A stretch of DNA of 60,814 nucleotides from Candidatus Buchananbacteria bacterium (GTDB taxonomy: Bacteria; Patescibacteriota; Patescibacteriia; 2-01-FULL-39-33; JBAYJR01): NCBI GenBank assembly GCA_041665005.1, contig JBAYJR010000001.1, forward strand, positions 70,727-131,540. The letters are read 5' to 3'. Under the pieces are notes generated by a model. The model was given only the letters and a program-made list of their open reading frames with translations, made no database searches and was not told where the DNA came from. Positions within the stretch are counted from its first letter, which is position 1, and each line of letters starts with the position of its first letter. This document shows positions 1 through 60,814 of this stretch, piece after piece. Position numbers and translations under genes: made by a program.

Positions 1-375
1 GCTGGAATTTCTTTGGTGGTTGGTGGAGTGGGGGTTTCTAATATTATGTATGTTTCAATTAAAGAACGGACTTACGAAATTGGTTTACGTAAAGCTTTGG
101 GCGCGACTGCTAAATATATTTTATGGCAATTTTTATGGGAGGCCGTAGTCATTACTGTGTTTGGGGGGATTATCGGAGTGGTCTTAGGGGTTATTTTTTC
201 GGTTTTAGCTTCGTTGGGTGCCAGTTTAGCGGGCTATGATTGGCCTTTGGCTATTTCGGGAGTCGCGATTATAACTTCTTTTGGTTTGTCGGTTTTGGTG
301 GGGTTAGTTTTTGGTGTTTATCCGGCCAGGCACGCAGCTCGGTTAAGCCCAGTGGATGCTTTGCGGTATGAATAA
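1..375 (+). CDS. MacB/FtsX-family ABC transporter permease, C-terminal part (5' truncated by window)
   Basis: Frame open from base 1; motif SLVVGGVGVSNIMYVSIKERTYEIGLRKALGA and ending PARHAARLSPVDALRYE. Confidence 0.92.
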   Translation, partial: AGISLVVGGVGVSNIMYVSIKERTYEIGLRKALGATAKYILWQFLWEAVVITVFGGIIGVVLGVIFSVLASLGASLAGYDWPLAISGVAIITSFGLSVLVGLVFGVYPARHAARLSPVDALRYE

Positions 376-394
376 ATTTAGTTTTGGCCGGGTC

Positions 395-422
395 TTGACA
401 AATTTTTAGATTATGATAAGAT
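395..422 (+). promoter_or_regulatory. sigma70-type promoter
   Basis: TTGACA 395-400; extended -10 TGaTAAGAT 414-422. Confidence 0.6.
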
Positions 423-427
423 AGGTT

Positions 428-532
428 TAGAAGGGGTTTTAATCCCCACCATTCGGCCAATAGGAAGGGTCTGGCCGGATGATTGATTCAATCGATGGGT
501 AGAAGCGTCAAAACTTCTACCCTTTTTCTTTT
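428..532 (+). ncRNA. candidate small structured RNA or attenuated leader (~105 nt)
   Basis: Between promoter and terminator; hairpins GGGG-TTTTAAT-CCCC (433-447) and CATTCGGCCA/TGGCCGGATG (450-481). Confidence 0.45.
497..532 (+). terminator. intrinsic terminator
   Basis: GGGTAGAAG/CTTCTACCC stem followed by TTTTTCTTTT. Confidence 0.8.
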
Positions 533-557
533 CTAGTAAATTTAGTATGATATAGCT

Positions 558-1670
558 ATGTCTTTAACTCGTTTTATACCTGGATCGAAACATTTTGATT
601 GGCCACTGTTTTTGGCAGTGTTGCTGTTGGTTTGTGTTGGCCTGGCGGCTTTGTATAGTATGGCCCAAAGTCAGGATCAGGCTGATTATTCTACACTATA
701 CAAACAAATTATAGCGACGGCAGGTGGAATGGGGTTGTTAATTTTTTTTGCGGTGATTGATTATCGGCAGTGGCGCAAGGCTTCAAAGTTCTTTTATTTA
801 ATTTCTTTAGTTTTATTGGTTGGCGTTTTATTTTTTGGCCGAACGATTAGAGGTACTAGAGGCTGGTTAGTAATTGGGGGTTGGCAGTGGCAGGTAGTTG
901 AGGCGGTAAAATTTTGTTTAATTTTTTTCTTAGCCGATTTTTTGGCAAATAATTTAGCTTTGATGTCGTTTAAAAAAATAATTCAGAGTGGATTTTTAGT
1001 GTTAATATTTTTTGTTTTAGTAATATTACAACCAGATTTTGGTTCGGCGATGGTTTTATTTTTTATTTGGTTGGCTAGTTTATTTTTTTCTAAAATGCCG
1101 ATTAAATATTGGCTAGTAATAGTGGGTTTGGCCTTAGTGGTTGGTGCCGTAGGTTGGTTGTGGTTGTTGCAAGATTTTCAAAAAGATCGTATTTTGACTT
1201 TTTTTGATCCATCGCTAGACCCTTATGGTCGGGGATACAACGTTACGCAAGCCAAGATTGCGGTGGGGGCGGGACAAATTTTTGGCCGTGGGTTGGGCTT
1301 TGGTACCCAAAGCCAGTTAAGATTTATTCCCGAAGCGCAGACGGATTTTATTTTTGCGGTGGTGGCCGAAGAATTGGGTTTGGTTGGCGCCGGTTTAATT
1401 ATTGGTTTATTGGCCCTAATTTTTTGGCGGGGAATTAAAATTGCCAAAGAGGCTCGCGACGACTATGGTTCGTTATTAATAATGTTTTTTTTAGGCTTAA
1501 TTTTTGTCCAGGCTTTTGTTAATATTGGGATGAATATTGGTTTGTTGCCGGTCACGGGTATTGCCTTGCCATTTGTTAGTTCGGGTGGTAGTTTTTTAAC
1601 CATTTGTTTGGCTTTAGTCGGAGTGACTGAAAGTGTTGCTTATCAGGCTAGAAAAATTAAATATACCTAA
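558..1670 (+). CDS. rodA: SEDS peptidoglycan glycosyltransferase RodA
   Basis: Multi-TM; motifs GTRGW, LQPDFGSA, GYNVTQAKIAVGAG, FIPEAQTDFIFAVVAEELG, GIALPFVSSGGS. Confidence 0.88.
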   Translation: MSLTRFIPGSKHFDWPLFLAVLLLVCVGLAALYSMAQSQDQADYSTLYKQIIATAGGMGLLIFFAVIDYRQWRKASKFFYLISLVLLVGVLFFGRTIRGTRGWLVIGGWQWQVVEAVKFCLIFFLADFLANNLALMSFKKIIQSGFLVLIFFVLVILQPDFGSAMVLFFIWLASLFFSKMPIKYWLVIVGLALVVGAVGWLWLLQDFQKDRILTFFDPSLDPYGRGYNVTQAKIAVGAGQIFGRGLGFGTQSQLRFIPEAQTDFIFAVVAEELGLVGAGLIIGLLALIFWRGIKIAKEARDDYGSLLIMFFLGLIFVQAFVNIGMNIGLLPVTGIALPFVSSGGSFLTICLALVGVTESVAYQARKIKYT

Positions 1671-1762
1671 AAATAAAGATTTTTTGTTTATATTTTTTAG
1701 AGTTGAAACTTGACCAGCTGTTTAGTTGTATAATATAATAGCAGTAATAAAGCCAAGAAAAT

Positions 1763-2101
1763 ATGAGAGAATTCAACTTTTCTAACAACTTACCAAATTT
1801 TTCTGACGAAAGCCTAAAGTTAGTGGCTTTTTGTCCGGTTTGTCAGATGCGTTATAATCCTTTGCAGGCTCAGGTGGTCAGCGAAAGAGAAGGGGCGCAT
1901 TTGTTACATATCAAATGTCATAATTGCTATAGTTCAATTTTAGCTTTAATTTTAGCCAATAATTTTGGAGTTTCTTCGGTTGGTCTAATTACTGATTTGG
2001 ATGGCTCGGAAGTAATCAAATTTAAAGATTACGCCCAAATTTCAGATGATGAAGTGTTAGCTTTGGAGGAAGTATTAGCTAAAGCGGAACAAATTTTTTA
2101 A
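1763..2101 (+). CDS. hypothetical protein with two CxxC pairs (putative Zn ribbon)
   Basis: CPVC...CHNC; own promoter-like TTGACC...TATAAT upstream. Confidence 0.7.
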   Translation: MREFNFSNNLPNFSDESLKLVAFCPVCQMRYNPLQAQVVSEREGAHLLHIKCHNCYSSILALILANNFGVSSVGLITDLDGSEVIKFKDYAQISDDEVLALEEVLAKAEQIF

Positions 2102-2185
2102 TAATCTTGGTGGGTCTTGCCAAAGTTTGATTTTTTTGCTAAACTACGGCTACTAGTAGTTTTTTAATTTGTAAATAATTTATTT

Positions 2186-2860
2186 ATGATTTTAGATCTC
2201 AAAAGCCAATCCCGACAGTTAGTTGGTAAAAAAGTTGAAAGTTTACGTCAGCAAGATTTAATTCCGGCGGTAATTTATGGCCACGGTGTGGAAGCCAAAA
2301 ATTTAGCCATTGCGGCCAAAGAGTTTGGTAAAATTTTTAGTCAATCCGGTGAAAGTACTTTGGTAGATTTGACTATTGATGAGCAAAAGCCTGTTAAAGT
2401 ATTAATTCAAGCCGTTCAACGTGATCCCATTAGCTCTAAGGTGATTCATGTTGATTTTCATCAAGTTAGAATGGATGAAAAGATTATTACCGAAGTGCCG
2501 TTAAAATTTGTTGGTGAGGCTGGTGCAGTTAAGAGCTTGGGAGGGGTATTTGTTCATGTGTTAGATCACGTTAAAATTGAATGTTTGCCAACAGAACTAC
2601 TTTCAGAAATTGTGGTAGATATTAGTGTTTTGGCTAACTTCGAAAATAAAATTCACATTAAAGATTTAAAGGTTGGAGCTGGGGTTAAAATTTTAGGCGA
2701 AGCTGAAGAAACGGTTGCCTTGGTAGAAGCCCCGCGGACTGAACAAGAAATGGCTGATTTGGAAGCTACTGCCACCGCTACGGTAATTGAACCAGAAGTA
2801 GCTGGCAAAACCGAAAGCGCGGCTGCTACTGCTACTCCTGCTGCCGAAGAGAAAAAATAA
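2186..2860 (+). CDS. rplY: 50S ribosomal protein L25 (long Ctc type)
   Basis: LRQQDLIPAVIYGHG, HVDFHQV, GGVFVH; Ala/Thr/Glu-rich tail. Confidence 0.95.
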   Translation: MILDLKSQSRQLVGKKVESLRQQDLIPAVIYGHGVEAKNLAIAAKEFGKIFSQSGESTLVDLTIDEQKPVKVLIQAVQRDPISSKVIHVDFHQVRMDEKIITEVPLKFVGEAGAVKSLGGVFVHVLDHVKIECLPTELLSEIVVDISVLANFENKIHIKDLKVGAGVKILGEAEETVALVEAPRTEQEMADLEATATATVIEPEVAGKTESAAATATPAAEEKK

Positions 2861-2881
2861 TTTTAGTTTAATTTAAAACTT

Positions 2882-3928
2882 GTGAGCAAGCTTGTCGCTT
2901 ACAAAAAAATCATCATCATTGGTCTGATTACTTCAGTCGTTCTGATGGTGATTTTTTATTTTGCTTATCGTGGCCGGGAGGTGGTATACGTTAATCAGCC
3001 AACCAACAGCTTGGTCAGCGAGGTACCAAAATTGAGGCGGGCCTTAGACGGAGTGTTGGTGGAAAACCCAGAATTGCAAAATAAGTTTCCCGTTGCCGTG
3101 ATGGTTGAGAATTATATTGAAGCCAGACCACAGGCGGGCTTAAATCAAGCACAGGTGGTCTATGAGGCGCTAACGGAAGGTGGCATTACTAGATTTTTGG
3201 CTTTGTATGACTTAAGTGTGCCTGTGTCAAAAATTGGTCCCGTACGTTCGGCGCGTCCTTACTATTTAGATTTAGTGGCCGAATACCAGGCCGTGTATGC
3301 TCATTGTGGTGGCAGTGACCAGGCTTTGACAGAAATTACCCAGGGTAAATTTTTAGATTTAAATGAATATGCCTACGCTAAGTATTATTGGCGTGATACT
3401 ACTCGACCGGCCTCGCACGATCTTTTTACTAATTCGGAAAAACTTAGTTTGGCGGTAGCAAAATTAACCAGTAAAACCACTGGTCAATTTAAACCCTGGT
3501 CATTTAAAACAGACGGGCCAATTACCCCTTCACCGATTAAAGAAATTAGTGTTTTGTATAGCAAAACGGAAAAAAGTTATCAAGTGGCTTGGGCTTACCA
3601 AAAAGAGACCAATGATTATTTACGCTATCAAGCGGGAACCAAGCATCATTTAGAAGATGGTTCAGAAATTAAGGCCAAAAATGTTTTGTTGATGTTTGTT
3701 AAAAAGCAGGAATTAAATGATGAATTACAACATATTAATCTAACTTTAACTGGCCAAGGTCGTTTGGTGGCTTTTTTGGATGGTCGGGTAGTTGAAGGGC
3801 AATGGCAAAAAACCGATCGAACTAGCCGGACTAAGTTATTAAATAGTAATAACGAAGAATTGATTTTAAACGCAGGACCAATTTGGATTGAGTTGGTGCC
3901 CGAAGGCACGGTTACGGCTTGGCAATAA
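2882..3928 (+). CDS. DUF3048 (YerB-like) membrane-anchored protein
   Basis: AVMVEN...ARPQAGL...VYEALTEGGITRF, IGPVRSARPY, AHCGGS; N-terminal TM. Confidence 0.88.
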   Translation: MSKLVAYKKIIIIGLITSVVLMVIFYFAYRGREVVYVNQPTNSLVSEVPKLRRALDGVLVENPELQNKFPVAVMVENYIEARPQAGLNQAQVVYEALTEGGITRFLALYDLSVPVSKIGPVRSARPYYLDLVAEYQAVYAHCGGSDQALTEITQGKFLDLNEYAYAKYYWRDTTRPASHDLFTNSEKLSLAVAKLTSKTTGQFKPWSFKTDGPITPSPIKEISVLYSKTEKSYQVAWAYQKETNDYLRYQAGTKHHLEDGSEIKAKNVLLMFVKKQELNDELQHINLTLTGQGRLVAFLDGRVVEGQWQKTDRTSRTKLLNSNNEELILNAGPIWIELVPEGTVTAWQ

Positions 3929-3958
3929 TAATTATTTTTTATAAAGTTAAAATAAATT

Positions 3959-4930
3959 ATGACAAAAAACAAGAAAATTGCTTGGTGGTGTGTGTTGGGA
4001 CCAGTTTTATTAATGGTTTTAGATTTTATTATTTACGCTGGGGTAGGATTTTTAAAGGCGCAGGGAAGTTTAGCTCAAGATTCTTCAAGTTTGGTAATTA
4101 TTAATCTGGTGGCTGGTTTGGTTATGTTAATTTCGGTGATCGGACTAATAATTGGGATTGTTCTGGCAGTATTTTATAGTAACAAAAAAGAAGCGGTTGA
4201 TTTTAGTACAGAATTAGAACAACAAAAATACATTGATAGTTGGTCTTGGGCCGGCTTTTTTGGTAGTTTTGTTTATGCTTTTGGTAATCGATTAAAAAAT
4301 TGGGGCCTGGGTTTAATATTTTTATGTATAGTGGAGATGATTTTTTTTATTTTGCCTTATTTAGATAAAAATTTGGCGGCCAGTTTAGCGATGAGTAAAT
4401 CAATGTTTAGTTTAATAGGTTTAGTCGCGGCGATTTATTTGGGTATTAAGGGACGCAAGTTGGCTTGGCAAAAGGGCGCTTGGTCGTCTTTTGCGGAGTT
4501 TCAGGTTAGACAACAAAAGATTATTAAATACATTTGGTTGTATTTAATTTTAATGTTTATTGTTGGTATAATTATCGGTGGAGTGGCGGTTTATTCGCAG
4601 TTTGGTGCAGTTTTAAAGGGTGCGGATAAAATGTCTTTGGAGGAAGAAGCTAAGGTAATGGTTAGCTACATTGAGGCGCAAGGTCGGACAGTAGAGGATA
4701 AGGAAATTTTTAAAACTGCGTATATAATTGGTCGGACCGAAGGCGGTTTATTAAAAGCAACCAGCACAGTGCCAGTGGTAGTTAAGGTTGATTATGTAGC
4801 GGGTTATGCTTCGGGTTACGCGGTTGGTTGTAGCAAATTAAAACCGCCGATACCTGACTGTGAAAAACGCGCTAAAGCAGCAATGACAGAACTGTTAAAT
4901 AAATTAATCAAACAGGAGTTGGTCAAATAG
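3959..4930 (+). CDS. multi-pass membrane protein with WSWAGFF motif
   Basis: About 5 hydrophobic segments, W-x-W-A-x-F motif, soluble C-terminus with a Cys pair. Confidence 0.7.
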   Translation: MTKNKKIAWWCVLGPVLLMVLDFIIYAGVGFLKAQGSLAQDSSSLVIINLVAGLVMLISVIGLIIGIVLAVFYSNKKEAVDFSTELEQQKYIDSWSWAGFFGSFVYAFGNRLKNWGLGLIFLCIVEMIFFILPYLDKNLAASLAMSKSMFSLIGLVAAIYLGIKGRKLAWQKGAWSSFAEFQVRQQKIIKYIWLYLILMFIVGIIIGGVAVYSQFGAVLKGADKMSLEEEAKVMVSYIEAQGRTVEDKEIFKTAYIIGRTEGGLLKATSTVPVVVKVDYVAGYASGYAVGCSKLKPPIPDCEKRAKAAMTELLNKLIKQELVK

Positions 4931-4934
4931 TAAT

Positions 4935-4965
4935 AAAAAACCCTTGCTAGTGCAAGGGTTTTTTT
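4935..4965. terminator. bidirectional terminator
   Basis: A6-CCCTTGC-tagt-GCAAGGG-T7 between convergent genes. Confidence 0.8.
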
Positions 4966-5816
4966 ATTTTTAACAGACGGTAACGTTTGGCGTAATCTTT
5001 AATAAAAATTAATTGATAGTTGGGTAATAGTTTTTTTACTAGTTTAATTAGTGCGGTTTTTTGATTTGGATCTATCTCTATCATCAAGTAACCGCCGGGC
5101 TTTAAATATAGGTCTGTTTGTTTGATGAGTTGTCTATAATACTTTAAACCATCAAAGCCCGCCAATAAGGCCAATTTTGGCTCGTGAACAATATTATTGT
5201 TCAGTCGGCTAAGATATGGTAAATTAGCGATAATTAAGTCAAAATATTGGTTTTTAAAAGGAGTCAAGAGGTTGCCTAACTTAAAGATAATTTTTTTAGT
5301 TACCTGATGCCTTTTGGTATTTTTTTTAGCTACGGCTAAAGCTTTAGCGGAAAGGTCGCTAGCCCAAAGTTGGCCACAAAAGTTAGTAGGAAGATTTTTG
5401 GCCAAGCTAATAATAATACCGCCCGAGCCAGTGCCAACTTCGCAAATAGTAAGTGGAGATTTTTTGGCCGTTAGTGGTGGTTGGCAAATCGCCAAAGCCT
5501 GCTCAACCAAAAGTTCAGTTTCGGGGCGGGGGATGAGCACGCGATTATCAACATAAAAATCTAGGCCAAAAAATTCTTTATGGCTTGTTAAATAAGCCAG
5601 GGGATAATTAGTGGCTCGCTTGGTGACTAGTTTTTTAAATTTAGCCAAAGATTTGGTTGAAACTTTTTGTTCGGGGTGAGTGTATAAATAAACTTTAGTT
5701 TTTTTCAAAACAAAAGCCAACAAAATTTCGGAGTCAAGATAGGCCGAATTTTTGAGTAATTTTTTTAGTTGCTGTTGCCCCCAAATTAGAGCTTGTTGGA
5801 TGGTGTTTTTGTTCAT
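4947..5816 (-). CDS. prmC: release factor glutamine methyltransferase PrmC/HemK
   Basis: VLIPRPETE, EVGTGSG, ANLPY (NPPY-like), EPKLAL. Confidence 0.95.
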   Translation of the reverse strand: MNKNTIQQALIWGQQQLKKLLKNSAYLDSEILLAFVLKKTKVYLYTHPEQKVSTKSLAKFKKLVTKRATNYPLAYLTSHKEFFGLDFYVDNRVLIPRPETELLVEQALAICQPPLTAKKSPLTICEVGTGSGGIIISLAKNLPTNFCGQLWASDLSAKALAVAKKNTKRHQVTKKIIFKLGNLLTPFKNQYFDLIIANLPYLSRLNNNIVHEPKLALLAGFDGLKYYRQLIKQTDLYLKPGGYLMIEIDPNQKTALIKLVKKLLPNYQLIFIKDYAKRYRLLKIKKPLH

Positions 5817-5881
5817 CTTGACAAAAGGTTAAATAAGTGTTAAGAATAGATTAGAAAAATTTTATAAAAGGAGGCAATCAT

Positions 5882-6361
5882 ATGCGTATTAATGGTCGGC
5901 ACTATGAATTTTTTTGTGAGGTTTGCAAAAAACCTTATAATTTAAAAGATGCGAAGAGAAGGCATTATAAGGTCAAGGACCATCATCACGATTGTGATTC
6001 TTACTGTGGTTATTGCTGTTGTCCTTATTGCGGTTATTGTAGAGATTTTTTCAGCGTGATTGATCGGGTTTGTGCTTTGGAGGAATTATCGGTGGTTTTC
6101 TACCCAGGAACTAATCCATTGAAAATGGAGATTAATCAAGCTAAAGAAGTTACCGATGAAATTATTGACGAAATAAAAAGATGGTGGCCAACGGGTCGTC
6201 ATTTTCCAAAGCATCTAACGGCATCTGTGTCCAGGGCGATAAAAGAAAACCTTATGTTTGTTGCCTCAGTAGATGATAGCATGTTAGATACTAGTGCCAT
6301 CTTAGAAAGTATTTTAGCAGAGGTTGCCGCGAGTTGGCCAAAACCCAAAAAACGTCGGTAA
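5882..6361 (+). CDS. Cys/His-rich orphan protein
   Basis: CEVC, HHHDCDSYCGYCCCPYCGYC; AAGGAGG SD at 5868-5874; TTGACA at 5818-5823. Confidence 0.7.
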   Translation: MRINGRHYEFFCEVCKKPYNLKDAKRRHYKVKDHHHDCDSYCGYCCCPYCGYCRDFFSVIDRVCALEELSVVFYPGTNPLKMEINQAKEVTDEIIDEIKRWWPTGRHFPKHLTASVSRAIKENLMFVASVDDSMLDTSAILESILAEVAASWPKPKKRR

Positions 6362-6366
6362 ATTTT

Positions 6367-6400
6367 AAGCCTAGTTTAACAAAAACTAGGCTTTTTATTT
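6367..6400 (+). terminator. intrinsic terminator
   Basis: AAGCCTAGTTT/AAACTAGGCTT followed by a T-run. Confidence 0.75.
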
Positions 6401-7447
6401 GTCTTTTCTATCGGCGGCTTTTAGGGCGGTAATAATATCGTCAAGATTGCCTTCCATGATATTGGGTAAATTATGAAAGTTTTGTTCAATGCGGTGATCG
6501 GTGACGCGGTCTTGGGAAAAATTATAAGTGCGGATTTTTTCACTGCGGTCGCCCGAACCAATTTGTGAGCGACGCAAGGAGTCAAGAGTGTCTCGTTTTT
6601 TTTCTTCTTCTAAAGCTAATAGCCGAGAACGCAACACCATCATCGCTTTTTCGCGGTTTTGCGCTTGAGAGCGTTCGTCTTGGCAGGTAACAACTAAGCC
6701 AGTTGGTAAATGGACAATGCGAATTGCGGAATAAGTAGTGTTAACACTTTGACCGCCATGTCCGCCGGCGGTGGAGGTTTCAATTTTTAAATCTTTAGCC
6801 TCAATTTTTAAATCAATTTCTTCAGCTTCGGGGATAACCGCTACGGTTACGGTTGAAGTGTGTACTCGGCCGCTTTTTTCAGTTTCCGGTACTCGTTGGA
6901 CGCGATGGACACCGCTTTCATATTTTAAATAGCTATAAGCCCCGCGGCCGCGAATTTCAAAAATTACTTCTTTAAATCCGCCAATGCCTAAGTGACTGGC
7001 AGAAATTAAAATTGTGCGCCAGTTTTTTTTATCGGCAAAGTGCGAATAAACACGAAATAATTCCCCAGCAAACAAGGCCGCTTCATCGCCGCCGGCACCT
7101 GCCCGAATTTCCACAATAATGTTTTTGTTATCATTGGGGTCGGCGGGGGTTAAGAGCAAACCAATTTCGGTTTCTAGTTCGGTTTTTTTATGCCCCAAAG
7201 AAGTTAATTCTTCCTCATAGATGCGCCGTAGTTCTAGGTCGGTTTCTTCTTTAAGTAAAATTTGAGTTTCGGCCAATTCTTGTTTAACTTTGGTCAACTT
7301 TTCGTAGCAACTATTTACCTCTTGCAGTTCTTTGTATTCTCGAGAGCATTCTTGCAATTTTTTGTGGTCGCTAATTAGCTCCTGGCTTTGGAGAAGTTTT
7401 TCTAATTCTTCAATTCGTTCGCGGATTTTTTTTAGACGTTCTTCCAT
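6395..7447 (-). CDS. prfA: peptide chain release factor 1
   Basis: [25 protein letters not shown] (PxT), GGQ motif, SEKIRTYNF. Confidence 0.97.
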
Positions 7448-7530
7448 AAATATTTTTTGGGTAACAAAAAAAGATTAATCGTGCTTTACTATAAATAGTA
7501 TAGTCTGATTAATCTTTTTTTTCAAGGTTA

Positions 7531-7809
7531 TTATTTGGTGGCTTTCTTTTTATCAGCTAAGGCCTGCTTTTTTACCTTTTTGCCTTTTCGATCAGCGGAA
7601 GCCTTAACTTTATTGGCTACCTTGGCTTGGTATTTTTCTACGCGACGAGCGGCATCTACCAATTTTTGCTTACCGGTATAAAAAGGATGGCAAGCAGAAC
7701 AAATTTCTACGTGTAGTTCTTTAACAGTAGAACCAGTGGTAAAGGTATTACCGCAGGCGCAGATTACTTTGGCGTCGGAGTAATATTCGGGGTGAGTCTC
7801 TTTTTTCAT
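7531..7809 (-). CDS. rpmE: 50S ribosomal protein L31 (Zn-binding type)
   Basis: [26 protein letters not shown]. Confidence 0.97.
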
Positions 7810-7935
7810 AAGAATATTGAGTCTTAAAAAGATTAATAATAGAATAGCTATATGATAACATAATTATTTTAGTTTGGCAAGCGCCAAGTTGGGTAAAAAA
7901 TAAACCCTGGATTTTTTGAATCCAGGGCCAAGGGT

Positions 7936-8112
7936 CTAGCAAACTAGGCCCAAAATACACAATACTACGGCTATTATTAAAAATAATAGCCCTAGTACGA
8001 AGTTGGCTATAGTATTTCTTCTTGACCAGAAGAATACTACAGCGATAAATAAAACCAACACACCAATTACCACGGTGGTTGGGTTAATGCCGTTGTTTAG
8101 TAGCTCTAACAT
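7936..8112 (-). CDS. small 2-TM protein, 58 aa (not in ORF track)
   Basis: MLELLNNGINPTTVVIGVLVLFIAVVFFWSRRNTIANFVLGLLFLIIAVVLCILGLVC; AAGGGGG SD; upstream TTGACA; downstream hairpin CCCTGGATT/AATCCAGGG. Confidence 0.7.
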   Translation of the reverse strand: MLELLNNGINPTTVVIGVLVLFIAVVFFWSRRNTIANFVLGLLFLIIAVVLCILGLVC

Positions 8113-8240
8113 TTTTCCCCCTTTTTTTATTTAGCTAAGTCTAGCATAATTTTTAGAATTTGTCAAGGCCAGTTGATTGAAAATCCCCAGCTTAATATTT
8201 TTCTAAGTTGGGGACTATAATTTTTTCAATCTGGAAAGTA

Positions 8241-8432
8241 CTAGGTGAATAATAATAGTAACATGATTATTCCCAACACAAATAATATTACTCCCAATCC
8301 CTGGGAGTCCTTGTTTTCTAGTATTGCTCCTGTAATTATTAAAACCAAGGCAATGGCTATTAAAAAGAATTTCATACAGCACATAAACAATATAGCCAAA
8401 AATAAAATTGAGAACTCGCCAAGTTTTTTCAT
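8241..8432 (-). CDS. small hydrophobic membrane protein, 63 aa
   Basis: ATG at 8432 follows AAGGAGG; the TTG at 8486 in the track is the -35 box TTGACA. Confidence 0.7.
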   Translation of the reverse strand: MKKLGEFSILFLAILFMCCMKFFLIAIALVLIITGAILENKDSQGLGVILFVLGIIMLLLLFT

Positions 8433-8555
8433 TGGATATTCCTCCTTTGTTTTTTCAAATTTAATCTTTTTAGTTAATTTTGTCAAGTCATAAAAAATCC
8501 CCCCTAGAATTATTTTTTAAATTCTAAGGGGGGGTTGGCGAGAGTATGACACTAG

Positions 8556-9290
8556 CTAATAAGAAATATACAATGATCCCCAAAATAGGAGACCAAAGAT
8601 TATGGCGAGGGATAATCCTTCGCCACCAAGCTTCTCGTTTTTTGTTGCTCTTGAACGGAAAATTATTACTATTCCAGTTATAAACAGTATAAGCGGAATT
8701 AAGGTGTAAAGCCTGTACACTACGAACAAATAATTAAAATACCAAGAGACGCATCCGTAGTAAAAAAGCAGGCAAATGGCCACGAGTATTATAAGCATTC
8801 CAATTATTTGTATCCCATCGCTAGGGATGGAACAAAGTATAGCTCCAAAAAGTAACGTTAGCCATAAAAGTATTGGTAAGAAAAAAGTAGGATCACCAAT
8901 GTCCTTTATTTGGTGGCCGCTGATTGCCGACAGCGATTTTTTCATTTCAATTTTACGTTGTTGGCTAATGGCAAGCGGTGACCGCGCCAGATAACTATTT
9001 ACTGTTTTTTCTAAACCGGGGTCAATATTAATCTTAACACCGTTGCTGTAGGTTTTGTTGAAATTCTCTCTAAGTTTTTCCCACATCGCTACTTGATAGA
9101 TGATGTCGGTTAACTCGTCGGAGTCAACTAAATCATCTTCTGCGCTTTTTTCTATTTCATAGATGATTTGTTGCTTGAAAGATTCCAGTTTTTGGATTTT
9201 TTCGGCTCGCTTGGTGGTTGTTGTCTGGTTTGCTGCCAGAGTTGTGATACTTAGTAATACAGCGATTAACAATAAAAGAATTTTTTTCAT
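8556..9290 (-). CDS. signal-peptide protein with C-terminal TM hairpins
   Basis: N-terminal signal peptide, helical soluble part, about 4 TM helices; AAGGAG SD. Confidence 0.75.
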   Translation of the reverse strand: MKKILLLLIAVLLSITTLAANQTTTTKRAEKIQKLESFKQQIIYEIEKSAEDDLVDSDELTDIIYQVAMWEKLRENFNKTYSNGVKINIDPGLEKTVNSYLARSPLAISQQRKIEMKKSLSAISGHQIKDIGDPTFFLPILLWLTLLFGAILCSIPSDGIQIIGMLIILVAICLLFYYGCVSWYFNYLFVVYRLYTLIPLILFITGIVIIFRSRATKNEKLGGEGLSLAIIFGLLFWGSLYISY

Positions 9291-9434
9291 TGTGCGTTTC
9301 TCCTTTTTTCTCTAAGGTTGTAAAGAGCATTTGATCGTATAGTATTTATTTATCAAATTTAGGGATTTTTGTCAAGGTCTTTGACTCTTGACAATATTTG
9401 GCTTTTTTATTATAATTAGCCTATCTTAATTTAA

Positions 9435-9551
9435 TTACCCATATTTCTGGATTATTCAGCTCCTGACTCTGCTAATTGCAGCAGCCCGCTGAATGAGATG
9501 AAAGAAATAGAGGCGTTTGCGATTTTCGCAAACTAACAAAAGGAAAAAAAT
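9435..9551 (+). promoter_or_regulatory. structured rpsB 5' leader (candidate S2 autoregulatory element)
   Basis: Nested stems TATTTCT/AGAAATA, ATTCAGC/GCTGAAT, CTGC/GCAG, then GAGGC and hairpin TTTGCG/CGCAAA. Confidence 0.5.
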
Positions 9552-10250
9552 ATGCAACAACCTACTTTGCTGGAATTACTCCAGTCGGGCGTTCATTTTG
9601 GCCACCAGGATTCACGCTGGCATCCTAAAATGAAACCCTACATTTTTGCCACCCGTAACGGTATTCACATTATTGATTTGGAAAAGACCCAAGCCAAGCT
9701 AAACGAGGCCACGTCTTTTATCCAAAAATTAGTGAGCACCGGCGGGGTTTTATTATTTGTGGGCACCAAAAAACAGGGCAAAGGCCTAGTTAAAGCCGCG
9801 GCCGAAAGCTGTGGCATGCCTTATGTGGTAGAACGTTGGCTGGGCGGTATTTTCACCAATTTTGCTAATATTAATCGCTTGGTCAAAAAATATTTAGGTT
9901 TAATTGATCAACAAAATTCTGGCGCCTTGGCCAAATATACCAAAAAAGAACAATCGCAATTTCAAAAAGAAATTAAAAAATTGCAAACTTTTTTATCCGG
10001 TTTAACCACCTTAAACAAATTGCCCCAAGCAGTGTTTATTTTGGATTTAAAAAAAGATAAGACGGCCTTAAATGAAGCACGCAAGAAAAAAATTCCAGTC
10101 ATTGCTATCTGCGATACCAATGTTAACCCCGATTTAGTGGATTATCCTATTCCCGCTAACGACGACGCCGTTAAAGCTATTGCTTTAATTACCAATTATC
10201 TGGCCTTAGCCGTTAATGAGGGCAAACAAATTGCCGAAAAAAAGGCTTAA
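9552..10250 (+). CDS. rpsB: 30S ribosomal protein S2
   Basis: GVHFGHQ, WHPKMKPYI, RWLGGIFTN, IPANDDA. Confidence 0.98.
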   Translation: MQQPTLLELLQSGVHFGHQDSRWHPKMKPYIFATRNGIHIIDLEKTQAKLNEATSFIQKLVSTGGVLLFVGTKKQGKGLVKAAAESCGMPYVVERWLGGIFTNFANINRLVKKYLGLIDQQNSGALAKYTKKEQSQFQKEIKKLQTFLSGLTTLNKLPQAVFILDLKKDKTALNEARKKKIPVIAICDTNVNPDLVDYPIPANDDAVKAIALITNYLALAVNEGKQIAEKKA

Positions 10251-10277
10251 GTAAAATTCAAAATTAAAAAATAAAAT

Positions 10278-11126
10278 ATGGATAAAAATTTAGTTGTTAA
10301 ATTGCGTGAACAAACCGGCGCGGGTATGTCTGATTGCTTAAAGGCTTTGCAAGAAAGTCAAGGCGATTTAGTTTTAGCCGCGGAAATTTTAAGGAAAAAA
10401 GGAATTACTAAAGCCGCTAAGCGCAGTGAGCGAGAAACTAAAGAAGGATTGATTAAGGTTTTAGTTACTGATCAAGGTAAAACTGGTTATTTAGCAGAAT
10501 TTAATGCCGAGACTGATTTTGTCGTGCGAAGTGAAAAATTTCAACAATTTGCCGAACAAGCTTTCGAATTATTAGTTGCCCAAAAATTAGATAATCGAGA
10601 CGAGTTACTGCAAACTAAATTGCTTAATAATACGGTAGCAGAAACTTTGGACAGCTTGAGTGGTATTATTGGTGAAAAGTTAGAAATTAAGCGGGTGGCC
10701 AAGCTAACCGCCAAGGGTTTAGTGGCAGCTTATACTCATAACAACAACAAGGTGGGAGTTTTGGTGGCCCTGGATTGGTCTGGTGATTTGGTTGATCAGA
10801 CGGCAGTGGATTATTTGGCCAAAGAAATTGCCATGCAGGTGGCTGCTTTGAACCCGGCTTATTTAGTGCCGGCCGAAGTGCCAGCCGAAATTGTGGCCAA
10901 AGAAAAAGAAATTTATCAAGAAGAATTAAAGCAACAAAATAAGCCAGAAAATATTTGGCCCAAAATTATTGAAGGCAAGTTACAAAAGCTTTATGCCGAG
11001 GTTTGTTTACTAAAACAGCCAAATATTAGAGAAGAAGAAAAAACGGTTGAACAAATTATTGCGGAATTATCTAAAAAATTAGGCGTGGAAATAACGGTGG
11101 CTAGCTTTATTAGATTTAAAATTTAG
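10278..11126 (+). CDS. tsf: elongation factor Ts
   Basis: LREQTGAGMSDC, NAETDFV, AMQVAA, PKIIEGK; follows rpsB. Confidence 0.97.
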   Translation: MDKNLVVKLREQTGAGMSDCLKALQESQGDLVLAAEILRKKGITKAAKRSERETKEGLIKVLVTDQGKTGYLAEFNAETDFVVRSEKFQQFAEQAFELLVAQKLDNRDELLQTKLLNNTVAETLDSLSGIIGEKLEIKRVAKLTAKGLVAAYTHNNNKVGVLVALDWSGDLVDQTAVDYLAKEIAMQVAALNPAYLVPAEVPAEIVAKEKEIYQEELKQQNKPENIWPKIIEGKLQKLYAEVCLLKQPNIREEEKTVEQIIAELSKKLGVEITVASFIRFKI

Positions 11127-11128
11127 TT

Positions 11129-11911
11129 ATGAAAATTATTGAAGTACAAATTACTCCTTGGGAACAAACGTACTTCTCAGAAGCTGGCTTATTTGAACCA
11201 AAAGTTGGCGATTTAGTAATAATTAAATTAGTGGAAGGTTTAGAGGTGGCTAAAGTTTTGGGTTTTAAAGAATTATCCGCGGCCGATTTTTCGGCGGTAG
11301 TGGAAAAAACTTCTTTAGAGCGCTTAGCTAACGCCGAGGATCAAAGAATTATTGAAGAAAATAAAACCCAGGCGGAGTTGGCGGTTGATTTTGCCCGTAA
11401 GGCGATTAAGCGTTACAATTTACCGATGAAACTGGTTGATGCTCATTTTTCGTTTGATGGTGTTAAAGCGATTTTTGCTTTTATTGCGGATGGTCGGGTT
11501 GATTTTCGTGAACTAGTCAAAGATTTAACGCGGCACTTTCATAAAAATATTCGGTTGCAACAATTAGGAGTGCGTGACGAAGCTCGGTTGTGTGGAGATT
11601 TTGGCGGTTGTGGCCGAGATTTATGTTGTCGCCGTAGTCAACAAGAGTTAAATAGTGTTTCTTCTGACTTAATGGAATTGCAACAAATCGCTCATCGTGG
11701 CTCTGATCGGATGACGGGTTTATGCGGGCGTTTACGTTGTTGCTTGGCTTATGAACAGGCCACCTATCAGGAATTAAGTAAAAAGTTACCCGCCTTAGGT
11801 AGCACGGTTAATACCGCCAAAGGTAAGGGGCAGGTGATTCGTTGGCACGTCTTAAAGGGTACGGTTGATGTTAAGGTTAATAGTGAAACAATTGTAGAAC
11901 ATAAAGTTTAA
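11129..11911 (+). CDS. PSP1-domain protein (RicT/YaaT family)
   Basis: ADGRVDFRELVKDL, RIRLQQLGVRDEA-like segment, CGRDLCC, GLCGRLRCCLAYE. Confidence 0.9.
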   Translation: MKIIEVQITPWEQTYFSEAGLFEPKVGDLVIIKLVEGLEVAKVLGFKELSAADFSAVVEKTSLERLANAEDQRIIEENKTQAELAVDFARKAIKRYNLPMKLVDAHFSFDGVKAIFAFIADGRVDFRELVKDLTRHFHKNIRLQQLGVRDEARLCGDFGGCGRDLCCRRSQQELNSVSSDLMELQQIAHRGSDRMTGLCGRLRCCLAYEQATYQELSKKLPALGSTVNTAKGKGQVIRWHVLKGTVDVKVNSETIVEHKV

Positions 11912-11953
11912 TTTTTATTATTTGTAGTTCAGTGCTAGAATATTAGTATACAT

Positions 11954-12472
11954 ATGCGCTATAAATTACCAACAATTTTAACAGTGTTACTACTAGCCTT
12001 GGTTTTGGTTGGCTTTAGCTGTGTTCGTAACCAAGTGGCTAATTCTAATGGAGTTGCTAATACTAATGGTAATAGCAATAGTGACAGTAATAGTAATAGC
12101 AACAGCAATCAAATCAGTAACCAGCCAGGGCAAAACGTGATTGATCTTTCGGATAAAAATGGTAAAGAGATAATTGTTAAAGTTGGTGATTTGTTGGTTT
12201 TGGATTTAGTTGGTAATATTAAAGAAAATCAAACAAAATATTATCAGTGGAACGCTAAGCCAATTCCTTCTTCGGTACCAGAAATTGTTTCTTTAATTAG
12301 CCACACCAATAGTACGGAAAGTCCAAAAATTAAAGAAGGGGAATGGGTTTCGCATTGGGAATTGCGAGTGGAAAAAGTTGGTGATTTTACTTTAAAGTTT
12401 GATTATCAGGGTTACAACTTAAATTTAAAACCCAAGCAGAGTTTTGAAATGCATATTATTAGTGTTAAATAA
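11954..12472 (+). CDS. lipoprotein with probable chagasin/I42 protease-inhibitor domain
   Basis: Lipobox LVGFSC, Asn/Ser linker, IIVKVGD...NQTKYYQW...VGDFTLKFDY pattern. Confidence 0.55.
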   Translation: MRYKLPTILTVLLLALVLVGFSCVRNQVANSNGVANTNGNSNSDSNSNSNSNQISNQPGQNVIDLSDKNGKEIIVKVGDLLVLDLVGNIKENQTKYYQWNAKPIPSSVPEIVSLISHTNSTESPKIKEGEWVSHWELRVEKVGDFTLKFDYQGYNLNLKPKQSFEMHIISVK

Positions 12473-12584
12473 GCTAAAGTGTTGGTTTTTGGCGCCTAAA
12501 TTTTATGTCCCTAAAGGGGCTTTTTTTTATTATTTTTTTTTGCTATAATATTTGCAAGTCTTAATCTAACTAAACTTGAATTTT

Positions 12585-13577
12585 ATGATTAAAATTGCAA
12601 TTAATGGTTTTGGTCGTATTGGCCGAGCCGCTTTTAAAATTGCCCATGAACAGCCCGGGGTTAAAATTGTGGCGATTAACGATTTAACGGACACTAAAAC
12701 GTTAGCTCATTTATTAAAATATGATACGGTTTATCGTAATTATGTCCCAGCGGTTAATTATGATGAAAAAAATATTATGATTGATCAGGCTAAGTATCCG
12801 GTTTACGCAATTAAAGATCCGGCTTTATTACCTTGGGGGGAACTGGGAGTGGATGTGGTTTTGGAATGCACCGGACGTTTTACAAAATTAGAAGAGGCCT
12901 CGTTGCATTTAAAAGCGGGGGCTAAAAAAGTAGTAATTTCGGCTCCGGCCAAAGGGGTGCCAACTTATGTTTTAGGGGTTAACGCGGATCAGTGGCAAGC
13001 CGAGGAAAAAGTTATTTCTAATGCTTCTTGCACCACCAATAGTTTAGCGCCAGCCGTTAAAGTACTGCACGAGGTTTTTGGCGTAAAAAAAGCCATTATG
13101 AGCACGGTGCATTCCTATACCGCTGATCAAAATTTGGTTGATGGGCCGCACAAAGATTTACGTCGAGCTAGAGCGGCCGCCCAAAATATTGTGCCGACGA
13201 CTACTGGCGCGGCCATCGCCGTAACCGAAACTATTACTGATTTAAAAGGCTTGTTTGACGGTTTGGCTTTACGGGTACCAACGGTTGCTGTTTCTTTATC
13301 TGACGTGACCATGGTGTTGGCTAAAAAGGTAACGGTGGCTGAGGTTAATCAAGCTTTAGCTGCTGCCGCGCAAGGCGAATTAAAAGGCATCTTGGCGGTG
13401 ACTAACGAAGAATTGGTTTCCTCGGATTTAATTGGTAACAACGCCTCATCAATTGTTGATTTATCTTTAACTAAGGTGGTGGACGGTGATTTAGTAAAAA
13501 TTATTTGTTGGTATGATAATGAATGGGGTTATTCGGTGCGTTTGGTAGAGATTGCCGAAATGATTGGTAAAAAATAA
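12585..13577 (+). CDS. gap: glyceraldehyde-3-phosphate dehydrogenase type I
   Basis: INGFGRIGR, ASCTTN, WYDNEWGY; start placed at ATG 12585. Confidence 0.98.
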   Translation: MIKIAINGFGRIGRAAFKIAHEQPGVKIVAINDLTDTKTLAHLLKYDTVYRNYVPAVNYDEKNIMIDQAKYPVYAIKDPALLPWGELGVDVVLECTGRFTKLEEASLHLKAGAKKVVISAPAKGVPTYVLGVNADQWQAEEKVISNASCTTNSLAPAVKVLHEVFGVKKAIMSTVHSYTADQNLVDGPHKDLRRARAAAQNIVPTTTGAAIAVTETITDLKGLFDGLALRVPTVAVSLSDVTMVLAKKVTVAEVNQALAAAAQGELKGILAVTNEELVSSDLIGNNASSIVDLSLTKVVDGDLVKIICWYDNEWGYSVRLVEIAEMIGKK

Positions 13578-13613
13578 GGCAGCTTTTTTTAAAAAAATAA
13601 AAATTTTTAAAAC

Positions 13614-13646
13614 AAAAAGCGTTCAAGCTTAATTTGGGCGCTTTTT
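13614..13646 (+). terminator. intrinsic terminator after gap
   Basis: AAAAAGCGTTCAAG/TTTGGGCGCTTTTT. Confidence 0.7.
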
Positions 13647-13715
13647 GCTTCATTGACAGTTTGATCGTTATCTGTTAATTTATCTACAAATATACAATCA
13701 ACAGGAGGACTTATT

Positions 13716-14558
13716 ATGTTATATTTTGAAGCTCTGGAACAGGCAGTCCCATGTCGTTATGAATTGAGTTGGCAGGCTGAACCACCAGCTTTAATTCTAA
13801 GGGTTAATCGTCAGCTAGTTTTTTTGCTTGAAAACCCCGATCAGGATGAAATTGCGGAGTTGGCAAAAGTCAACGAATTCAAAAATGATTTTTTAGCCAC
13901 TGCTGATAGTTTTGGTTTTGATGGTGTAGTTAAAAAAGTTGGGCTTAAAGGTGAATTCGTCGAGTATGAGATTGAAATCCCGAGAGTTAAAAAAGAATCC
14001 GGTACTTGCCCTATTTGTAGGGGTGCTAGTAAATTTTTCGCGGTTTGTGCCTATTGTAATAGTACGGACAAGACCTATAAGCATGACGAAAACAAGGTGC
14101 GGATGATTTCGGCCAGCTTAACTATACTTTTGCGGTTACTGAATTGGTCTGATCAAGAAATTAAGAGCAAGAGTATTCAGTTGTTAACCGTACAACCCAT
14201 TACTGCTCTGGGGGCTAATGGTGGTAGTATGTCGGGGATCTATAGTAAGTCTTTGGTGGCTTGGTTGGATAAAACTGATATTTTTGAGTTAAGCCAGGCG
14301 ATGATCGCGGCTATGCAAACATGCTGGATACAGCTGTTGCAGGAGACCGCGACAAAATTTTTTGTCAGTCTCAATGGTGATGGCAAGTTAAGTATTACTT
14401 GTCCGGGCAATTCTTGTGGTTTAGATCCGGGAGGCTTGCAAACAAAACAGGGCTACGAATTTAGTAGTCACAACGCAGACTCAGTTTGGCAACAATTAAC
14501 ATTGTTGGTTGGTTTAGCGGTTTTGTACGACCAAGCCCGGCAAGCTAATCAAAAATAA
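13716..14558 (+). CDS. orphan protein with CxxC pairs
   Basis: CPICRG...CAYC, CPGNSCG, HNADS; AGGAGG SD; TTGACA upstream. Confidence 0.72.
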   Translation: MLYFEALEQAVPCRYELSWQAEPPALILRVNRQLVFLLENPDQDEIAELAKVNEFKNDFLATADSFGFDGVVKKVGLKGEFVEYEIEIPRVKKESGTCPICRGASKFFAVCAYCNSTDKTYKHDENKVRMISASLTILLRLLNWSDQEIKSKSIQLLTVQPITALGANGGSMSGIYSKSLVAWLDKTDIFELSQAMIAAMQTCWIQLLQETATKFFVSLNGDGKLSITCPGNSCGLDPGGLQTKQGYEFSSHNADSVWQQLTLLVGLAVLYDQARQANQK

Positions 14559-14581
14559 AACATAACAAGGAGGAGACAAAA

Positions 14582-14989
14582 TTGTCAAAAATAAAAAGAT
14601 GGTATAACCGATTAAAACAGAGGATTAAAAGTAGTAGTTTTATCCTTTGGGCTATGTTGATTATTTTTGGCTGTTCGCTTATTTTTATTTTGGTAATTTC
14701 TTGGCCTTTTCGCTCGTTGATAAAACTGGCACTCAAAAGGTTTTATCGGAAAAAACTAACCTTAGAGCAATTGGAATTACTAGAGGAATTATCTGGTATC
14801 TACTTAATGTCGGATAATACTTTAAATGAGGTAGGGTTTGAAGCTGGACATCAGGCCTTTGACGGTGCGTATCGTTTAGAACAAGATATCCAAAGATTGC
14901 GGCAGGCTAGAGCCTTAGAGCAAAAATGTCTTGATTTGGGAGTCCCAAGATGGCAGGTAAAATTATATCTGCCGAAAAATTATCATTAA
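14582..14989 (+). CDS. orphan single-TM protein
   Basis: AAGGAGG SD before TTG start; one TM helix. Confidence 0.65.
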   Translation: MSKIKRWYNRLKQRIKSSSFILWAMLIIFGCSLIFILVISWPFRSLIKLALKRFYRKKLTLEQLELLEELSGIYLMSDNTLNEVGFEAGHQAFDGAYRLEQDIQRLRQARALEQKCLDLGVPRWQVKLYLPKNYH

Positions 14990-14990
14990 T

Positions 14991-15023
14991 AAAAAACTGG
15001 TCATAAAATTGGCCAGTTTTTTT
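14991..15023 (+). terminator. intrinsic terminator
   Basis: AAAAAACTGGTCA/TGGCCAGTTTTTT. Confidence 0.75.
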
Positions 15024-15122
15024 GTTTAAATTTGGGTTATTAGGGTTTTGATTAGGGTTTATTGACAGGCAGCTATTAACCTGATAGAGTATTGATAATT
15101 AAAATAAAGGAGGTGTGTCTTA

Positions 15123-15626
15123 ATGAGTAAAAGAGGCGAATCTCAAGATATTAAGCTTAGTTATTATTGGCTGAAAGTTATTTTGGCCATGCTGGCTTTG
15201 GCCCGTCGGTATAAGTTTAATCTATCAAGAACTTTTGGTAGGGATTTTAAGAAGTTTAGAGATTTAGCCAGAAAAGAAGAATTTCTGTGCAGTTGGGTAG
15301 TTAACAAAAAGGTGGTTGATACAGACTTAGAATTAGACCGGATATCGTTTAGGCCTTTTTTTATTGGCCGCCGAAAAGTCAGTAATAGTAAAGTCGTAGT
15401 GGATGAATTTCTGCTCGGGTCAGACCGCTGTTTATATGTCTGGCACACAGTATATGTAGTTAAGTTTAATAAAGCTTATCCTTTTGCGATTAAGCCCCGG
15501 GTGTATATGGCAGTTTCTAGTAAAATAGAAAATTTCATTTATACAGACATAGAACTTTATGGGATAAAACCAAAAGTTTTCCGGGAAATATTTGAATATA
15601 TGAAATATTGGCCAGACAGGTTCTAA
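15123..15626 (+). CDS. orphan basic protein
   Basis: AAGGAGGT SD; TTGACA upstream; 167-aa ORF. Confidence 0.62.
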   Translation: MSKRGESQDIKLSYYWLKVILAMLALARRYKFNLSRTFGRDFKKFRDLARKEEFLCSWVVNKKVVDTDLELDRISFRPFFIGRRKVSNSKVVVDEFLLGSDRCLYVWHTVYVVKFNKAYPFAIKPRVYMAVSSKIENFIYTDIELYGIKPKVFREIFEYMKYWPDRF

Positions 15627-15651
15627 CTCTACGATGAATTTAACAAAAAAT

Positions 15652-15680
15652 AAACCCGAGTTTTTAAAACTCGGGTTTTT
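15652..15680. terminator. bidirectional terminator
   Basis: AAACCCGAGTTTT/AAAACTCGGGTTT between convergent genes. Confidence 0.75.
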
Positions 15681-15702
15681 CTTATTAAGCAAAAAAATAA
15701 TT

Positions 15703-16623
15703 TTATCTTTTTTTCATTGACCATAAGTGCCAATCAACCACTAATGGAGAGGCAATAAAAATGGAAGAGTAAGTACCAATTAAGATACCAAAAGACATTG
15801 CTAGGGCAAAGTTTTTAGTACTAGCTCCACCAAAGAAGTATAAAGCGAGTACCACTAAAGCGGCGGTTAAGGAAGTGTTGATGGAACGAACAATAGTGTC
15901 ATTAACGGAATGATTGACGACCTCTAAGAAAGTTCCTGGTAGTTGCTTTTTTAAGTTTTCTCTAATTCGGTCAAAAACTACAATAGTGTCATGTACAGAA
16001 AAGCCCAGTAAAGTTAAGAGTGCGGTGACAAAATAACTGTCTACTTCAATGCCAGCAAAATGGCCAAGTAAGGAAAACAAACCAACGGTAATTAAAGTAT
16101 CGTGAGCCAAAGCGATTACCGCCGCTACGCCGTATTTCCAGGAAGGTACTGGACGCGAAACTTGGCGAAAGGCAAAGGCGACATACAAAATAATGGCCAG
16201 TAAGACAATTATCATGGCACCCCAAGTTTTTTGTTTTAATTCAGCCGAAATAGTAGGGCCGATGGTAGTAAAGCTGGACTCTTCAATTTTAGCATTGGTT
16301 TGGCTGTTAGCCGACTTAGCGTTAAGTGTAGCAATGATTTGTTGATGAGTTTTTTCATCCACTTCTTTAAAGCGTAAAACCATTTCATCTTCGGCTACTG
16401 GCTGGGCTAAAATTACGCCCAAGTCTAATGGTGCTAAGGTGCTGGTTATTTGTTCGCTGGTGGCCGGAGCTTGATTAACGAATTTTATTTGCAGTAGTGA
16501 ACCGCCGGTAAAATCTAGGCCATACTTTAAACCCCAAACGCTTATACTAATAATACCAACTAAAGCGAGTAAGATAGAAATTGAGTAATTAATCCAACGT
16601 TTTTGAATGATTTTATATTCCAT
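15703..16623 (-). CDS. secF: protein translocase subunit SecF
   Basis: GLDFTGGS, LLTLLGFSVHDTIVVFDRIREN, TIVRSINTS, GTYSSIFIA. Confidence 0.97.
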   Translation of the reverse strand: MEYKIIQKRWINYSISILLALVGIISISVWGLKYGLDFTGGSLLQIKFVNQAPATSEQITSTLAPLDLGVILAQPVAEDEMVLRFKEVDEKTHQQIIATLNAKSANSQTNAKIEESSFTTIGPTISAELKQKTWGAMIIVLLAIILYVAFAFRQVSRPVPSWKYGVAAVIALAHDTLITVGLFSLLGHFAGIEVDSYFVTALLTLLGFSVHDTIVVFDRIRENLKKQLPGTFLEVVNHSVNDTIVRSINTSLTAALVVLALYFFGGASTKNFALAMSFGILIGTYSSIFIASPLVVDWHLWSMKKR

Positions 16624-16635
16624 AAAAATATTTAG

Positions 16636-18381
16636 TTATTGTTGTTCGGTTTTCCTTCTAACACCATATAAGCGATGGTGCTGGGTCCATTGCCAGTTAG
16701 AAATTAAACGAATAAATTGTCTAGTAATAAAGATGGCGGAGAAAATTGAGACCAAAATACCAATGGCTAAAGTAATAGCAAAACCTTTGATAATACTGGA
16801 GCCAAACCACATCAAGACAGCACAGGTGATTAAACTGGAAATATTGGAATCGCGAATAGAAGTCCAAGCGCGTTTAAAGCCTTCGTCAATGGCAATGGCC
16901 GTAGGTTTACCACGGCGTAGTTCTTCTTTAGTGCGTTCAAAAATTAAAACATTAGCGTCTACAGCCATACCAACAGAAAGGATAAAACCGGCAATGCCCG
17001 ATAAGGTTAAAGTAATTGGCCAGGGAGTAAAGACGCTTAATTTAAAGATTGCCAAAACTACCGCGGCGTAGATTAATAAAGCTAAGACGGCTAAAAATCC
17101 TGGCAAGAAGTAAACGGCTAACATAAAGACTGCCACTATGGCCATACCGATCAAGCCAGCTTTAATGCTTTGTTGCAAGGCTTTAGCACCCAACGAAGCG
17201 CCAATGGTTTGTTGGCTGACTAGTTTTATTGGCACCGGTAAAGCGCCGGCGTTTAAACGTTGGGCTAAGCGTTTGGCTTCGGTTAAACCAAATTGTCCAG
17301 AGATAACCGCCTTGCCGTCAGTAATTGGTTCTTCTACGTTAGGCGTAGAAATTGGCGTGCCATCTAAAAAGATAGCGACGGGTTTGCCAACATTGCGGGT
17401 AGTAATTTCGGCAAACAATTTAGCGCCTTCAGCATCAAATTCTAAAGAAACTTGTGGGGCGTTAGTATTGGATTCAAACTGAACCAAGGCTTTCTTTAAA
17501 TTTTTGCCGGTTAAGTTAGTCCCGCGCCATTCACCAATTGCGTAGTCGTTGGCGCTTTTGGTTTTAATTAAAATATGGGCACCATTAACTTCTAAAGTAT
17601 CACCAGTACCTTTGGTGGCTAAACGTTTAATTATGTGATAGCCAAAATCTGTTTTGACTAATTGAGGGTAAATTTTTCCGTCGGTTAATTGGTCAAATAA
17701 AACTTTTTCAAATTCTGGTACAAACTGACCTTTTTTAGCAAAACCCAAATCTCCACCAGTATCTTTAGAACCAGCGTCTTCGGAATACTGTTTAGCTAAG
17801 GCGGAAAAATCGGCTCCGGGCACTAAAACTTTTTTTAATAAATCTTTGGCTTTAGTTTCGGCGCTAAGATTGTAAGTATCAATTTCTTTTCGTTGATCAA
17901 CTGTCAAAGCGGTCTCGCCTTGTTCTTTAAATTCTAAGAGGGGGGTTTCGCCAATTTGTTTAATGGCCTCGTTAACATCTTTGATGCCAGCTAGGTCAAC
18001 GATTACTCGCCAGTGTTCACCCGCTTTTTGAGTTTGAACGATTGGCTCGGCTACACCAAAAGCGTTAACCCGGCGTTCTACTACATCGCGGACTCCTTCT
18101 AAAGAAGAATTTTTATCACTCTCGGAAATTTTACTGGTGTCTGCCTCGTAAATTAAATGAGTGCCGCCGACCAAGTCTAAGCCTAACCGCCAGTTGATCT
18201 TGGAAAACTGTGGGAGGCCCCAGCCTAGCTTGTTATTTAACCAAGACATAGAGTTGTCCCAGTATTTTGGATAAACCAAGCTTCCGGAAATGACCGCTAG
18301 TACGATAATTCCTACAATTTTCCAGCGTAGATTAGCGCGTGGTCCTCGCCATAAACTTGATTGGTTTCGTTTTTCTGACAT
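16636..18381 (-). CDS. secD: protein translocase subunit SecD with inserted parvulin PPIase domain
   Basis: LGLDLVGG, RRVNAFGVAEP, LNAGALP, GMAVDANVLIFER; insert DFSALAKQYSED...GGDLG...GYHII. Confidence 0.96.
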   Translation of the reverse strand: MSEKRNQSSLWRGPRANLRWKIVGIIVLAVISGSLVYPKYWDNSMSWLNNKLGWGLPQFSKINWRLGLDLVGGTHLIYEADTSKISESDKNSSLEGVRDVVERRVNAFGVAEPIVQTQKAGEHWRVIVDLAGIKDVNEAIKQIGETPLLEFKEQGETALTVDQRKEIDTYNLSAETKAKDLLKKVLVPGADFSALAKQYSEDAGSKDTGGDLGFAKKGQFVPEFEKVLFDQLTDGKIYPQLVKTDFGYHIIKRLATKGTGDTLEVNGAHILIKTKSANDYAIGEWRGTNLTGKNLKKALVQFESNTNAPQVSLEFDAEGAKLFAEITTRNVGKPVAIFLDGTPISTPNVEEPITDGKAVISGQFGLTEAKRLAQRLNAGALPVPIKLVSQQTIGASLGAKALQQSIKAGLIGMAIVAVFMLAVYFLPGFLAVLALLIYAAVVLAIFKLSVFTPWPITLTLSGIAGFILSVGMAVDANVLIFERTKEELRRGKPTAIAIDEGFKRAWTSIRDSNISSLITCAVLMWFGSSIIKGFAITLAIGILVSIFSAIFITRQFIRLISNWQWTQHHRLYGVRRKTEQQ

Positions 18382-18521
18382 GTTGAGAAAAGATAATAAT
18401 TAAAGCACGGTTATTTTAACAAATGCTAAATAATTGGTCAAATCGGTAGGTCACTAAAGTTGATTTGACAGTATCTACTTTTTATGATATAATAAAACAT
18501 ATTAAATTAAACTGTTAATGT

Positions 18522-19667
18522 ATGAGTATTTTAGATAAAGTGCGCCAAAGCAAATTTTTGGAAGAAATTGGTCAATTTAGCCCAACTCAGACCTTAAATT
18601 CTTTGTTTGCCCGTTTAAATTCTAAGGAACGAGAAGTATTAATTAGGCGTTTTGGCTTGTTTGGTAAGCCCAAAGAAACCCTGGAACAAATTGGGCAGTC
18701 TTTTAATTTGACTCGTGAACGGGTACGGCAGATAGAAAGACTAAGTGTTAAAAAAATTCGGGAGATTGAAGAACTAAAAGGAGAAGTTAGAAAAATAGAA
18801 AAATTAGTGGGACATTTACTGGGGCAGCATGGTGGCTTAATGTCACAGGAGCATTTTTTGGAAAGTTTTTTAGGTTACCTTGAAGAAAGCGAAGAACACG
18901 AGGCTTCCTTGCTTTTTTTGTTGCGTGAGGTTTTAAAGGACAAAGTAGAACAGCTAAAAAGTAATAATTTTTGGAATGACTTATGGAAGTTGAAAGAAGT
19001 AGAAGTTACTTTTGCTGAACAGGTAATCAACGAGTTGATTAGGATTGTTGAACGTAATGCCAAGCCTTTAAAATTTAGTGAGTTGTTAGCTGAACTGCGA
19101 CAGTCGGAATTTTATCAAAATAATAAGTCTCGTTTTTTGGCCTTAAATCCTTTGTTGGATGAGGCGGATTTAGATCAGGAATTAGAAAAGATTATTTTAA
19201 CTAATTTACGGTCTAGCAAAAAAATTAAAAAGAATTTGTTTGGTGAATGGGGTTTGGCCAGCTGGGGCAGCGTCGTGCCCAAGCGGATTAATGATAAAAT
19301 CTATTTAGTGCTAAAACGCGCCGGGGTGCCGTTACATTTTGCTGAAATTGCCCGGTTAATCAATGAGGCTAAGTTTGATGATAAAGTGGCTTATCCGGCG
19401 ACGACTCATAATGAATTAATTTTGGACGAAAAATATGTTTTGGTCGGGCGGGGTATTTACGCTTTACGTGAGTGGGGTTATAATTCTGGTACGGTGTCCG
19501 AAGTAATTGCCGAAATTTTAAGGAAATCCGGCAAACCTTTAAGTCGGCCGCAAATTATGGTAGAGGTTTTAAAACAACGTCAGGTTAAGCCAACCACAGT
19601 TTATTTAGCGTTAATGAATAAGAAAATTTTTAAAAAAGTAAACAGTAGTGAGTTTGCTTTAGTTTAA
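18522..19667 (+). CDS. protein with N-terminal sigma70 region-4 HTH and C-terminal winged-HTH (RNAP delta/HARE-HTH-like) domains
   Basis: KEREVLIRRFGL...ETLEQIGQSFNLTRERVRQIE; C-terminal YLVLKRAGVPLHFAEIA and AEILRKSGKPLSRPQI. Confidence 0.75.
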   Translation: MSILDKVRQSKFLEEIGQFSPTQTLNSLFARLNSKEREVLIRRFGLFGKPKETLEQIGQSFNLTRERVRQIERLSVKKIREIEELKGEVRKIEKLVGHLLGQHGGLMSQEHFLESFLGYLEESEEHEASLLFLLREVLKDKVEQLKSNNFWNDLWKLKEVEVTFAEQVINELIRIVERNAKPLKFSELLAELRQSEFYQNNKSRFLALNPLLDEADLDQELEKIILTNLRSSKKIKKNLFGEWGLASWGSVVPKRINDKIYLVLKRAGVPLHFAEIARLINEAKFDDKVAYPATTHNELILDEKYVLVGRGIYALREWGYNSGTVSEVIAEILRKSGKPLSRPQIMVEVLKQRQVKPTTVYLALMNKKIFKKVNSSEFALV

Positions 19668-19677
19668 TAATTTTTCT

Positions 19678-20994
19678 ATGGGGGATTTTATTGCTCAAAT
19701 TTTAGCCCAAGGCTCCAGTCCGCTTAATGCTGTCTGGTTAATTTTTTTGTATGGCGGTTGGCTAATTATTTTAATCGCCATTGCTTATGGTATTTATCAA
19801 ATTTGGTTATTTAATAAGCAAGGTGCCTACGCGGCTAGTGTTAGTTATTTAACCTTAGCCATTGACGTGCCTAAACAAAATGAACAAAGTCCTAAAGCCG
19901 TGGAACAAATTTTTGCGCATTTATCCGGTGCGCATAAACCACCTGATTGGTATGAAAAGTATTTTTTAGGAATGTTTCAGTTGGCTTATTCTTTTGAACT
20001 AATTAGTATTAATGGTAAGATTCAATTTATTGTGCGAACGCCAGCCGATTATCATGATTTAGTCGAAGCGGCGGTATATGCGCAATATCCTGATGCGGTT
20101 ATTTCTGAAGTTAATGACTATGCTAAAGATAATTTTTTTAAAGTGCCAAACCCCGAAATGGATTTGTGGGGAACGGAATTTGCCATTTATAATAAAGATT
20201 ATTTTCCCATTCGGACTTATCCGGAATTTGAACATATTTTGTCTGGCGAACTTAAAGATCCGTTAACGCCAATGTTGGAAACTTTAGGCGGTTTAAAAAA
20301 CGGTGAGCAAGTCTGGATGCAGTTAATTTTAACGCCGACTGGTAATGATTGGCAAAAAAAAGGTTTGGAGGCAATGAATAAATTATCAGGCATTAAAGTA
20401 GCGCCGAAAAAAAGCAAATTAGCTAAAAATTTTGGTTTAATTGGTGGAGAAATTAATAGTTTATATAATGAAACGGTTAAGCAGGCCTTAAGTGGTTTTG
20501 GCGAGAGCAGTGCGCCAGCCAGTAAAAGCAAATCAGATGAAGCGGGTATGAAGCTATTGGCGCCACACGAACGTTCGGCGGTGGAAGCGATTCAACGAAA
20601 AATTAGTAAAATTGGTTACTCGGTTAAGTGGCGGGTGATTTATCTGGGTAAGAAAGAAATTTTTTCAGCCGCCCGGGTAATTACGCCTTTGGTGGGGGCA
20701 ATTAAACAATTTAATTCCAGCGAGTTTAATGGTTTTGCTCCACAAAATGCTAAATATGGTATTAAGGTTGGTCATCATCCTTGGGCTAAAAAAATTAAAG
20801 TGAAAAAGCAAAATAAGATAATGCGCGCTTATCGCGATCGCGATCGGGAAATTGGCCATCCGGGCTTTATTTTAAACACCGAAGAATTAGCGACGATTTG
20901 GCATTTTCCGGCTATTTTGGTTAAGGCACCCCAAGTCTCTAAATCCGAAGCCAAGCATGCCGAACCTCCTTCTTCTTTGCCGCTTGGTCGTTAA
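19678..20994 (+). CDS. membrane-anchored hypothetical protein, partner of the downstream ATPase
   Basis: N-terminal TM; AVEQIFAHL, SFELIS, AQYPDA, LNTEELATIWHFP pattern recalled from CPR proteins. Confidence 0.7.
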   Translation: MGDFIAQILAQGSSPLNAVWLIFLYGGWLIILIAIAYGIYQIWLFNKQGAYAASVSYLTLAIDVPKQNEQSPKAVEQIFAHLSGAHKPPDWYEKYFLGMFQLAYSFELISINGKIQFIVRTPADYHDLVEAAVYAQYPDAVISEVNDYAKDNFFKVPNPEMDLWGTEFAIYNKDYFPIRTYPEFEHILSGELKDPLTPMLETLGGLKNGEQVWMQLILTPTGNDWQKKGLEAMNKLSGIKVAPKKSKLAKNFGLIGGEINSLYNETVKQALSGFGESSAPASKSKSDEAGMKLLAPHERSAVEAIQRKISKIGYSVKWRVIYLGKKEIFSAARVITPLVGAIKQFNSSEFNGFAPQNAKYGIKVGHHPWAKKIKVKKQNKIMRAYRDRDREIGHPGFILNTEELATIWHFPAILVKAPQVSKSEAKHAEPPSSLPLGR

Positions 20995-21024
20995 TTAAAT
21001 ATTTGTTAAAATATAAACAAAAAC

Positions 21025-22830
21025 ATGACTGAAGAAATAGATCCAAAAATAACTACGGAAGCAACCGAGCGTTATCAACCAAAAGAAGATGACGTAACAG
21101 TTTTTGCGGAAACAAATTTTCGTAACCGTAAGGTAAAATTTGGCATTAAACGTCGCGACCGTCGCCAGCACATGTACGTAATTGGTAAAAGCGGTGTGGG
21201 TAAATCAACCATGTTAGAAAACATGATTGTTTCGGATATTATGCGCGGTGAAGGCGTAGCGGTGGTGGATCCGCACGGCGATTTGGCCGAAAAAATTATG
21301 CAATACATCCCATCTTGGCGGATTAATGACGTAGCCTATTTTAATCCCGCTGATTTGTCGTTTCCGGTGGCGTTTAATCCTTTAGAAAGCGTGGATGAAG
21401 CCCAAAAACATTTAGTGGCCTCGGGAGTGGTGGGAGTTTTTAAAAAAATCTTTGCGGAAAGTTGGGGCCCTCGTTTGGAATATTTATTGCGCAATGCTAT
21501 TTTAGCTTTATTAGATTACCCCGGTTCTACCTTGTTAGGGATTATGCGTATTTTAGTAGACAAAGGTTATCGAGCTAAAGTTTTAGAAAAAGTTAAAGAT
21601 CCGGTGGTTAAATCATTTTGGGTGGATGAATATGCTAAATATCCCGATCGTTTTCAGGTGGAGGCGGTAGCGCCAATTCAAAATAAAGTGGGTCAGTTTT
21701 TATCTAATTTTTTAATCCGTAATATTGTCGGTCAGGTTAAATCCACCATTGATATGCGGGATATTATGGATAACCGTAAAATTTTGGTGATTAATTTGGC
21801 CAAAGGCCGGATTGGCGAAGACACCACGGCGATGTTAGGGGCAATGTTGGTTACTAAAATTCAAATTGCGGCCATGGAGCGTATTCAAATCCCCGAAAAA
21901 GAACGCAAGGATTTTTATTTATATGTTGATGAATTTCAAAATTTTGCTACGGATAGTTTTGCCACGATTTTATCCGAAGCGCGTAAGTACCGTTTAAATT
22001 TAATAATCGCTCATCAATACATTGAACAGTTAAAAGAAGAAGTTTATTCGGCGGTTTTTGGTAATGTTGGCACTTTGGTTTGTTTTCGGGTGGGTCCAGC
22101 GGATGCGGAAAAATTAATCACGGAATTTTCGCCAATTTTTATTGAAGAGGATTTAGTTAATTTAACTAAGTATGATATTTATTTAAGATTGCTAATTGAC
22201 GGGGTGGCCTCAGACCCTTTTTCGGCGACCACTTTGCCACCGTTGAGTGATGATTTAAAAGCGGGTAATCTTGATAAAATAATTAAAATTTCGCGTGAAC
22301 GTTATGCTGTCCCGCGAGAAGTAATTGAAGAAAAGATTTCGCGTTGGACTAGTATTAAAGATGAAACTTCAGTCAGCCGGCCGGCTAACGCTAGTTACAG
22401 TAAAGAATCAAATTTTAATCAAAAAGCTAAAGCGGCGGTAGCGGGAGTTGGTAGTGATTCAGAAATTAAGACCGCGTTTAAAACAGTTTGTAGTTTGTGC
22501 GGTAAAGAAACCGAGGTTTATTTTGCACCGGATGGAGTGAGACCGGTTTATTGTAAGGATTGTTTAAAAAAGACCCGTGAAGAAAAAATTGCCAAAGCCA
22601 AACTGCCGACGGCTAGCGATCGACCAAGGGTTGGACCAGCCTCGCCCAAGGCAATTAGTTTAAACGAGGCCGTCCAAAAACCGCCAGTTAATTTTGCGCC
22701 CAGTCAGCCCGAACCAGCAGTTAAAGCTCAACCATTAACAGCACCAGAGATTATTAAGGAGCAGTCAGTTGATGATAATTTTACAGCGAAAGCAAAAAAA
22801 ATAGTTTCCGGTCAAACCGTTAAGTTTTAA
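21025..22830 (+). CDS. VirD4/TraD/HerA-like coupling ATPase with C-terminal CxxC-x17-CxxC domain
   Basis: Walker A GKSGVGKS, DPHGD, Walker B LYVDEFQN, ILSEARKY; CSLCGKETEVYFAPDGVRPVYCKDC. Confidence 0.88.
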   Translation: MTEEIDPKITTEATERYQPKEDDVTVFAETNFRNRKVKFGIKRRDRRQHMYVIGKSGVGKSTMLENMIVSDIMRGEGVAVVDPHGDLAEKIMQYIPSWRINDVAYFNPADLSFPVAFNPLESVDEAQKHLVASGVVGVFKKIFAESWGPRLEYLLRNAILALLDYPGSTLLGIMRILVDKGYRAKVLEKVKDPVVKSFWVDEYAKYPDRFQVEAVAPIQNKVGQFLSNFLIRNIVGQVKSTIDMRDIMDNRKILVINLAKGRIGEDTTAMLGAMLVTKIQIAAMERIQIPEKERKDFYLYVDEFQNFATDSFATILSEARKYRLNLIIAHQYIEQLKEEVYSAVFGNVGTLVCFRVGPADAEKLITEFSPIFIEEDLVNLTKYDIYLRLLIDGVASDPFSATTLPPLSDDLKAGNLDKIIKISRERYAVPREVIEEKISRWTSIKDETSVSRPANASYSKESNFNQKAKAAVAGVGSDSEIKTAFKTVCSLCGKETEVYFAPDGVRPVYCKDCLKKTREEKIAKAKLPTASDRPRVGPASPKAISLNEAVQKPPVNFAPSQPEPAVKAQPLTAPEIIKEQSVDDNFTAKAKKIVSGQTVKF

Positions 22831-22859
22831 AAATTTTTAGATAAAGGGGGTATCGTACC

Positions 22860-23408
22860 TTGAAAAAATTATTTTTGAGTTTGGTTTTTTTATTAGTTTA
22901 TTTGCCGGTTTTGGCTACTAGCGATTCCGGCGATTGGTCAACTTTTGGCCAAGATTCTGTGGTTAGTCAGCTAGCAGCGGCTTCCACTAAGACTATTATT
23001 GTTTTAGTGGATTCCCAGGTGTATTATTGTCTGGAAAGTGCGGTGGTGGTAAGATCCGGCAAGGTTTCCACTGGCAAAAAGGGGATGCCAACGCCAGTCG
23101 GCCAGTATAAAATTGGTTATAAAGTGCCTAAAAAAAAGTATATTGATAAACAAACTGGGGAAAGCTGTTGGCTAACCAGTTTTATGCCGTTCTACGGTAG
23201 TTATGCCATTCATGGCATTAAAGGTACAACTGGCCAATATGCGGCTTATGAAAAATTTTTAGGTCGACCGGCCAGCCACGGTTGTGTGCGGGTTTCGCAA
23301 CTTGACGCCGACTGGCTGTATGGTTGGGCAGAAAAAAATACCACGGTCAGTATTATTCAGCTAAAAAACTATTCTTTCGTCACTTCAAAAGTGACTGGTC
23401 AAAATTAA
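22860..23408 (+). CDS. L,D-transpeptidase (YkuD family)
   Basis: VSTGK...TPVG, YAIHG, SHGCVRV; signal peptide. Confidence 0.92.
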   Translation: MKKLFLSLVFLLVYLPVLATSDSGDWSTFGQDSVVSQLAAASTKTIIVLVDSQVYYCLESAVVVRSGKVSTGKKGMPTPVGQYKIGYKVPKKKYIDKQTGESCWLTSFMPFYGSYAIHGIKGTTGQYAAYEKFLGRPASHGCVRVSQLDADWLYGWAEKNTTVSIIQLKNYSFVTSKVTGQN

Positions 23409-23483
23409 TTAGGCTTTATCAGTCACCAAAGTAAAATTGGTGGCTTTTTTTTAGCTTTTTTGCTAAGATATAATCAATTATTT

Positions 23484-24113
23484 ATGAAAATTATTATTGA
23501 ACTAATAGTAGTTTGGATTATTAATTTGATTTCTAAACTGGGTTTAGGGGGGATTGTTTTATTAATGGGTTTGGAATCTGCCAATATTCCTATCCCCAGC
23601 GAAGTGATTTTACCTTTTGCAGGATTTTTGGTCTGGCAAGGTAAAATGAATTTTCATTTAGCGGCTTTGGCTGGAGCCTTGGGTTGTTTGGGTGGTTCAA
23701 TTTTTTCTTATTATTTAGGAGTTTATTTAGGTCGACCTTTGACTGTTAAATATGGTAAATATTTTTTAATTTCAGAAGAGGATTTGAATTTAGCGGATCG
23801 GTGGATTGCTAAATATGGCGATGCGGTTTTTTTCTTTTCGCGGTTGTTGCCGGTGGTGCGGACTTTTATTTCTTTGGGCGGTGGTATTACTAAGGCTCGG
23901 TTTTGGCATTTTTCATTTTATACTTTTATTGGTTCTTGGTTGTGGAGTTATCTCTTAATTTATTTGGGAGTTAGATTGGGTGAACATTGGATAGAAATTA
24001 GGGTAGTTTGGGAAAAATTTGATTTTTTGATTATTGGTTTGGGGATTATTTTAGTAGTCTGGTATATTCGGCGGCATGTTAAAAAAATAAATAAAAATTC
24101 GGTTGTAAGCTGA
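23484..24113 (+). CDS. DedA family membrane protein
   Basis: LESANIPIPSEVILPFAG, SRLLPVVRTFIS; start at ATG 23484. Confidence 0.93.
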   Translation: MKIIIELIVVWIINLISKLGLGGIVLLMGLESANIPIPSEVILPFAGFLVWQGKMNFHLAALAGALGCLGGSIFSYYLGVYLGRPLTVKYGKYFLISEEDLNLADRWIAKYGDAVFFFSRLLPVVRTFISLGGGITKARFWHFSFYTFIGSWLWSYLLIYLGVRLGEHWIEIRVVWEKFDFLIIGLGIILVVWYIRRHVKKINKNSVVS

Positions 24114-24126
24114 TTTAATAATTTGT

Positions 24127-25185
24127 ATGTCTAAAAATTGCGCTGAGTTAACTTTTAAACTAGCCTCCCTCAAACAACTTAAACAACAGTTTGATTTAGA
24201 ATTATCTAGTCTACCTAAAACAGGCAAGACAGAGGATTTAGCTTTAGTCAGAGAAGCTAAAGTCAAATTAAATCAAACCCTCCAAGACCTCCAAAATGAA
24301 TTATGGCTAGAAACTCCCGAATTAACACGAGAAAACCTTAAAGCCCAATATGAATTCCAAGCAGACCTCCTCCGTAAAAGCAACCTCCTAAAAACCCTCT
24401 CCACTGGTGAATTAGGTATTGAAGCAATCGATAACAAAGAATACCCCATACCCACCCTAGAACAGATTGAAGAAATAATGCTAGAAAAAAGAGATTTCTT
24501 CGAAACCAAAATAAAACAAGGCTTTGTTAAATTAGTCATCGTTCCCTTTGGCTTACCAATTAAATCCCTAATAGAGGCTTATGACAATGCCCTAATGGAA
24601 CATCACCGGCAAGGCAAACTCTTTAATACCCAAAATCAACCCTTAGGGCTTAATAAAAAGATTGGCACAAAGTATATTTTTGATTATGTTAATTTTGTAA
24701 AGGCCGAAGCCACAGGAGACTTAGTATATTTCCCCAAAGAATTCTCCGATAACCACCAAGGTAAAACCAAGCAAGAACTTTTGCCCACCCAAGCTTGGCA
24801 AGTCCTACTACTTGAAGACTTGCCCGATATTCCAGATAAAGGCAAGGGCAAAACCGTTAATGGTCGTAAGCAACCAGAAGCTAACCAATCACCCAACGAT
24901 TATCTTAAACAACTCCAAACCGACCAGTATAAAGGTGAACGAGGCTTAACCCCAGAATCCTGGCTAGTTTATGGCTTAAGTCACTTAGAACAAACCGATC
25001 AAGTGATTGATGACTGGGAGGGTTCGGGCAAGGGTTGCTGGTTAATTGATAGTTTTTCTAAAGAAACTGGCCGCGTGCCGAACGCCAGTTTCTACCGTGG
25101 CAGTTTACATGTCAGCTTGAGTCGGGGTATTCCGGGCGACCCTGATTCCTACGGTGCCAGCCGTTTTGCAGTAAGTATTTCTTGA
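24127..25185 (+). CDS. hypothetical protein with DGR-target-like (CLec-type) variable C-terminus
   Basis: Ends VPNASFYRGSLHVSLSRGIPGDPDSYGASRFAVSIS; N-terminal ~50 aa shared with the next ORF. Confidence 0.6.
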   Translation: MSKNCAELTFKLASLKQLKQQFDLELSSLPKTGKTEDLALVREAKVKLNQTLQDLQNELWLETPELTRENLKAQYEFQADLLRKSNLLKTLSTGELGIEAIDNKEYPIPTLEQIEEIMLEKRDFFETKIKQGFVKLVIVPFGLPIKSLIEAYDNALMEHHRQGKLFNTQNQPLGLNKKIGTKYIFDYVNFVKAEATGDLVYFPKEFSDNHQGKTKQELLPTQAWQVLLLEDLPDIPDKGKGKTVNGRKQPEANQSPNDYLKQLQTDQYKGERGLTPESWLVYGLSHLEQTDQVIDDWEGSGKGCWLIDSFSKETGRVPNASFYRGSLHVSLSRGIPGDPDSYGASRFAVSIS

Positions 25186-25266
25186 TCTTTGGTTTTTATT
25201 TTTTAATCACTTTATGTTTAAATCTTGCGTTGAATTAAAATCCGAACTAGCCTCCCTCAAACAACT
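24158..25266 (+). repeat. 22-bp exact direct repeat pair in the 5' ends of two adjacent ORFs
   Basis: AACTAGCCTCCCTCAAACAACT at 24158-24179 and 25245-25266. Confidence 0.95.
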
Positions 25267-26617
25267 CAAAGCAGAGTTTGATTTGGAATTGAGTAAAGTA
25301 AAAAGCTCAGACTCTAAAAAGTCTGATGATTTGGTTTTGGTTAGAGCAGCTAAGGCAAAACTAAAACAAGCCTTAATGATTCGGGAATTTACAGGGGTGT
25401 TCTTAGAAGAAGCTTATGGAGAATATGGTGAGCGTTGTGTGGAGTTGCTAAATGAGGCATTAAAACAAGGAGTAGATAAAGATTCTATCGCTAATGAATT
25501 AAAGCATTTAGATTCTCGGTCCGCCTATGACTTAAGAGATGAATTATTAGATCTGGAAGCAGACGTGATAAATTTAGCCCGTGGTTTAAAAGGATTAGAT
25601 TCTCCCGCCGCTTGGGATTATCGGAAGAAATTAATAACTTCTTGGAATGATTCAGAAAAGTGGACTAATTTGGCAGTTAGTTTAAATGGTTTAGATTCTC
25701 GGCTGGCCTGGAATGCTAGGACAGAAATCTTAAAAAAGATCGGGGCTGATTTTTTTCTGATTCACAGCTTAGAGGGGCTTGATTCTTCGGCGGCTTGGGC
25801 TTTTCGGCAAAGATTAGTAGAGCAAAAAGTGGACAAGGATTATTTGGTAGATACTCTAACTGGTTTGGATTCTCGGTTGGCCTGGCTGTGGCGGGAAAAA
25901 TTATTAGCTGAAGGGGCAATCAAATCCAGACTAGCTTACAGTCTTGATGGTTTAAATTCCCCGCCGGCTTGGGAGTTTAGAGAAAAATTGCTTGGCTTAG
26001 GGTTGAGTCATGGTGATTTTGTTCGAACCTTAACGGGTTTAGATTCTGATCAGGCTTGGGAATGGCGAGAAAAATTTTTTAATGAGAATATAAATAAGAA
26101 CATACCAGTTGATGTTTGGGCTGATTTGGCCAGCAGTCTAACTGGTCTAGATTCGCCAAAGTCCTGGGAGTTTAGGAATAAATTATGGGATCCGGCCTGG
26201 CTTGGTCTGTCATCACAAAATCGATTGCAATCTTTTATCTTTAGCAGTTTAGCAAATAGCCTAAAGGATTTGGATTCCCCGCTAGCCTGGGAGTTTAGAG
26301 AAAAGTTATTTGCCAAAATAGCCTCGTCAGACAAGGCGACACGAAAGGTTATGCAACTGGATTTTGATTTGCTTATTTATAGCTTGGTCGGATTGAATTC
26401 TAAACGCGCTTGGGATTTTAGAGAAAACTTTTTTATTTTAGGAGACTACCCCAAGGAGCTAGCGGAGAGTTTGGCTGGTTTGGGTTCTGAACAAGCTTGG
26501 GAGTTTCGGAAAAAACTATCAGCCGCTGGAGCGCCTAAAGCGGTTATGATCAAAGGTTTACTGGTTGATTTTAAAACTTTTGTTAAATATAATAATAAAA
26601 CCGAGCAACCTATTTAA
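25214..26617 (+). CDS. tandem-repeat alpha-solenoid protein (11 repeats)
   Basis: 11 copies of L-x-x-S-L-x-G-L-D-S-x-x-A-W-x-x-R. Confidence 0.8.
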   Translation: MFKSCVELKSELASLKQLKAEFDLELSKVKSSDSKKSDDLVLVRAAKAKLKQALMIREFTGVFLEEAYGEYGERCVELLNEALKQGVDKDSIANELKHLDSRSAYDLRDELLDLEADVINLARGLKGLDSPAAWDYRKKLITSWNDSEKWTNLAVSLNGLDSRLAWNARTEILKKIGADFFLIHSLEGLDSSAAWAFRQRLVEQKVDKDYLVDTLTGLDSRLAWLWREKLLAEGAIKSRLAYSLDGLNSPPAWEFREKLLGLGLSHGDFVRTLTGLDSDQAWEWREKFFNENINKNIPVDVWADLASSLTGLDSPKSWEFRNKLWDPAWLGLSSQNRLQSFIFSSLANSLKDLDSPLAWEFREKLFAKIASSDKATRKVMQLDFDLLIYSLVGLNSKRAWDFRENFFILGDYPKELAESLAGLGSEQAWEFRKKLSAAGAPKAVMIKGLLVDFKTFVKYNNKTEQPI

Positions 26618-26670
26618 GTAGTAGATAATTTGATTTAAACAAAAACTTAAATTAGTGCTATAATTAAGTT

Positions 26671-27447
26671 ATGCAAATCAAAGTCAAAGCCTATGATATT
26701 GCCCGGAGCGCTGATTTAGGCGCCTTACGAGCAATAAAATTTGGTAAATTAGTTAATGATAGCCCGGTAATTTTTCAGACTAAAGAAAAGTTTTTGGTAA
26801 TTTTTGATTATGGCGTGGCCGTCTTTTTTAATTATGAGCGGGCAGAAATTGTCCGGGCAATTAATGTAATTCGTCAGCACGTAGTTGGTTATAAGAGTAG
26901 TTATGCCAAGGATGATTTTGTAATCGTCGTAGGTAAGCCTTCTTTGCCTAGTTCGCAAGAAGCTTTGGGGGTTAAGGATTTAACTTTAGACGAAATTAAG
27001 CTGGTTAGTATTGTACTGTCACGTTCAGTGGCCTTGGAATATTATGAAAATTTAATCGATGATTTATTAGAAAAATTAGCGCCCATTGTGGAGCGTTTGT
27101 CTAAAAAAGGTAACACTAGAAGAACTACGCGTTCTTTGCGCAAACAAATCGGTTTAGCTTTGGCGGTGCAACACGAATTAGCTTATAATTTAGAAATTTT
27201 GGATGATCCGGATGTGGTCTGGTCGAGTGGGCAAAAAGTAGACGAATTATTTCACGAACTCGCTGGTGCTTTTGATTTAGCTCAACGAGTACAGATTTTA
27301 GAAAAAAAACTTAAAATAATTTCTGACGCCAATAATTTTTTAATTGATCAAGTGCAAATTAGGCAGGCGCATACTTTGGAATGGATTGTTATTTTATTAA
27401 TTGCTTTTGAAATAGTTTGGGCGCTGTGGCAGCAGTTTTTGGTTTAA
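26671..27447 (+). CDS. RMD1/DUF155 family protein
   Basis: VIFDYGVAVFFN, VLSRSVALEYYE, ILDDPDVVW, RVQILEKKL, LEWIVILLIAFEI. Confidence 0.85.
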   Translation: MQIKVKAYDIARSADLGALRAIKFGKLVNDSPVIFQTKEKFLVIFDYGVAVFFNYERAEIVRAINVIRQHVVGYKSSYAKDDFVIVVGKPSLPSSQEALGVKDLTLDEIKLVSIVLSRSVALEYYENLIDDLLEKLAPIVERLSKKGNTRRTTRSLRKQIGLALAVQHELAYNLEILDDPDVVWSSGQKVDELFHELAGAFDLAQRVQILEKKLKIISDANNFLIDQVQIRQAHTLEWIVILLIAFEIVWALWQQFLV

Positions 27448-27590
27448 GATTTTTTAAACTTGAGTAGGTTTATTGGTAGTGAAATCAAAATTCGCTACTT
27501 TTTTGTTGATAAGTAAAAACTTGAAAAACCAGGCTTAAACTTGTAGAATAAGTTAGTCGTTGATTTATAAATTAAGTAATCATAAGCAAG

Positions 27591-28721
27591 ATGGTTAAAG
27601 CAAAAAAAATAGGAAAAGATATTTCTAAAACTTTGGTTTATGTCGGAATTTCTGGCGGCGTAGATAGCGCGGTGGCTGCGGCTTTGTTATTGCAACAAGG
27701 CTATCAGGTGGTTGGCGTGTTTATGAAAAATTGGTCCACCGAAAGTTTTGGTGGCACTTTTAGTGGTGCTTGTCCTTGGGAAAAAGATTTAGCGGAAGCG
27801 CGTCAGGTTTGCCAAAAGTTGAAGATACCGCTTAAAGTTTATAACTTTGAGCAGGAATACGACAAACAGGTCTTGCGTTATTTTTTTAAAGAAGAACAGG
27901 CTGGCCGCACGCCTAATCCCGATATTATGTGTAATCGGGAAATTAAGTTTGGGTTATTTTTAAACCAGGCGGTTAGTGAAGGCGCGGATTTTATTGCCAC
28001 CGGGCATTATGTCAAGAAAAAAGTTGAAAGTTGCAAGTCGAAAATTGCAAGAAAGAAATTAATCAGATATCAATTAGTTATTCCCAAAGATCAACATAAG
28101 GACCAGTCTTATTTTTTGTGTTTATTAAAACAGCCGCAATTGGCCAAAGCGCTTTTTCCGTTAGGCGATTTGACTAAGCCGGAAGTTCGGCAGTTGGCCA
28201 AAAAATTTGGCCTAGCTAATGCAAATCGACCGGATAGTATGGGAATTTGTTTTGTTGGTGAAGTAAAAATTATTGATTTTATTAAAGCTCGTATTAAAGA
28301 AACTCCCGGTCAGATTATTACCACCAACGGTAAAATTATTGGTGTTCATCAAGGTTTACCTTTTTACACTATTGGCCAACGGCAGGGTTTAAACTTAGGT
28401 GGCGGCGGGCCTTATTATGTAGTAGCTAAAAATAAGCGAAAAAATCAGCTAGTAGTGGCCGTAGGCGATCAAGACCCGGCCTTGTATACTAAAAAAATTA
28501 AAATCACTAAAGTCAGTTGGCAACAAGGTGTGCCACCAAAATTTCCTTTGGTTTGCCAAGTGCGCTTGCGTCATCAGCAACCCTTGCAACAGGCTAGAAT
28601 TATTAAACAACACAGCAAGTTGGTAGTTTTATTTACTAAGCCGCAACGCGCCGCCACGCCCGGTCAATTTTGTGTAATTTATAAAAATAAAAAGTTGTTG
28701 GGTGGGGGAGTGATTGTTTAG
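27591..28721 (+). CDS. mnmA: tRNA-specific 2-thiouridylase MnmA
   Basis: SGGVDS, GRTPNPDIMCNREIKF, ATGHY, DQSYFL, DSMGICF, TPGQ. Confidence 0.97.
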   Translation: MVKAKKIGKDISKTLVYVGISGGVDSAVAAALLLQQGYQVVGVFMKNWSTESFGGTFSGACPWEKDLAEARQVCQKLKIPLKVYNFEQEYDKQVLRYFFKEEQAGRTPNPDIMCNREIKFGLFLNQAVSEGADFIATGHYVKKKVESCKSKIARKKLIRYQLVIPKDQHKDQSYFLCLLKQPQLAKALFPLGDLTKPEVRQLAKKFGLANANRPDSMGICFVGEVKIIDFIKARIKETPGQIITTNGKIIGVHQGLPFYTIGQRQGLNLGGGGPYYVVAKNKRKNQLVVAVGDQDPALYTKKIKITKVSWQQGVPPKFPLVCQVRLRHQQPLQQARIIKQHSKLVVLFTKPQRAATPGQFCVIYKNKKLLGGGVIV

Positions 28722-28817
28722 ATTTTAGCTTAAAAAAATAGCTAGTTTAGTAGGCGTTTTTTCTTGCCAAAAAAACTATTTTTTGTTAAACTTATCTCAG
28801 CTTTTAAGCTTAATAAT

Positions 28818-30641
28818 ATGAATAATTTAACCTCGCGAGAAATTAGAAAAAAATATTTAGAATTTTTTAAATCCCAAGGTCATCAAATAATTCCTTCTGC
28901 TTCTTTGGTACCAGAAAATGATCCGACGGTATTATTTACCACGGCTGGCATGCATCCGTTGGTGCCTTATTTATTGGGTGAGAAGCATCCTTTAGGTAAA
29001 CGTTTAGTAAATTCTCAAAAATGTGTACGCACTCAAGATATTGACGAAGTTGGTGATAATCGTCACGATACTTTTTTTGAAATGTTAGGTAATTGGTCTT
29101 TGGGTGATTATTTTAAACGAGAAGCGGTTGAATGGTCGTGGCAGTTTATGACGGACCCGCGTTGGTTAGGTTTAAATCCAAAAAATATTTATGTTACCGC
29201 CTTTGCCGGTGATGCGGATGCCCCGCGAGACGAGGAAGTAATTTCTGTTTGGCAAGAGCAATTTAAAAAAGTTGGCCTAACCGCTTTGGTGGGAGACCCC
29301 AAACAAGGTGTTAGTGAAAATTTTAGAATTTTTATTTACGGCAAAGCCAAAAATTGGTGGGGACCGGCCGGTCAAACCGGACCGTGCGGACCGGATACCG
29401 AAATGTTTATTGACACGGGCAAAGCTCACGATACTAATTATGGCCCGGCTTGTCACCCTAATTGTGATTGTGGTCGCTTTATTGAAATTTGGAACGATGT
29501 GTTCATGCAATATTATAAAGCGATTGACGGCACTTATACTGCTTTACCACAACAAAACGTGGATACCGGCATGGGCTTGGAACGGGTAAGTATGATTAGT
29601 CAAGGCGTTCCCAGTATTTTTGAAACTGATTTATTTGTGCCGATCATGGAAAAAATTAGAAGCTTGGCCAAAACTTCCGAAGTGGTCTCCGAACGGATTT
29701 TGGCCGATCATTTACGCACCGCCACTTTTATGTCCGCTGATGGCGTGGTGCCTTCCAATTTAGAACGGGGTTATATTTTACGTCGGTTAATTCGTAAGGC
29801 TATTAGACATGCTGATAAATTAGGGATTGATAGTCATAATTTATTCCAGGTAGTGCAAGTGGTGATTGATAATTTTAAAGATATTTATTCGGAATTGGCT
29901 AGCAATCAAACGGCGATTTTGGAAAATATTAATAGTGAAGTAGAAAAATTTGGTAAAACTTTAGCTCGGGGTTTGAAAGAATTTGAAAAGATGTCCACGC
30001 AAGATAAAATTGGCGAGCGCTTAGGTGGCAAAGAGGCTTTTGTCTTGTTTGCTACTTATGGTTTTCCTTTGGAATTAACTAAAGAACTGGCTAAGGAACG
30101 AAAAATAGAAGTGGACGAGCGGGCTTATTGGGAAGAATTTACTAAGCATCAAGAATTATCCAGAACAGCGACTGAAGGTAAATTTAAGGGTGGGTTGGCG
30201 GATCATTCGGCCATGACTACCAAATATCATACCACCACGCATTTATTGTTGGCGGCTTTGCGCCAAGTACTAGGCACGGGAGTGGTACAAAAGGGCTCTA
30301 ATATTACGGCGGAACGTTTACGTTTGGATTTTGCTTATGATCAAAAAATGACGCCGGAACAACTTAAACAAGTGGAAAGTATTGTGAATCAAAAAATTTC
30401 TGAAAAAATTGCAGTCACCATGCAAGAGATGTCTTTGGCCGAGGCCAAAAAAGTTTGTACTTATGCAATGTTTGATCAAAAATACGGTGAGCGAGTTAAA
30501 GTTTACACCGTCGGGGATCACAGTATAGAAATTTGTGGCGGACCGCATATTGCTAATACCGGCGAATTGGGACATTTTAAAATTATCAAAGAAGAAGCCT
30601 CTTCGGCCGGGGTAAGGCGAATTAAGGCGATTTTGGAATAG
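28818..30641 (+). CDS. alaS: alanine--tRNA ligase (compact form)
   Basis: FTTAGMHP, FFEMLGNWSLGDYFK, DTGMGLER, editing motifs HTTTH and CGGPH; start at ATG 28818. Confidence 0.96.
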   Translation: MNNLTSREIRKKYLEFFKSQGHQIIPSASLVPENDPTVLFTTAGMHPLVPYLLGEKHPLGKRLVNSQKCVRTQDIDEVGDNRHDTFFEMLGNWSLGDYFKREAVEWSWQFMTDPRWLGLNPKNIYVTAFAGDADAPRDEEVISVWQEQFKKVGLTALVGDPKQGVSENFRIFIYGKAKNWWGPAGQTGPCGPDTEMFIDTGKAHDTNYGPACHPNCDCGRFIEIWNDVFMQYYKAIDGTYTALPQQNVDTGMGLERVSMISQGVPSIFETDLFVPIMEKIRSLAKTSEVVSERILADHLRTATFMSADGVVPSNLERGYILRRLIRKAIRHADKLGIDSHNLFQVVQVVIDNFKDIYSELASNQTAILENINSEVEKFGKTLARGLKEFEKMSTQDKIGERLGGKEAFVLFATYGFPLELTKELAKERKIEVDERAYWEEFTKHQELSRTATEGKFKGGLADHSAMTTKYHTTTHLLLAALRQVLGTGVVQKGSNITAERLRLDFAYDQKMTPEQLKQVESIVNQKISEKIAVTMQEMSLAEAKKVCTYAMFDQKYGERVKVYTVGDHSIEICGGPHIANTGELGHFKIIKEEASSAGVRRIKAILE

Positions 30642-30744
30642 TAAACTTGAGTGGCTATTTTGGAGCTTTTTTCTCTTAGTTTAGCCAAATATCTAGATAG
30701 TTAATTAACACTTGACAATATTTTGTTTTTGCTTTATTATATAG

Positions 30745-30875
30745 AGGCAGTTTCAAGCTTTAAGTTTGAACGGCTAATTACAAAAAACTTCCAAGATCAA
30801 ATGATTAGTTGTCAAAATTATCGTTTATTTTGACAAAATTCTGAGCAAACTGTTGTCAGAGTTTTGTTTTTTTTC
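30745..30875 (+). promoter_or_regulatory. structured infA leader ending in a terminator-like hairpin
   Basis: After TTGACA (~30713): four hairpins, the last AAAATTCTGA/TCAGAGTTTT followed by GTTTTTTTT. Confidence 0.45.
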
Positions 30876-30891
30876 TAACAAATTTTAAATT

Positions 30892-31131
30892 ATGGAACAA
30901 CCAAAAAATTCTGTTGTTTCAAGCAAAGACTTCATTGAAATGGATGGCGAGGTGACCGAGCTTTTGCCAGCGGCAAATTTTCGGGTCAAATTAGATAACG
31001 GACAGATAATTTTGGGCCATTTATCCGGTAAAATGCGAATGAATAAAATTCGCTTATTACCAGGAGACAAAGTAAAACTGCAAATTACTCCTTACGACTT
31101 AAGTAAGGGCCGGATTGTTTACCGCTATTAA
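30892..31131 (+). CDS. infA: translation initiation factor IF-1
   Basis: [36 protein letters not shown]. Confidence 0.97.
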
Positions 31132-31167
31132 TCAAATTTTTTAAAATAAAGTTACTGTAAATAAAAT

Positions 31168-31281
31168 ATGAAAGTTCGTGCTTCAGTTAAACCCTTTTGT
31201 AAAGAATGCAAATCTATCCGCCGCAAAGGTCGGATCGTAGTTATTTGTGTAAACCCTAAACACAAACAACGACAAGGCTAA
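31168..31281 (+). CDS. rpmJ: 50S ribosomal protein L36 (not in ORF track)
   Basis: [37 protein letters not shown] between infA and rpsM. Confidence 0.98.
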
Positions 31282-31320
31282 AAACTAAATTTTTAATTTT
31301 CAATTTTAAATTAACTAAGT

Positions 31321-31713
31321 ATGGCAGCAAGAATCGCCGGCGTCAATTTACCAGCCGAAAAAAGAATAGAAATTGCTTTAACTTATATTTTCGGCATTGG
31401 CCGAACTATGGCTAATAAAATTTTAGCCGAAGTTAAAGTTGACCCTAATATTAGAACCAAGGATTTAACTGATGAACAGGTTAATGTTTTACGTACTTTA
31501 ATTGATAAACAATATAAAGTAGAAGGCGAATTACATCGCGATATTTTAAGTAATATTAAGCGGTTAAAAGAAATTGGTTGCTACCGAGGCACTCGGCATA
31601 CTCGTCATTTACCAGCGCGCGGTCAACGTACCAAAACTAATACTCGCACCGTTCGTGGTAATGTTCGTCGGACCATGGGTTCGGGACGTAAAGGTGGCGC
31701 GGAAAAAACTTAA
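31321..31713 (+). CDS. rpsM: 30S ribosomal protein S13
   Basis: [27 protein letters not shown]. Confidence 0.98.
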
Positions 31714-31757
31714 TTAAATTATAATTTCTAATTTTTTAGCTTTAATTTTTATTAAAT

Positions 31758-32222
31758 ATGGCAGAAGAAACTAAACCTATAACTAAAGAATCCGTCAGCC
31801 CAGAAGCGGTTGTTCCAGAAAAAGCGACTACCGAAAAAAAGTCAGCGGTTAAAAAGTCCAAAAAAGCCAAGCGCCAAGTGGCCTTTGGTCGGGCTTATGT
31901 TAAGGCGACTTATAATAACACCATTGTTACTTTTACTGATCAAAATGGCAATGTCTTGGGTTGGTCTTCGGCTGGTAAGGTTGGTTTTGCTGGACCAAAA
32001 AAATCCACGCCTTATGCGGCGGGAATTATTATTAAAGATGTGGTGGAAAAAACCAAAGATTATGGTTTAAAAGAGGTTAATGTGTTTGTCCAAGGAGTCG
32101 GTTCGGGTCGCGAAGCCGCGGTTAGAGCTTTAAACGCCAATGGGTTAAACGTGCTATCAATTAAAGACGTTACACCAATTCCTCACGGCGGTTGCCGGCC
32201 TCCTCGTCCAAGAAGAGTTTAG
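31758..32222 (+). CDS. rpsK: 30S ribosomal protein S11
   Basis: ATYNNTIVT, KSTPYAA, DVTPIPHGGCRPP. Confidence 0.98.
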   Translation: MAEETKPITKESVSPEAVVPEKATTEKKSAVKKSKKAKRQVAFGRAYVKATYNNTIVTFTDQNGNVLGWSSAGKVGFAGPKKSTPYAAGIIIKDVVEKTKDYGLKEVNVFVQGVGSGREAAVRALNANGLNVLSIKDVTPIPHGGCRPPRPRRV

Positions 32223-32251
32223 TTTAAAAATTTTTCTAATTTTAAATATTT

Positions 32252-32878
32252 ATGGGAAGAAACGTTAAACCACTTACTAAGAGAATTCGCCGAATCGGTG
32301 ATAAGTTTTTTTTGGCCGGCGAGCGTCCTTTTTCTTCTAAGGCCGTGGCCATTAAGCGCAATTATCCACCAGGACAACATGGCCCCAAGGGTCATGGTCG
32401 GCTTTCTACTTTTGGTTTGCAGCTAAAAGAAAAGCAAAAAGCCAAATTAGTCTATGGTATTTTAGAAAAGCAATTGAATCGTTATTTTAAAATCGCTTTA
32501 AAGTATCCTGGTAATACTTCCGAAACCTTATACCAGGCGTTGGAATTAAGGCTAGATTCAGTGGTATTTTTGGCCGGTTTGGCCAAAAGTCGTCCCCAGG
32601 CTAGACAATTTGTTGGTCATGGTCATATTATGGTTAATGGTAAAAAAGTTAATATTCCTTCCTATCGAGTAGAAAAAGGCGAAGTGATTTCTTTATCACC
32701 CAAAGGTAAAAAAGCTAAAATTTTTGAGTTTATTAAAGAGGATTTAAAAAATATTCAAACTCCGGAATGGTTAGCCTTGGATAAAGAAAAAGTTGAGGCT
32801 AAAGTTTTGGATCTACCAACTTTCGGCCAAAACCAATTAGTTAATTGGCAGGCGATCGTGGAATTTTATTCTCGTTAA
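32252..32878 (+). CDS. rpsD: 30S ribosomal protein S4
   Basis: YPPGQHG, QLKEKQK, LELRLDSVV, ARQFVGHGH. Confidence 0.98.
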   Translation: MGRNVKPLTKRIRRIGDKFFLAGERPFSSKAVAIKRNYPPGQHGPKGHGRLSTFGLQLKEKQKAKLVYGILEKQLNRYFKIALKYPGNTSETLYQALELRLDSVVFLAGLAKSRPQARQFVGHGHIMVNGKKVNIPSYRVEKGEVISLSPKGKKAKIFEFIKEDLKNIQTPEWLALDKEKVEAKVLDLPTFGQNQLVNWQAIVEFYSR

Positions 32879-32925
32879 AATTAAAACAAAAATTACATAT
32901 TTTAAACATTTTTTAAATAAAGTAT

Positions 32926-33765
32926 ATGGAAAACATTCCTTTGGCACAAAAAATTAGCGAAGAAGTGCTAGAAGACTATAAATCAAGAATTATTTTTGAA
33001 CCATTGTATCCCGGCTATGGCAATACTTTGGGTAATGCCTTAAGACGAGTTTTACTTTCTTCTTTGCCAGGGGCGGCTGTGATTGCCGTCAAAATCAAAG
33101 GGGCCCAGCATGAATTTTCTACAATTGAACATGTGGCCGAGGATGTAGTGGAAATTATTTTAAATTTGAAACAATTGCGGTTGCGCGTTTTTAGCGACGA
33201 ACCAGTTAAGATTTTTTTAAGAGCTAAAGGCGAAAGAGCAGTTACCGCTAAAGATATTGAAGTTAATAGCGATGTGGAAGTGGTTAATAAAAATTTGCAT
33301 ATTGCCACTTTAACCAGTCCTAAGGGAGAATTGGAAATGGAATTGACGGTGCAACAAGGTCGGGGTTATGTCCCAACCGAAAGTCGCGATAAAGAAAAGG
33401 TGGAATTAGGGGCAATTATTATGGATGCCATTTATACGCCCATTAAGAACGTTGGTTTTAAGGTGGAAGCCACTCGCGTAGGCCAACGGACCGACTATGA
33501 TAAATTAATTTTAGAAATTGAGACTGATGGTTCTATTAAACCTCAGGAAGCTTTAAAACAAGCAACTAAAATTTTATTAGAACAATTAAATTGGGTGGAT
33601 GAGAATATTGAAGAATCTGGTCGCAAAAAGAAAGTTGAAAAAAAGGAAGAAGCGGTTGAAGAAGCAGCCGAAGAAGTAGCCGAAGAAGTGGCGGCCGAAG
33701 ATGAAGAAACCGAGGACGACAGTAAAGCCAAGAAAAAGCGCGGTCGACCTAAAAAAGAAGATTAA
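32926..33765 (+). CDS. rpoA: RNA polymerase alpha subunit; no recognisable alpha-CTD, acidic tail plus AT-hook instead
   Basis: EPLYPGYGNTLGNALRRVLLSS, HEFSTI, TDYDKL; ends SKAKKKRGRPKKED. Confidence 0.96.
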   Translation: MENIPLAQKISEEVLEDYKSRIIFEPLYPGYGNTLGNALRRVLLSSLPGAAVIAVKIKGAQHEFSTIEHVAEDVVEIILNLKQLRLRVFSDEPVKIFLRAKGERAVTAKDIEVNSDVEVVNKNLHIATLTSPKGELEMELTVQQGRGYVPTESRDKEKVELGAIIMDAIYTPIKNVGFKVEATRVGQRTDYDKLILEIETDGSIKPQEALKQATKILLEQLNWVDENIEESGRKKKVEKKEEAVEEAAEEVAEEVAAEDEETEDDSKAKKKRGRPKKED

Positions 33766-33802
33766 TTATATTTTTAAATTTTGTATTTTCAATTAATATT
33801 GT

Positions 33803-34153
33803 ATGCGACATCGAAAAAAGGATAAAATTTTATCAAGAACAGCCGCTCCTAAGAAAGCGTTATTGCGCAGTTTAGTGACCAGTTTGGTGGTGTACGAAAG
33901 TATCAAAACTACTCAAGCCAAAGCTAAGGCCGCGCAAAAAATAGTAGAAAAAGTTATTACTTTAGGTAAGAAAAAAGATTTAGCCTCGCGTCGGCAAATT
34001 TTGACGATTGTTTATGGCGAAAATCCTACCAAAAAAGTGATGGACGTTTTAGCCCCCCGATTTGAAAAAAGAGTGGGTGGTTATACCAGAATCGTTAAAG
34101 TTGGTCGTCGGTTAGGCGATGCGGCCGAAATGGTTAAACTAGAATTTGTTTAA
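33803..34153 (+). CDS. rplQ: 50S ribosomal protein L17
   Basis: MRHRK, IKTTQAKAK, GGYTRIVK...RLGDAA. Confidence 0.97.
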   Translation: MRHRKKDKILSRTAAPKKALLRSLVTSLVVYESIKTTQAKAKAAQKIVEKVITLGKKKDLASRRQILTIVYGENPTKKVMDVLAPRFEKRVGGYTRIVKVGRRLGDAAEMVKLEFV

Positions 34154-34165
34154 GAATAAACTTTT

Positions 34166-34513
34166 ATGATCAAAACAATAAAAATTGACGCTAAAAATCA
34201 AAGCTTAGGCCGTCTTAGTGGCAGTATTGCTAGAATTTTAATGGGTAAAATAAAGACCGATTATGCCCCTAATGTTAGTGGCGAATATAAAATAGAAGTA
34301 ACTAACGCCGCCAAGATAAAATTTACCGGCAAAAAGTTTGACCAAAAGCCTTATTATCATCATTCCGGTTACCCGGGAGGCTTGCGGACCAGAAAGTTAT
34401 CGGAAGAATTTGTCAAGCGACCAGAATGGGTGATTCGTAAAGCGGTATTAGGAATGTTGCCAAAAAATCGTTTGCAAAAAGAGCGAATTAAAAGATTAAA
34501 GATAAGCGCCTAG
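34166..34513 (+). CDS. rplM: 50S ribosomal protein L13
   Basis: IDAKNQSLGRL, HSGYPGGL, AVLGMLPKNRL. Confidence 0.96.
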   Translation: MIKTIKIDAKNQSLGRLSGSIARILMGKIKTDYAPNVSGEYKIEVTNAAKIKFTGKKFDQKPYYHHSGYPGGLRTRKLSEEFVKRPEWVIRKAVLGMLPKNRLQKERIKRLKISA

Positions 34514-34517
34514 ATTT

Positions 34518-34910
34518 ATGTCTAAATATATTTACGCCGTTGGCCGGCACAAAGGATCAATCGCCAAATTAAAATTATACACTGCCGAGCAACAGGAAAT
34601 TTTAGTTAGTGAAAAAAAGCTTAGTGAATATTTTCCAACTTTAAGTTTGCAAAGTTTTATCTATCAGCCATTAAAATTTTATCCGCATCCAGAAAAATTA
34701 AAGATGGTTTACACGGTTTCGGGTGGTGGCAAAGTTGGTCAGGTTAAAGCTTGTCGTTTGGCCTTATCCCGAGCCTTAATTGAATTAGATCCAGAATTAC
34801 GCCCCGCGCTAAAAGCCTCTGGCTTTTTAACTCGCGATTCCAGAATTAAAGAACGGAAGAAACCAGGTTTAAAACGCGCCAGACGAGCCCCACAGTGGCA
34901 AAAGCGCTAG
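34518..34910 (+). CDS. rpsI: 30S ribosomal protein S9
   Basis: GGGKVGQ, LTRDSRIKERKKPG, ARRAPQWQKR. Confidence 0.97.
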   Translation: MSKYIYAVGRHKGSIAKLKLYTAEQQEILVSEKKLSEYFPTLSLQSFIYQPLKFYPHPEKLKMVYTVSGGGKVGQVKACRLALSRALIELDPELRPALKASGFLTRDSRIKERKKPGLKRARRAPQWQKR

Positions 34911-34936
34911 CAAAAACGTTAATCTATTATATATAC

Positions 34937-34966
34937 AAAAAACAGTCCTTTCGGGGGCTGTTTTTT
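34937..34966 (+). terminator. terminator of the ribosomal operon
   Basis: A6-CAGTCC-tttc-GGGGCTG-T6. Confidence 0.8.
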
Positions 34967-34977
34967 GTTGATTTACT

Positions 34978-35036
34978 GTCATCCCAGATCATGCCTACCG
35001 GTCACGCCCCGCCACAGGCAGTGGATCCGGGATCCA
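34978..35036. repeat. GC-rich REP-like palindromic element
   Basis: GTCATCCCAGATC...GATCCGGGATCCA enclosing GCCTACCGG...CAGGC; single copy in window. Confidence 0.4.
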
Positions 35037-35153
35037 TTTACATATAAAAATATCAAAAATCCTCATATTTTTCTAAAGTTGCTACAATGTGATAAGGTGA
35101 TATACTTAAAGCAAGGTTACATCCTTAATTTATAAACAAATAATTTAAATAAT

Positions 35154-35327
35154 ATGGAAAAACTAAAACAATATTGGCTAATAATTGTCATAGTTTTAGT
35201 GGTATTCGGAGGTTTATTTTATTGGTTTCAGTGGCGACCGAGTCAGATTAGAAAAGAGTGTTCTAAATTTACGTTGATGGAAAAAATTTATGAGAGTTGC
35301 CTAAGAGAGAGGGGACTAGAAAAATAA
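35154..35327 (+). CDS. small single-TM protein, 57 aa (not in ORF track)
   Basis: MEKLKQYWLIIVIVLVVFGGLFYWFQWRPSQIRKEC...YESCLRERGLEK; -10 TATACT upstream. Confidence 0.7.
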   Translation: MEKLKQYWLIIVIVLVVFGGLFYWFQWRPSQIRKECSKFTLMEKIYESCLRERGLEK

Positions 35328-35338
35328 TTTTAAATAAT

Positions 35339-36250
35339 ATGAAAGTAAAAATTATTACTTTTCTTGCATTAAGCTTTCTATTTTTAGCCGGTTGTAGCTA
35401 TAAAATTGTTAAGGTTGAAGAGCAATCAAATAAAGCCGCTGAGGCAGAAAATGTAGAGTCAAAAGTACTGAGAACTCCCACAAGCACCGTGGATAATCTT
35501 GTGGAAAGCAAGAGCACCACCACTGCTACCGCTTCTATTTCTCAGCCACCCTCTAAAATAGTAGATAAGGGCAGGCATGATGATTTGATTATCCATTATG
35601 CTCAGTCGTTAGTTGTCTTTAAAGAGCATAAAACATTTTTTGATTCTACTAAACCAATTATTGAGTTAAGAATTGACCATATTAAGAATCGTATTAATAT
35701 TTTCAAAGCCGGTATAATGCCAGAATTTATAGAACCAGAAAAGACAGGTATAAATTATGAAATTAGAAAATGGAATGAAATAGTTAATTTATATATTGAA
35801 ATTCATAGCAAGGATTTGGTTAGGAGTGATGCAACATTTAATATTAATGAAGTTGGGCGAAAATTTGTTGATGCAAGAATTGAATCATACGACAAAGCTA
35901 TGAGTTTTTATTTAAATAATCCGAACGAAGTTGTTGATGAAAAAACATATAGTAGTAGCTTAGAATCAACAAATTTGTTTTTTTCTACACTTACTAAGGC
36001 AAAAGAAGCAGTTAATTTTGGAATGGGTATAATGTGGGATTATGATAGCACTTATAAAGACCTTGATTATAAACTATCTCTGTACAAAGATAAATTAGTA
36101 AGTTATTTTTCAGCTGAAAAACTTAAGTATGAAGCATATAATTCAACGTCTCGTACAAGTTATTCAGCCATTCCACAGCCATCAGTAAATACGTTTGTTC
36201 GTTGCACGATAGACCATACAAGATTTCAATCTTTTGTGACGTGTTATTAA
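35339..36250 (+). CDS. putative lipoprotein, unknown function
   Basis: Lipobox FLAGC after ATG 35339; Ser/Thr linker; helical body. Confidence 0.7.
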   Translation: MKVKIITFLALSFLFLAGCSYKIVKVEEQSNKAAEAENVESKVLRTPTSTVDNLVESKSTTTATASISQPPSKIVDKGRHDDLIIHYAQSLVVFKEHKTFFDSTKPIIELRIDHIKNRINIFKAGIMPEFIEPEKTGINYEIRKWNEIVNLYIEIHSKDLVRSDATFNINEVGRKFVDARIESYDKAMSFYLNNPNEVVDEKTYSSSLESTNLFFSTLTKAKEAVNFGMGIMWDYDSTYKDLDYKLSLYKDKLVSYFSAEKLKYEAYNSTSRTSYSAIPQPSVNTFVRCTIDHTRFQSFVTCY

Positions 36251-36265
36251 TGAAAATAAAATAAT

Positions 36266-37039
36266 ATAAAAAAATGTCCGTTTTGTGCCGAGGAAATTCA
36301 AGATGAAGCAACTAAGTGTAAACACTGTGGGATTGAGCTGGAACCAGAATCCGGTGGAAACACGCTTAATAACATGTCAACGATACGCCTAGTGCTAAAC
36401 GGTAAAGAATTAACGCAGACTCAGTTTAATGAAATTGAAAAGCATGTCATTGAATATTTTAATAATATTTGGCAAGAGATAAACGAATCCATAGAAATAT
36501 TAAGAAAAAATAATTATAGAATGGTAAAGAGCGAGGTTTGTCTCGCACTTATAATCGCTGACGCATTCTCAAGATTTAGAGAAATTATCTTAACCGGCAA
36601 AGAAGAAAAAAATAATGAGTCCCGTTTCAAAGAATGGTTTAACGACTACGTGTTTAATAGCTCAAACCTCATATATAGTAAATATAGAAATGATATGAAG
36701 TACGATTCTTCAAATATTTGGCAACTAAGAAACTCTCTTATTCACTTTTATGGATTACCAACAAACCCAACAATTGCTTTGGGGACCCTTGATTATGAGA
36801 CTGCCAAAAAATTTAAAGAAACTGTTTACAAAAGCCATGACGGGATGCAAGTTTTGGTTGTAAACCCCCTGATATTAATTAAAGCAATTTTGCATGGACT
36901 ATTAGTGCAATTGCAGTCATTTGTGGATATAATAAAGGGAAATGATGACTGCAAAAAAGAAGCTTATGCAAAAGGAATAGTAAAATGTTATGAAATAATA
37001 CAAGCCGAAGGTTCTGTTTTTGTGGAAGCTAAAACTTAG
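36266..37039 (+). CDS. Zn-ribbon plus HEPN-like (Rx4H) protein; ATA start or lost start codon
   Basis: KKCPFCAEEIQDEATKCKHCG is in frame with the ORF starting at 36374; RNSLIH motif. Confidence 0.6.
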   Translation: MKKCPFCAEEIQDEATKCKHCGIELEPESGGNTLNNMSTIRLVLNGKELTQTQFNEIEKHVIEYFNNIWQEINESIEILRKNNYRMVKSEVCLALIIADAFSRFREIILTGKEEKNNESRFKEWFNDYVFNSSNLIYSKYRNDMKYDSSNIWQLRNSLIHFYGLPTNPTIALGTLDYETAKKFKETVYKSHDGMQVLVVNPLILIKAILHGLLVQLQSFVDIIKGNDDCKKEAYAKGIVKCYEIIQAEGSVFVEAKT

Positions 37040-37201
37040 TAAAGTATCTCGTATAAAAAGAGTCCAACAATAGAAGAAAAACTGCTTTATCCTTTCTACT
37101 GTTGAATAAAAATAATCCAGCCATAAGCTGAATTAAAATATTAAGTAAGTTATTTAAAAATAGTTTACTTCTAAATTTCTCTTGATTAGTTAATCTACTA
37201 A

Positions 37202-38329
37202 TTAAGTAGTCAAACCGCGACTGGTTAATTCTTGTTTGGCTTGTTCAAAAGAATCCACGGCAGTTTGTTGTTTTACCCAGTTGGCTAATTCTTTAATTCC
37301 AGTTTCGTATTTTATTTTTGGGGTAAAACCTAAAAGTTTTTTAATTTTAGTAATGTCGGCGTAGCAATGCCGAATATCTCCTTTACGAAATTTAGCGACA
37401 ATTTCTGGTTTAACGGTAGCAGTTTTTCCTAGTTCCTTAATTAATAATTCTGCCACCTGGATTAGGGGAGTAGCGACACCAGTGCCGACGTTGAACACTT
37501 CATAGTTAGCTTCAGCTTTCTCCATCGCCAATAAATTGGCTTGCACAATATCTGAGACGTGAATAAAGTCTCGGCTTTGTTTACCATCTTCGTAAATAAT
37601 CGGGTTGTGGTCGTTGAGAATGCGCGAAGAAAAAATCGCGCCCACGCCAGTGTAAGGATTGGATAAAGATTGGCGGTCACCATAGACATTAAAATATCTT
37701 AAAGCCACGGCGGGAATGTTATAAGCTAGACCAAAGGCCAAAAACATTTCTTCGTGATCACGTTTAGAAATGGCATAAATGGAAGTTGGTAGTAACGGTT
37801 TGGTTTCATCAGTCGGTAAATCTAAAACTGGGGCTTGGCAGTTAGGGCAATGCATTTCCCAATCACCGGTTGCCATTTGAGTTTCGGGGCGATATTTAGG
37901 AAAAACCACGCCACAGGTTTTACAAGTATATTTACCTTCACCATAAATTGACATTGAAGAAGCCACAATTAATTTTTTGACCGTGTGCGGTTCGTTGGCT
38001 AAAATGTCTAGCAAGGTCGCGCCACCAATCGTATTAATATCCATGTAGTCGCGAATTTGATACATTGATTGACCCACGCCCACCGCCGCGGCTTCATGAA
38101 AAACTATTTCCATATCTTTAAGGGCTAGAGCTAGTTTGGCGCGATCACGAACATCACCTTGGATAAATTCGGCCGCCGCATTAAGGTAGGCTGGTTTGGT
38201 GGCATTTTTGCCGTGTACTTGTTCCGCTAAAGAATCATAAACCCGCACTTGATGACCGCGTTGAATTAAAGCGTCAACTAGGTGTGAACCAATAAATCCG
38301 GCCCCGCCGGTAACGAGAATTTTAGTCAT
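37202..38329 (-). CDS. NAD-dependent nucleotide-sugar epimerase/dehydratase (extended SDR)
   Basis: GGAGFIG, ASSMSIYG, YAISK, LRYFNVYG, RDFIHV, RKGDIRH; CKTC/CPNC insert; start at ATG 38329. Confidence 0.93.
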   Translation of the reverse strand: MTKILVTGGAGFIGSHLVDALIQRGHQVRVYDSLAEQVHGKNATKPAYLNAAAEFIQGDVRDRAKLALALKDMEIVFHEAAAVGVGQSMYQIRDYMDINTIGGATLLDILANEPHTVKKLIVASSMSIYGEGKYTCKTCGVVFPKYRPETQMATGDWEMHCPNCQAPVLDLPTDETKPLLPTSIYAISKRDHEEMFLAFGLAYNIPAVALRYFNVYGDRQSLSNPYTGVGAIFSSRILNDHNPIIYEDGKQSRDFIHVSDIVQANLLAMEKAEANYEVFNVGTGVATPLIQVAELLIKELGKTATVKPEIVAKFRKGDIRHCYADITKIKKLLGFTPKIKYETGIKELANWVKQQTAVDSFEQAKQELTSRGLTT

Positions 38330-38485
38330 AAAATATACAGTTAGGGTTAAGTTTAAACTTGCTGGTATTATACTAATAAAAATTTTGTTTGACAACTTAA
38401 AAGGTTGGGTAATTTGAGGTTTAGTTAAACTTTGATTTTTTGCTTGATTTTTGCTAAAATTCAAACATAATTTGTTAATAATTTA

Positions 38486-39934
38486 ATGATCAATTCTTTA
38501 CCAGTAGCCAAAAATACCATTATTTATACCAGCGCTTTAGTAATGCAAAAAGTGCTGTCTTTTGTTTATTTTGTGGTGGTGGCTAGATTTTTATCAGTGG
38601 GAGAAATTGGTAAATATACTTTTGCTTTATCTTTTACTGCGATTTTTGCGATTATTATCGATTTTGGTTTAGGGCAATTATTAACCCGCGAAGTGGCCAA
38701 GGATCGGCGACAAACGCAAAAGTTATTAGCCAACATTCTTAGTTTAAAATTAATTTTAGCGGTGTTGGTTTATGGCCTAGTGGCGGTAATGGTTAATGTT
38801 TTAAAGTATCCCGAATTAACCCGGCAACTGGTTTATCTAAGTGGCCTGGTGATGATTTTGGATGCTTTGACTTTAAATTTTTACGCCGTGTTGCGCGGTT
38901 GGCAAAATTTAACTTTTGAAAGTTTAGGCGCGGTCGGTAATCAAGTAGTGGTGATGTTTTTAGGTTTAGTTTTTTTAAATTTTGGTTGGAGCTTACATTG
39001 GTTAATTATGGCCTATTTGGGTGGTAGCTTATTTAACTTATTATTTTCTTTAAGTAAATATCAAAAGACGGTTGACGGTTGGCCGGCCTGGCAGTTAGAT
39101 TGGCAGTTTTTAAAGCCACTGCTAGTAATGGCCTTGCCTTTTGCGATGGCTGGATTATTTGCTCGGCTTTATGGTTATGCCGATATTGTGTTGTTGTCTA
39201 AATTGGCCGGGGATCAAGCGGTGGGGTGGTATAGTGTCGCTTACAAATTAACTTTTGCTTTTCAGTTTATTCCGCTGGCTTTTATGGCGGCCTTTTTGCC
39301 AGCCATGAGTAATTTTTATGTTCTGGATAAAGCTCGGGCTAAACAGTTGTTGGAAGAAATGATGTTTTATTTATTGTTGATTGTTCTGCCAATCGCTGGC
39401 GGAATTTTTGTGCTAGCCCCAGAAATTATTGTTACCCTATATGGCCCGCAGTATTTACCGGCGGCGACCGCTTTGCGAATTTTAATCACTAGTTTGTTAT
39501 TTGTTTATTTAAATTTTCCGTTTGGTACTACGCTCAACGCCTGTGATCGCCAGCAAAAAAATATGTATAATTTGGCCTGGGCGACAGTGGCCAGTGTAGG
39601 TCTGAATTTGTTATTAATTCCGATTTTTGGTTTTGTGGGTTCGGCCTGGGCGGCCTTGGGCACGGGAATTATTTTAATGATTTTAAATAATTATCAGGTT
39701 CGAAAATTTTTGGCTTATAATTGGTTAAAGATTTTAGGGTCCGGTTTCAAAATTTTAGCCGTAACTAGTTTGATGATGTTAGTGGTTGCCTGGTTAAAAT
39801 TATCTGTTTGGTGGCCGTTAGCGGTGGTAGTTGGGGTAGTGTTCTATGGCCTGAGTATTTGGTGGGTTAAAATTATTAAAACCAAAGATTTAGAATTTTT
39901 ATATCGGTTGATTAAAAAGGAAAAAAGTTTATGA
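38486..39934 (+). CDS. Wzx-type polysaccharide flippase
   Basis: About 14 TM; DFGLGQLLTREVA, AVGWYSVAYKL, FGFVGSAWA. Confidence 0.88.
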   Translation: MINSLPVAKNTIIYTSALVMQKVLSFVYFVVVARFLSVGEIGKYTFALSFTAIFAIIIDFGLGQLLTREVAKDRRQTQKLLANILSLKLILAVLVYGLVAVMVNVLKYPELTRQLVYLSGLVMILDALTLNFYAVLRGWQNLTFESLGAVGNQVVVMFLGLVFLNFGWSLHWLIMAYLGGSLFNLLFSLSKYQKTVDGWPAWQLDWQFLKPLLVMALPFAMAGLFARLYGYADIVLLSKLAGDQAVGWYSVAYKLTFAFQFIPLAFMAAFLPAMSNFYVLDKARAKQLLEEMMFYLLLIVLPIAGGIFVLAPEIIVTLYGPQYLPAATALRILITSLLFVYLNFPFGTTLNACDRQQKNMYNLAWATVASVGLNLLLIPIFGFVGSAWAALGTGIILMILNNYQVRKFLAYNWLKILGSGFKILAVTSLMMLVVAWLKLSVWWPLAVVVGVVFYGLSIWWVKIIKTKDLEFLYRLIKKEKSL

Positions 39935-40986
39935 AAAGATTTGCTTTATTAACTTTAGAATATCCGCCCTTTTTGGGGGGGATTGCCAGTTATTATCAAA
40001 ATTGGTTTGGTTTGTTAAAACCGGAAGAGTTTATAGTAATTGTGCCGGATACTTTGGTGGCGGCCAAAAACGAAACTAACGTGGTTAGGTTGCCATTTTT
40101 TGCCAAGTATTTTTGGCCTCATTGGTTGGTGTTAATTTGGCGGACGGCGCGGGTTTGTCGTCAGGAAAAAATTAAGTATTTGTGGGTACCGCATATTTTA
40201 CCGTTAGGCGAGGTGGCGTTTTTTTTAAAAATATTTTTTGGTTATCAATATATTGTAGCTTTTCACGGCACGGACGCTTTTTTGATTCAGCAATCTGCTT
40301 GGAAAAAATTTCTTAGTCGAATTATTTGTCGTTTGGCTTATGAGGTGGTGGCTACGTCGCAACATACTGCCGAAATGGTTAGTACTTTTACGCGTCAAAA
40401 AATTACCGTATTAACCCCTTGTCTGTCCTTAGCTTTGCCGCCGGCGCTAAAACAGCCGAAGCAAAATATTATTGTTAGTGTGGCGCGGCTGGTGCCCGAA
40501 AAAGGGATTGATTTAGGTCTGGTGGCGGCGGCGCATTTATACCACGAATTTAAAAATTTTAAATATATCGTGGTGGGGGCGGGGCGAGAAAAAGAAAAAT
40601 TATTAAAATTAGTTGATAAATTAGGTTTACAGCCGGTAGTGGAATTTGTGGAAAGCAAGTCGGTGGCCGAGGCTCATGCCTATTACGAAGTGGCTAAAGT
40701 AATGTTGGTTCCCAGTGTGCGCGAGGCGTTTGGCATTGTGGCATTAGAGGCGGCTTGGTATGGCGTGCCAGTGGTGGCTTCCTCTGTGGGTGGTTTAGTA
40801 GAGGCGGTTAAAGAAAATAAGTCTGGTTTTTTGGTGCATCCGGCAGCCACTAAAGTTATGGCGCAAAAATTAAGGCAAGTTTTAGAAATGCCAGAGCCGG
40901 ATTATTTAAAATTAGTCGTCTCGGCGCAGGCTTGGGCTAAAGAATTTAGTTGTGAGCGGTCAAAAATAACCGAAGTAATTTTTTAA
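39931..40986 (+). CDS. glycosyltransferase family 4
   Basis: YPPFLGGIASY, VARLVPEKG, EAFGIVALEA. Confidence 0.9.
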   Translation: MKRFALLTLEYPPFLGGIASYYQNWFGLLKPEEFIVIVPDTLVAAKNETNVVRLPFFAKYFWPHWLVLIWRTARVCRQEKIKYLWVPHILPLGEVAFFLKIFFGYQYIVAFHGTDAFLIQQSAWKKFLSRIICRLAYEVVATSQHTAEMVSTFTRQKITVLTPCLSLALPPALKQPKQNIIVSVARLVPEKGIDLGLVAAAHLYHEFKNFKYIVVGAGREKEKLLKLVDKLGLQPVVEFVESKSVAEAHAYYEVAKVMLVPSVREAFGIVALEAAWYGVPVVASSVGGLVEAVKENKSGFLVHPAATKVMAQKLRQVLEMPEPDYLKLVVSAQAWAKEFSCERSKITEVIF

Positions 40987-40989
40987 AAT

Positions 40990-41670
40990 ATGTCGCAAAT
41001 TAGTATTATTATTCCTGTTTATAATCAAGCTAATGAAATAATTAGTTGCTTGACTTCAATTCAGCAACAAACTTTTAAAGATTTTGAAGTAATTGTGGTT
41101 GATGATGGTTCAACTGATAATTTGGCTTTAGTTTTAGCGCCTTATCAAACAAAAATTAAATTAATTAAACAAATTAACCAAGGAGCCCCGGCGGCCCGCA
41201 ATGCTGGATTTGCACTAAGTCAAGGTAAATATTTATTGTTTTGTGATGCTGATGTAGTCTTACAGCCGACGATGTTAGAAAAGATGTTTAAGATTTTAGA
41301 GAGTCAGCCAGAGCTGGCTTATGTTTATTCCGCTTATAAATTTGGTTGGAAAATGTATCGGGGCTGGCCGTATTCAGTTGAAAAATTAAAAAAGATTAAT
41401 GTCGCGCACACCACCTCACTAATTCGTCGATTAGCTTTTCCGGGCTGGGATGAAAAAATAAAACGGTTACAAGATTGGGATTTATGGTTGACCATTATGG
41501 AACGCGGCGGGCAAGGTTATTGGTTGCCCGAGGTGTTGTTTAGCGTCAAAACTGGCGGAACGATGAGTAGTTGGCTGCCCAGTTTTTTATATCGCTTTAG
41601 TTGGTTGCCACCGGTAAAGAGGTTTCGGGCGGCGGTCGAAGTTATTAAGCAAAAACATCATTTAGTTTAA
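40990..41670 (+). CDS. glycosyltransferase family 2
   Basis: IIIPVYN, VVDDGSTD, GAPAARNAG, FCDAD. Confidence 0.92.
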   Translation: MSQISIIIPVYNQANEIISCLTSIQQQTFKDFEVIVVDDGSTDNLALVLAPYQTKIKLIKQINQGAPAARNAGFALSQGKYLLFCDADVVLQPTMLEKMFKILESQPELAYVYSAYKFGWKMYRGWPYSVEKLKKINVAHTTSLIRRLAFPGWDEKIKRLQDWDLWLTIMERGGQGYWLPEVLFSVKTGGTMSSWLPSFLYRFSWLPPVKRFRAAVEVIKQKHHLV

Positions 41671-41674
41671 AATT

Positions 41675-42541
41675 ATGGATTTATCAATTATTATTGTGTC
41701 CTGGCAGGTTAAAGACATTTTACGGCAGTGTCTAAAATCAATTTATGATCAAACTAAGAATATTTCTTTTGAAGTCATTGTGGTGGATAATAATTCTAGC
41801 GACGGCTCGCCAGCGATGATTAAGCAGGAATTCCCGTCAGTCAAATTAATTGCTAATTCGGATAATCGTGGTTTTGCGCGGGCCAATAATCAAGGGGGAA
41901 ATATCGCGAACGGTGATTTTTTAATTTTTTTAAATCCGGACACGGAAATTTTAGATAACGCTTTAGGTCGGATGGTTGATTATTTAAAAAATAATCCGGC
42001 GGTTGGGATTTTGGGCCCACAGCTATTGAATACGGATCACACTTTGCAACCTTCAATCAGACGGTTTCCACGCTTACGGGATCAATTATTAATTTTAAGT
42101 AAACTGCCAAATTTTTTTCCAAGCTTAATTGCTGGTTATACGGCTCAAGCTTTCAATTATAAGGTTACCCAACCGGTAGAGCAGGTAATGGGCGCGGCTT
42201 TGATGTTTCGGCGAGAGGTGAAAGAAAGGATTGGTTTGATGGACGAATATTTTTGGCAGTATTTTGACGAGATAGATTTTTGTAAACTTAGCCAAGAAGC
42301 GGGCTGGCAGAATTGGTATTTGGCCGAAGCGAAAATTTTACATCACAAAGGCACGGCCTTTAGTCAACAGCGGGCCGTGTTTAAGCAATATCACTGGAAT
42401 CGCAGTTTAATTTATTATGCGGGCAAGCACTGGCCAGCTTGGCAAGTATTAGTGTTGTATTTAGTTTGGCCGTTTAGTATGCTACTGGCAATATTGCAAC
42501 AATTATTTAAAGTTAAAAAAGTAAAACCTAAGTATCTTTAA
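41675..42541 (+). CDS. glycosyltransferase family 2 (WbbL-like)
   Basis: VVDNNSSD, NRGFARANNQG, LNPDT, VMGAALM, YFDEIDFC. Confidence 0.9.
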   Translation: MDLSIIIVSWQVKDILRQCLKSIYDQTKNISFEVIVVDNNSSDGSPAMIKQEFPSVKLIANSDNRGFARANNQGGNIANGDFLIFLNPDTEILDNALGRMVDYLKNNPAVGILGPQLLNTDHTLQPSIRRFPRLRDQLLILSKLPNFFPSLIAGYTAQAFNYKVTQPVEQVMGAALMFRREVKERIGLMDEYFWQYFDEIDFCKLSQEAGWQNWYLAEAKILHHKGTAFSQQRAVFKQYHWNRSLIYYAGKHWPAWQVLVLYLVWPFSMLLAILQQLFKVKKVKPKYL

Positions 42542-42542
42542 A

Positions 42543-43973
42543 ATGTTAACTAATATTTTTGATAAATTTTTTGCAAAGTTATTATTGGGCCTGGTCGTTT
42601 TAGAAATAGCCTCTTTAGCGGTTTATAATCAGCTAATCGGCGAAAGCTTAATGCTGTTTTTGCTGGTTTGTTTAGTTGGTTATTTAACAATTAGAAAAAC
42701 CGAATATGGTTTATATGCGCTATTTTTAGAATTAGTGGTTGGTGGTAAGGGCTATTTATTTTTTTGGCCGTTGGCTAATCAGAAAGTTTCTTTACGCCTA
42801 GCTTTGTTTGTAGTGGTTTTTTTAATTTGGTTGATTAAAACTTGGCAAACTAAAAATTGGTCTTGGTTAAAAAATAAATATTTTTTAAGTTTGTTGGTTT
42901 TGGGGGTGTTTTTGTTAATTGGGGTGGGGGAGGGTACGTTCTTCGGCCGGCCAAAATTAAATATTTTTTTGGATGTTAATAATTATTTGTATTTAGCCCT
43001 AATTGGTTTATATTTAACCAGCACTATTGAGGCTAATAAAATTTGGCAGTTATTTTTAGCGGGCACTACAGTAGTGGCTTTAAAAACAGTTATTACGTTA
43101 TTTATTTTTGCTCATAATTATTGCGGAGTCGGCACTTGTTTATTTTATCATTGGTTACGCAATACCGGGATTGGCGAAATTACCGAAATCAGTTTTCCCT
43201 TATTCCGGATCTTTTTTTATTCCCATTTTTATAATTTAATGGCGGTAATTATTTTGCTGGCTTTAGTTGTGTTTAACAAAACTTTAAGTAAAAAAGAGTT
43301 TTGGCTGGCTGGTGGTTTGTTGTGGTTAAATTTTTTGACAGTAGTTATTTCACAGTCTCGCAGTTTTTGGTTGGCGGGTGGAATGACAGTTCTCTTATTT
43401 GTTATTTGGTTAATTAGTCAGCGAAAAATCGGTTGGCGAATCTTTTTGTTGTTAGTGTTGGCTATGGTTAGCTTTTTGTTAACGGCTGATTTGGCAGTCA
43501 GAGTATTAATTAACGACTATCAGCAAAGCGTTTTTTATTCGCGATTAACCAGTCAGGTTTCGGCAGATGGTTCTTCGGCGCGGCGTGAACAATTTTTACC
43601 GTTGCTGACAGAAATTAAAAAAGCACCGTTATTCGGTTGGGGACTAGCTAAAACGATCACTTATAAAAACAGCGATCCACGAATTAAAAATGAAACTAAT
43701 CCCGAAGGTTGGTATACTACTTATACTTTTGAATTGGCTTATTTGGATATTATTTTAAAATTAGGCCTGCTGGGTTTAGCGGTTTATTTAAGTTTTATTT
43801 TTTTGCTGGGTAAAAAATATTGGCAACTTATGACTAATAATTGGTCGGCAGTTGGTTGGCTGCTGGGCTTGGTAGCTTTATTGATTATTCAAATGTTTAC
43901 TCCCTATTTAAATCATCCGCTAGGTATTGGCTATTTATTATTGCTAGTGGGCTTAGTTAAAAGTTATGCTTAA
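42543..43973 (+). CDS. O-antigen ligase/polymerase (Wzy_C) family membrane protein
   Basis: Multi-TM; SQSRSFW, SSARR, PLFGWGL, ILKLGLLG. Confidence 0.8.
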   Translation: MLTNIFDKFFAKLLLGLVVLEIASLAVYNQLIGESLMLFLLVCLVGYLTIRKTEYGLYALFLELVVGGKGYLFFWPLANQKVSLRLALFVVVFLIWLIKTWQTKNWSWLKNKYFLSLLVLGVFLLIGVGEGTFFGRPKLNIFLDVNNYLYLALIGLYLTSTIEANKIWQLFLAGTTVVALKTVITLFIFAHNYCGVGTCLFYHWLRNTGIGEITEISFPLFRIFFYSHFYNLMAVIILLALVVFNKTLSKKEFWLAGGLLWLNFLTVVISQSRSFWLAGGMTVLLFVIWLISQRKIGWRIFLLLVLAMVSFLLTADLAVRVLINDYQQSVFYSRLTSQVSADGSSARREQFLPLLTEIKKAPLFGWGLAKTITYKNSDPRIKNETNPEGWYTTYTFELAYLDIILKLGLLGLAVYLSFIFLLGKKYWQLMTNNWSAVGWLLGLVALLIIQMFTPYLNHPLGIGYLLLLVGLVKSYA

Positions 43974-44037
43974 TTATTTTTTATTAATTTGTTAAATAAA
44001 AAAGAGAGCCAGGTTGGCTCTCTGCTGTTGTTAAGCG

Positions 44038-44988
44038 TTAATTTAGTAACCAACTGTAGCCGGCGATAAATTCTGCGGCAGTTAAGATTTTTTTGCCTTC
44101 GGGTTGAATTTTTTCTACCAAAACCGCGTTTTGACCACAGGCAATCGCTAGGCTGTTGTGGTGTTTAAAAAAGGTGCCCGGCAGTTGGTTGGTTTGTTGG
44201 TCTAAAATTTTAATAGGTGGCATAATTTTTATCCGGATGGTTTGGCTAGCTTTTTGGGCGGTAAAATAAGTGCCCGGCCAAGGGTGCAAAGCGCGAATTT
44301 GTTGATTAATTACTTGAGCGGGTTTTGACCAATCAATTAGGCCAGCGGTTTTTTTAATAATTTTACAAAGAGTGGCTTGGTCGTCAGCTTGGACTTGAGG
44401 AATAATTTTTTGATCCAGATATTGCGGTAAAGTTTTTAGTAATAATTGGGCCCCTAACTCAGCTAAATTTTTAGTTAGCGATTCTTGAGTTTCGGTTTGG
44501 TCTAAGGCTATTTGTTGTTGAGCCAAAATTGGGCCGTGGTCCATTTGCTGGTCTAGTAACATAATAGTTAAGCCAGTTTTGGTCTCGCCGTTTAAAATAG
44601 CAGTCGCAATCGGGGAAGGTCCGCGATATTTTGGTAACAACGAAGGATGCAGATTAATAATACCCAGAGGGGGTATATTTAAAATTGCCAAAGGAATAAT
44701 TTTACCATAAGCCACTAAAATCATTAAGTCCGGGGCTAAGTTTTTTAGTTCGGCGATTAAGGCCGGGTCTTTAACATCTAAGGGTTGCCAAATTTTTAAG
44801 CCCGCTTGGTTGGCTAATAGTTTTATGGGGGGCGGAGTTAAAATTTGTTTACGGCCAATTGGCTTGTCCGGTTGAGTAATGACGCCTAAAATTTGATAGG
44901 CAGGATTATTAATCAGCGCCCTTAAACTAGGGAGGGCAAATTCCGGAGTGCCCCAAAAAATTATTTTAGTTGGCTTAGAGTTGTTCAT
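44038..44988 (-). CDS. fmt: methionyl-tRNA formyltransferase
   Basis: FWGTPEFA, TQPDKPIGR, NLHPSLLPKYRGPSPI, MDHGPI. Confidence 0.96.
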   Translation of the reverse strand: MNNSKPTKIIFWGTPEFALPSLRALINNPAYQILGVITQPDKPIGRKQILTPPPIKLLANQAGLKIWQPLDVKDPALIAELKNLAPDLMILVAYGKIIPLAILNIPPLGIINLHPSLLPKYRGPSPIATAILNGETKTGLTIMLLDQQMDHGPILAQQQIALDQTETQESLTKNLAELGAQLLLKTLPQYLDQKIIPQVQADDQATLCKIIKKTAGLIDWSKPAQVINQQIRALHPWPGTYFTAQKASQTIRIKIMPPIKILDQQTNQLPGTFFKHHNSLAIACGQNAVLVEKIQPEGKKILTAAEFIAGYSWLLN

Positions 44989-45463
44989 GGTCAAGTTTAA
45001 ATAATTTTTTAGCTTTATCAATATATAAAATTCCCGCTAGGTGATCTAGTTCGTGTTGAACGACTCGGGCGAATAAATCTTTGACGGTTAATTTTTGGGG
45101 TTGACCAGCCGGGTCTAAGTATTTCACGGTAATTATTTTGTGACGACTAACTAGGCCAAGATAACCGGGTACACTTAAACAGCCTTCTTCGCCGACTACT
45201 TTACGGAAGGATTTTTTGGTAATTTTGGGGTTAAGTAAGATTAGCGGTTCAGCCGTCTGGTCTAAGTGCTGGCGGTTGATCACAACCAAGCTAACACTTT
45301 GGGCGACCTGGGGCGCCGCTAGGCCCACGCCGTCAGCTTTAATCATGGCTGGCACCATTTCCTTGATTAGTTGTTGAATGGCGGCACTATTAATTTCTGC
45401 CGCCGTTAATTCTTTGGCGGTTTGGCGTAAAATGGGATTTGGTAGGGTAATAATTTTTAGCAT
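44975..45463 (-). CDS. def: peptide deformylase
   Basis: GVGLAAPQV, EGCLS, QHELDHL. Confidence 0.97.
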   Translation of the reverse strand: MLKIITLPNPILRQTAKELTAAEINSAAIQQLIKEMVPAMIKADGVGLAAPQVAQSVSLVVINRQHLDQTAEPLILLNPKITKKSFRKVVGEEGCLSVPGYLGLVSRHKIITVKYLDPAGQPQKLTVKDLFARVVQHELDHLAGILYIDKAKKLFKLDHEQL

Positions 45464-45498
45464 ATAATTAGTCAAATATTATAGCAAGAATAATTAAA

Positions 45499-47382
45499 CT
45501 AGTCAATATCCAAGAGCCAGTCATCATCAATTAGTTGGCTAGTTAAAAAACTAGAGTTGGTTTTTTTAATGATAATTTGCCAGCGCCAGAAGTGATCATA
45601 AATTCTTTCAGGGGCAAAAACTTGTAGACCACTAATTTGATTTAACTCTTGTTGAATTTTTTCGGCTTTAGACTTTAGTAGGTTTTTTTGGTCGGGGGTG
45701 GAAATTAGTCGGAGATATTGCCAGAAGGGCGGGTAGTTAAATTCTTTTCTTAAAGCTAATTGTTCGCGAGAAAAATTTTCCCAATCGCCGCTATAAGAAT
45801 ATTTAATTACTTCATTTTCGGGGTTATAGGTTTGTAAAAAGAATTTTTTATTGGCTAAGCTGCGAATAAAATTTATAAGATAGAAAGTTTTTTCGGCCGC
45901 GTTAAAATCTGATTGGTTTAGTAAGCTTTCGGCGTTGATAACGGCGGTGGTAGCCACCTGGGGTAAAGCAAAATCTAATAGCGCTTGGGTGGCTACTAAA
46001 AAATCATATTTATGGTTTAGCCAATCAACTAGCAGAGTTTTGTTGTTTTGGGCTAATTGATTAGTATCAGCATCTAAGCGTAAGATTTTTGCCGTGGGGA
46101 ATTGCTGACTTAATTCTTGTTGAACTTTTTGGGTCCCCGCACCGGTTGATTTTAAATTAGTGCCGTGGCATTTAGGGCAATTACTTGGGGAAAATGATTT
46201 TTGACCGCAGTAATGACAAAATAAATCTGCTTGGTTTTTAACGGCCTCGTGTAGCGTTAAAACTTGTTGGCAACTGGAGCATTTGGCAATATAACCACAA
46301 TCACGACAAACTAAGTTACTGGCCAAGCCGCGTTTGTTAATAAATAAAATAGCTTGGGTTTTTTGAGTTAAACAATTTGCTAAATTTTTTAGTAATTCAT
46401 CGCCAAACAAGGAATAGTTTCTAAAGGCGCGTTGTTCTTTGAGATCAACTAACTCGCTGGCAGTGGTAATAATTGGTTGAGGTTCGGTAATCAGTTTAAT
46501 TTTTTGTTCAATAATTTGTTGCTGTAAGTTTAAATCTGGATAAAGGTCAGAATAAATAATTTTAGCGTTGGTTAGTTCGGCAATTTTTTCTATTAGCGTT
46601 TTAGTTTCATAACGAGGATTTAAATCCCACTGCTTTAAACTTTGATTTTGGGAGTTATCAATAATAATTAAACCCAAACGATCAAACGGAGAAAAAACGG
46701 CTAGTCGGGTGCCCAGAATAACTTGTACTTCTTGATTAAAAATTTTTTGCCAAAGGGCGGTATGTTGTCCACTGGCGGTTTGGCTGTTAATAATAGCTAG
46801 TTTATCGGCAAACTTTTTTTGATACCAGGGAATAACTTTAGCTAAAGCTAACGCGGAAGGGACAATTATTAAAACTTGTTTATTTTTGGCAATAGTTTGT
46901 TTAATAGCTTCTTGCCAAGCTAAGTGTCGGGTAATAAGTTCGGCACTAGTTTGCCAAAAAAATTTATTACTTCCCGTTAGGTTTTTGGACAGATTAAAAA
47001 TTTCGCCAGGCAAATTGTTTTTAAAATCAGGGTAGGTTTTAATTTTTAGGATTTTAGTATGCTTAATTTCTGGCAAAGCAGTTTTTAAGGCCGTGGGCCA
47101 GGAAATTAAGTAATAGTTCTTAAACCAGGTTAAAAATTTTAAATAATTGGCGGATAAAGCGGGAAAATAATTTATTACTTCAATTAATTCTTTGGTTTGT
47201 TTAAATTCGGTGGTGGCCTTTAGGTTAATCACCAGGCCGACTATTTTTTGTTGGCGCCAAGGAATTTTAACCAATTGGCCAATTTGTAAATTTTTTAGTT
47301 CTGGCGGTATGGCGTAGTCAAAAACGCCCAAAGATTTCGGCAATTTTAGTAGGGGAACGATTTCGGCAAAATTTTTATCCAT
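45499..47382 (-). CDS. priA: primosomal protein N' with degenerate helicase motifs
   Basis: FDYAIP, V-K-I-P-W-R, ILGTRLAVF, four-CxxC Cys-rich region, GAGTQKV; no GxTGSGKT. Confidence 0.88.
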   Translation of the reverse strand: MDKNFAEIVPLLKLPKSLGVFDYAIPPELKNLQIGQLVKIPWRQQKIVGLVINLKATTEFKQTKELIEVINYFPALSANYLKFLTWFKNYYLISWPTALKTALPEIKHTKILKIKTYPDFKNNLPGEIFNLSKNLTGSNKFFWQTSAELITRHLAWQEAIKQTIAKNKQVLIIVPSALALAKVIPWYQKKFADKLAIINSQTASGQHTALWQKIFNQEVQVILGTRLAVFSPFDRLGLIIIDNSQNQSLKQWDLNPRYETKTLIEKIAELTNAKIIYSDLYPDLNLQQQIIEQKIKLITEPQPIITTASELVDLKEQRAFRNYSLFGDELLKNLANCLTQKTQAILFINKRGLASNLVCRDCGYIAKCSSCQQVLTLHEAVKNQADLFCHYCGQKSFSPSNCPKCHGTNLKSTGAGTQKVQQELSQQFPTAKILRLDADTNQLAQNNKTLLVDWLNHKYDFLVATQALLDFALPQVATTAVINAESLLNQSDFNAAEKTFYLINFIRSLANKKFFLQTYNPENEVIKYSYSGDWENFSREQLALRKEFNYPPFWQYLRLISTPDQKNLLKSKAEKIQQELNQISGLQVFAPERIYDHFWRWQIIIKKTNSSFLTSQLIDDDWLLDID

Positions 47383-47479
47383 AGTTAAAGTTAGTTTAAT
47401 TGGCCCAGACCTTGCCTATATTCTAGCATTTTTTGATAAAAAAATCCCTCGCCCAAGCGAGGGTGATAAATGGGTAAAG

Positions 47480-48268
47480 TTATAGCTTGAATTGAGCGGT
47501 TAAATAGCCAACGCCAAAGGGATTTTCGTAAGCCAAAACTTCCGGTTGGAAATTGATATTTTTGATTACCCCTAATAAAATCATTAAAGAGCGAAAACCG
47601 CATTCTTGAGCGGCTTCAATTAAGGTTTGATCTAAGGCAAATAAACCATTTAAATCATGAGTGGTTAAAAGCTCTACTAATTTATCATCAAAAACTTTTC
47701 CTTGCGGATTGAAGCCGCCGGGAGCCTCCGGTGTTAAACAATGTGACAAATCTCCCGAGGCAATTAAAGCTACCCGGGTCGGGGAATTGACAATTACCTC
47801 TTTAAGGGCGATGCCAAAGTCCAAATGGTGGCGATAATCTGAAGAATTATAGCCAATTGGGATGACAGAAAAGTTTTTTAAGTGGGCTGTTAATTGATAA
47901 AGAGGAATGGTTGCCCCATGGTCTAATTTTGATTCGGTAATAATTGCCAAGGGGGAAGTTTTTTGGATTTTTTCGCGATCCTCGCTGTTAAAAAAGTGTA
48001 AGTTTCCTTTAAAACTTAGTTTAGTGGTAAAATCACCAAACTGTTCAAAATCCGCCTTAAATTCTTCGGCTAAATTAATGGTAAAAGCGTCGGGTAATAA
48101 ATAGCCGTGAGGTGAAATAATAATAATTACTTCGGGCTTAGCGGCATAAAGTTCTTGTTCCAATTTATGCATGGCGGCAGCCGTTTGGGGTATTTTGGCT
48201 AGATGTTCACGGCCAATTGTAGGAATGATAATTGGCGGGTGAGGAGTAAAGGCAGAAAAAACCAGCAT
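47480..48268 (-). CDS. AmmeMemoRadiSam protein B (MEMO/LigB-like)
   Basis: PHPPIIIP, ISPH, LDHGATIPL, ASGDLSH, ECGFRS, YENPFGVGY. Confidence 0.85.
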   Translation of the reverse strand: MLVFSAFTPHPPIIIPTIGREHLAKIPQTAAAMHKLEQELYAAKPEVIIIISPHGYLLPDAFTINLAEEFKADFEQFGDFTTKLSFKGNLHFFNSEDREKIQKTSPLAIITESKLDHGATIPLYQLTAHLKNFSVIPIGYNSSDYRHHLDFGIALKEVIVNSPTRVALIASGDLSHCLTPEAPGGFNPQGKVFDDKLVELLTTHDLNGLFALDQTLIEAAQECGFRSLMILLGVIKNINFQPEVLAYENPFGVGYLTAQFKL

Positions 48269-48277
48269 ATTAAAATT

Positions 48278-49675
48278 TTAGTTAGTAGTGGTTAAGGTAA
48301 TTGGTTCGCCATCAGGATGCAAATTAAGCAAGGCTTTACTAACCACAATGATGTTTTTGTTATTATAGCCCATTTTACCAAATAAGTCAGCTGAGGGAAC
48401 TAAGCGTTTGGTGCCGTTAGAAATTACGTAAACTGCGGGATCATTTTTTGTTTTGACTAATTCTCCGTCTAACAGTTTAATAGTTTCGCCGTTGAATAGC
48501 TGATCTAATTGCGTGCTGGAAACCTGAACAATTTTTTTGTTCTTGAACCTTAGGGTTAATAGTTCTTGATTGAGAATTGGGGATTTGGTGCCCGCCTCGG
48601 CGTAGTAGAGGGCTTTAGTTTTACGATCTTGTAAAATAGTGCCCAGGGGATAAGAACTTTTGGTGGTTAATGGTGTGCTGGTAGTGTAGTAGCTTAAATC
48701 TTGTTCGGCGACGATAACTACTTCTTCGGGATTAAAGCCTAGTAGTTTAAAAACTTGATTGTCAATAATTTGTCTTTTAGTGTCGCCGACAATTAAATAA
48801 ATATTACTGGTTTCGGTTGATTCAATCACTGAGTATTGTGGAAATTTAAGAGGTGAGCCATCTTCAAATAGATCTAAGTCTGAAGCAGGAACGGTCAAAA
48901 TTAATTTAGGATTAAAGCGAGAAACCAAGGCGGCCTTGGTAACAAATTTACGTTTGACGCCGGCTTGAATTAAATAAATATCCGCTGGTGATTCTTTACT
49001 GGTAAGCAAAGTGCCATCCGGGTAAGTGCGTTTAAAATAACGAGTCCAAATTTTCCAAAAAAGTTCGTTGCCATGCCGATAAGGAGTGTAAATATAAAGA
49101 TTGGCGGTGGCTTGGTTGGTGGGAGTAATCTCATAAATTAAGCTACTACCAAAAGTTTCGGCTAAATTGTAAGTGTGTCCCGATTGAATGTTGTATTGTT
49201 CAGATTTTTCAAAATATTTACGCATAATTCTGGCGGTTAGTTCTACTTGATTGCCAAAGCCGCCAAACAGCACAATACGGGGATCAGTTATATCGCAACC
49301 ATCGCAAACTCCATAACCAGTAGCCCATTGATATTGCCGGTTAGTTGGGTTGGGGTCTTCAATCAAACTCTGCTCTTTTTGTAGCATTACTAATAATAAG
49401 CGGGGACTAATTTTATTATTTTGGGCGGCGTTATAAATAATTTCCGTAGCGGTTTTATAATTACCATCAAAATCCGGAAAAGATTTGTAAGCCAGGCTAC
49501 TGCCCTGGGTAGTTAAAAATCTTTGAATTTGTACCAGGCTCATAGCTTGATATTCGGTGGCGTCAAAATCAGAAATAATATAATTTTGGTCAAAAGTTAG
49601 CGCCAGGCAAATATTCGGTGAAATTAGAGTTAGGGCCGTTAGCCAGATTAAAAATTGTAGTTTAAATTTTTTCAT
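48278..49675 (-). CDS. secreted protein: putative lysozyme-like N-domain plus repeated C-terminal beta modules
   Basis: Signal peptide; LLVMLQKEQSL, ATGYGVC; repeated YPDGTLL / IYLI...KR units. Confidence 0.55.
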   Translation of the reverse strand: MKKFKLQFLIWLTALTLISPNICLALTFDQNYIISDFDATEYQAMSLVQIQRFLTTQGSSLAYKSFPDFDGNYKTATEIIYNAAQNNKISPRLLLVMLQKEQSLIEDPNPTNRQYQWATGYGVCDGCDITDPRIVLFGGFGNQVELTARIMRKYFEKSEQYNIQSGHTYNLAETFGSSLIYEITPTNQATANLYIYTPYRHGNELFWKIWTRYFKRTYPDGTLLTSKESPADIYLIQAGVKRKFVTKAALVSRFNPKLILTVPASDLDLFEDGSPLKFPQYSVIESTETSNIYLIVGDTKRQIIDNQVFKLLGFNPEEVVIVAEQDLSYYTTSTPLTTKSSYPLGTILQDRKTKALYYAEAGTKSPILNQELLTLRFKNKKIVQVSSTQLDQLFNGETIKLLDGELVKTKNDPAVYVISNGTKRLVPSADLFGKMGYNNKNIIVVSKALLNLHPDGEPITLTTTN

Positions 49676-49759
49676 TTTAGTGCAGGTAGTATAACAGAAA
49701 AAGTGATTTTTTACCAGGAAAATTTAATTTAGATTATTAAATTAATCATGGTTAAAATT

Positions 49760-49796
49760 AAAACCCCATCTTTTAAACTAAAGATGGGGTTGGTTT
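49760..49796. terminator. intrinsic terminator
   Basis: CCCCATCTTT/AAAGATGGGG; T-run on the - strand. Confidence 0.75.
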
Positions 49797-50287
49797 TACT
49801 TTTTTTCGCCGGTAATTAGGCGAATTTTAGGATCTAATTGATCCTTAAAAACACCACGTCTGGCCTTTTTGATTGAGGCTAAAAGCCAAGCACCTAACAG
49901 TAGCACAAACGAAATAGTTATTATTGCTAACTGCCAGTCTGCCACGGTAAGGGCAGTCGCAGTAATAGCGCCTATTTGGGCTGTGGTATCTGGTGGTGAA
50001 GCAGATATAATTAAATTTTGGTCTGCCAAACCTCCGCCAGTTGCCATGGCGGACAGAAGTCCAACTTTCACAGTTGACCCGGCTTTTTTTCCTTTTCGTT
50101 TTTTTTCTGTTTGCTTAAAGAAAAATGTTACCAATATGGAGCTAATAACCCCGGCTGTAACTAAGTAGAACAGGGCGTGGCTGCTGACCAGTTGGTATCC
50201 AGTACACATAAATGCTATGTGTATAGCAAGTGCTAACGATACAAGCAAAATTGGTATAAAAAAAGCCAGTTTCCATTTTTTTGACAT
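49796..50287 (-). CDS. orphan membrane protein
   Basis: 3 TM segments; AGGAGG SD; TTGACA upstream. Confidence 0.68.
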   Translation of the reverse strand: MSKKWKLAFFIPILLVSLALAIHIAFMCTGYQLVSSHALFYLVTAGVISSILVTFFFKQTEKKRKGKKAGSTVKVGLLSAMATGGGLADQNLIISASPPDTTAQIGAITATALTVADWQLAIITISFVLLLGAWLLASIKKARRGVFKDQLDPKIRLITGEKK

Positions 50288-50483
50288 AATTCCTCCTGTT
50301 GTTTTGAATTTGTTGTTTATAGATTAGGCCTATTTAGCAAGGTTGTCAAGAGGAGTAAAAAATGTTATAATTTAAGCAAGTTGTAATCTTCTTTTGATGC
50401 AATTAGTTTACTTTATTTTGCAGCTTAGAAAAGTTAGAGTAGTTTTATAAGTTTTAAAGCAAAATTCTTTTAAGAAGGTCTTT

Positions 50484-51218
50484 ATGAAATATTCAGTTCT
50501 GGGAGTAGAAATAGATCAAATTAGTCGGTTGGTTTTTTGGGAAAAAGTTGAAACCTGGTTGCAAAGTCAAACTAATCATTGGCTAGTTACGGCTAATCCC
50601 GAAATAGTTTTACGAGCTAAAGATGAAAAATACCGGCAAATTTTAAGTAGTGCGGATTTGCGACTAGCTGATGGAATTGGTTTGGTTTGGGCGGTTAATT
50701 TTTTGTATGGTCAAAAAATAGAAAGAATTATCGGAGCGGATTTAACCGTTGAATTGTGTCAGTTGGCGGAACGAAAAAATTTAGCAGTTTATTTTTTGGG
50801 TGGCGCCGAGGGAGTAGCGGAAGTGGCGGCTGCTAATTTACAAAAAATTTATCCGCACTTAAGAGTAGTTGGGGCTAGTCCGGGGGGAGTCGGTTCGGCT
50901 TTATTTAATCATCCGGAGGTTTTGCAACAAATTAATTTAGCGCAACCAGATTTTTTGTTTGTCGCTTTTGGTTCGCCGAGCCAGGAACAATGGCTGGCCG
51001 AAAATATTAATAAATTGCCAAGTATTAGATTGGCAGTTGGGGTGGGCGGAACTTTTGATTTTTTAGCCCGATTAATTAAGCGCGCACCTAGTAGTTGGCA
51101 AAAGTTGGGTTTAGAATGGCTGTGGCGGTTGATGCAACAGCCTTGGCGTTATCGGCGGATTATCAGAGCGGTAATTATTTTTCCTTGGCGAGTTTTAAAA
51201 CAAAAATTTAGCAACTAA
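50484..51218 (+). CDS. WecB/TagA/CpsF family glycosyltransferase (GT26)
   Basis: VTANPE, ADGIG, GADL, VAFGSPSQE, GVGGTFD, LEWLWRL. Confidence 0.93.
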   Translation: MKYSVLGVEIDQISRLVFWEKVETWLQSQTNHWLVTANPEIVLRAKDEKYRQILSSADLRLADGIGLVWAVNFLYGQKIERIIGADLTVELCQLAERKNLAVYFLGGAEGVAEVAAANLQKIYPHLRVVGASPGGVGSALFNHPEVLQQINLAQPDFLFVAFGSPSQEQWLAENINKLPSIRLAVGVGGTFDFLARLIKRAPSSWQKLGLEWLWRLMQQPWRYRRIIRAVIIFPWRVLKQKFSN

Positions 51219-51246
51219 TTTTTTATTTTTTTAAAATTATTTAAAT

Positions 51247-52713
51247 ATGAAAGTCAGAGTTCGTTTTTCTCCTAGTCCAACTGGATATTTGCATGTCGGC
51301 GGTTTGCGCACGGCTTTGTATGATTATTTAGTGGCTAAACATTACCACGGAACTTTTGTCTTACGGATTGAAGATACCGACCGCAAGCGCTTTGTGCCGG
51401 GTTCGGTGGAAACTTTAATTAAAGCTCTAAAATGGGCGGGTTTGAAGTATCAGGAGGGTCCAATGCTAGTTGGCAAAAAACTCGTGTCTAAAGGCAAATT
51501 TGGGCCTTATGTGCAATCCCAGCGGTTACCGCTTTATCAAAAATATGCTCAGGAATTGCTAAAAACCGACCAAGCTTATTATTGTTTTTGTGATGAACAG
51601 CGGTTAGAAAAATTACGTCGGGAACAGGCCTTACGCAAGGAACCAACGCGTTATGATGGAACCTGTCGTAATTTAACCAAAACCGAAGTAGAAAAGTTAT
51701 TAAAAAATAAGGTGCCTTATGTGGTGCGTTTTAAAACTCCCATTACGGGTGAAACTAAATTTACCGATTTAATTCGCGGGGAGGTAGTTTGGCGAAATGA
51801 ATTATTGGATGATCAGGTAATTTTAAAGTCTGATGGTTTTCCTACTTATCATTTAGCTAATGTGGTAGACGATCATTTGATGCAGATTACTCACGTGATC
51901 CGTGGCGAAGAATGGATTCCTTCCACGCCTAAGCATTTATTAACCTATCAAGCTTTTGGTTGGACTCCACCAGCTTATGCCCATTTGCCGTTAGTTTTAA
52001 ATCCCGATAAATCTAAATTGTCTAAACGCCAAGGCGATGTGGCGGTGGAAGATTACGAACGCAATGGTTATCTGCCAGCGGCGCTGTTAAATTTTGTAGC
52101 GTTATTGGGTTGGAACCCCGGTGGTGATTTGGAAGTGATGTCCTTAGTGGAAATGGCCAAATTATTTTCCTGGGAACAAATTAATAAAGCAGGGGCGGTT
52201 TTTGATACGCAAAAGTTAGATTGGTTAAATAGTCACTATTTGAGGGAATTAACAGTTAAAGAGTTTGCCAAAAAATTAAAACCATATTTAGTGGCCGGGG
52301 GAGTAAGCCAAGTTCCGGCCAAACAATTATTAGCCACGGCCAAAATTTTACAATCACGCTTAAAAAAATTAAGTGAGATTAAAGAGTTTGTTTATTTGTT
52401 TCAGCCAATTAATTATCCGGTGGATTTATTAGATTGGAAACAAACCACACGAACTAAATTAAAAGCTAATTTAGAATTGTTGGTAAAACATTTAAAACAA
52501 AGCAAGGCTACCGATTGGTCAGCCACTAAATTAGAGCTTAAAATTAAAGAATTAATTGTTAGCCAGCAGTTAAATACGGGCGAAGTGTTGTGGCCAATGC
52601 GCGTGGCTTTATCCGGACAAAAAAATAGTCCAACGCCATTTGAATTAGCGGAAATTTTAGGTTTGGCCGAAACTTTAAAGCGCTTAAAATTGGCGCAAGA
52701 AAAATTAGGTTAA
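51247..52713 (+). CDS. gltX: glutamate--tRNA ligase
   Basis: RFSPSPTGYLHVGG, LRIEDTD, HVIRGEEW, KLSKR. Confidence 0.98.
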   Translation: MKVRVRFSPSPTGYLHVGGLRTALYDYLVAKHYHGTFVLRIEDTDRKRFVPGSVETLIKALKWAGLKYQEGPMLVGKKLVSKGKFGPYVQSQRLPLYQKYAQELLKTDQAYYCFCDEQRLEKLRREQALRKEPTRYDGTCRNLTKTEVEKLLKNKVPYVVRFKTPITGETKFTDLIRGEVVWRNELLDDQVILKSDGFPTYHLANVVDDHLMQITHVIRGEEWIPSTPKHLLTYQAFGWTPPAYAHLPLVLNPDKSKLSKRQGDVAVEDYERNGYLPAALLNFVALLGWNPGGDLEVMSLVEMAKLFSWEQINKAGAVFDTQKLDWLNSHYLRELTVKEFAKKLKPYLVAGGVSQVPAKQLLATAKILQSRLKKLSEIKEFVYLFQPINYPVDLLDWKQTTRTKLKANLELLVKHLKQSKATDWSATKLELKIKELIVSQQLNTGEVLWPMRVALSGQKNSPTPFELAEILGLAETLKRLKLAQEKLG

Positions 52714-52722
52714 AATTTTAGC

Positions 52723-53931
52723 ATGACGACAAAAAAATTTTATATTTTTGTAAGTTTTTTAATTACCCTTTGGCTATTAGGCGGGGTTTTTAGTCAGGGG
52801 CCGGTTTTGGCGCAAACGGTGACGGAGCAAATAACCGATCGTAAACAACGAATTGATGAAATTAATAAACAGATTGCCGAATATCAGGATAAAATTCGAC
52901 AAAAACAAGCGGAGTCCGTAAGTTTAAAAAACGAATTAAATATTTTGGGCAGTCAAATTAGTAAAACGCAGTTAGAAATTAAAGCCAAGCAAGAACAGGT
53001 TCAACAAACGCAATTAGAAATTCAACAACTACAACTGCAGTTAGAACAAAAAAATTTGGAAATTAGTAAAAACAAAGAAGATTTGGCTAATTTTTTAAGG
53101 CTAATTTTTAAATATCAAGAGCAGGGGACTTTGGCGGTCTTTTTTTCGCAAAATAATTTTTCGGATTTTTTTGATCAATTAAAATTTTCTCAAAATTTTC
53201 AAAGTAAATTACAGCAAGACCTGCAAAGCCTGGAGGAGTTGAAAAAAAATCTCGCTGCTAAACAAGCCGACTTGCAAGGTCATAAAATTAGCTTGGAAAA
53301 AATTTCGGATAAGCTAGAAGAAAATAAAGCGGTGTTGGATAATCAGAAAGGAGCAAAAAGCACTTTAATGAGTAAGGCTAAAAATTCGGAAAAAGAATTT
53401 CAAAAATTAGTGACCCAACTAAAAGCCGAGCAGGCGCAAATTAGTGCCGAGATTACCAGTTTAGAAAAAAAAGCACGGCAAAATTTAACTAGTCAGCAGG
53501 CTAAGCAAATTCAAGCCTTGGGTAATGTTTTGTTGCAGTGGCCGGTGCCCAGTCATACAGTGACGGCTTATTTTCACGATCCGGATTATCCGTTTCGTTA
53601 TGTTTATGAACATCCCGCGGTTGATATTAGAGCCGCCCAAGGAACGGCGATTACGGCGGCCGAAGCGGGTTATATTGGTACGGCTAAAAATGCTGGCTTG
53701 GGCTATTCTTACATTATGATTATTCACAACGAACAAATTTCTACGGTCTATGGGCATGTTTCAAAAATTTTGGTTAGCGAAGATGAGTTTGTTAAAAAAG
53801 GCCAGGTAATTGCCTTATCGGGCGGTTCGCCAGGTACCCCCGGAGCCGGTCGGATGACTTTTGGTCCACATTTACATTTTGAAGTACGCTATAACGGTAT
53901 TCCAGTCAATCCTTTAGATTATTTGCCATAG
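52723..53931 (+). CDS. coiled-coil M23 peptidase (EnvC/MepM-like)
   Basis: Signal/TM, long coiled coil, HPAVD, YGH, GPHLHFEVR...VNPLDYL. Confidence 0.9.
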   Translation: MTTKKFYIFVSFLITLWLLGGVFSQGPVLAQTVTEQITDRKQRIDEINKQIAEYQDKIRQKQAESVSLKNELNILGSQISKTQLEIKAKQEQVQQTQLEIQQLQLQLEQKNLEISKNKEDLANFLRLIFKYQEQGTLAVFFSQNNFSDFFDQLKFSQNFQSKLQQDLQSLEELKKNLAAKQADLQGHKISLEKISDKLEENKAVLDNQKGAKSTLMSKAKNSEKEFQKLVTQLKAEQAQISAEITSLEKKARQNLTSQQAKQIQALGNVLLQWPVPSHTVTAYFHDPDYPFRYVYEHPAVDIRAAQGTAITAAEAGYIGTAKNAGLGYSYIMIIHNEQISTVYGHVSKILVSEDEFVKKGQVIALSGGSPGTPGAGRMTFGPHLHFEVRYNGIPVNPLDYLP

Positions 53932-53935
53932 TTTT

Positions 53936-54496
53936 ATGGAGAGATTTGCTAAGGTGCAAACTGCGATTAAAAAAATTATAAAAAAATCTCCGTTGGAGTG
54001 GGATTTGTTGCATGCTCAAAAGACTTTATTTTGGTTATTAAAATTAAATCCCGAGGCTGATGAAATTCTTAAAATTGCCGCTTTGGCTCACGATCTAGAA
54101 CGAGGAGTGACCGGTATAACCGAAACCACGCATTTAAAAAATTTGAGTAACTTAAAAGAATTTAAACGGGAGCACGCCAAGCGGTCGTCCGAGATTATTG
54201 GCGCTTTGGTTAAGGCTTATGATTATTCGCCAGCTGAAATTACTAGATTAAAAAAAATTGTAGAAAACCACGAAGTGGGTGGTGATCAAGAAACTGACAT
54301 TCTAAGAGACGCAGACAGTATTGCTTATTTTGATCAACATATTGAAAAATATTATCAAAGGAATGGTGCGATTAAAACTAAAGATAAAATTAGCTTTATG
54401 TTTGATCGGGTTTCGGATCCGGCTAAACAAATAATTAAACAGTTAAAATATAAAAACTCAGAAGTTACGCAATTAGTCGCGGAAGTTGTTAGATAG
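53936..54496 (+). CDS. HD-domain protein (DUF4202-like)
   Basis: HAQKT, AALAHDLER, HAKRS, HE, LRDADSIAYF. Confidence 0.8.
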   Translation: MERFAKVQTAIKKIIKKSPLEWDLLHAQKTLFWLLKLNPEADEILKIAALAHDLERGVTGITETTHLKNLSNLKEFKREHAKRSSEIIGALVKAYDYSPAEITRLKKIVENHEVGGDQETDILRDADSIAYFDQHIEKYYQRNGAIKTKDKISFMFDRVSDPAKQIIKQLKYKNSEVTQLVAEVVR

Positions 54497-54586
54497 AGGA
54501 TTGAGTGACGGTTTAGTAAAAATGCTCTGTTTTGATGGGGTATTTTTTGTTTATTTTTTTAGGTTTCAGATTCGGGAATAATAAAC

Positions 54587-54615
54587 TTGACTTGCTAAAA
54601 ATATTTTGTTAAAGT
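54587..54615 (+). promoter_or_regulatory. sigma70-type promoter with no downstream same-strand ORF
   Basis: TTGACT-N17-TAAAGT with TG extension. Confidence 0.65.
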
Positions 54616-54621
54616 GTGTTT

Positions 54622-54924
54622 GTTGTATTCTGTTCGGTCATTATTCGTTATGGTGCTTGAGTAATGTAGAAGAGGCAACTTAGTCCTGTACCCTGGTTGG
54701 CCTATAGGATGAAGCGAAGACAACTCACCCAGCCTTTAGGGGGAAATTATAAAGGATATATCTAACTGATTAGGCTTAATTAGTTAGAAAGAAACGATCA
54801 TAAGCTTACCCGGCCTTTAGGGGGAAGCCATAAAGGATATGTCACCGGAGAGTGGTTCACCGGTGAAAGAAACTATGAACCTAAGCCTCCGATAAAAATT
54901 AATTTTTTATCGGGGGTTATTTTA
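54622..54924 (+). ncRNA. unidentified tandem-module structured RNA (~300 nt)
   Basis: Two ~75-nt modules 81 nt apart with conserved CCTTTA-GGGGGAA-TAAAGG-ATAT and AAGAAAC, and a sequence-variable hairpin. Confidence 0.65.
54886..54924 (+). terminator. intrinsic terminator closing the RNA
   Basis: CCTCCGATAAAAA/TTTTTATCGGGGG then TTATTTT. Confidence 0.78.
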
Positions 54925-54934
54925 TTTGGTAAAT

Positions 54935-54969
54935 AAAAAATTCACTGCCATCATCTGGTAGTGAATTTT
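54935..54969 (-). terminator. terminator of the convergent small gene
   Basis: AAAATTCACTGCC/GGTAGTGAATTTT with T-run on the - strand. Confidence 0.7.
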
Positions 54970-54976
54970 GTTAAAA

Positions 54977-55198
54977 TTAATGTTTGGAAATAAAATCAAT
55001 ATTTTCTACTTTAATTAAACCTAAAGGGCCAAGAATAAAGATACTGGGCCAAAAAATGGTAATTAGATAGTCAGGCCAAGTAGGGGATTCTTCAGGTAAA
55101 TATAATAATTCTTGCCAAAAATAAACAACGATTCTTAGATAAGCTATAATTACTAACCACAAAACAAAATTAGTCATTGACAAGCTAATTTGAATAAT
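54977..55198 (-). CDS. small 2-TM orphan protein; start uncertain (ATT 55198/55195 or ATG 55177)
   Basis: Promoter TTGACC-N17-TATAAT (55258-55230), AGGAGG followed by in-frame ATT ATT; hydrophobic ORF. Confidence 0.5.
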   Translation of the reverse strand: MIQISLSMTNFVLWLVIIAYLRIVVYFWQELLYLPEESPTWPDYLITIFWPSIFILGPLGLIKVENIDFISKH

Positions 55199-55340
55199 TA
55201 AGTCCTCCTGTTTTTTCAGGCGGGTGTTTATTATATCAAGGTTGAAGCTTTTGGTCAATTAGTTTGATTTGTGGATAAAATACTTAGGTTATTAAAGCGG
55301 ATAATTATGGGGTCTTGACAAGATTTTTAGCCTATGTTAA

Positions 55341-55370
55341 TATTTAGATATACATCTAAATATCTAAATA
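55341..55370 (+). promoter_or_regulatory. probable ArsR/SdpR operator overlapping the promoter
   Basis: Inverted repeat TATTTAGAT-atac-ATCTAAATA plus a third ATCTAAATA ending on the A of the ATG; TTGACA at 55315-55320. Confidence 0.7.
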
Positions 55371-55663
55371 TGTCTTTAACTAATACTTGGCAAGCGTTAG
55401 GGGATCAAAATCGCCGGCAAATCCTGGATTTGTTAAAAAAGGGGGATAAGGCCGTCGCCGAATTGGCAGTTCATTTTAAAATTACCCTACCAACCTTATC
55501 ACATCATTTAATGGTGTTAAAGGCGGCCAATTTAGTCACGGCTACCAGACAAGGTCAGCAGATTATTTATTCTTTAAATTTAAGCGTCTTTGAAGAGGTG
55601 GCGGCCGAAGTATATAATTATTTTAATAAATCTAAAAAATTAATTAAAAAAAAGTATGACTAA
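55370..55663 (+). CDS. ArsR/SmtB family repressor (SdpR-like)
   Basis: ALGDQNRRQILDLL, TLSHHLMVLK, RQGQQIIYSLN; start at ATG 55370. Confidence 0.9.
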   Translation: MSLTNTWQALGDQNRRQILDLLKKGDKAVAELAVHFKITLPTLSHHLMVLKAANLVTATRQGQQIIYSLNLSVFEEVAAEVYNYFNKSKKLIKKKYD

Positions 55664-56318
55664 TTATCTTAAAGCTTCCTGGCGGACGGAAATTATTCCC
55701 GTGTTGTTAATAATTTTAGCGGTGGCCAGCAGCTTTTACTTTTATGCCAATTTTCCAGAGCAGGTGCCAATCCATTGGAATGTTTATGGTCAAGTTGATG
55801 GTTGGTCTAGCCGAGCGTTTGGCGCCTTCTTTTTCCCCGCCTTGATTACCGGGATGTATTTATTATTTTTTATTTTTCCCTATTTAGATCCCAAAAAGGA
55901 ACGTTATGAACAATTTGCCAAGGCTTATCATATTTTTAAAGGAGCGATTGTTGCTTTTGTAGCGTTACTGTATTTTTATACTAGCTTAATTGCCTTGGGT
56001 CATCAATTGTTGCCAGTCAATGTGGCAGTGCCAGTTGGTATAGGGGTATTATTTATTATTATTGGCAACTATTTAGGCAAAGTAAAAGCTAATTGGTTTA
56101 TGGGTATTCGTACGCCGTGGACTTTATCTAGCGAAGAAGTTTGGAATAAAAGCAACCGCTTGGGTGGTAAAATCTTTATCATTATGGGTTTATTTTCGGT
56201 TTTAGGTTTTTGGTTGCCCTCAACCATCTTTTTTGGCATTTTTATCACCATGGTAATTGTGGGTTCGTTAATCCCGATAGTTTATTCTTATTGGTTGTGG
56301 CGCAAACTTAATCATTAA
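55656..56318 (+). CDS. SdpI family membrane immunity protein (DUF1648 + SdpI)
   Basis: PEQVPIHWN...VDG, NWFMGIRTPWTLSSEEVWNKSNR. Confidence 0.92.
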   Translation: MTNYLKASWRTEIIPVLLIILAVASSFYFYANFPEQVPIHWNVYGQVDGWSSRAFGAFFFPALITGMYLLFFIFPYLDPKKERYEQFAKAYHIFKGAIVAFVALLYFYTSLIALGHQLLPVNVAVPVGIGVLFIIIGNYLGKVKANWFMGIRTPWTLSSEEVWNKSNRLGGKIFIIMGLFSVLGFWLPSTIFFGIFITMVIVGSLIPIVYSYWLWRKLNH

Positions 56319-56432
56319 AAATTATTAGTAAGACGCTAAAAGGCGGCTGAAAAATCAGTCGCTTTTAGTTTGGAGTTGATCAAATTAATTAAGCTTGCTA
56401 TAATTGTTTTAACCAAGCGGAATTTATTTTTT

Positions 56433-57110
56433 ATGAAAATTTTGCCAGCCATTACTACGACCGGTCAAACTGATTGGCGAGAAAAAATTGTTGAGCTTAA
56501 CAAACTAGACCTAACCGAGGTCTGTTTTTTTCCGACGGGTTTAGCGTCAACGGAACGCCAAGAGGCTTATAAATTGCTTAAAAAATCTAAAATTAAAAGT
56601 ATTCCTTTTGTGCATTTACGTTCGGATATGTCGCCGGACGAAATTGAATTTTTAATTGCAAATTTTAAAACTAATATTTTTAATATTCACGCCATGAGTG
56701 AATGGCCACTACAGTATGATTTGAGTAAGTATTTAAGCCAAATGTATTTGGAAAATTCCGCTTACCCAATGCCAGAGGCCGAGGTTAAACAATTGGCGGG
56801 AGTTTGTTTGGATTATGCGCATCTAGAATCTCGCCGGTTGGAAGGCTCGCCGTTATATTCGGCGCAGTATCAATTATTTAAAAAATATCCCATCGGTTGC
56901 GCGCATATTAGCGCTTTATCTCAGCAAGCTTATTATAATCCAGAGCGAAAAGAAATTCAGCATGATTTACACCGCTATGCCAATTTAAACCAATTTGATT
57001 ATTTAGAGAGTTATAAAAATTTTTTAGCGCCTTTGGTTGCCATGGAATTAACCAATTCAATTAGTGAACAGTTGGTCGCTATAGAGTATATCAAAAAGAT
57101 ATTCAAATGA
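56433..57110 (+). CDS. hypothetical protein, possible TIM-barrel metalloenzyme
   Basis: FVHLRSD, FNIH, LEN, CLDYAH, AHIS, MEL spacing of metal-ligand residues. Confidence 0.55.
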   Translation: MKILPAITTTGQTDWREKIVELNKLDLTEVCFFPTGLASTERQEAYKLLKKSKIKSIPFVHLRSDMSPDEIEFLIANFKTNIFNIHAMSEWPLQYDLSKYLSQMYLENSAYPMPEAEVKQLAGVCLDYAHLESRRLEGSPLYSAQYQLFKKYPIGCAHISALSQQAYYNPERKEIQHDLHRYANLNQFDYLESYKNFLAPLVAMELTNSISEQLVAIEYIKKIFK

Positions 57111-57182
57111 TTTAGCAGCAAAGATTTGACAAAGTTTTTTGGTATGTGCTAAAGTAAAAATACCTTAACAATTACAACATTA

Positions 57183-57480
57183 ATGAGCAGGAATAGTAGG
57201 GAACGAGTTCGGTTTTAGCGAGCCAAGGTAGTTGCAAGCTTGGTACTAGAACGTTCTTGAACGCGCCTGTGAAATGACCTCGTGAATTAATTCAATAGCG
57301 GGGCCCGGCGGCGTCCGTAATCATGCGCTAACTGATGTCGTTTGGTTTTTAGAGCCAAAGCCTGAGTCAGTGAAAGTGATTAATCAATTCTTGGATTGGT
57401 TAATAACCGAGGTGGTACCGCGGGGTTAACTCCCGTCCTCTGTTGGCATTTTTTGCCAGTAGAGGACGGGATTTTTTATT
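57183..57480 (+). promoter_or_regulatory. T-box riboswitch, specifier CGC (Arg)
   Basis: GA motif AGGAATAGTAG, AGCGAG, GTTGCAA, GAA-CGC-G at 57259-57265, T-box GGTGGTACCGCG at 57411-57422, terminator TCCCGTCCTCT/AGAGGACGGGA+T6. Confidence 0.9.
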
Positions 57481-57510
57481 CCGTAAAATTCAAAAACAGG
57501 AGGAAGGTTT

Positions 57511-58101
57511 ATGAGATTAACCAGTTTTCAGTTAAGGTCAATTCAAAGAAGTGAAATTGATTTTTTGTTAAAGCCGTTAGCGGTTGATATGACTACCGGG
57601 GTTTTACGCCAAAGGACCAGAGAGGAATTAATTGAATTGTTGCCAAGTCTTCAAATTTTTTGGGATCAGGGCAAGTTAGTTGGTATGGTTGCTTTGACAA
57701 AATATGATTGGTGTAGTGAATTATCTCTGCTTTGGGTAGCGCCTAATTATCGCCAGCTTGGTTTAGGTCGGGAGTTGGTGGCTCAAGCTTTTTTTACCGC
57801 TCAGGAGCTTGCTGAAAATTTAATTTTTATTTGCACCGTTTCGCCAACTAAAGTAAATTGGTTTAAAGCATTAGGTTTTCATGAAGCCTCAGCTTCAGCA
57901 GTGCCGGATAAAAAGTGGCAAAATTATCCCGCTAATCGTCAGCCGATAGTTATGCTACAAGAAGTTTCTCATTATCTTAAGCAGTTCTGTTGCTGTCGGG
58001 AATGCGCTGGCCGGGGATGGGAATTTGCTGATCGTTGGGATAAAGTTGATTGTCCGCTGTGTTGCGGTACTGGTTATGAAAATGAACTGCTAAAAAAATA
58101 A
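57511..58101 (+). CDS. GNAT acetyltransferase, ArgA C-domain-like, with C-terminal Cys-rich finger
   Basis: GVLRQRT, LVGMVAL, ELSLLWVAPNYRQLGLG, FKALGF, VPDKKWQNY; CRECAGRG...CPLCCGTG. Confidence 0.78.
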   Translation: MRLTSFQLRSIQRSEIDFLLKPLAVDMTTGVLRQRTREELIELLPSLQIFWDQGKLVGMVALTKYDWCSELSLLWVAPNYRQLGLGRELVAQAFFTAQELAENLIFICTVSPTKVNWFKALGFHEASASAVPDKKWQNYPANRQPIVMLQEVSHYLKQFCCCRECAGRGWEFADRWDKVDCPLCCGTGYENELLKK

Positions 58102-58112
58102 GCAGAAAATTA

Positions 58113-58154
58113 GCCCCGGTATAGTTTAGAGTACTATACCGGGGCCTCTTTTTT
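58113..58154 (+). terminator. intrinsic terminator
   Basis: GCCCCGGTATAGT/ACTATACCGGGGC followed by a T-run. Confidence 0.85.
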
Positions 58155-58206
58155 AATTAGGGGCCTTTACAAATTTTTAAATTAGTAATAGAATGGGCAT
58201 AACTAT

Positions 58207-58479
58207 ATGACTAAGTCTGACCAAGGGCCAATTGATGAAGAATTAGAGTTTGCAATTTTAAAGGAATTACTGCACCAGTATCGACAGCAGGATATTTTAG
58301 CTGTTACCAAGGTGATTTGCGATTTTGTAGAAAAGTTAAGGGAAAAATATCCCAATCATCAAGATTATAAACTTTATCATTTACTGGTTGGCGGTTCGGC
58401 TAAGGGCACACAATTTGATTTTCCGGACGAAGATTCTATTGCTAAGTTTATTGAACAACATTCTAAGTTTGGCGGTTAA
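58207..58479 (+). CDS. hypothetical protein, 90 aa
   Basis: ATG-led ORF with promoter-like upstream; YKLYHLLVGG...FDFP. Confidence 0.6.
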   Translation: MTKSDQGPIDEELEFAILKELLHQYRQQDILAVTKVICDFVEKLREKYPNHQDYKLYHLLVGGSAKGTQFDFPDEDSIAKFIEQHSKFGG

Positions 58480-58522
58480 AAAAGTTTGTTAGTAGTTATT
58501 ATATAAATAAGGAGGCTGTTTT

Positions 58523-58888
58523 GTGAAACAGGTAGTTTGCGCAGTAGTGATTAATAAGGGAAGGGTTTTGGTGGTTAGAAAGAAGGAAGCTTGGTTTTTG
58601 CCGGGAGGTAAACCACAAATTGGAGAAGATGATTGGCAGTGTTTGGCCAGGGAATTTAACAAAGAATTGCCAAAATTAGTCTTGAGCAATTCAGAGTACC
58701 TTAATTCTTTTTTTGGGACCGCGCCACAGCGAAGCGACCGATTTTATGTCAGGGTTTATTTGGTTAAGGTAAAAGGGGAGTTAACTACGGCCGCGGCGAG
58801 ATGGGTCAGTAAGCCTGAAGAGTTGGGGTTAAATGAAATCACCAAAAAAATAATTATTTTTCTTAATCAAAATAATTATTTACAGTAA
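58523..58888 (+). CDS. NUDIX hydrolase (degenerate box)
   Basis: VLVVRK, WFLPGGKPQIGEDDWQCLAREFNKEL; AAGGAGG SD. Confidence 0.8.
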   Translation: MKQVVCAVVINKGRVLVVRKKEAWFLPGGKPQIGEDDWQCLAREFNKELPKLVLSNSEYLNSFFGTAPQRSDRFYVRVYLVKVKGELTTAAARWVSKPEELGLNEITKKIIIFLNQNNYLQ

Positions 58889-58893
58889 TTAAT

Positions 58894-58930
58894 AAAAACC
58901 AGAGAATTTAATTCTCTGGTTTATTTTTTT
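58894..58930. terminator. bidirectional terminator
   Basis: AAAACCAGAGAAT/ATTCTCTGGTTT flanked by A- and T-runs. Confidence 0.78.
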
Positions 58931-59067
58931 GGGTCTTTTATTGGGTGCTGATTGGCCGGTACTGGCCTTAACTCATCTGGGTTGGTTACTCCAGAGCAGC
59001 TTTTGGGTTCTGTTCCGGTTTGTTTGTTTAATTTTTCTATTGCCAAGATGTAATCCGTAGTTAACAT
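58921..59067 (-). CDS. small orphan ORF, 48 aa (not in ORF track)
   Basis: AGGAGG then ATG: MLTTDYILAIEKLNKQTGTEPKSCSGVTNPDELRPVPANQHPIKDPKK; stop codon lies in the terminator. Confidence 0.5.
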   Translation of the reverse strand: MLTTDYILAIEKLNKQTGTEPKSCSGVTNPDELRPVPANQHPIKDPKK

Positions 59068-59164
59068 AAGCTCCTCCTATCTAAAAAATATAGCAAATTA
59101 TTATAAATAAATCAAGCAGTTTAAATTTTTGTTAATTTGGCTTAGGCTTGCATATTCAGTAAAT

Positions 59165-59520
59165 AAAAAAAGGAAGATCACTTGTTGGATCTTCCTTGAT
59201 AAATCGGGCAGGGAAGCCCTGAAACCGTATAGCACCGGATGTCTCCGTACTATTCCGGGGTCACTAATGGCCGTCCGGTCTTCCACTTGTTGACCGTAAT
59301 TTCTGGTCAACTTCGACTCCGACTAGCGGCTGATAAATCAGCCCCGTTCCACTAAACAGTTAGCTAATCATCAAAGTCTTCCGAATTGCTGTGCGTCACC
59401 ATTAGCCTTCAATAGGCATTGGAGCGGGGGACTTGAACCCCCACCATTTTTTTAAAAAAAGAAGTGGTTTTGGTCTGTTTTCAAAAGAGCAATTTGGCTG
59501 CGCCTGCCTCCATATCCCTG
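59165..59520 (-). ncRNA. unidentified structured RNA (~350 nt)
   Basis: Promoter TTGACA-N16-TAATAT (59556-59529); several perfect helices; terminator AGGAAGATC/GATCTTCCT+T7. Confidence 0.6.
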
Positions 59521-59632
59521 TTGCTAGTATATTAGCAGAAGATTAGTTTTTGTCAAGAGAATTTAAGGGGTTGTAAAATGATTAGATTAGGGTTATCATA
59601 TAATGTAATAGCAAGTAAAATTATTATTGTAT

Positions 59633-60520
59633 ATGAATAAATTAAAAATATTGAATGCGGTTTATTGTGATCCGAATAATCACAATCATGGTTATAACGC
59701 TACCGCCATATTAAACAAAATATTAAACGGAAACAAATTATATGTAGCAGGATACCCCGGGTCTTACAATGCTTTGTTTAAAAGTTACGATTCTGCTTTT
59801 AATGACCCGGCGCTAGGAACACCAAAAATTTTAGAAATTAAACTGAATTTTGGATGGAAAGTCTATGAAAAAACTTATAAAGAAGATCAAATAATCAACT
59901 TATTCGATGATTTGGTAGTTGGTAGTAAGAGGTTTGAGTGGAATCGGTTTATTCGTAACCAGTGGGTGGTTGCAATAGGTAGCGGCATAGTTGTTGTTAT
60001 ATTCGGTTATTTTTTTAGCGATAGCAGTCTATTTCAATTTAAAAACAGTAATATAGGACAAATGTCTATTGGGAGCGGCGATAATGTCGCTGGAGATAAA
60101 ATTACTTATTTATCAACATCAACGTCCTCGGTCAACGTTGACAAAGAGTACTCGAATATTAGTCCTCAAGAGATAATAAATATTATTAATAAACAACCGA
60201 ACTCTGCTCTGAAGCAAGAATTTTTTGATAAATACTACAAAGGCAAGAGAGTATCATGGCTGGGAACAGTGGCGGATGTAAAAAATTCTATGACGTTAAG
60301 AGCGTCATCGACAGAATTATTAATATATTTCTATCAGCCGTTCTCAGTAACCTTTAATAGTTTAGATATTCAAGGTCCAAAATTTAATGATCTTAAAACA
60401 TTAGATCAGAGTAATAAAGTACAACTAGTTATTCGGGGAAAAATTGATAGGATTAGTGATATTGGCGGCCGTTTTGATCATTTTTTCATAATTGCCGAGG
60501 ACTATGATTTTGTTAAGTAG
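59633..60520 (+). CDS. single-TM hypothetical protein, AT-rich; N-domain possibly SUEL/DUF3395-like
   Basis: ILNAVY...NATAIL...NDPALGTPKILEI pattern; TM at about residues 110-130. Confidence 0.55.
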   Translation: MNKLKILNAVYCDPNNHNHGYNATAILNKILNGNKLYVAGYPGSYNALFKSYDSAFNDPALGTPKILEIKLNFGWKVYEKTYKEDQIINLFDDLVVGSKRFEWNRFIRNQWVVAIGSGIVVVIFGYFFSDSSLFQFKNSNIGQMSIGSGDNVAGDKITYLSTSTSSVNVDKEYSNISPQEIINIINKQPNSALKQEFFDKYYKGKRVSWLGTVADVKNSMTLRASSTELLIYFYQPFSVTFNSLDIQGPKFNDLKTLDQSNKVQLVIRGKIDRISDIGGRFDHFFIIAEDYDFVK

Positions 60521-60814
60521 CTAATCATTCTTCAACGGATGAAACTTTTTATGCGTTTCTTGGGCATATTTATCTGAGGCATGAACATACCTGGTGGTGG
60601 TATCTAGCGATTCGTGACCAAGCAAAATCTGAATCGCCGCGGGATTGGCGCCGCCTTCGGCTAGGTAAGTGGCAAAGCCGTGGCGTAAAGAGTGCGCCGA
60701 GAGGGGAACAGTGATATCTAATTTTTCCCGGTAGTGTTTAATACGCTCCTGCAAATAATTGGTGGAGATTTTTTTATTTTTATCGCTGGCGTTTAAACCG
60801 CGCAGGGGAATAAA
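60521..60814 (-). CDS. tyrosine recombinase/integrase, C-terminal part (5' truncated by window)
   Basis: HSLRHGFAT, LLGHESLDTTTRY (H-x-x-R, H, Y); frame open to the window end. Confidence 0.93.
   Translation of the reverse strand, partial: FIPLRGLNASDKNKKISTNYLQERIKHYREKLDITVPLSAHSLRHGFATYLAEGGANPAAIQILLGHESLDTTTRYVHASDKYAQETHKKFHPLKND

Follow-up and report, generated by a model that had tools for sequence, protein, structure and literature searches.

A shared N-terminal helical module on DGR-related and other binding proteins of a Patescibacterium, and its association with a peptidase-vWA/MoxR-like ATPase gene pair

In the minimal, 954-kb genome of a groundwater Patescibacterium, ~5% of the genes belong to a single family, 50 ORFs at 21 loci, the products of which share an N-terminal module of about 60 residues (the handle) followed by one of several unrelated bodies, among them relatives of DGR targets. 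The family co-occurs with, and often adjoins, a gene pair encoding a peptidase-vWA protein and an AAA_5 (MoxR-like) ATPase, an association that is new here. Two neighbouring members lie in the window, the 60,814-nucleotide stretch of the genome that was analysed. The best explanation, to which we assign a probability of roughly 0.45, is that the handle couples interchangeable sensors to an ATPase/vWA machine.

CPR DGR targets have been described in published surveys as having no recognisable domains or localisation signals, their role being left open (PMC8144416), and those of RT clade 2 as being without recognisable transmembrane or other domains (Roux et al., 2021, PMC8144416). The family is now given a defined, searchable N-terminal domain, common to DGR and non-DGR binders, and is tied by statistics and gene order to the peptidase-vWA/MoxR-like ATPase pair, so that what had been 'unknown hypervariable proteins' becomes a system of three parts that is open to test.

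Two neighbouring genes and the module they share

Genes 1 and 2 (Table 1), which lie on the + strand with 28 nt between them, had been read from the letters alone as adjacent paralogs with a common N-terminal module and different C-termini. This is borne out by BLASTP, in which residues 1-53 of gene 1 align with residues 1-55 of gene 2 (30/55 identical, E 1e-9), and beyond the ~55 N-terminal residues no further significant alignment was obtained. At the DNA level the similarity begins 1 nt before the ATG and extends over 78 nt at 81% identity; as it begins practically at the start codon, it marks a protein module and not an upstream element. The 22-bp exact match noticed earlier between the two genes was confirmed in its coordinates, has 6 copies in the genome, every one within N-modules of the family, and is simply the most conserved core of the module. 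Local gene conversion as its origin was rejected, the N-modules of array neighbours standing at 0.515 versus 0.529 for distant genes.

Table 1. Features of the two genes and of the upstream ATPase unit (positions within the window)
Feature	Position	Strand	Description
Promoter, 12/12 consensus	18465-18493		Opens the ATPase unit; consensus scan
Membrane protein (438 aa) and VirD4/TrwB-like ATPase (601 aa)	19678..22830	+	ATPase at 21025-22830; Pfam TrwB_AAD_bind, T4SS-DNA_transf, TraG-D_C, zf_Tbcl_2
Terminator-like hairpin	23421..23445	+	YkuD/DedA intergenic; consensus scan, 9-bp stem and T run
Gene 1	24127-25185	+	ORF, 352 aa
Gene 1 handle, aa 1-60	24127..24306	+	Cys5, predicted helix 5-27, LPKTG-bearing loop, predicted helix 35-59
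22-nt exact match	24158-24179, partner 25245-25266	+	String comparison; encodes the LASLKQL core of helix 1
Gene 1 class-0 (VR) alpha/beta body	24307..25066	+	21 paralogues at 52-72% identity
Gene 1 hypervariable C-terminal region (VR-like)	25067..25181	+	nhmmer, C1:95793-95907; fossil DGR signature
Gene 2	25214-26617	+	ORF, 467 aa
Gene 2 handle, aa 1-55	25214..25378	+	BLASTP and family HMM residues 1-54, E 4e-21
Gene 2 alpha-solenoid body	25379..26617	+	11 repeats of ~29 aa (GLDSxxAWEFRxKL), repeats at 25505-26545

The handle is predicted to be a Cys-capped two-helix hairpin of ~60 residues, the two helices of each module having ~25 residues each in AF2 models. In gene 1, where the family HMM matches residues 1-61 (E 1e-27), the helices are modelled at residues 5-27 and 35-59 with pLDDT 71-89; in gene 2 they are placed at residues 5-31 and 37-60 with a low pLDDT of 47-73 and a disordered linker at residues 54-62. 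As the hairpin is modelled less confidently than the body and is joined to it by a disordered linker, the handle appears to behave as an independent module.

By the family HMM the handle is N-terminal without exception in the 50 ORFs (residues 1-~62), and M1, C5, L12, L38 and K45 are invariant, so that a module confined to the two genes of the window, as in a one-off duplication, is not what the genome contains. Handle identity is 53% between body classes versus 58% within them, and three loop alleles of the hairpin cut across three body classes, which speaks for shuffling. Of the codon positions in the handle, the third shows the least conservation (identity 0.58, compared with 0.83 at position 2), which, together with a similarity that sets in at the start codon, indicates purifying selection on the protein. 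The copy number is peculiar to this genome, with 50 handles versus 0-9 in 400 other genomes of the class; in distant Patescibacteria the handle is again N-terminal, keeps the invariant cysteine and carries additional body partners.

Neither Pfam nor PADLOC contains a model that matches the handle, a sub-threshold V-SNARE match being all that Pfam returned at E up to 10; identity with an F-box or another known adaptor was rejected on the same search. The absence of a signal peptide, remarked upon earlier for the two genes, extends to the whole family: no signal peptide or transmembrane segment was found in any of the 50 members, the top 19-aa Kyte-Doolittle window within residues 1-45 reaching 0.89, compared with 2.0-2.4 for neighbouring YkuD, DedA and membrane proteins. 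An LPxTG motif occurs at residue 29, in the hairpin loop, of 13/50 handles. A reading as sortase substrates was rejected, since the motif sits in an N-terminal loop and is absent from most members, and no sortase (PF04203) was detected in the genome.

Bodies behind the handle and the ancestry of the hypervariable tail

At least six classes of body follow the handle, namely a 300-aa domain with a hypervariable tail (class 0, the VR class; 21 copies), WD40 propellers (9 copies; Pfam WD40, E 5e-64), WG repeats (8 copies; WG_beta_rep, E 2e-58), a short body with a hypervariable tail (6 copies), alpha-solenoids (3 copies) and LRR-like repeats (2 copies). The sequence-only reading had proposed a constant helical N-terminal module on varied recognition domains and a count of its copies and C-terminal partners by HMM; with 50 copies, six classes, the shuffled loop alleles and further partners in other Patescibacteria, this part of it stands. 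The genes are arranged in tandem arrays of mixed class, in which neighbours are not especially similar to one another.

The solenoid nature that had been suggested for gene 2 is supported by its 11 repeats, a direct-repeat family (D1) at 87-nt spacing, by an all-alpha AF2 model (pLDDT 82, with paired short helices above 90) and by the best PDB matches in Foldseek, which are Rpn2/Rpn1 PC-repeat solenoids (TMq 0.45-0.48, E 6e-3). It has two paralogues in the genome, each immediately 3' of a VR gene, and distant relatives of the solenoid are fused to P-loop kinase domains. The class-0 body of gene 1 is modelled with confidence (AF2 pLDDT 92, pTM 0.88), finds no Foldseek match at E<1 in PDB or BFVD and no Pfam match, and its predicted fold would be one without known relative.

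Gene 1 had also been called DGR-like, which agrees with its last ~115 nt, hypervariable with an adenine-type signature, and with its homologues elsewhere. Among 17 close paralogues, 0/36 conserved VR columns are A, compared with 219/512 (43%) in the body, and 27/31 of the highly variable VR columns fall at codon positions 1-2; the A content is 14.7% in the VR versus 36% in the body, and A is among the commonest bases in the variable columns. The adenine-specific substitution pattern of DGRs is therefore present. Homologues in other genomes (35-45% identity) adjoin bAvd/RT genes and at loci L020 and L024 form TR/VR pairs in which every mismatch is at a TR adenine, so that relatives of the 352-aa class are textbook DGR targets.

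DGR activity in the genome itself is a different matter. PF00078 (RVT_1) gives no match at E<=1, although control genomes match; tblastn with the RT and Avd-like proteins of L020 finds nothing below E 0.3; and an nhmmer profile of the VR matches family genes alone, genome-wide, with no non-coding copy that could serve as cognate TR. The assembly searched is 98.9% complete in 13 contigs, and a missing piece is possible; three of its contigs, C4, C8 and C10, have family genes at their ends. Between paralogues, the never-A columns of the VR differ by 0.22, equal to the gene body, and the third codon positions are as alike in the VR as in the body (0.70 versus 0.69), on which grounds active rewriting was rejected: the non-adenine skeleton has drifted as the gene body has, as is not expected of VRs copied from one TR. 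Former adenine codon sites differ by 0.56 between the closest paralogues, compared with 0.21 at third codon position (synonymous-type) sites. In the source metagenome (one run, as assembler contigs from which rare variants are dropped), the VR is covered solely by the genome's own contig. In this genome the 21 paralogues with hypervariable heads appear to make up a germ-line repertoire that has ceased to be rewritten from a single template, a natural case in which a DGR target family seems to have exchanged retroelement-driven variation for a set of germ-line paralogues.

The prototypes of DGR targets are Mtd of phage BPP-1 and TvpA of Treponema. The class-0 proteins resemble DGR targets in the VR at the extreme C-terminus, in its adenine depletion with variation at codon positions 1-2, and in homologues which lie beside bAvd/RT with TR/VR pairs differing at TR adenines alone. 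They are set apart by an assembly in which RT, Avd and TR were not found, by a VR skeleton that differs 22% between paralogues as the gene body does, by the number of germ-line paralogues, by a confident model without C-type-lectin match (Foldseek, E<1, PDB/BFVD) and by a handle that also heads non-DGR bodies.

A peptidase-vWA protein and a MoxR-like ATPase as candidate partners

In the genome under study an array of family genes (C2:8749-13513) is followed by the gene of an AAA_5 protein (C2:13686-16619, 977 aa; Pfam 5.5e-11, 43 bits against a cut-off of 22) and then by that of a vWA protein (C2:17017-20334, 1105 aa, DNSGS motif). At locus L029 the ATPase gene is separated from the vWA gene by five handle genes, the gaps measuring 7-83 nt, and the pair also adjoins handle genes in L020, L024, L028, L031, G243 and G314. 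The AAA_5 Pfam match recurs in L020, L029, L028 and L031, and Walker A is present in 6/6 aligned ATPases. The MIDAS motif DxSGS is found in 5/6 aligned neighbour proteins, the L029 copy ending at the locus edge, and also in the vWA proteins of L038, G314 and G243. While the Pfam VWA model does not match these neighbour proteins, a profile of their vWA region matches exclusively vWA/I-domains in the PDB (TRAP, 6e-4); N-terminal to this domain they carry HExxH or Transglut_core. Among 401 genomes of the class, the handle occurs in 8, the vWA family in 20 and both in 5 (odds ratio 42, Fisher p 9e-6). The association of the family with this gene pair suggests that its members form a repertoire of plug-in sensors.

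Against this coupling reading count that 1/21 loci in the genome adjoins the vWA/AAA_5 pair, that 3/8 handle-positive genomes, the assemblies of which are fragmented, are without a vWA match, and that 15 vWA-positive genomes are without a detectable handle. At L038, furthermore, a class-0-like array with a different N-terminal leader lies beside the vWA gene, so that the vWA link may belong to the body or the DGR and not to the handle.

vWA-MoxR NTP-dependent conflict systems are often DGR-linked (Kaur, Burroughs, Iyer and Aravind, 2020, PMC7159879), and DGR-diversified 'antigen sensors' with uncharacterised N-terminal extensions adjoin MoxR ATPases (Dore et al., 2024, PMC10907252). Common to these and to the present family are a MoxR-like AAA_5 protein and a peptidase-bearing vWA (MIDAS) protein beside DGR targets or binders, and WD40, LRR and HEAT-like sensor repeats of the same kinds. 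Here, however, no VMAP component was detected, no Pfam family of the VMAP type matching the handle proteins or small neighbouring ORFs; the variable domain is separate from the vWA protein and not fused to it; the third component is a family of handle-bearing binders at scattered loci; and the host is an ultra-small Patescibacterium and not a multicellular bacterium. No defence-system model in PADLOC fits any component. The observations extend vWA-MoxR/DGR sensor systems, so far known mainly from multicellular bacteria, to ultra-small symbionts.

Like the Effector-associated domains (EAD1-10) and the bacterial Death-like adaptors (PMC7159879, PMC8195603), the handle is small, non-enzymatic, all-helical by prediction, terminal, linked to vWA-MoxR and attached to many partners per genome. 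Unlike EADs, it matches no Pfam model, is fused to binding (sensor) domains instead of enzymatic effectors, and lacks the second copy, carried by a core component, that defines EADs, the family HMM finding the N-termini of the 50 binders only. An EAD-style hub was rejected, as no long protein holds a handle copy, nor do the AAA_5/vWA proteins, and hhalign detects no handle-like segment in the latter (probability <1%); homotypic pairing of the EAD kind is not supported.

Coupling, export or self-association

According to the coupling explanation, the module would be a protein-protein coupling device, a free-standing hairpin with the invariant cysteine at its start, by which one common partner could take lectin-like heads of DGR ancestry, WD40 and WG-repeat propellers, alpha-solenoids and LRR-like arrays. 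As this partner, the single-copy gene pair described above is the best candidate; its large vWA protein combines an N-terminal HExxH (a transglutaminase core in some lineages) with a C-terminal vWA domain with intact MIDAS. By analogy with vWA-MoxR conflict systems, the vWA/ATPase pair might take hold of a ligand-bound binder by its handle and in turn set off or remodel the output of the peptidase. That the bodies are binders is supported by the WD40, WG_beta_rep and Rpn2-like domains and by the relationship of the VR class to DGR targets; a role in sensing and a physical contact through the handle are inferred. A cytoplasmic location would fit the lack of signal peptides and transmembrane segments and the kinase domains of the distant solenoid relatives, although in other bacteria WG repeats and DGR lectin heads mostly occur outside the cell. 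It is conceivable, if rather improbable, that a ~1-Mb epibiotic-type bacterium in this way runs an innate-immunity-like receptor repertoire, in which ~50 germ-line binders would share one Cys-capped hairpin and a single peptidase-vWA/MoxR-like machine, the retroelement having been lost and 'somatic' hypermutation replaced by gene amplification and strong diversifying selection at former adenine codons.

Instead of an adaptor, the handle may be an export tag. The sequence-only reading had favoured delivery of the proteins by the VirD4-like ATPase encoded upstream of the two genes, and a handle read as a non-classical export or targeting tag by such an envelope ATPase with its membrane partner would make the binders adhesins or effectors that this presumably epibiotic cell displays on itself or delivers. 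PE/PPE, LXG and WXG100 proteins, which carry N-terminal helical-hairpin secretion domains of type VII secretion, offer a precedent: in these too an N-terminal helix-turn-helix is common to a large family with polymorphic C-termini that takes up several percent of the genes and has no Sec signal, as is true of 50/50 proteins here. The handle, however, has no Pfam WXG100 or LXG match even at E up to 10, its classes do not conserve WxG or YxxxD/E motifs, and type VII secretion machinery is not known from Patescibacteria. Nor does gene order argue strongly for a VirD4-like route. The ATPase unit is a neighbour of the handle genes, and its link to the family is putative. The VirD4-like paralogues belong to the core genome, two of them being present in 10/10 genomes checked, including genomes with one handle gene or none, and the terminator-like hairpin (Table 1) parts the unit from the handle pair. 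A VirD4-like gene is found at a distance of no more than 4 kb for three of ~39 handle loci (Poisson p about 0.03), those of the window (1.3 kb), of G243 (an orthologous pair at 54% identity, one gene away) and of G028 (3.8 kb), and 36 lie away from any; of the co-occurrence with an ATPase module that had been proposed, the VirD4-like part is consequently weak, and the vWA/AAA_5 signal is much stronger. The DGR target array at L038 adjoins T4SS genes, which would suit export, but known signals for T4SS coupling proteins are C-terminal. Likewise, WG repeats and DGR lectin-like heads being typically extracellular elsewhere (PMC8144416) has to be set against canonical WD40 propellers and Rpn2-like solenoids, which are typical cytoplasmic domains. 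On balance we regard an export tag as unlikely.

A comparably low likelihood is given to self-association as the handle's sole function, by which a pair of hairpins would assemble into a four-helix bundle, possibly locked through the cysteine, so that homo- or heterodimers of binders would gain avidity or a combinatorial specificity and need no dedicated machine. The hairpin is amphipathic, its hydrophobic seams following a heptad-like pattern, bears its single invariant cysteine at the open end and, at the N-terminus, weakly matches histidine-kinase DHp hairpins and designed helix-loop-helix dimers in Foldseek, though not significantly (E>1); the mixed-class arrays would moreover favour co-expression. 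Dimerisation of this kind leaves the co-occurrence and adjacency of the vWA/AAA_5 pair unexplained, and it is compatible with the coupling explanation and not exclusive of it. Very improbable is a module with no common function, be it a leader inherited as genes were serially duplicated and now and then shuffled in exon-like fashion, or a region conserved for the initiation of translation. The largely lineage-specific distribution of the family and the lack of special similarity between array neighbours would be in line with it, but the codon-position pattern and the onset of similarity at the start codon speak for selection on the protein, as does the conservation at protein level of an N-terminal module with its invariant cysteine on six unrelated bodies and in distant Patescibacteria.

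A common N-terminal handle on differing bodies

The two co-directional neighbours, gene 1 (a protein with a variable region, VR) and gene 2 (an alpha-solenoid protein), align by BLASTP over their first 53-55 residues (30 of 55 identical, E 1e-9) and nowhere beyond, and neither protein matched a Pfam family. Their likeness in DNA covers 78 nt at 81% identity and starts 1 base 5' of the ATG, which indicates a coding module and not a common upstream element. The exact 22-nt match pointed out by the sequence-only reading is real and recurs in 6 copies genome-wide, each at the equivalent position of family genes. That reading's pair of adjacent paralogues with a common N-terminus and differing C-termini is thus confirmed and can be generalised: the count it had proposed, made here by searching with the N-terminal 60 residues and then iterating an HMM, came to 50 ORFs with six classes of C-terminal partner, about 5% of the roughly 950 genes of this genome (953,887 bp, 13 contigs, 98.9% complete, 38% GC; the window is C1:70727-131540).

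Features of the window and of the array on contig C2
Feature	Position	Description
Promoter	18465-18493	perfect 12/12 sigma-70 consensus, extended -10 TG; precedes a 381-aa ORF, first of a membrane-protein / VirD4-like ATPase / YkuD unit
VirD4-like ATPase	21025-22830	601 aa; matches TrwB/T4SS coupling-protein models
Terminator-like hairpin	23421-23445	ends the ATPase unit ahead of the DedA, VR and solenoid genes
Gene 1	24127-25185	352 aa, class 0
Exact 22-nt match	24158-24179 and 25245-25266	in gene 1 and gene 2
LPKTG	24211-24225	residues 29-33 of gene 1
Gene 2	25214-26617	467 aa, class 4; 28 nt after gene 1; GLDSxxAW..R repeats
39-nt direct repeats	54724-54762 and 54805-54843	85% identical, 81 nt apart
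T-box leader	57174-57443	Rfam RF00230, 117 bits; upstream of a 196-aa ORF (57511-58101)
Handle-gene array	C2:8749-13513	order WD40, WD40, VR, solenoid

The shared module, here called the handle, is N-terminal in every family ORF of this genome, and the genes are spread over 21 loci in arrays of 1-5 with mixed body classes. M1, C5, L12, L38 and K45 are invariant in the own-genome alignment and R42 nearly so, while in a broader alignment including other genomes the Cys is the sole invariant residue. AF2 models place two helices at residues 5-27 and 35-59 of gene 1 and 5-31 and 37-60 of gene 2; the lower confidence of the handles than of the bodies, together with a disordered linker after the gene 2 handle, fits an independent, exposed hairpin.

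By clustering, the C-terminal regions fall into the six body classes: class 0 (21 copies, including gene 1) with a body of ~300 aa and a hypervariable tail, class 1 (9 copies) with a seven-bladed WD40 domain (Pfam 5e-64), class 2 (8 copies) with WG_beta_rep (2e-58), class 3 (6 copies) with a body of ~185 aa and a hypervariable tail of its own, class 4 (3 copies, including gene 2) and the LRR-like class 5 (2 copies). The class-0 body, modelled at pLDDT 92, found no relative in PDB or BFVD by Foldseek, C-type lectins included. The class-4 solenoid consists of eleven 29-aa repeats, is all-alpha in its AF2 model and matches best the PC-repeat solenoids of Rpn2/Rpn1 in the PDB (TMq 0.45-0.48); each of the three solenoid genes of this genome is immediately preceded by a class-0 gene. 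The only distant relatives of its repeats (P0159-P0166), one example being from Corallococcus, are fusions to dTMP-kinase-like P-loop or AAA_5 domains, a hint that repeats of this kind serve in the cytoplasm, coupled to an NTPase.

The hairpin-loop alleles LPxTGK, DSKKS and SPNKP are spread across classes 0, 1 and 3, N-module identity is 0.53 between classes and nearly as high, 0.58-0.59, within them, and conservation in the N-module is lowest at codon position 3 (0.58 versus 0.83 at position 2). Taken together, these patterns show that the handle is a protein module subject to a common constraint and recombined onto different bodies, and the idea of a constant adaptor with exchangeable recognition domains stands.

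Ancestry of the hypervariable tails

Over the last ~110 nt of 17 close class-0 paralogues, A is missing from all 36 conserved VR columns (43% A in the body), codon positions 1-2 hold 27 of the 31 highly variable columns, and A content is 14.7% as compared to 36% in the body. Class-0 homologues in other Patescibacteria, 35-45% identical and mostly with the same Cys-hairpin, are bona fide targets of diversity-generating retroelements (DGRs): locus L020 holds a template repeat (TR, 5679-5791) and two VRs mismatched at TR adenines only, with a split reverse transcriptase (RT) adjoining, and at L024 and L028 bAvd and RT lie next to class-0-like target genes. On these two unrelated contigs AAA_14/DUF4143 ATPase and Bro-N genes (L024 8414-9718, 457-1293 and 6478-7326; L028 6384-7592 and 9004-9990) interleave with the handle-bearing targets.

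In the own genome RVT_1 had no match, tblastn with the RT and Avd of a relative found nothing, and there was no further copy resembling a TR. The VR parts that a DGR would copy without change are heterogeneous in this genome; identity at third codon positions is 0.70 versus 0.69 in the body, and the never-A columns show a mean difference of 0.22, as the body does, with a distance that correlates with body distance. Variable columns differ by 0.56-0.63 even among the closest paralogues, the random-draw expectation being 0.73. Our reading is that the adenine signature is the legacy of an ancestor that a DGR targeted, and that no single template currently rewrites the 21 copies. It is possible that RT and TR are located in unassembled DNA: family genes stand at three contig ends (C4, 83898-85714 of 85920; C8, 1-434; C10, 51186-51905 of 52272), so that the assembly breaks within the handle family, and missing DNA, possibly with an RT/TR cassette, may lie next to them.

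A candidate partner: peptidase-vWA and AAA_5

The main new addition is a conserved candidate partner of the family, a peptidase-vWA protein with an AAA_5 ATPase. The first gene past the C2 array encodes a 977-aa AAA_5 ATPase (Pfam 5.5e-11, Walker A GDTGSGKT), separated by a 74-aa ORF from a 1105-aa protein with HExxH near its N-terminus and a C-terminal DNSGS motif; a profile of this C-terminal region drew PDB matches to vWA/integrin I-domains alone (TRAP at 6e-4, besides anthrax-toxin-receptor vWA domains, MIC2 and integrin alpha-M). At L029 a single strand carries, in this order and 7-83 nt apart, a class-0 gene, AAA_5 (45% identity with that of the own genome), five handle genes and the vWA protein (37%). 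L020 and L024 share the order RT, HExxH-vWA protein, handle-bearing targets, AAA_5; at L028 and L031 targets adjoin a transglutaminase-core vWA protein and AAA_5, and in genomes G314 and G243 the vWA gene directly adjoins handle genes. Of 401 genomes belonging to the same taxonomic class, 20 have the vWA family, 8 the handle and 5 both (odds ratio 42, Fisher p 9e-6). The pair is single-copy in the own genome. Three caveats apply: only 1 of the 21 handle loci there adjoins the pair, some handle-positive genomes have no detectable vWA gene, and at L038 a vWA gene stands next to class-0-like genes with another N-terminal leader.

The main rival takes the handle for an export tag, which the sequence-only reading had tied to the nearby VirD4-like ATPase. 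A VirD4-like gene lies <4 kb from a handle gene in the window, G243 and G028, in G243 as an orthologous pair (54% identity) with one gene in between; in all, 3 of ~39 handle loci are within 4 kb where ~0.7 are expected by chance (Poisson p 0.03). On the other hand, the VirD4-like protein and its 848-aa fused paralogue are core genes, present as two copies in 10/10 genomes checked; this, the few loci concerned and the terminator-like hairpin between the units leave the linkage suggestive at most, and the ATPase is probably the wrong partner. The sortase motif LPxTG occupies the hairpin loop of 13/50 handles versus 4/901 other ORFs, most handles carry other loop alleles, and a sortase gene (PF04203) is absent from the own genome. 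Gene 1 and gene 2 had been said to lack a signal peptide, and indeed no family member of this genome has an N-terminal hydrophobic segment.

The reading we prefer, tentatively and with a confidence of about 0.45, takes the Cys-capped hairpin to link a repertoire of sensor/binder domains with a peptidase-vWA/MoxR-like ATPase machine. The handle would contact this machine, and the bodies would form an interchangeable repertoire served by a single one; contact, location and biological role are what we infer. Such binders with a vWA/AAA_5 pair follow the logic of vWA-MoxR conflict systems and of the DGR-diversified sensors that go with them (PMC7159879, PMC10907252), but no VMAP component was detected and the vWA protein carries no fused variable domain. 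Since neither the AAA_5 ATPase nor the vWA protein contains a handle-like segment (hhalign probability <1%), the handle also lacks the homotypic pairing that defines EADs. PADLOC models matched none of the handle, vWA and AAA_5 components.

Distribution and neighbouring observations

Against 1.84 billion representative proteins, the handle profile gave only 54 matches, nearly all starting at residue 1, with WD40, WG repeats, RNI-type LRR, two VR-bearing bodies and several unknown domains as partners. The eight handle-positive genomes hold 50 copies (own), 9 (G243) and 1-2 each (remaining ones), and homologues bear Patescibacteria names. A 370-aa protein beginning MSLNCSKAVSKLKAY (L033/L034, G021:C1, 13224-14336) lies directly upstream of a vWA and AAA_5 pair; it escaped the handle HMM, and current profiles may miss part of the handle family.

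Locus L038 (jgi 3300029286; 1-13000 and 15196-21110) carries an array of at least 9 class-0-like genes sharing a different N-terminal leader (MSEQF...KINP.D.EVP) in place of the Cys-hairpin. Next to the array are a split RT and the gene for an HExxH-vWA protein; a VirD4-like gene lies ~2.3 kb away, as do an integrase and T4SS pilin genes, and the locus may be a mobile element carrying the DGR. Elsewhere in the window, the 39-nt direct repeats are intergenic, past an ORF ending at 54496.

Follow-up and report, generated by a model that had tools for sequence, protein, structure and literature searches.

The RNA polymerase alpha subunit (RpoA) encoded in the window, a stretch of 60,814 nucleotides from a Candidatus Buchananbacteria genome (assembly GCA_041665005.1, contig JBAYJR010000001.1), is a three-part protein; a folded N-terminal domain (NTD) is followed by an acidic spacer of about 45 residues and by a disordered basic tip carrying an AT-hook. 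The C-terminal domain (alpha-CTD), which is regarded as nearly universal in bacteria and serves to recognise UP elements and to mediate class I activation, is encoded nowhere in the genome. The variant is real and conserved, it concerns a core subunit, and no published description of it was found. The tail is best read as an accessory tether on an NTD-only alpha, which would hold A/T minor grooves with low specificity, would read no defined UP element and would not be essential; the probability of this reading is put at about 0.5.

Architecture of the alpha subunit

The features of rpoA and its neighbour are collected in Table 1. The gene is present in a single copy in the genome and lies in the order rpsM-rpsK-rpsD-rpoA-rplQ-rplM-rpsI, with the genes of S13, S11 and S4 upstream and those of L17, L13 and S9 downstream. 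Positions 33598-33765 encode residues 225-279 and the stop codon.

Table 1. Features of rpoA and the following gene, in positions of the window
Feature	Position	Strand	Basis
rpoA, RNA polymerase alpha subunit, 279 aa (stop included in the positions)	32926..33765	+	ORF; Pfam PF01000 and PF01193; TIGR02027
alpha-NTD, residues 1-225: dimerisation, beta/beta' assembly platform	32926..33600	+	E. coli alpha alignment; AlphaFold2
Spacer, residues 226-268: basic patch GRKKKVEKK, then E/A/D-rich acidic tract	33601..33729	+	Composition; AlphaFold2
12-bp tandem repeat GAAGAAGCAGCC, 3.6 copies, coding for the EEAx units of the spacer	33646..33688	+	Tandem Repeats Finder, score 58
AT-hook tip KKKRGRPKK, residues 269-277, followed by ED and stop	33730..33756	+	Logo; AlphaFold2; codon variation; Pfam match below cut-off
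RGRP core of the AT-hook tip	33739..33750	+	
rplQ (L17)	33803..34153	+	ORF; Pfam L17

It had originally been predicted that the protein consists of an NTD without an alpha-CTD, and this was borne out by profile searches and structural alignments, all of which stop within the N-terminal part. In Pfam, PF01000 was matched at residues 55-171 (113.8 bits) and PF01193 at residues 25-221 (86.7 bits), while PF03118, the helix-hairpin-helix model of the alpha-CTD, found no match in the 279-aa protein. The NCBIfam rpoA equivalog TIGR02027 scored 281 bits against a cut-off of 227.8, with a match stopping near position 231 of the 298 in the model, and the NCBIfam rpoA equivalogs are covered by RpoA only to about model position 255. 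Sixty solved alpha subunits were found in the PDB, and all of them aligned only to query residues up to 222-255; residues 20-233 of E. coli alpha correspond to residues 16-225 of the query. As had also been stated, rplQ follows directly, beginning 37 nt past the rpoA stop codon, and hence there is no space for a CTD downstream of rpoA. Truncation of rpoA by a frameshift or an assembly error was considered and rejected, since rplQ begins at this distance and the best 120 database homologues, all of them NTD-only, are all 257-306 aa long. Homologues are named Candidatus Buchananbacteria, Falkowbacteria or Parcubacteria by their sources.

The tail of the protein reads VDENIEESGRKKKVEKKEEAVEEAAEEVAEEVAAEDEETEDDSKAKKKRGRPKKED. 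The Glu/Ala/Asp-rich tract described at the outset as ending in KKKRGRPKK was seen as stated; the 46 residues that precede the tip include 20 D/E, 7 K/R and 7 A. The spacer has grown partly through expansion of the 12-bp repeat. In the AlphaFold2 model, built with 62 homologues, the NTD has a pLDDT above 90 and its last helix spans residue 206 to about residue 258, the pLDDT dropping from 75 to 54 along its extension; the acidic spacer is probably helical or extended. Residues 258-277, including the hook, have a pLDDT below 50 and no secondary structure, and the tip was read as disordered on account of these values. A folded C-terminal domain is absent from the model.

A single nine-residue hook seldom attains the cut-off of the Pfam AT_hook model. 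The tip scored 12.3 bits with this model (PF02178; E = 0.17), below the gathering cut-off of 17.4, and 20 of the 62 homologues matched it at E ≤ 1, with a best E of 0.0097. The 26-residue tail matched none of the PDB sequences, which include solved AT-hook-DNA structures, even at E ≤ 10. It holds one AT-hook beside its acidic region, where proteins of the CarD/HMGA kind hold several.

Alpha-CTD loss and the diversity of tails

The source genome (954 kb in 13 contigs, 98.9% complete) was searched for an alpha-CTD encoded apart from rpoA, a check proposed with the original prediction, and the best PF03118 match amounted to 13.9 bits, within a ComM-like ORF. A sample of genomes from the same order and class gave a PF03118 match above the cut-off in 1 of 41, and this match lay outside rpoA. 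At the order level, the match in L003 is a 177-aa ORF with a CTD-like fold at its C-terminus; among five matches from the class, the one inspected (L008) is a 467-aa fusion resembling sigma region 4, encoded in high-GC DNA. A split or relocated alpha-CTD gene was therefore rejected, the own genome reaching no more than 13.9 bits and the inspected matches of the class lying in unrelated proteins, and no conserved split gene of this kind is present in the class.

In a sample of the whole phylum, the alpha-CTD was found in 342 of 401 Patescibacteria genomes, whereas 20 of the 25 members of the window's class in that sample had no alpha-CTD match. Since the phylum mostly keeps the domain and the class mostly does not, the loss is a trait of one class and not of the Patescibacteria as a whole, and it is placed in the common ancestor of the entire class. 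The class is probably ABY1 of GTDB. The best 150 matches in a library of representatives at 50% identity were divided almost equally, 76 with the CTD and 74 without.

RpoA was extracted from 100 genomes belonging to 76 families of the class, and the tail after the NTD was classified. An RGRP tail was found in 24 sequences (13 families) and RGR-x in 6 (6 families), another basic, Lys-rich cluster in 44 (about 33 families), an acidic segment only in 19 (about 18 families) and a tail of fewer than 15 aa, counted as none, in 7 (7 families). Thus a basic tip was present in 74 of the 100 tails and an acidic segment in 67. Since 26 of these CTD-less subunits lack a basic cluster and 7 lack a tail, the function of the tail is dispensable, and since RGRP is found in just 13 of the 76 families, the AT-hook is not a general substitute for the CTD. 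It is optional, being present in about one-sixth of the CTD-less families. The representative library agrees that the hook is a minority state at deep diversity; 4 of its 74 CTD-less matches have a genuine hook and 25 have a basic tip.

Within the lineages that possess it, the hook is closely kept. RGRP was found within the last 40 residues in 64 of the best 120 homologues, nearly always as KKKRGRPKK, and it was retained in 11 of 11 members of family f176, 9 of 10 of f16 and both members of f171 and of f182. In f2, a family of the window's own order, 8 of 12 members have it; the tip of one genus (g2) is now KKKRAKK and another genus has an acidic end. A logo of 88 hook-bearing RpoAs reads E-E-E-K-x-K-K-K-R-G-R-P-K-K-x-K-end; in 87, the distance of the core from the C-terminus is 3-8 residues. 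Lysine flanks RGRP at position -1 in 86, at -2 in 85, at +1 in 78 and at +2 in 87 of the 88. The spacer, measured in 86 hook-bearing homologues, is 22-58 aa long (median 41.5), with a mean net charge of -7. Conservation of RGRP among CTD-less RpoAs had been set as a test of the original prediction, and it held inside the hook families and failed across the class, for which the 13 of 76 families given above are the measure.

The conservation acts on the peptide. Among 24 genomes, the two Arg positions of the hook are encoded by 4 and 6 different codons, Gly by 3 and Pro by 4, and this synonymous variation points to selection on the hook as a peptide; a signal at the nucleotide level in the hook codons was rejected on the same grounds. 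The motif is retained in families whose NTDs are only 48-65% identical. The AT-hook core recognised in the tail is upheld as a canonical R-G-R-P with K/R flanks, conserved at the peptide level in its lineage. A link between the hook and base composition was also considered and discarded, as the GC content of the locus is alike in hook-bearing genomes (0.417) and in those with other tail types (0.41-0.46).

In a tree of the NTD, rooted with CTD-bearing outgroups, the distribution of the hook is patchy. It takes 14 changes, and well-supported branches force at least 4. Resolution of the tree is poor, half of its forks being unsupported; its deepest branches are hook-less, which, within that limit, hints that the CTD was lost before the hook was gained. 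The AT-hook is read as a later, lineage-specific add-on, readily exchanged over evolution for a Lys-rich tip, a purely acidic tail or no tail at all.

Many proteins of the genome, S1, S11 and sigma among them, bear charged extensions of low complexity. In 987 crude ORFs about one RGRP was expected from composition and two were found, both of them K-flanked hooks that end acidic tails. The second lies at the C-terminus of ribosomal protein S1 (contig C6:15194-16531), in a tail that reads ...AKKHRGRPKKEKKEE and has the same layout as the tail of RpoA, an acidic stretch followed by KKxRGRPKK. This protein served as a control for tail composition. Its homologues have similarly E/K/T-rich tails, and of 120 only the one from this genome carries RGRP, 5 others carrying KKRGRK; in 400 kb of a second hook-bearing genome, the sole RGRP is the tip of RpoA. 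Because S1 tails drop the motif and those 400 kb have it in RpoA only, its retention in RpoA is selective and not a by-product of tail composition. The RpoA hook is beyond chance, the motif recurring in 88 homologous RpoAs at a fixed C-terminal position.

The alpha hook is one among several basic appendages of the enzyme. The first 60 residues of the primary sigma factor (C4:77676-78935) hold 26 K/R and 2 D/E. Such a polybasic N-terminal tail was found in all 25 class members examined, whatever their alpha tail, with 14-32 K/R in the first 60 residues; outside the class, 17 of 34 genomes that keep the CTD have it too. Since this tail is polybasic, the enzyme already has a probable non-specific DNA tether. 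The basic sigma tail may have made the loss of the CTD tolerable, though this is an association, and one to which the whole class contributes just one evolutionary event.

Possible roles of the hook

The hook very likely contacts nucleic acid, and it is probably a loose hold on A/T-rich DNA that would enter the minor groove and act at promoters, which the precedents of WhiB7 and CarD described below make plausible. The original prediction went further and proposed a convergent UP-element reader in a genome with very AT-rich promoters. The premise did not hold, for the genome has 37.9% G+C (62% A+T) and its intergenic DNA 68% A+T, and tail type is independent of GC. Clear TTGACA-17-TATAAT promoters lie upstream of tRNA genes, and a genome-wide scan yielded 174 promoter candidates, which are predicted and not mapped. 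They were validated by features that had not been selected for; TG occurs at -15/-14 in 45% of them, where 5.7% would be expected, and C at -36 in 38% compared with 15%. The A/T content of the proximal region (-60..-37) minus that of the distal region was -0.008 in the 174 candidates (95% interval -0.031 to 0.013), and A/T runs of 5, 6 or 8 at -36..-60 were not commoner than further upstream. Upstream of -35, just a weak periodicity of 11-12 bp was seen in these promoters. A defined UP element is thus unsupported at the predicted promoters.

On the proposal of a specific reader, the hook would bind an UP element at about -40 to -60 and stimulate strong promoters as a convergent replacement of the alpha-CTD. 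A precedent exists in WhiB7, whose AT-hook occupies the minor groove at an AT-rich promoter motif (PMC10243135). Several strong tRNA promoters have T-tracts abutting -35, as in TTATTTTTTTTGG-TTGACA, and in a second hook-bearing genome (G504) the A/T content was higher by 0.07 at -60..-37 than further upstream. However, part of the T-tracts near -35 are terminator tails. Four comparison genomes (two with the CTD, one with the hook and one tail-less), with only 16-43 candidates each, too few to discriminate, gave small positive A/T values that did not follow tail type, and the 174 promoters of the genome itself have no proximal enrichment of A/T or of W-runs. The hook is moreover missing from 63 of the 76 families. 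A specific reader is therefore considered unlikely, and the evidence favours an optional tether of low specificity over it.

As a tether, the tail could work as follows. Two alpha subunits per RNA polymerase would provide two flexible hooks on acidic leashes, the reach of which would be set by a helix of about 50 Å and some 20 floppy residues. The hooks would enter the narrow minor groove at any run of 5-6 A/T bp flanking a promoter, chiefly upstream of -35, and their insertion would raise affinity and dwell time in a manner akin to non-specific DNA binding by the alpha-CTD; the acidic leash would hold the remaining tail away from the DNA. A/T runs of at least 6 bases make up 37% of the intergenic DNA and 24% of the coding DNA, and they are so widespread that a site for the hook would lie beside almost any promoter. 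Low specificity is suggested because A/T runs are ubiquitous and positional A/T enrichment was absent from the 174 predicted promoters. Some specificity may nonetheless exist, since R-G-R-P is strictly kept within families, which is unexpected if charge alone mattered.

Some observations weigh against the tether. The Pfam AT_hook score lies below its cut-off (12.3 against 17.4 bits), the S1 hook in the same genome would equally suit binding of RNA or of nucleic acid in general, and the polybasic N-tail of sigma could alone provide a DNA tether. A wider proposal is that the class, which comprises at least 76 GTDB families, has shifted its promoter-flanking DNA contacts onto disordered appendages resembling histone tails, namely the polylysine N-tail of sigma and the hook or Lys-rich tip of alpha; this is put forward tentatively, as a possibility that is somewhat doubtful.

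AT-hooks are also known to bind RNA, and the canonical type, with adjoining K/R, differs from the extended RNA-binding type. The hook of RpoA might accordingly serve as a general nucleic-acid handle on nascent transcript or rRNA, linking the polymerase to its transcript or to the ribosome. Elsewhere in the proteome an RGRP hook occurs only on S1, an RNA-binding protein, in a tail of matching form. Nevertheless, the S1 hook is a one-off among its 120 homologues whereas that of RpoA is conserved, and the RpoA motif is of the canonical DNA type, with K/R flanks immediately adjoining the core, so that little weight is given to a handle on RNA.

The acidic C-terminal tail of HMGA proteins modulates their DNA binding. 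By analogy, the tail of RpoA might act through protein-protein electrostatics, its spacer pairing with the N-tail of sigma or with its own tip and thereby tuning holoenzyme assembly or auto-inhibiting DNA binding, with the hook being secondary. The basic N-tail of sigma in every class member examined would supply a partner, the acidic segment is about as frequent in alpha tails as the basic tip (67 and 74 of 100), and in HMGA the AT-hooks are likewise paired with a negative C-terminus (PMC4482583). On the other hand, the 17 CTD-bearing genomes of other classes that have a basic sigma tail have no acidic alpha tail, and the invariance of R-G-R-P is left unexplained. This role is held to be as improbable as the handle on RNA.

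A neutral low-complexity remnant, shaped after the loss of the CTD by repeat slippage and amino-acid bias, would fit the 12-bp repeat in the spacer, the great lability of tails across the class and the frequency of similar extensions in S1, S11 and sigma, but it is already disfavoured and very improbable, as the nine-residue motif survives synonymous codon turnover in families at 48-65% NTD identity, its C-terminal position is fixed and the S1 control tails do not retain RGRP.

Comparison with known systems

The hook-bearing alpha would, if the wider proposal is true, be to our knowledge the first core subunit of an RNA polymerase with an AT-hook of its own, and it would give each enzyme two minor-groove anchors. 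A large class of free-standing bacteria lives without an alpha-CTD, and in some of its lineages an AT-hook of eukaryotic type has become a fixed part of the core enzyme. Should this hook bind DNA, these organisms offer a minimal natural experiment on the share of the alpha-CTD's role that is plain DNA tethering, and regulation through alpha-CTD contacts would be unavailable to them. Closely related genera that differ in their tails, some with a hook and others with a Lys-rich tip, an acidic stretch or nothing, form ready comparison sets. The organisms are uncultured, yet the question can be tested at the bench with peptides and with chimeras of E. coli alpha. In full-text literature searches neither an AT-hook nor a basic tip was found described on RpoA, and AT-hooks have been called rare in bacteria in a review (PMC8786299).

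Loss of the alpha-CTD has been noted elsewhere. One sentence in PMC8321222 states that it has also occurred in Parcubacteria; the same paper describes NTD-only alphas in Hodgkinia and Tremblaya, with Euglena chloroplasts cited as a further case. PMC4508563, which is cited for the loss in Parcubacteria, is silent on the polymerase in its main text. The alphas of Hodgkinia, Tremblaya, Euglena chloroplasts and Parcubacteria, together with archaeal D and eukaryotic Rpb3, resemble the present one in being NTD-only. They differ in being described as products of erosion with no replacement module, and neither an AT-hook nor a basic tip has been reported for them.

Canonical RpoA of the E. coli type is encoded by the same gene, in the same operon position (rpsD-rpoA-rplQ) and has the same NTD, and it too has a DNA-directed module, here putative, flexibly tethered to the NTD in two copies per enzyme. 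Its module is a folded PF03118 domain, unlike the disordered nine-residue motif found here, for which no UP-like signal was detected. Since the folded domain is replaced by a disordered motif, class I activators lack the protein surfaces that they would use. It was originally suggested that the classic contacts with activators and NusA would be lost with the CTD, and this can reasonably be inferred.

HMGA1 and HMGA2 share with the RpoA tail the K/R-flanked R-G-R-P, intrinsic disorder and an acidic tract (PMC4482583). They are free architectural proteins with three hooks and an acidic C-terminal tail, whereas RpoA has one hook and an acidic tract N-terminal of it.

In Mycobacterium tuberculosis, structures of RNA polymerase complexes show how WhiB7 places its C-terminal AT-hook in the minor groove at an AT-rich promoter motif (PMC10243135; PMC8786299). 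A C-terminal AT-hook is tethered to RNA polymerase in both systems. WhiB7 is an inducible Fe-S regulator that sits on sigma region 4, its action being directed to specific promoters, unlike the present hook, which is constitutive, is placed on alpha and has no promoter motif that could be found.

A parallel in the make-up of the tail comes from CarD. The hooks of CarD are reported to be functionally interchangeable with the H1-like, Lys-rich domain of its relatives (Garcia-Heras 2009, cited in PMC4374960), an alternation of hook and Lys-rich segment that mirrors the tail census of the class. CarD of Myxococcus xanthus binds the beta subunit of RNA polymerase, and its RGRP hooks come after an acidic segment in an intrinsically unfolded region (PMC4374960). 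It bears four hooks, is an accessory factor apart from the core enzyme and is confined to myxobacteria, whereas here a single hook forms part of a core subunit.

Charged tails of alpha, sigma and ribosomal proteins

The acidic spacer of the alpha subunit (RpoA) is encoded in part by 3.6 copies of a 12-bp tandem repeat, GAAGAAGCAGCC, each giving an EEAx unit, and slippage in this tract probably changes the length of the spacer. The RGRP hook at the tip of alpha has a single counterpart in the proteome of this genome, in ribosomal protein S1, where four S1 domains are followed by an E/K/T-rich C-terminal tail reading ..AKKHRGRPKKEKKEE... Among 120 S1 homologues, RGRP was found in this protein only, and KKRGRK in five. 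Ribosomal protein S11, also nucleic-acid-binding, carries a further charged appendage of low complexity, an E/K/T-rich N-terminal extension of 43 residues preceding the Pfam domain.

The primary sigma factor has a polybasic N-terminal tail, with 26 K/R and two D/E in residues 1-60. All 25 class members examined have such a tail, regardless of how their alpha ends; among 34 Patescibacteria of other classes whose alpha bears a CTD, 17 have one.

Locations of the features described
Feature	Location	Strand
12-bp tandem repeat, alpha spacer	window 33646-33688	
S11 N-terminal extension	window 31758-31886	
Ribosomal protein S1 gene (outside window)	own genome, C6:15194-16531	-
Primary sigma factor gene (outside window)	own genome, C4:77676-78935	-
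Example promoter candidates, window region (genome coordinates)	C1:80113, C1:89190	
tRNA-Arg genes with terminator-like hairpin 5'	own genome, C3:17721-17795, C7:55445-55519	
177-aa ORF, alpha-CTD-like fold	L003 (same order), 1231-1764	+
467-aa fusion, sigma-region-4-like and alpha-CTD-like parts	L008 (same class), 260-1663	-

Promoters and their junctions with terminators

The 174 promoter candidates predicted in this genome follow the canonical TTGACA-17-TATAAT pattern. The extended -10 element is very common among them (TG at -15/-14 in 45%), and 38% have C at -36. Upstream of two tRNA-Arg genes, a terminator-like hairpin, GC-rich and followed by its T-run, lies right against the next promoter's -35 hexamer, which makes the T-tract common to terminator and promoter.

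Alpha domains in other arrangements

An alpha-CTD-like fold occurs in rare stand-alone proteins, in genomes whose own RpoA lacks the domain. The gene of the 467-aa fusion sits in high-GC DNA, which may be mobile or foreign. In the 50%-identity representative library, P0243 (526 aa) and P0287 (664 aa) combine two diverged alpha-NTDs and then an alpha-CTD in a single polypeptide, and may be natural covalent alpha dimers from unrelated lineages. In P0241 the duplication is exact and probably an assembly artefact.

What the first reader, a model, noticed from the sequence alone, without database searches (positions are those of the whole stretch)
54622..54924. Stand-alone RNA made of tandem modules with internal covariation
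Seen: promoter, ~300 nt with no credible ORF, terminator, and no same-strand gene downstream. Module 1 (54722-54795) and module 2 (54802-54873) share ACCC(A/G)G-CCTTTA-GGGGGAA-nnnA-TAAAGG-ATAT(A/G)T-[hairpin]-AAGAAAC. The bracketed hairpin differs completely in sequence yet pairs in both (CTAACTGATTA/TAATTAGTTAG vs CACCGG/CCGGTG). A third, degenerate unit precedes them (CAACTT-AG-TCCTGTA/TATAGGA-T, 54677-54710), with CCCT in its loop complementary to the AGGG of the other loops. ACCC could also pseudoknot with the G5 loop. Inference: a selected RNA structure (multivalent protein sponge, tandem aptamer or processed repeat RNA) matching no riboswitch or ribozyme consensus I know. This is the strongest candidate for something undescribed.
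Basis: partly seen in the sequence, partly recalled or inferred. Interest (0 to 1): 0.8.

Follow-up and report, generated by a model that had tools for sequence, protein, structure and literature searches.

The report
Orphan two-module small RNA candidate
A tiny-genome groundwater bacterium (Candidatus Buchananbacteria) has a roughly 305-base unit with its own promoter and terminator, no gene inside and two copies of an RNA-like module; it is probably a lineage-specific small RNA, but I found no relative and no transcript data, so its reality and function stay unproven.

Summary
A sigma-70-type promoter with an extended -10 (54587-54615) and a 15-bp intrinsic terminator (54884-54918) frame about 305 nt with no credible ORF. 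No gene is called there on the public contig.

Two tandem modules share a core (31 of 36 nt over 54727-54762) and an identical GAAAGAAAC tail. Between core and tail each has a hairpin of unrelated sequence: the two closing pairs are the same and the next five pairs differ on both sides. ACCC could pair with the G5 loop as an H-type pseudoknot, which I could not test. A covariance model of the core does not detect the proposed third unit.

Rfam gives no hit. I found no homolog in GTDB species genomes, JGI metagenomes, IMG/VR, phages, plasmids or the source metagenome. The lineage is poorly sampled: the best GltX relatives are 72% and 65% identical, on 3-kb contigs. The neighbouring small ORF is also an orphan. 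No RNA-seq run is available.

The internal evidence therefore comes from one paralogous pair only.

Best reading (confidence 0.5): a real, lineage-specific, stand-alone structured sRNA that offers two identical recognition modules to a protein or RNA partner. Main rival: decaying duplicated intergenic DNA.

The parts
54519..54560 (+). Weak A/U-rich hairpin plus U-run after the DUF4202 gene; likely its terminator, which separates it from the RNA unit
   Evidence: Centroid fold of 54490-54565: 12-pair hairpin followed by UUGUUUAUUUUUUU
54587..54615 (+). Promoter: TTGACT, 17-nt spacer, TAAAGT with a TG extended -10
   Evidence: 9 of 12 matches, TG present; sequence
54622..54928 (+). Predicted transcript, about 305 nt, with no credible ORF
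   Evidence: inferred from the promoter and terminator, not observed
54639..54666 (+). 5' hairpin H0 (9 bp)
   Evidence: -6.4 kcal/mol
54683..54710 (+). Hairpin M0, the 'degenerate third unit'. Its stem UCCUGUA/UAUAGGA resembles P1; its loop contains ACCCUGG
   Evidence: -9.4 kcal/mol; not recognised by core model R1
54727..54762 (+). Module 1 core: ACCC-AG-CCUUUA(P1 5')-GGGGGAAAUUA-UAAAGG(P1 3')-AUAUAUC
   Evidence: (59.9 bits)
54761..54788 (+). Variable hairpin V1 (12 bp including one G-U, GGCU loop)
   Evidence: I7; -11.0 kcal/mol
54787..54795 (+). Purine-rich tail GAAAGAAAC of module 1
   Evidence: (D4)
54808..54843 (+). Module 2 core: ACCC-GG-CCUUUA-GGGGGAAGCCA-UAAAGG-AUAUGUC
   Evidence: (59.0 bits)
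54842..54866 (+). Variable hairpin V2 (7 bp plus 2 inner pairs)
   Evidence: I13; -11.5 kcal/mol
54865..54873 (+). Purine-rich tail GAAAGAAAC of module 2
   Evidence: (D4)
54884..54918 (+). Intrinsic terminator (15 bp), followed by a T-run to about 54928
   Evidence: -19.2 kcal/mol
54937..54969 (.). Second hairpin (14 bp) with T-runs on both strands; terminator of the convergent small ORF and possible back-up terminator for the RNA
   Evidence: I1; -16.5 kcal/mol
54977..55177 (-). Convergent orphan 66-aa hydrophobic ORF (93 aa from an upstream TTG) with a strong promoter at 55258-55230. A neighbour, not a shown partner

Best explanation
The stretch is most likely a lineage-specific, independently transcribed small non-coding RNA of about 305 nt. 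It has a 5' domain of two hairpins and then two tandem modules of about 80 nt.

Each module has these parts, in order:
- an invariant ACCC;
- an invariant 6-bp stem (CCUUUA/UAAAGG);
- an invariant purine-rich loop (GGGGGAA);
- a spacer hairpin that is free in sequence but always paired;
- an invariant single-stranded tail (GAAAGAAAC).

Stem, loop and tail are kept letter for letter while the spacer hairpin keeps only its pairing. From this I infer that the modules are read by sequence. The RNA would offer two identical docking sites to one partner. The likeliest partner is a dimeric or multimeric RNA-binding protein that it titrates or scaffolds. Less likely, it carries duplicated seed regions for base pairing.

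ACCC may pair with the G-run to make an H-type pseudoknot (3 bp, a 2-nt L1, 6 bp, and an A-rich L3).

Shown: the sequence anatomy, the promoter-like and terminator-like signals, the absence of an ORF, and single-copy status. Inferred: transcription, the fold, the pseudoknot, the partner and any function.
For: - Promoter with extended -10 and a strong terminator frame the unit.
- The upstream gene has its own terminator-like hairpin.
- No gene is called in the 480-nt gap of a compact genome, and only ORFs of 25 aa or fewer exist there.
- In the one frame that spans the core, all five differences between the copies change the amino acid, so there is no coding signature (my own translation).
- GC is about 0.41 inside the unit against 0.25-0.30 in the flanking intergenic DNA.
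- Conservation is uneven: 31 of 36 core positions and 9 of 9 tail positions are identical, while the hairpin between them is unalignable yet fully paired in both copies. Five consecutive pairs differ on both sides.
- The element is not a dispersed repeat. In 1.66 Gb of contigs from the source metagenome, only this locus matches, and the aligner was sensitive enough to pick up module 2 when module 1 was the query.
- No Rfam family accounts for it.
Against: - No homolog was found anywhere: two pattern scans of 185,579 species genomes, one scan of JGI metagenomes, three scans of IMG/VR, blastn against phages and plasmids, and a covariance-model search of 18 Patescibacteria loci.
- Where synteny is conserved, relatives carry other genes in this position.
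- There is no expression evidence.
- Thermodynamic support is modest (z from -1.8 to -2.9), and most of the stability comes from the two variable hairpins and the terminator.
- P1 and the pseudoknot are invariant between the copies, so they have no covariation.
- The adjacent small ORF is also an orphan. The whole 0.8-kb segment could therefore be young or decaying DNA.
Confidence: 0.5

Rival explanations
1. Non-functional intergenic DNA. A local tandem duplication of about 80 bp sits in a young or decaying lineage-specific insert, together with the orphan ORF. Its promoter-like and terminator-like sequences would be leftovers or chance, and the two hairpins would be independently acquired palindromes.
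For: - No homolog of the RNA or of the neighbouring 66/93-aa ORF was found in any collection.
- Relatives that share the WecG-GltX-M23 synteny lack the DUF4202 + RNA + ORF segment.
- M0 shows what a module may look like without a V hairpin.
- Fold z-scores are modest.
Against: - Under neutral decay, divergence should be even. Instead, core and tail are nearly identical while the sequence between them is saturated.
- Both hairpins sit at exactly the same position, with the same two closing pairs.
- Neither hairpin recurs anywhere else in the source metagenome, which argues against mobile mini-hairpins.
- The framing by an extended -10 promoter and a 15-bp terminator is clean.
Confidence: 0.28
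2. Tandem aptamer (riboswitch-like) RNA. Its terminator is the expression platform, and read-through produces an antisense RNA across the convergent small membrane-protein gene next to the SdpR/SdpI pair.
For: - The tandem, similar but not identical modules have a conserved core and a variable peripheral stem, which resembles tandem aptamers.
- The geometry is compatible with a pseudoknot.
- The terminator lies directly after module 2.
- The convergent gene begins about 50 nt beyond the terminator.
Against: - No aptamer family matches.
- I found no alternative antiterminator pairing.
- A second hairpin, at 54937-54969, would also stop read-through.
- The target ORF is an orphan of doubtful standing.
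- There are no homologs in which to look for a conserved binding pocket.
Confidence: 0.07
3. Toxin-less (orphan) or unconventional RNA antitoxin array of the type III kind. The tandem pseudoknot units would be cut at the A-rich GAAAGAAAC sites by an endoribonuclease toxin encoded elsewhere.
For: - The layout of promoter, tandem pseudoknot-capable repeats and terminator matches the type III scheme (PMC3401426).
- The A-rich invariant tails could be cleavage sites.
- Orphan arrays were noted elsewhere in this scan (e1-2867957).
Against: - No toxin gene follows on the same strand.
- The neighbours have no PADLOC hit and only DUF4202/HD in Pfam.
- The units are about 80 nt with a variable hairpin, and only two are present.
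Confidence: 0.04
4. DNA-level element. The inverted repeats CCTTTA-N11-TAAAGG, 81 bp apart, would be operators or iterons for a dimeric DNA-binding protein.
For: - Two identical 6-N11-6 palindromes lie about eight helical turns apart, and a related third palindrome lies upstream.
- The stem sequence is invariant, as expected if the sequence rather than the pairing is read.
Against: - The conserved flanks are asymmetric (ACCCRG on the 5' side, ATATRT and GAAAGAAAC on the 3' side), which fits a strand-specific RNA.
- The sites lie inside a promoter-to-terminator unit with no gene to regulate.
- The adjacent ArsR gene has its own, different palindrome at its promoter.
Confidence: 0.05
5. Small-peptide genes: MKRRQLTQPLGGNYKGYI (54709-54765) and MSPESGSPVKETMNLSLR (54839-54895).
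For: Two 18-codon ATG ORFs exist.
Against: - The two ORFs are in different positions relative to the repeat, and module 1 has no start where module 2 has one.
- AGGA abuts the ATG, leaving only 0-2 nt of spacing.
- All differences between the repeats are non-synonymous in the shared frame.
- No gene is called there.
Confidence: 0.04

Closest known systems
Protein-sequestering sRNAs with repeated motifs (CsrB/RsmY/RsmZ for CsrA; CrcZ for Hfq/Crc); comparison from my own knowledge
   Same: A stand-alone sRNA gene with its own promoter and terminator. The same short sequence motif is presented several times on hairpins or single strands. Hairpin bodies are free to vary.
   Different: Only two (perhaps three) modules are present. 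GGA is not enriched: 6 are found and about 4.4 expected from base composition (my estimate). No Rfam match.
Type III toxin-antitoxin antitoxin RNAs (ToxI, CptI, TenpI; PMC3401426)
   Same: Promoter, tandem repeats able to form pseudoknots, then a terminator. The repeats carry A-rich stretches.
   Different: No toxin gene is present. The units are about 80 nt rather than 36 nt as in ToxI, only two are present, and they enclose a variable hairpin.
STAXI motif (Rfam RF01728; Weinberg et al. 2010, PMC2864571)
   Same: A small pseudoknot unit repeated two or three times in tandem, of unknown function.
   Different: No hit to RF01728 even at E<=10. STAXI is enterobacterial and lies near genes that handle DNA; this element is in a CPR bacterium between a DUF4202 gene and an orphan ORF.
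Tandem riboswitch aptamers (glycine riboswitch, tandem glnA RNAs)
   Same: Two similar aptamer-like domains in series, each with a conserved core and variable peripheral stems, followed by a terminator.
   Different: No downstream gene in cis. No match to any aptamer family. No evidence for a ligand.
Orphan pseudoknotted sRNA genes noted in other Patescibacteria by this scan (e1-863330, e1-830947)
   Same: CPR genomes, promoter-to-terminator units of about 300 nt, no Rfam match, and predictions rich in pseudoknots.
   Different: No sequence similarity was detected by the scan's index. Those RNAs are described as GC-rich with a portable 3' double-pseudoknot module. I could not compare sequences.

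Membership tests
Any Rfam 15 family | Score at or above the family's gathering threshold | tested here: not met
   The window's only gathering-level hit is the T-box at 57174-57443. In the permissive scan of 54450-55050 the best match is 25.9 bits against a gathering score of 60 (ncr1175), and it covers only the two terminator hairpins.
Type III toxin-antitoxin (ToxIN/CptIN/TenpIN) | Tandem array of short, near-identical repeats | tested here: not met
   Two units with 78-81-nt spacing, 85% identical over a 39-nt core and unalignable in the hairpin. The paradigm ToxI has 5.5 repeats of 36 nt.
Type III toxin-antitoxin (ToxIN/CptIN/TenpIN) | Terminator after the repeats, then a toxin gene on the same strand | tested here: not met
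   The terminator is present. The next gene is convergent and is an orphan. The neighbours have no PADLOC hit.
Tandem riboswitch | Recognised aptamer fold and a regulated gene downstream in cis | tested here: not met
   No aptamer family matches. No same-strand gene follows before the ArsR gene, which has its own promoter.
CsrB/Rsm-type sponge | Many GGA motifs in hairpin loops, and csrA present in the genome | tested here: inconclusive
   Six GGA in about 300 nt against about 4.4 expected from base composition (my count; composition).
STAXI motif | Match to RF01728 and association with DNA-handling genes | tested here: not met
   Not among the matches at E<=10. The neighbours are DUF4202, an orphan ORF and SdpR/SdpI.
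CRISPR array | Identical direct repeats separated by unique, non-palindromic spacers | tested here: not met
   The repeats are 85% identical, only two are present, and the 'spacers' are perfect hairpins flanked by a second conserved block.
Type I toxin-antitoxin (convergent sRNA plus small hydrophobic ORF) | Extended complementarity between the sRNA and the toxin mRNA | tested here: not met
   Duplex energy of the sRNA body with the ORF's mRNA is -79.0 kcal/mol against a shuffle mean of -79.6 +/- 7.6 (22 of 40 shuffles as good). The two units end at separate adjacent terminators.
Dispersed repeat / MITE / mobile hairpin | Several copies in the genome | tested here: not met
   Only this locus is found in the contigs of the source metagenome at 80% likeness or more and in the 60.8-kb window. 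The rest of the genome could not be searched directly.

The most novel reading that the evidence does not exclude
The modules are a new class of compact RNA domain in CPR bacteria: an H-type pseudoknot, a variable hairpin and a purine tail. The domain would be a tandem ligand- or protein-sensing aptamer. Its occupancy would set termination at 54884-54918, and so control antisense read-through into the adjacent orphan membrane-peptide gene beside the SdpR/SdpI immunity pair. This would make it a stand-alone riboregulator of a toxin/immunity-like locus.
Probability: 0.06. Interest if true: 0.7.

Novelty: new member of a known kind. Interest (0 to 1): 0.3.

Why it matters
CPR/Patescibacteria have tiny genomes, and my two literature searches surfaced no paper on small RNAs of this group. 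A validated stand-alone RNA with duplicated recognition modules would add to a short list of candidates and would point to an RNA-binding partner in these organisms. As it stands, this is a single-genome candidate without comparative or expression support. Its main value is as a documented lead to revisit when closer Buchananbacteria genomes or aquifer metatranscriptomes appear.

Tried and rejected
1. Rfam at gathering score and at E<=10: nothing relevant.

3. Pattern scans.
- A stem-agnostic module pattern in genome contigs gave 0 hits.
- A tandem ACCC-N8-GGGGGAA pattern gave 67 hits. All were unrelated CCCCC/GGGGG hairpin repeats, collagen-like repeats or CRISPR-like repeats.
- A stem-and-loop pattern in metagenome contigs gave 8 hits. 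Five were MBOAT genes (the motif reads PLGGxxKG in frame) and three were chance.
- Three viral-contig scans gave chance hits or a conserved phage coding sequence.

4. Synteny.
- DUF4202 homologs (57% identity or less) have different neighbours.
- The nearest GltX relatives (72% and 65%) sit on contigs of 3.7 and 3.2 kb that end inside the M23 gene.
- More distant relatives keep WecG-GltX-M23 but follow it with a small Cys-rich gene and XerC.

6. Source metagenome laid at 80% likeness: only the organism's own contig matched.

7. blastn against phages and plasmids: nothing.

8. DGR template idea: no similarity of the region to any other part of the window, apart from one chance 31-nt match inside a coding region.

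9. Antisense pairing with the convergent ORF's mRNA: no better than shuffles.

10. Pseudogene or peptide reading: rejected.

11. A covariance model of whole modules could not be built cleanly, because MAFFT misaligns the variable hairpins. I used a 40-nt core model instead.

Full report
**What is there.** The stretch lies in a 480-nt gap between a DUF4202/HD-family gene (53936-54496, +) and a convergent small ORF (54977-55177, -). Earlier notes of this scan assign the genome to Candidatus Buchananbacteria (Patescibacteria/CPR).

The DUF4202 gene is followed by its own weak A/U-rich hairpin and U-run (54519-54560). Next comes a promoter: TTGACT at 54587-54592, a 17-nt spacer, and TGtTAAAGT with the -10 at 54610-54615. 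A 15-bp terminator follows at 54884-54918 (-19.2 kcal/mol) with a T-run. The predicted RNA therefore runs from about 54622 to about 54928, roughly 305 nt.

A second hairpin at 54937-54969 (-16.5 kcal/mol) has T-runs on both strands. It terminates the convergent ORF.

No gene was called in 54497-54976 on the public contig. The only plus-strand ORFs are 25 codons or fewer and have poor initiation contexts. GC is about 0.41 in the unit and 0.25-0.30 in the neighbouring intergenic DNA.

**The modules.** A 39-nt block (54724-54762 and 54805-54843) is 85% identical. A second block, GAAAGAAAC, is identical in both copies (54787 and 54865). The 28-nt core motif with three free positions occurs exactly twice in 60.8 kb and never in 100 shuffles.

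Each module reads: ACCC, R, G, CCUUUA, GGGGGAA-NNN-A, UAAAGG, AUAURU, [hairpin], AAAGAAAC.

The bracketed hairpins are a 12-bp stem with a GGCU loop (54761-54788, -11.0 kcal/mol) and a 7-bp stem (54842-54866, -11.5 kcal/mol). They share the two closing pairs (U-A, C-G), and the next five pairs differ on both sides.

Over the core 54727-54762, 31 of 36 positions are identical. All five differences are transitions from A/T in module 1 to G/C in module 2. Two of them (UU to CC at 54747-54748) keep the ability to pair with the G-run, as G-U in one copy and G-C in the other. This gives P1 of module 2 two extra pairs (-7.1 against -3.1 kcal/mol).

**Limits of the structural evidence.**
- P1 is identical in both copies, so it offers no covariation.
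- P1 is weak on its own and competes with CCC/GGG pairing (-4.2 and -5.0 kcal/mol). In the full-length MFE fold it also competes with pairing between the two modules.
- The ACCC/G-run pairing combined with P1 has the geometry of an H-type pseudoknot: 3 bp, a 2-nt L1, 6 bp and an A-rich L3. That is my inference. ViennaRNA does not model pseudoknots, and the nucleotides involved never vary.
- Fold z-scores are -2.9 for the whole RNA, -2.1 for both modules, -2.0 and -1.8 for single modules, and -1.1 for the 5' domain.
- The 'third unit' (54683-54710) is a real hairpin (-9.4 kcal/mol). Its stem differs from P1 by one U-A to G-U change, and purine-rich boxes resembling the tail flank it. A covariance model of the 40-nt core scores the two modules at 59.9 and 59.0 bits and does not report this unit at E<=10.

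**Known families.** Rfam 15 gives no hit at gathering score other than a T-box 2.3 kb away. A permissive scan yields only chance-level matches, nearly all centred on the terminator region; the one match lying within a module is Hrs10 at 11.8 bits against a gathering score of 108. ARAGORN finds nothing in the window.

**Search for relatives.** The substitutes all came back negative.
- *Pattern scans.* Two scans of 185,579 species genomes gave 0 hits and 67 unrelated repeat hits. One scan of JGI metagenomes gave 8 hits: five MBOAT genes, whose PLGGxxKG motif happens to spell the core, and three chance matches. Three IMG/VR scans were negative.
- *blastn.* Nothing relevant in phages or plasmids.
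- *Covariance model.* The core model found nothing in 18 Patescibacteria loci.
- *Source metagenome.* Laying its 1.66 Gb of contigs on the locus at 80% likeness recovered only the organism's own contig. With module 1 alone as the query, module 2 was picked up and nothing else. The element is therefore single-locus and not a dispersed repeat.

The lineage is poorly sampled. The best DUF4202 homologs are 57% identical at most and have different neighbours. The two nearest GltX relatives (72% and 65%) sit on contigs of 3.7 and 3.2 kb that stop inside the M23 peptidase gene. More distant relatives keep WecG-GltX-M23 but continue with a small Cys-rich gene and XerC instead of DUF4202 plus this unit.

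The convergent 66/93-aa ORF has no homolog among 5.8 billion clustered proteins or 1.84 billion representatives, and no Pfam or PADLOC hit. Only one DNA run and no RNA run hold the sequence.

**Interpretation.** The case for a real RNA gene rests on four points.
- The framing by promoter and terminator is clean.
- There is no coding signal. In the single frame that spans the core, all five differences are non-synonymous.
- Non-coding space is costly in a compact genome.
- Above all, conservation between the two copies is strikingly uneven: the core and tail are almost identical, while the hairpin between them has been replaced entirely yet stays perfectly paired, in the same place and with the same closing pairs.

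The stem, loop and tail are kept letter for letter while the spacer hairpin keeps only its pairing. I therefore favour sequence-specific recognition of two equivalent sites, by a dimeric or multimeric RNA-binding protein (a sponge or scaffold) or, less likely, by target RNAs.

I put 0.5 on 'genuine stand-alone structured sRNA with two recognition modules'. The specific partner is undetermined.

**Rivals.**
- *Decaying lineage-specific DNA with a local duplication (0.28).* This is the main rival. It is supported by the complete lack of homologs for both the RNA and the neighbouring ORF.
- *Tandem aptamer controlling antisense read-through (0.07).*
- *Orphan type III-like antitoxin (0.04).* No toxin gene is present, and the unit size and copy number are wrong.
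- *DNA operators (0.05).*
- *Micro-peptides (0.04).*
- *Type I toxin-antitoxin.* Not supported, because the sRNA body is no more complementary to the ORF's mRNA than shuffled sequences are.

**Comparison and novelty.** In function it most resembles repeated-motif sponge sRNAs. In form it most resembles tandem pseudoknot arrays (type III antitoxins, STAXI). It fails the tested defining features of each (see the membership table).

If real, it is one more lineage-specific bacterial sRNA, so I class it as a new member of a known kind. It would found its own family, which at present has a single member.

Neither a mechanism nor selection can be demonstrated, so interest is modest (0.3). The bolder reading, a new modular aptamer regulating the adjacent toxin/immunity-like locus, is not excluded, but I give it about 6%.

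Noticed in passing
window 54733-54755 and 54814-54836; L074, L076, L078, L079, L081: In one frame the module core reads PLGG(N/S)xKG, the conserved motif of MBOAT/DltB/AlgI acyltransferases. DNA pattern scans for the core therefore return MBOAT genes. This is a coincidence, not homology: nothing beyond the 8 residues matches, and stop codons flank it.
   Followed up: yes
window 54977-55258 (-): A small hydrophobic ORF (66 aa, or 93 aa from an upstream TTG) has a near-consensus promoter (TTGACC, 17-nt spacer, TATAAT, TG; 11 of 12 matches). An AGGAGG sits inside a 5'-UTR hairpin. It has no homolog in any protein collection. It lies head-to-head with an ArsR(SdpR-like)/SdpI pair (55334-56318), which raises the idea of a peptide-and-immunity locus.
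   Followed up: partly
window 55270-55278: TGTGGATAA, a perfect DnaA-box consensus (reverse complement of TTATCCACA), lies between the small ORF's promoter and the ArsR promoter. It is a single box, and there is no GC-skew turn in 53000-56500.
   Followed up: no
window 54727-54762 vs 54808-54843: All five differences between the two cores are transitions from A/T (module 1) to G/C (module 2). Likewise, the variable hairpin of module 1 is AT-rich and that of module 2 is GC-rich.
   Followed up: partly
L090 11262-11390; L091 11604-11822: In two Patescibacteria relatives, the M23 peptidase gene is followed by a small Cys-rich protein gene (MDKCAKCEMPIDEE...CCSCG..GCGCGC; the L091 version has an acidic tail) with its own terminator. 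The window has DUF4202 and the RNA unit in that position.
   Followed up: no
L013, L015, L040, L070 (one Candidatus Magasanikiibacteriota MAG); also L012, L016, L020, L021, L027, L047, L069 and others: The tandem ACCC...GGGGGAA scan turned up multi-copy hairpin repeats of the form CCCCC(T)nACCCCC-NNNN-GGGGGGAA in many phyla. In the Magasanikiibacteriota MAG they are joined to a conserved CGCTAAAGCTACGGCGAGAC box on at least four contigs.
   Followed up: no
L092-L127 (IMG/VR): About 30 viral contigs share a highly conserved stretch, ...GGGGGAATACCTAAAGGATATTGCATAGT..., apparently from one widespread phage gene. It is unrelated to the finding.
   Followed up: no
window 59165-59520 (-): Another first-stage note calls this a tRNA-like structured RNA near an integrase. 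ARAGORN reports no tRNA or tmRNA anywhere in the window, and Rfam has no gathering-level hit there.
   Followed up: partly

Follow-up and report, generated by a model that had tools for sequence, protein, structure and literature searches.

Transcriptional T-box riboswitches (RF00230) of Bacillota include Arg-specific members located in front of argS and of arginine genes. A T-box regulon is usually taken to consist of genes by which the supply of one amino acid is increased, and such regulons serve to annotate unknown genes. In B. subtilis, the T-box-controlled gene rtpA codes for neither a synthetase nor a biosynthetic enzyme nor a transporter: its product anti-TRAP, a regulator of 53 amino acids with DnaJ-type CxxCxGxG zinc-binding motifs and without an enzyme domain, responds to tRNA-Trp. 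As regards enzymes of the N-acetylglutamate synthase (NAGS) type, Rv2747 (ArgA) of M. tuberculosis, with PDB entries 5yge and 5yo2, is an example of a short NAGS (S-NAGS). In the NAGS of N. gonorrhoeae (ngNAGS), both carboxylates of N-acetylglutamate are held by the side chains of R316, R425 and S427 (PMC4490483). RimL and MccE are GNATs whose target is the alpha-amino group of amino-acid-like compounds tied to tRNA charging, and both are reported to acetylate a broad range of aminoacyl-adenylates or their mimics (PMC3817062). A literature search in a limited collection yielded no paper that ties T-boxes to Patescibacteria or to GNATs.

The T-box and the GNAT gene described here are located in a window of 60,814 nucleotides (C1:70727-131540) taken from the assembly of a groundwater bacterium, which amounts to 953,887 bp in 13 contigs and is rated 98.9% complete. 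The assignment of the host to the CPR, as made in the original prediction, fits on account of the small genome (0.95 Mb) and of the S5-L15 junction, where the two genes are adjacent and leave no space for L30; L30 was not found in the genome. The locus lies 1-3 kb from an RNA bearing a tRNA fragment and from a recombinase gene at the contig end. It was present in one DNA sequencing run only, and no RNA run contained it.

Upstream of the leader, a promoter-like site on the + strand (57126..57155) consists of TTGACA, a spacer of 18 nt and TAAAGT with TG upstream (extended -10), and is positioned 19 nt before the T-box match. Two related cassettes, L037 and L038, likewise contain TTGACA and, approximately 17 nt on, TGCTAnnnT, as read from the sequence. 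The T-box leader (57174..57443, +) is made up of Stem I, Stem II, a IIA/B region, Stem III and the antiterminator. In an Rfam cmscan it matched RF00230 over the full model (1-219) with 117.1 bits (gathering score 93; E 2.9e-25), and a covariance-model search together with a motif scan identified it as the sole T-box of the genome. Including its terminator, the complete transcriptional leader has a length of about 300 nt (57174-57480).

Structural alignment placed the following elements on the + strand: (i) the 5' side of the specifier loop, AGUA, at 57195-57198; (ii) its 3' side, GAA-CGC-G, at 57259-57265, the loop being closed by the helix CAGG/CCUG, with S-turn (AGUA/GAA), codon and trailing purine all present; and (iii) the AG bulge, AGCGA, at 57217-57221. 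The T-box sequence GGUGGUACCGCG (57411..57422, +) contains UGGU at 57413-57416, which pairs with the ACCA-3' end of tRNA. It forms part of the antiterminator (57409..57440, +), in which GAGG, the 7-nt bulge UGGUACC, GCGGGG-UUAAC-UCCCGU and CCUC follow each other and whose energy is about -14 kcal/mol. An intrinsic terminator (57431..57477, +) is composed of an 18-bp hairpin at 57431-57471 plus U6 and amounts to -32.9 kcal/mol. The 3' side of the antiterminator serves as the 5' arm of the terminator; the two folds share positions 57431-57440 and are mutually exclusive. The default state is therefore predicted to be "off". The complete transcriptional T-box claimed in the original prediction was thus borne out in every listed element and by a covariance match above the gathering score. 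Its start had been set at 57183, that is 9 nt inside the Rfam match, whereas the other coordinates were right.

The codon CGC (57262..57264, +), which in the structural alignment is followed by the purine G57265 and the helix strand CCUG, was called as specifier because it occupies positions 2-4 counted from the end of the specifier loop, the frame given priority in TBDB (PMC7778990). The alignment puts no other codon there, in agreement with the Arg specifier read earlier from GAA-CGC-G. Five tRNA-Arg genes were detected in the genome with ARAGORN. One of them encodes the cognate tRNA-Arg(GCG) (C8:28106-28180), which the original prediction had suggested looking for, with discriminator A73 and an encoded CCA. 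As a UGGU bulge needs A73, this tRNA can form Watson-Crick pairs with both CGC and UGGU. CGU and CGC together account for 44% of the Arg codons in long ORFs of the genome, which also contains argS, the leader of which is short and ordinary.

Since TBDB also takes the -1 and +1 frames into account (PMC7778990), it was considered whether the leader reads ACG (Thr, frame -1) or GCG (Ala, frame +1) instead of an Arg codon. The Thr reading is excluded because the tRNA-Thr genes of the genome carry U73; moreover, the Thr T-boxes of relatives carry UGGA, not UGGU. The Ala reading is compatible with UGGU as far as the window genome alone is concerned, tRNA-Ala having A73, and lengthening the helix of the L038 leader by one A-U pair would allow it to be read as GAA-ACG-G. 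However, when specifiers of the window and of three related leaders were anchored on the helix, frame 0 gave an Arg codon in all four (CGC, CGC, CGC and, as the most consistent reading of the last, CGG), each of them combined with UGGU, whereas frame +1 gave GCG, GCA, GCA and GGU and thus more than one amino acid. A specifier other than Arg is hence highly improbable.

A Shine-Dalgarno sequence, AGGAGGAAGG (57498..57507, +), with the ATG 7 nt on, precedes the gene for a NAGS-like GNAT of 196 amino acids (57511..58101, +), which was delineated on the basis of its ORF and of Pfam, NCBIfam, PDB and fold comparisons and whose GNAT core covers about residues 1-150. Behind the gene lies a second terminator (58113..58155, +), which makes the unit monocistronic. 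The protein passed the Pfam cut-off for GNATs (PF00583; 42.3 bits, cut-off 20.7) and possesses R81-Q-L-G84-L-G86, an acetyl-CoA motif of the R/Q-x-x-G-x-G/A type. Its top NCBIfam matches were models of the ArgA NAT domain (PRK05279, 51.9 bits, cut-off 344; TIGR01890, 46.6 bits, cut-off 202.85), and further matches comprised PRK07757, ArsN2, the ArgH(A) fusion and the Rv2747-type short NAGS, all far below the cut-offs. With the short NAGS model NF005921 it reached 25.2 bits compared to a cut-off of 180, though it does consist of a single NAT domain. The best PDB sequence matches were the C-terminal domain of V. parahaemolyticus NAGS (3e0k) and N. gonorrhoeae NAGS (2r8v), both with E values of about 1e-7. 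In these alignments R35 corresponds to R316 and R143 to R425 of ngNAGS. Two of the three glutamate-binding side chains are thereby kept, and Ser427 of ngNAGS is replaced by proline (Pro145) in all three T-box GNATs.

An AF2 model built on an alignment of 23 sequences had a mean pLDDT of 82, with values above 90 in the GNAT core and below 50 in the tail. Its best fold match in the PDB was ngNAGS (rmsd 2.1 A over 149 columns); 3e0k, the M. tuberculosis ArgA structure 5yge (rank 9) and many generic GNATs were also recovered, and the protein N-acetyltransferases Ard1, Naa10 and Naa50 ranked close after NAGS. The tail, which the original prediction had passed over, forms, as read from the sequence, a putative zinc knuckle (residues 160-188; 57988..58074, +) with two exact CxxCxGxG motifs of the DnaJ/UvrA type, C162-x-x-C165-x-G-x-G (C162 to G169) and C181-x-x-C184-x-G-x-G (C181 to G188), both kept in the related protein P0002. 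The DnaJ_CXXCXGXG family (PF00684) gave a weak match for the P0002 tail only (16.8 bits, cut-off 32.7), and the tail of the window GNAT had no significant match in Pfam or the PDB. To our knowledge, no NAGS carries a zinc knuckle.

To place the protein phylogenetically, 135 NAT domains were subjected to a quick maximum-likelihood analysis with SH-aLRT supports. The three T-box GNATs fell into a weakly supported (80-90) group of uncharacterised proteins with the common motif VPxxKWxxYPxxRxP. This group was placed apart from the clade of E. coli ArgA (97) and from the short PRK07757 clade (99), and adjoined a clade of ArgA-like proteins of 340-430 amino acids which themselves score under the ArgA cut-offs. 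No arg genes were found within 3 kb of these long ArgA-like forms. The classical two-domain architecture of ArgA (AAK plus NAT) is not seen in the window protein, which contains the NAT domain alone. The predicted resemblance to the acetyltransferase domain of NAGS therefore stood, NAGS being nearest by HMM, by PDB sequence and by fold, whereas the identification with ArgA did not: the GNAT clusters outside the classical ArgA clade, even though its nearest matches are still NAGS NAT domains. Judged from sequence, the likeness to NAGS is real; membership in ArgA or S-NAGS is not established, because the protein stays below all ArgA and S-NAGS cut-offs, falls outside the classical clade, has Pro at the position of Ser427 and bears an extra zinc knuckle.

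The absence of other arg genes, originally noted for the window, holds genome-wide. Homologues of ArgB, ArgC, ArgD, ArgE, ArgG, ArgH and ArgI were not detected in the genome by tblastn with the E. coli enzymes, nor were ArgJ (PF01960), the amino-acid-kinase family (PF00696) or ArgR. In this cell, the enzyme therefore cannot serve as the start of arginine synthesis; N-acetylglutamate, if formed, would be the product of an orphan step and could not become arginine there.

Close relatives of the GNAT were sought in protein collections. HMMER searches of 1.84 billion cluster representatives at 50% identity returned only P0002, P0003 and P0005 as near relatives, the next matches being ArgA-like proteins, and 5.8 billion clusters at 90% identity, searched with a profile, yielded nothing beyond these three. 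P0002 (42% identity) retains the zinc knuckle, and P0005 (31%) is without it. In 400 genomes of the class, a profile search found no close homologue; the best score was 43.7 bits, compared to 340.8 bits for the window gene. Apart from long, distantly related ArgA-like forms (23-33% identity) of Deltaproteobacteria, Binatia and Actinomycetota, none of them next to a T-box, pattern scans of genome and metagenome contigs recovered nothing.

All three relatives are encoded behind homologous T-boxes that exceed the Rfam cut-off (L037, 113 bits; L038, 107 bits; L118, 109 bits). The leaders of the window, L037 and L038 have a mean column identity of 73%, with compensatory changes in Stems I, II and III, and comparison of the L037 and L118 genes yielded a dN/dS of 0.074. 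This low ratio and the conserved association of Arg T-box and GNAT indicate that the pairing is under selection. Arg specifiers precede a NAGS-like GNAT at four loci, which upholds the earlier view that codon and gene agree. In L037, L118 and L038 clpP is located directly upstream of the cassette, and the contigs of the relatives contain a SAM riboswitch and a small ORF downstream of it. The L118 contig encodes a protein in which a type-A sorting domain of the T9SS was recognised (29.9 bits, cut-off 23). The lineage of L118 is therefore probably not CPR, and the cassette is patchily distributed.

The original prediction had offered an imported cassette as one explanation and had taken the Shine-Dalgarno sequence as a sign of import. 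The occurrence of the cassette in a probably non-CPR lineage lends weak support to the former idea, whereas base composition and translation signals do not support it: the GNAT gene has a GC content of 40.4% and a GC3 of 0.32, close to the values of neighbouring genes and of the genome, and GGAGG is enriched about twofold before ORFs (roughly 126 sites, on all contigs). Genes led by a Shine-Dalgarno sequence hence are a native minority genome-wide, and the sequence in front of the GNAT gene is not evidence of import. That T-boxes are common in the class likewise counts against import of the window cassette. Recent import is not supported, in view of the host-like GC and GC3 and the native Shine-Dalgarno usage; horizontal spread at some time is plausible.

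Within the class, T-box matches were obtained in 26 out of 61 relatives, as forms with a short Stem I scoring 30-56 bits. Their targets are mostly thrS, and in addition valS, aspS, glyS, a trpB-like gene and RimL-like GNATs. argS had also been considered as a target in relatives; read with the correct strand, it turned out to be a mere divergent neighbour of thrS. In the same order, RimJ/RimL-like GNATs (PF13302) are encoded in eight of 35 genomes; in six of these eight, the GNAT gene is preceded on its own strand by a Thr (ACC) T-box whose bulge reads UGGA (for example G022:C4:66975-67821). That T-boxes of two specificities precede GNATs of two unrelated families may point to a wider theme.

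In the mechanism that we propose, a sigma-70-type promoter would start the leader of about 300 nt, whose default fold would be the strong terminator. The anticodon of uncharged tRNA-Arg(GCG) would pair with the CGC specifier in Stem I, and its free ACCA-3' end with the UGGU bulge; the weaker antiterminator would thereby be stabilised and RNA polymerase could read into the GNAT gene. As deduced from the leader sequence, uncharged tRNA-Arg(GCG) should very probably stabilise the antiterminator and permit GNAT transcription. The gene product would act as an acetyl-CoA-dependent N-acetyltransferase of the NAGS lineage, equipped with a small zinc knuckle. Its substrate would be a free amino acid that is acetylated at the alpha-amino group while R35 and R143 hold the carboxylate(s); most likely this is L-glutamate, and the product, N-acetylglutamate, would be the result of an orphan step here. 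Overall, an Arg T-box switch driving an amino-acid N-alpha-acetyltransferase which most likely makes N-acetylglutamate is the best explanation, and we assign to it a probability of about 0.45. The choice of this type of enzyme is based on the Arg specifier, on the families nearest to the protein and on its pair of conserved arginines.

Against the N-acetyltransferase reading, a NAGS without downstream pathway has no obvious benefit in arginine starvation. Three further explanations were weighed. An auxotroph lacking the pathway cannot answer uncharged tRNA-Arg by synthesis, and clearing an inhibitor of charging would suit the logic of a T-box. The switch might sense lowered charging of tRNA-Arg that is caused not by a lack of arginine but by an arginine antimetabolite or ArgRS inhibitor of a competitor, and the GNAT, by analogy with MccE and RimL, might acetylate the alpha-amino group of that compound until charging recovers. 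The Thr T-boxes in front of six of the eight RimJ/RimL-like GNATs of the same order, the reported broad action of RimL and MccE on aminoacyl-adenylates (PMC3817062) and the match to ArsN2, an ArgA-like resistance enzyme, are consistent with such an inducible antidote. However, the window GNAT is NAGS-like rather than RimL-like, its two conserved arginines suggest a carboxylate-bearing, glutamate-like substrate, the Arg T-box/GNAT system has no known toxin or inhibitor, and the case for an antidote is one of analogy throughout, so that we regard it as unlikely. The same NCBIfam, PDB sequence and fold comparisons that point to NAGS chemistry would also agree with a true short NAGS, induced by arginine starvation, whose N-acetylglutamate would pass from the symbiont to its host or to another member of the community, where arginine synthesis is finished. 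Single-domain NAGS exist, namely Rv2747 and ArgH(A) fusions (PMC4490483), and the cassette also occurs in the probably non-CPR lineage, which may have the full pathway. Yet neither an exporter nor a partner is known, the related long forms have no arg genes within 3 kb, and the contigs of the other lineages are too short to inform on arg genes; this explanation appears slightly less likely still.

The zinc knuckle, a type of motif that binds proteins or nucleic acids, could instead dock a protein acetyltransferase which is induced by starvation and, by modifying a ribosomal protein, ArgRS or a protease substrate, would slow the demand for arginine. The closeness of Ard1, Naa10 and Naa50 to NAGS in the fold search, the location of clpP directly upstream in L037, L118 and L038 and the parallel with the pairs of Thr T-box and RimL-like GNAT fit such a function. 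On the other hand, the enzymes nearest to the GNAT in sequence act on small molecules, the arginines that bind carboxylates are conserved, and P0005 has no zinc knuckle but has kept its T-box, which renders a protein substrate improbable, more so than product hand-off. At a more general level, T-box-controlled acetyltransferases might constitute a recurrent, undescribed branch of T-box regulons in the CPR, by which auxotrophs switch on GNATs that neutralise blockers of charging (antimetabolites, aminoacyl-adenylate mimics) or re-tune translation, the Arg/NAGS-like and Thr/RimL-like cases being two independent inventions. This generalisation is speculative and, like an antidote function, unlikely in our estimation.

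As the host cannot make arginine, either a one-step "pathway" is useful to a symbiont, be it through product hand-off or signalling, or this enzyme lineage has a task other than the first step of arginine synthesis. Considered together, the Arg and Thr cases suggest that surveillance of tRNA charging in ultra-small bacteria also acts through acetyltransferases, an output that has been neglected. In size the system is modest, with about 1 kb of DNA, one RNA, one tRNA and one enzyme.

When compared to the T-boxes of Bacillota, the window leader is alike in its specifier loop with S-turn, AG bulge, Stem II, IIA/B region, Stem III, UGGN bulge and competing terminator. It differs in being the single T-box of a CPR-type host and in its target, a lone GNAT in place of a synthetase, a pathway operon or a transporter. 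It is also unlike the T-boxes of the host's own relatives, as these have a short Stem I (30-56 bits) whereas the window leader is of the full canonical form (117.1 bits). The enzyme shares with S-NAGS (Rv2747) and the NAT domain of ArgA the single GNAT domain, the equivalents of R316 and R425 and the acetyl-CoA motif; in contrast to them it scores below the cut-offs, has proline instead of Ser427, belongs to a separate group in the tree, carries a zinc knuckle and is found without arg genes. With anti-TRAP, no sequence similarity was found beyond the CxxCxGxG motif. MccE and RimL provide a close analogue for the pairs of Thr T-box and RimL-like GNAT in the host's relatives, whereas the window enzyme belongs to the NAGS-like branch and not to the RimL branch (PF13302).

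The metagenomic loci L037, L118 and L038, which carry cassettes homologous to the T-box/GNAT cassette of the window, share their surroundings. Immediately 5' of the cassette lies clpP in each locus, and 3' of the GNAT gene all three have a SAM-I riboswitch followed by a small ORF. The riboswitch scored above the cut-off in L037 (2075-2176; 45.8 bits) and L118 (3882-3983; 47.2 bits) and below it in L038 (1234-1328; 24.5 bits). The small ORFs (72-85 aa) of these loci matched no known family. The cassettes of L118 and L037 are 88.6% identical. The GNAT gene of L118 contains a 1-nt frame change, but the frame that results from it still encodes a recognizable zinc knuckle. Since the same contig encodes a 396-aa protein (303-1493) whose T9SS type-A sorting domain matched TIGR04183 at 29.9 bits (cut-off, 23), the evidence suggests that the L118 lineage does not belong to the CPR. 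In the window itself, two genes encoding an ArsR-family regulator and an SdpI/YfhL-type membrane protein (DUF1648 and SdpI), which overlap by 8 nt (55334-56318), are located two genes 5' of the cassette; they look like an SdpR/SdpI-like immunity pair.

A second pairing of T-box and GNAT, independent of the cassette in the window, is present in the taxonomic order of the window. It concerns RimJ/RimL-like GNATs (PF13302), a family unrelated to the NAGS-like GNAT of the window, whose genes were preceded by a T-box in six of eight cases: L120 (G022:C4), L121/L004 (G018:C1), L122/L030 (G019:C9), L123/L128 (G032:C3), L124/L017 (G021:C3) and L126 (G016:C7). In these T-boxes, Stem I is short, the specifier reads ACC (Thr) and the bulge is UGGA. 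Their distance to the GNAT gene varies; some are found immediately 5', others farther away, with one ORF intervening in G018 and approximately 1 kb of separation in G016. In several genomes of the order (e.g., L004, L005, L014 and L030) argS and thrS are divergent neighbors. There, argS was considered as a target of the Thr T-box and rejected, as the T-box belongs to the divergently oriented thrS. The T-boxes of loci L003 (G016:C23), where the next gene encodes a TrpB-like protein (tryptophan synthase beta 2), and L002 (G019:C10) have a UGGC bulge and a canonical IIA/B region. Therefore, the long canonical type of T-box is present in CPR alongside the short thrS type.

A search of the whole genome of the Buchananbacteria assembly, rated 98.9% complete, with the amino-acid-kinase family PF00696 yielded zero matches; hence, neither ArgB nor a PyrH-type UMP kinase was detected in it. 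Full-length ArgA is encoded in two genomes of the same class, at loci L107 (G228:C1) and L109 (G313:C3), in both of which a gene for an ArgE-like deacetylase adjoins that for ArgA. The two ArgA proteins share 31-35% identity with ArgA of E. coli across about 430 aa.
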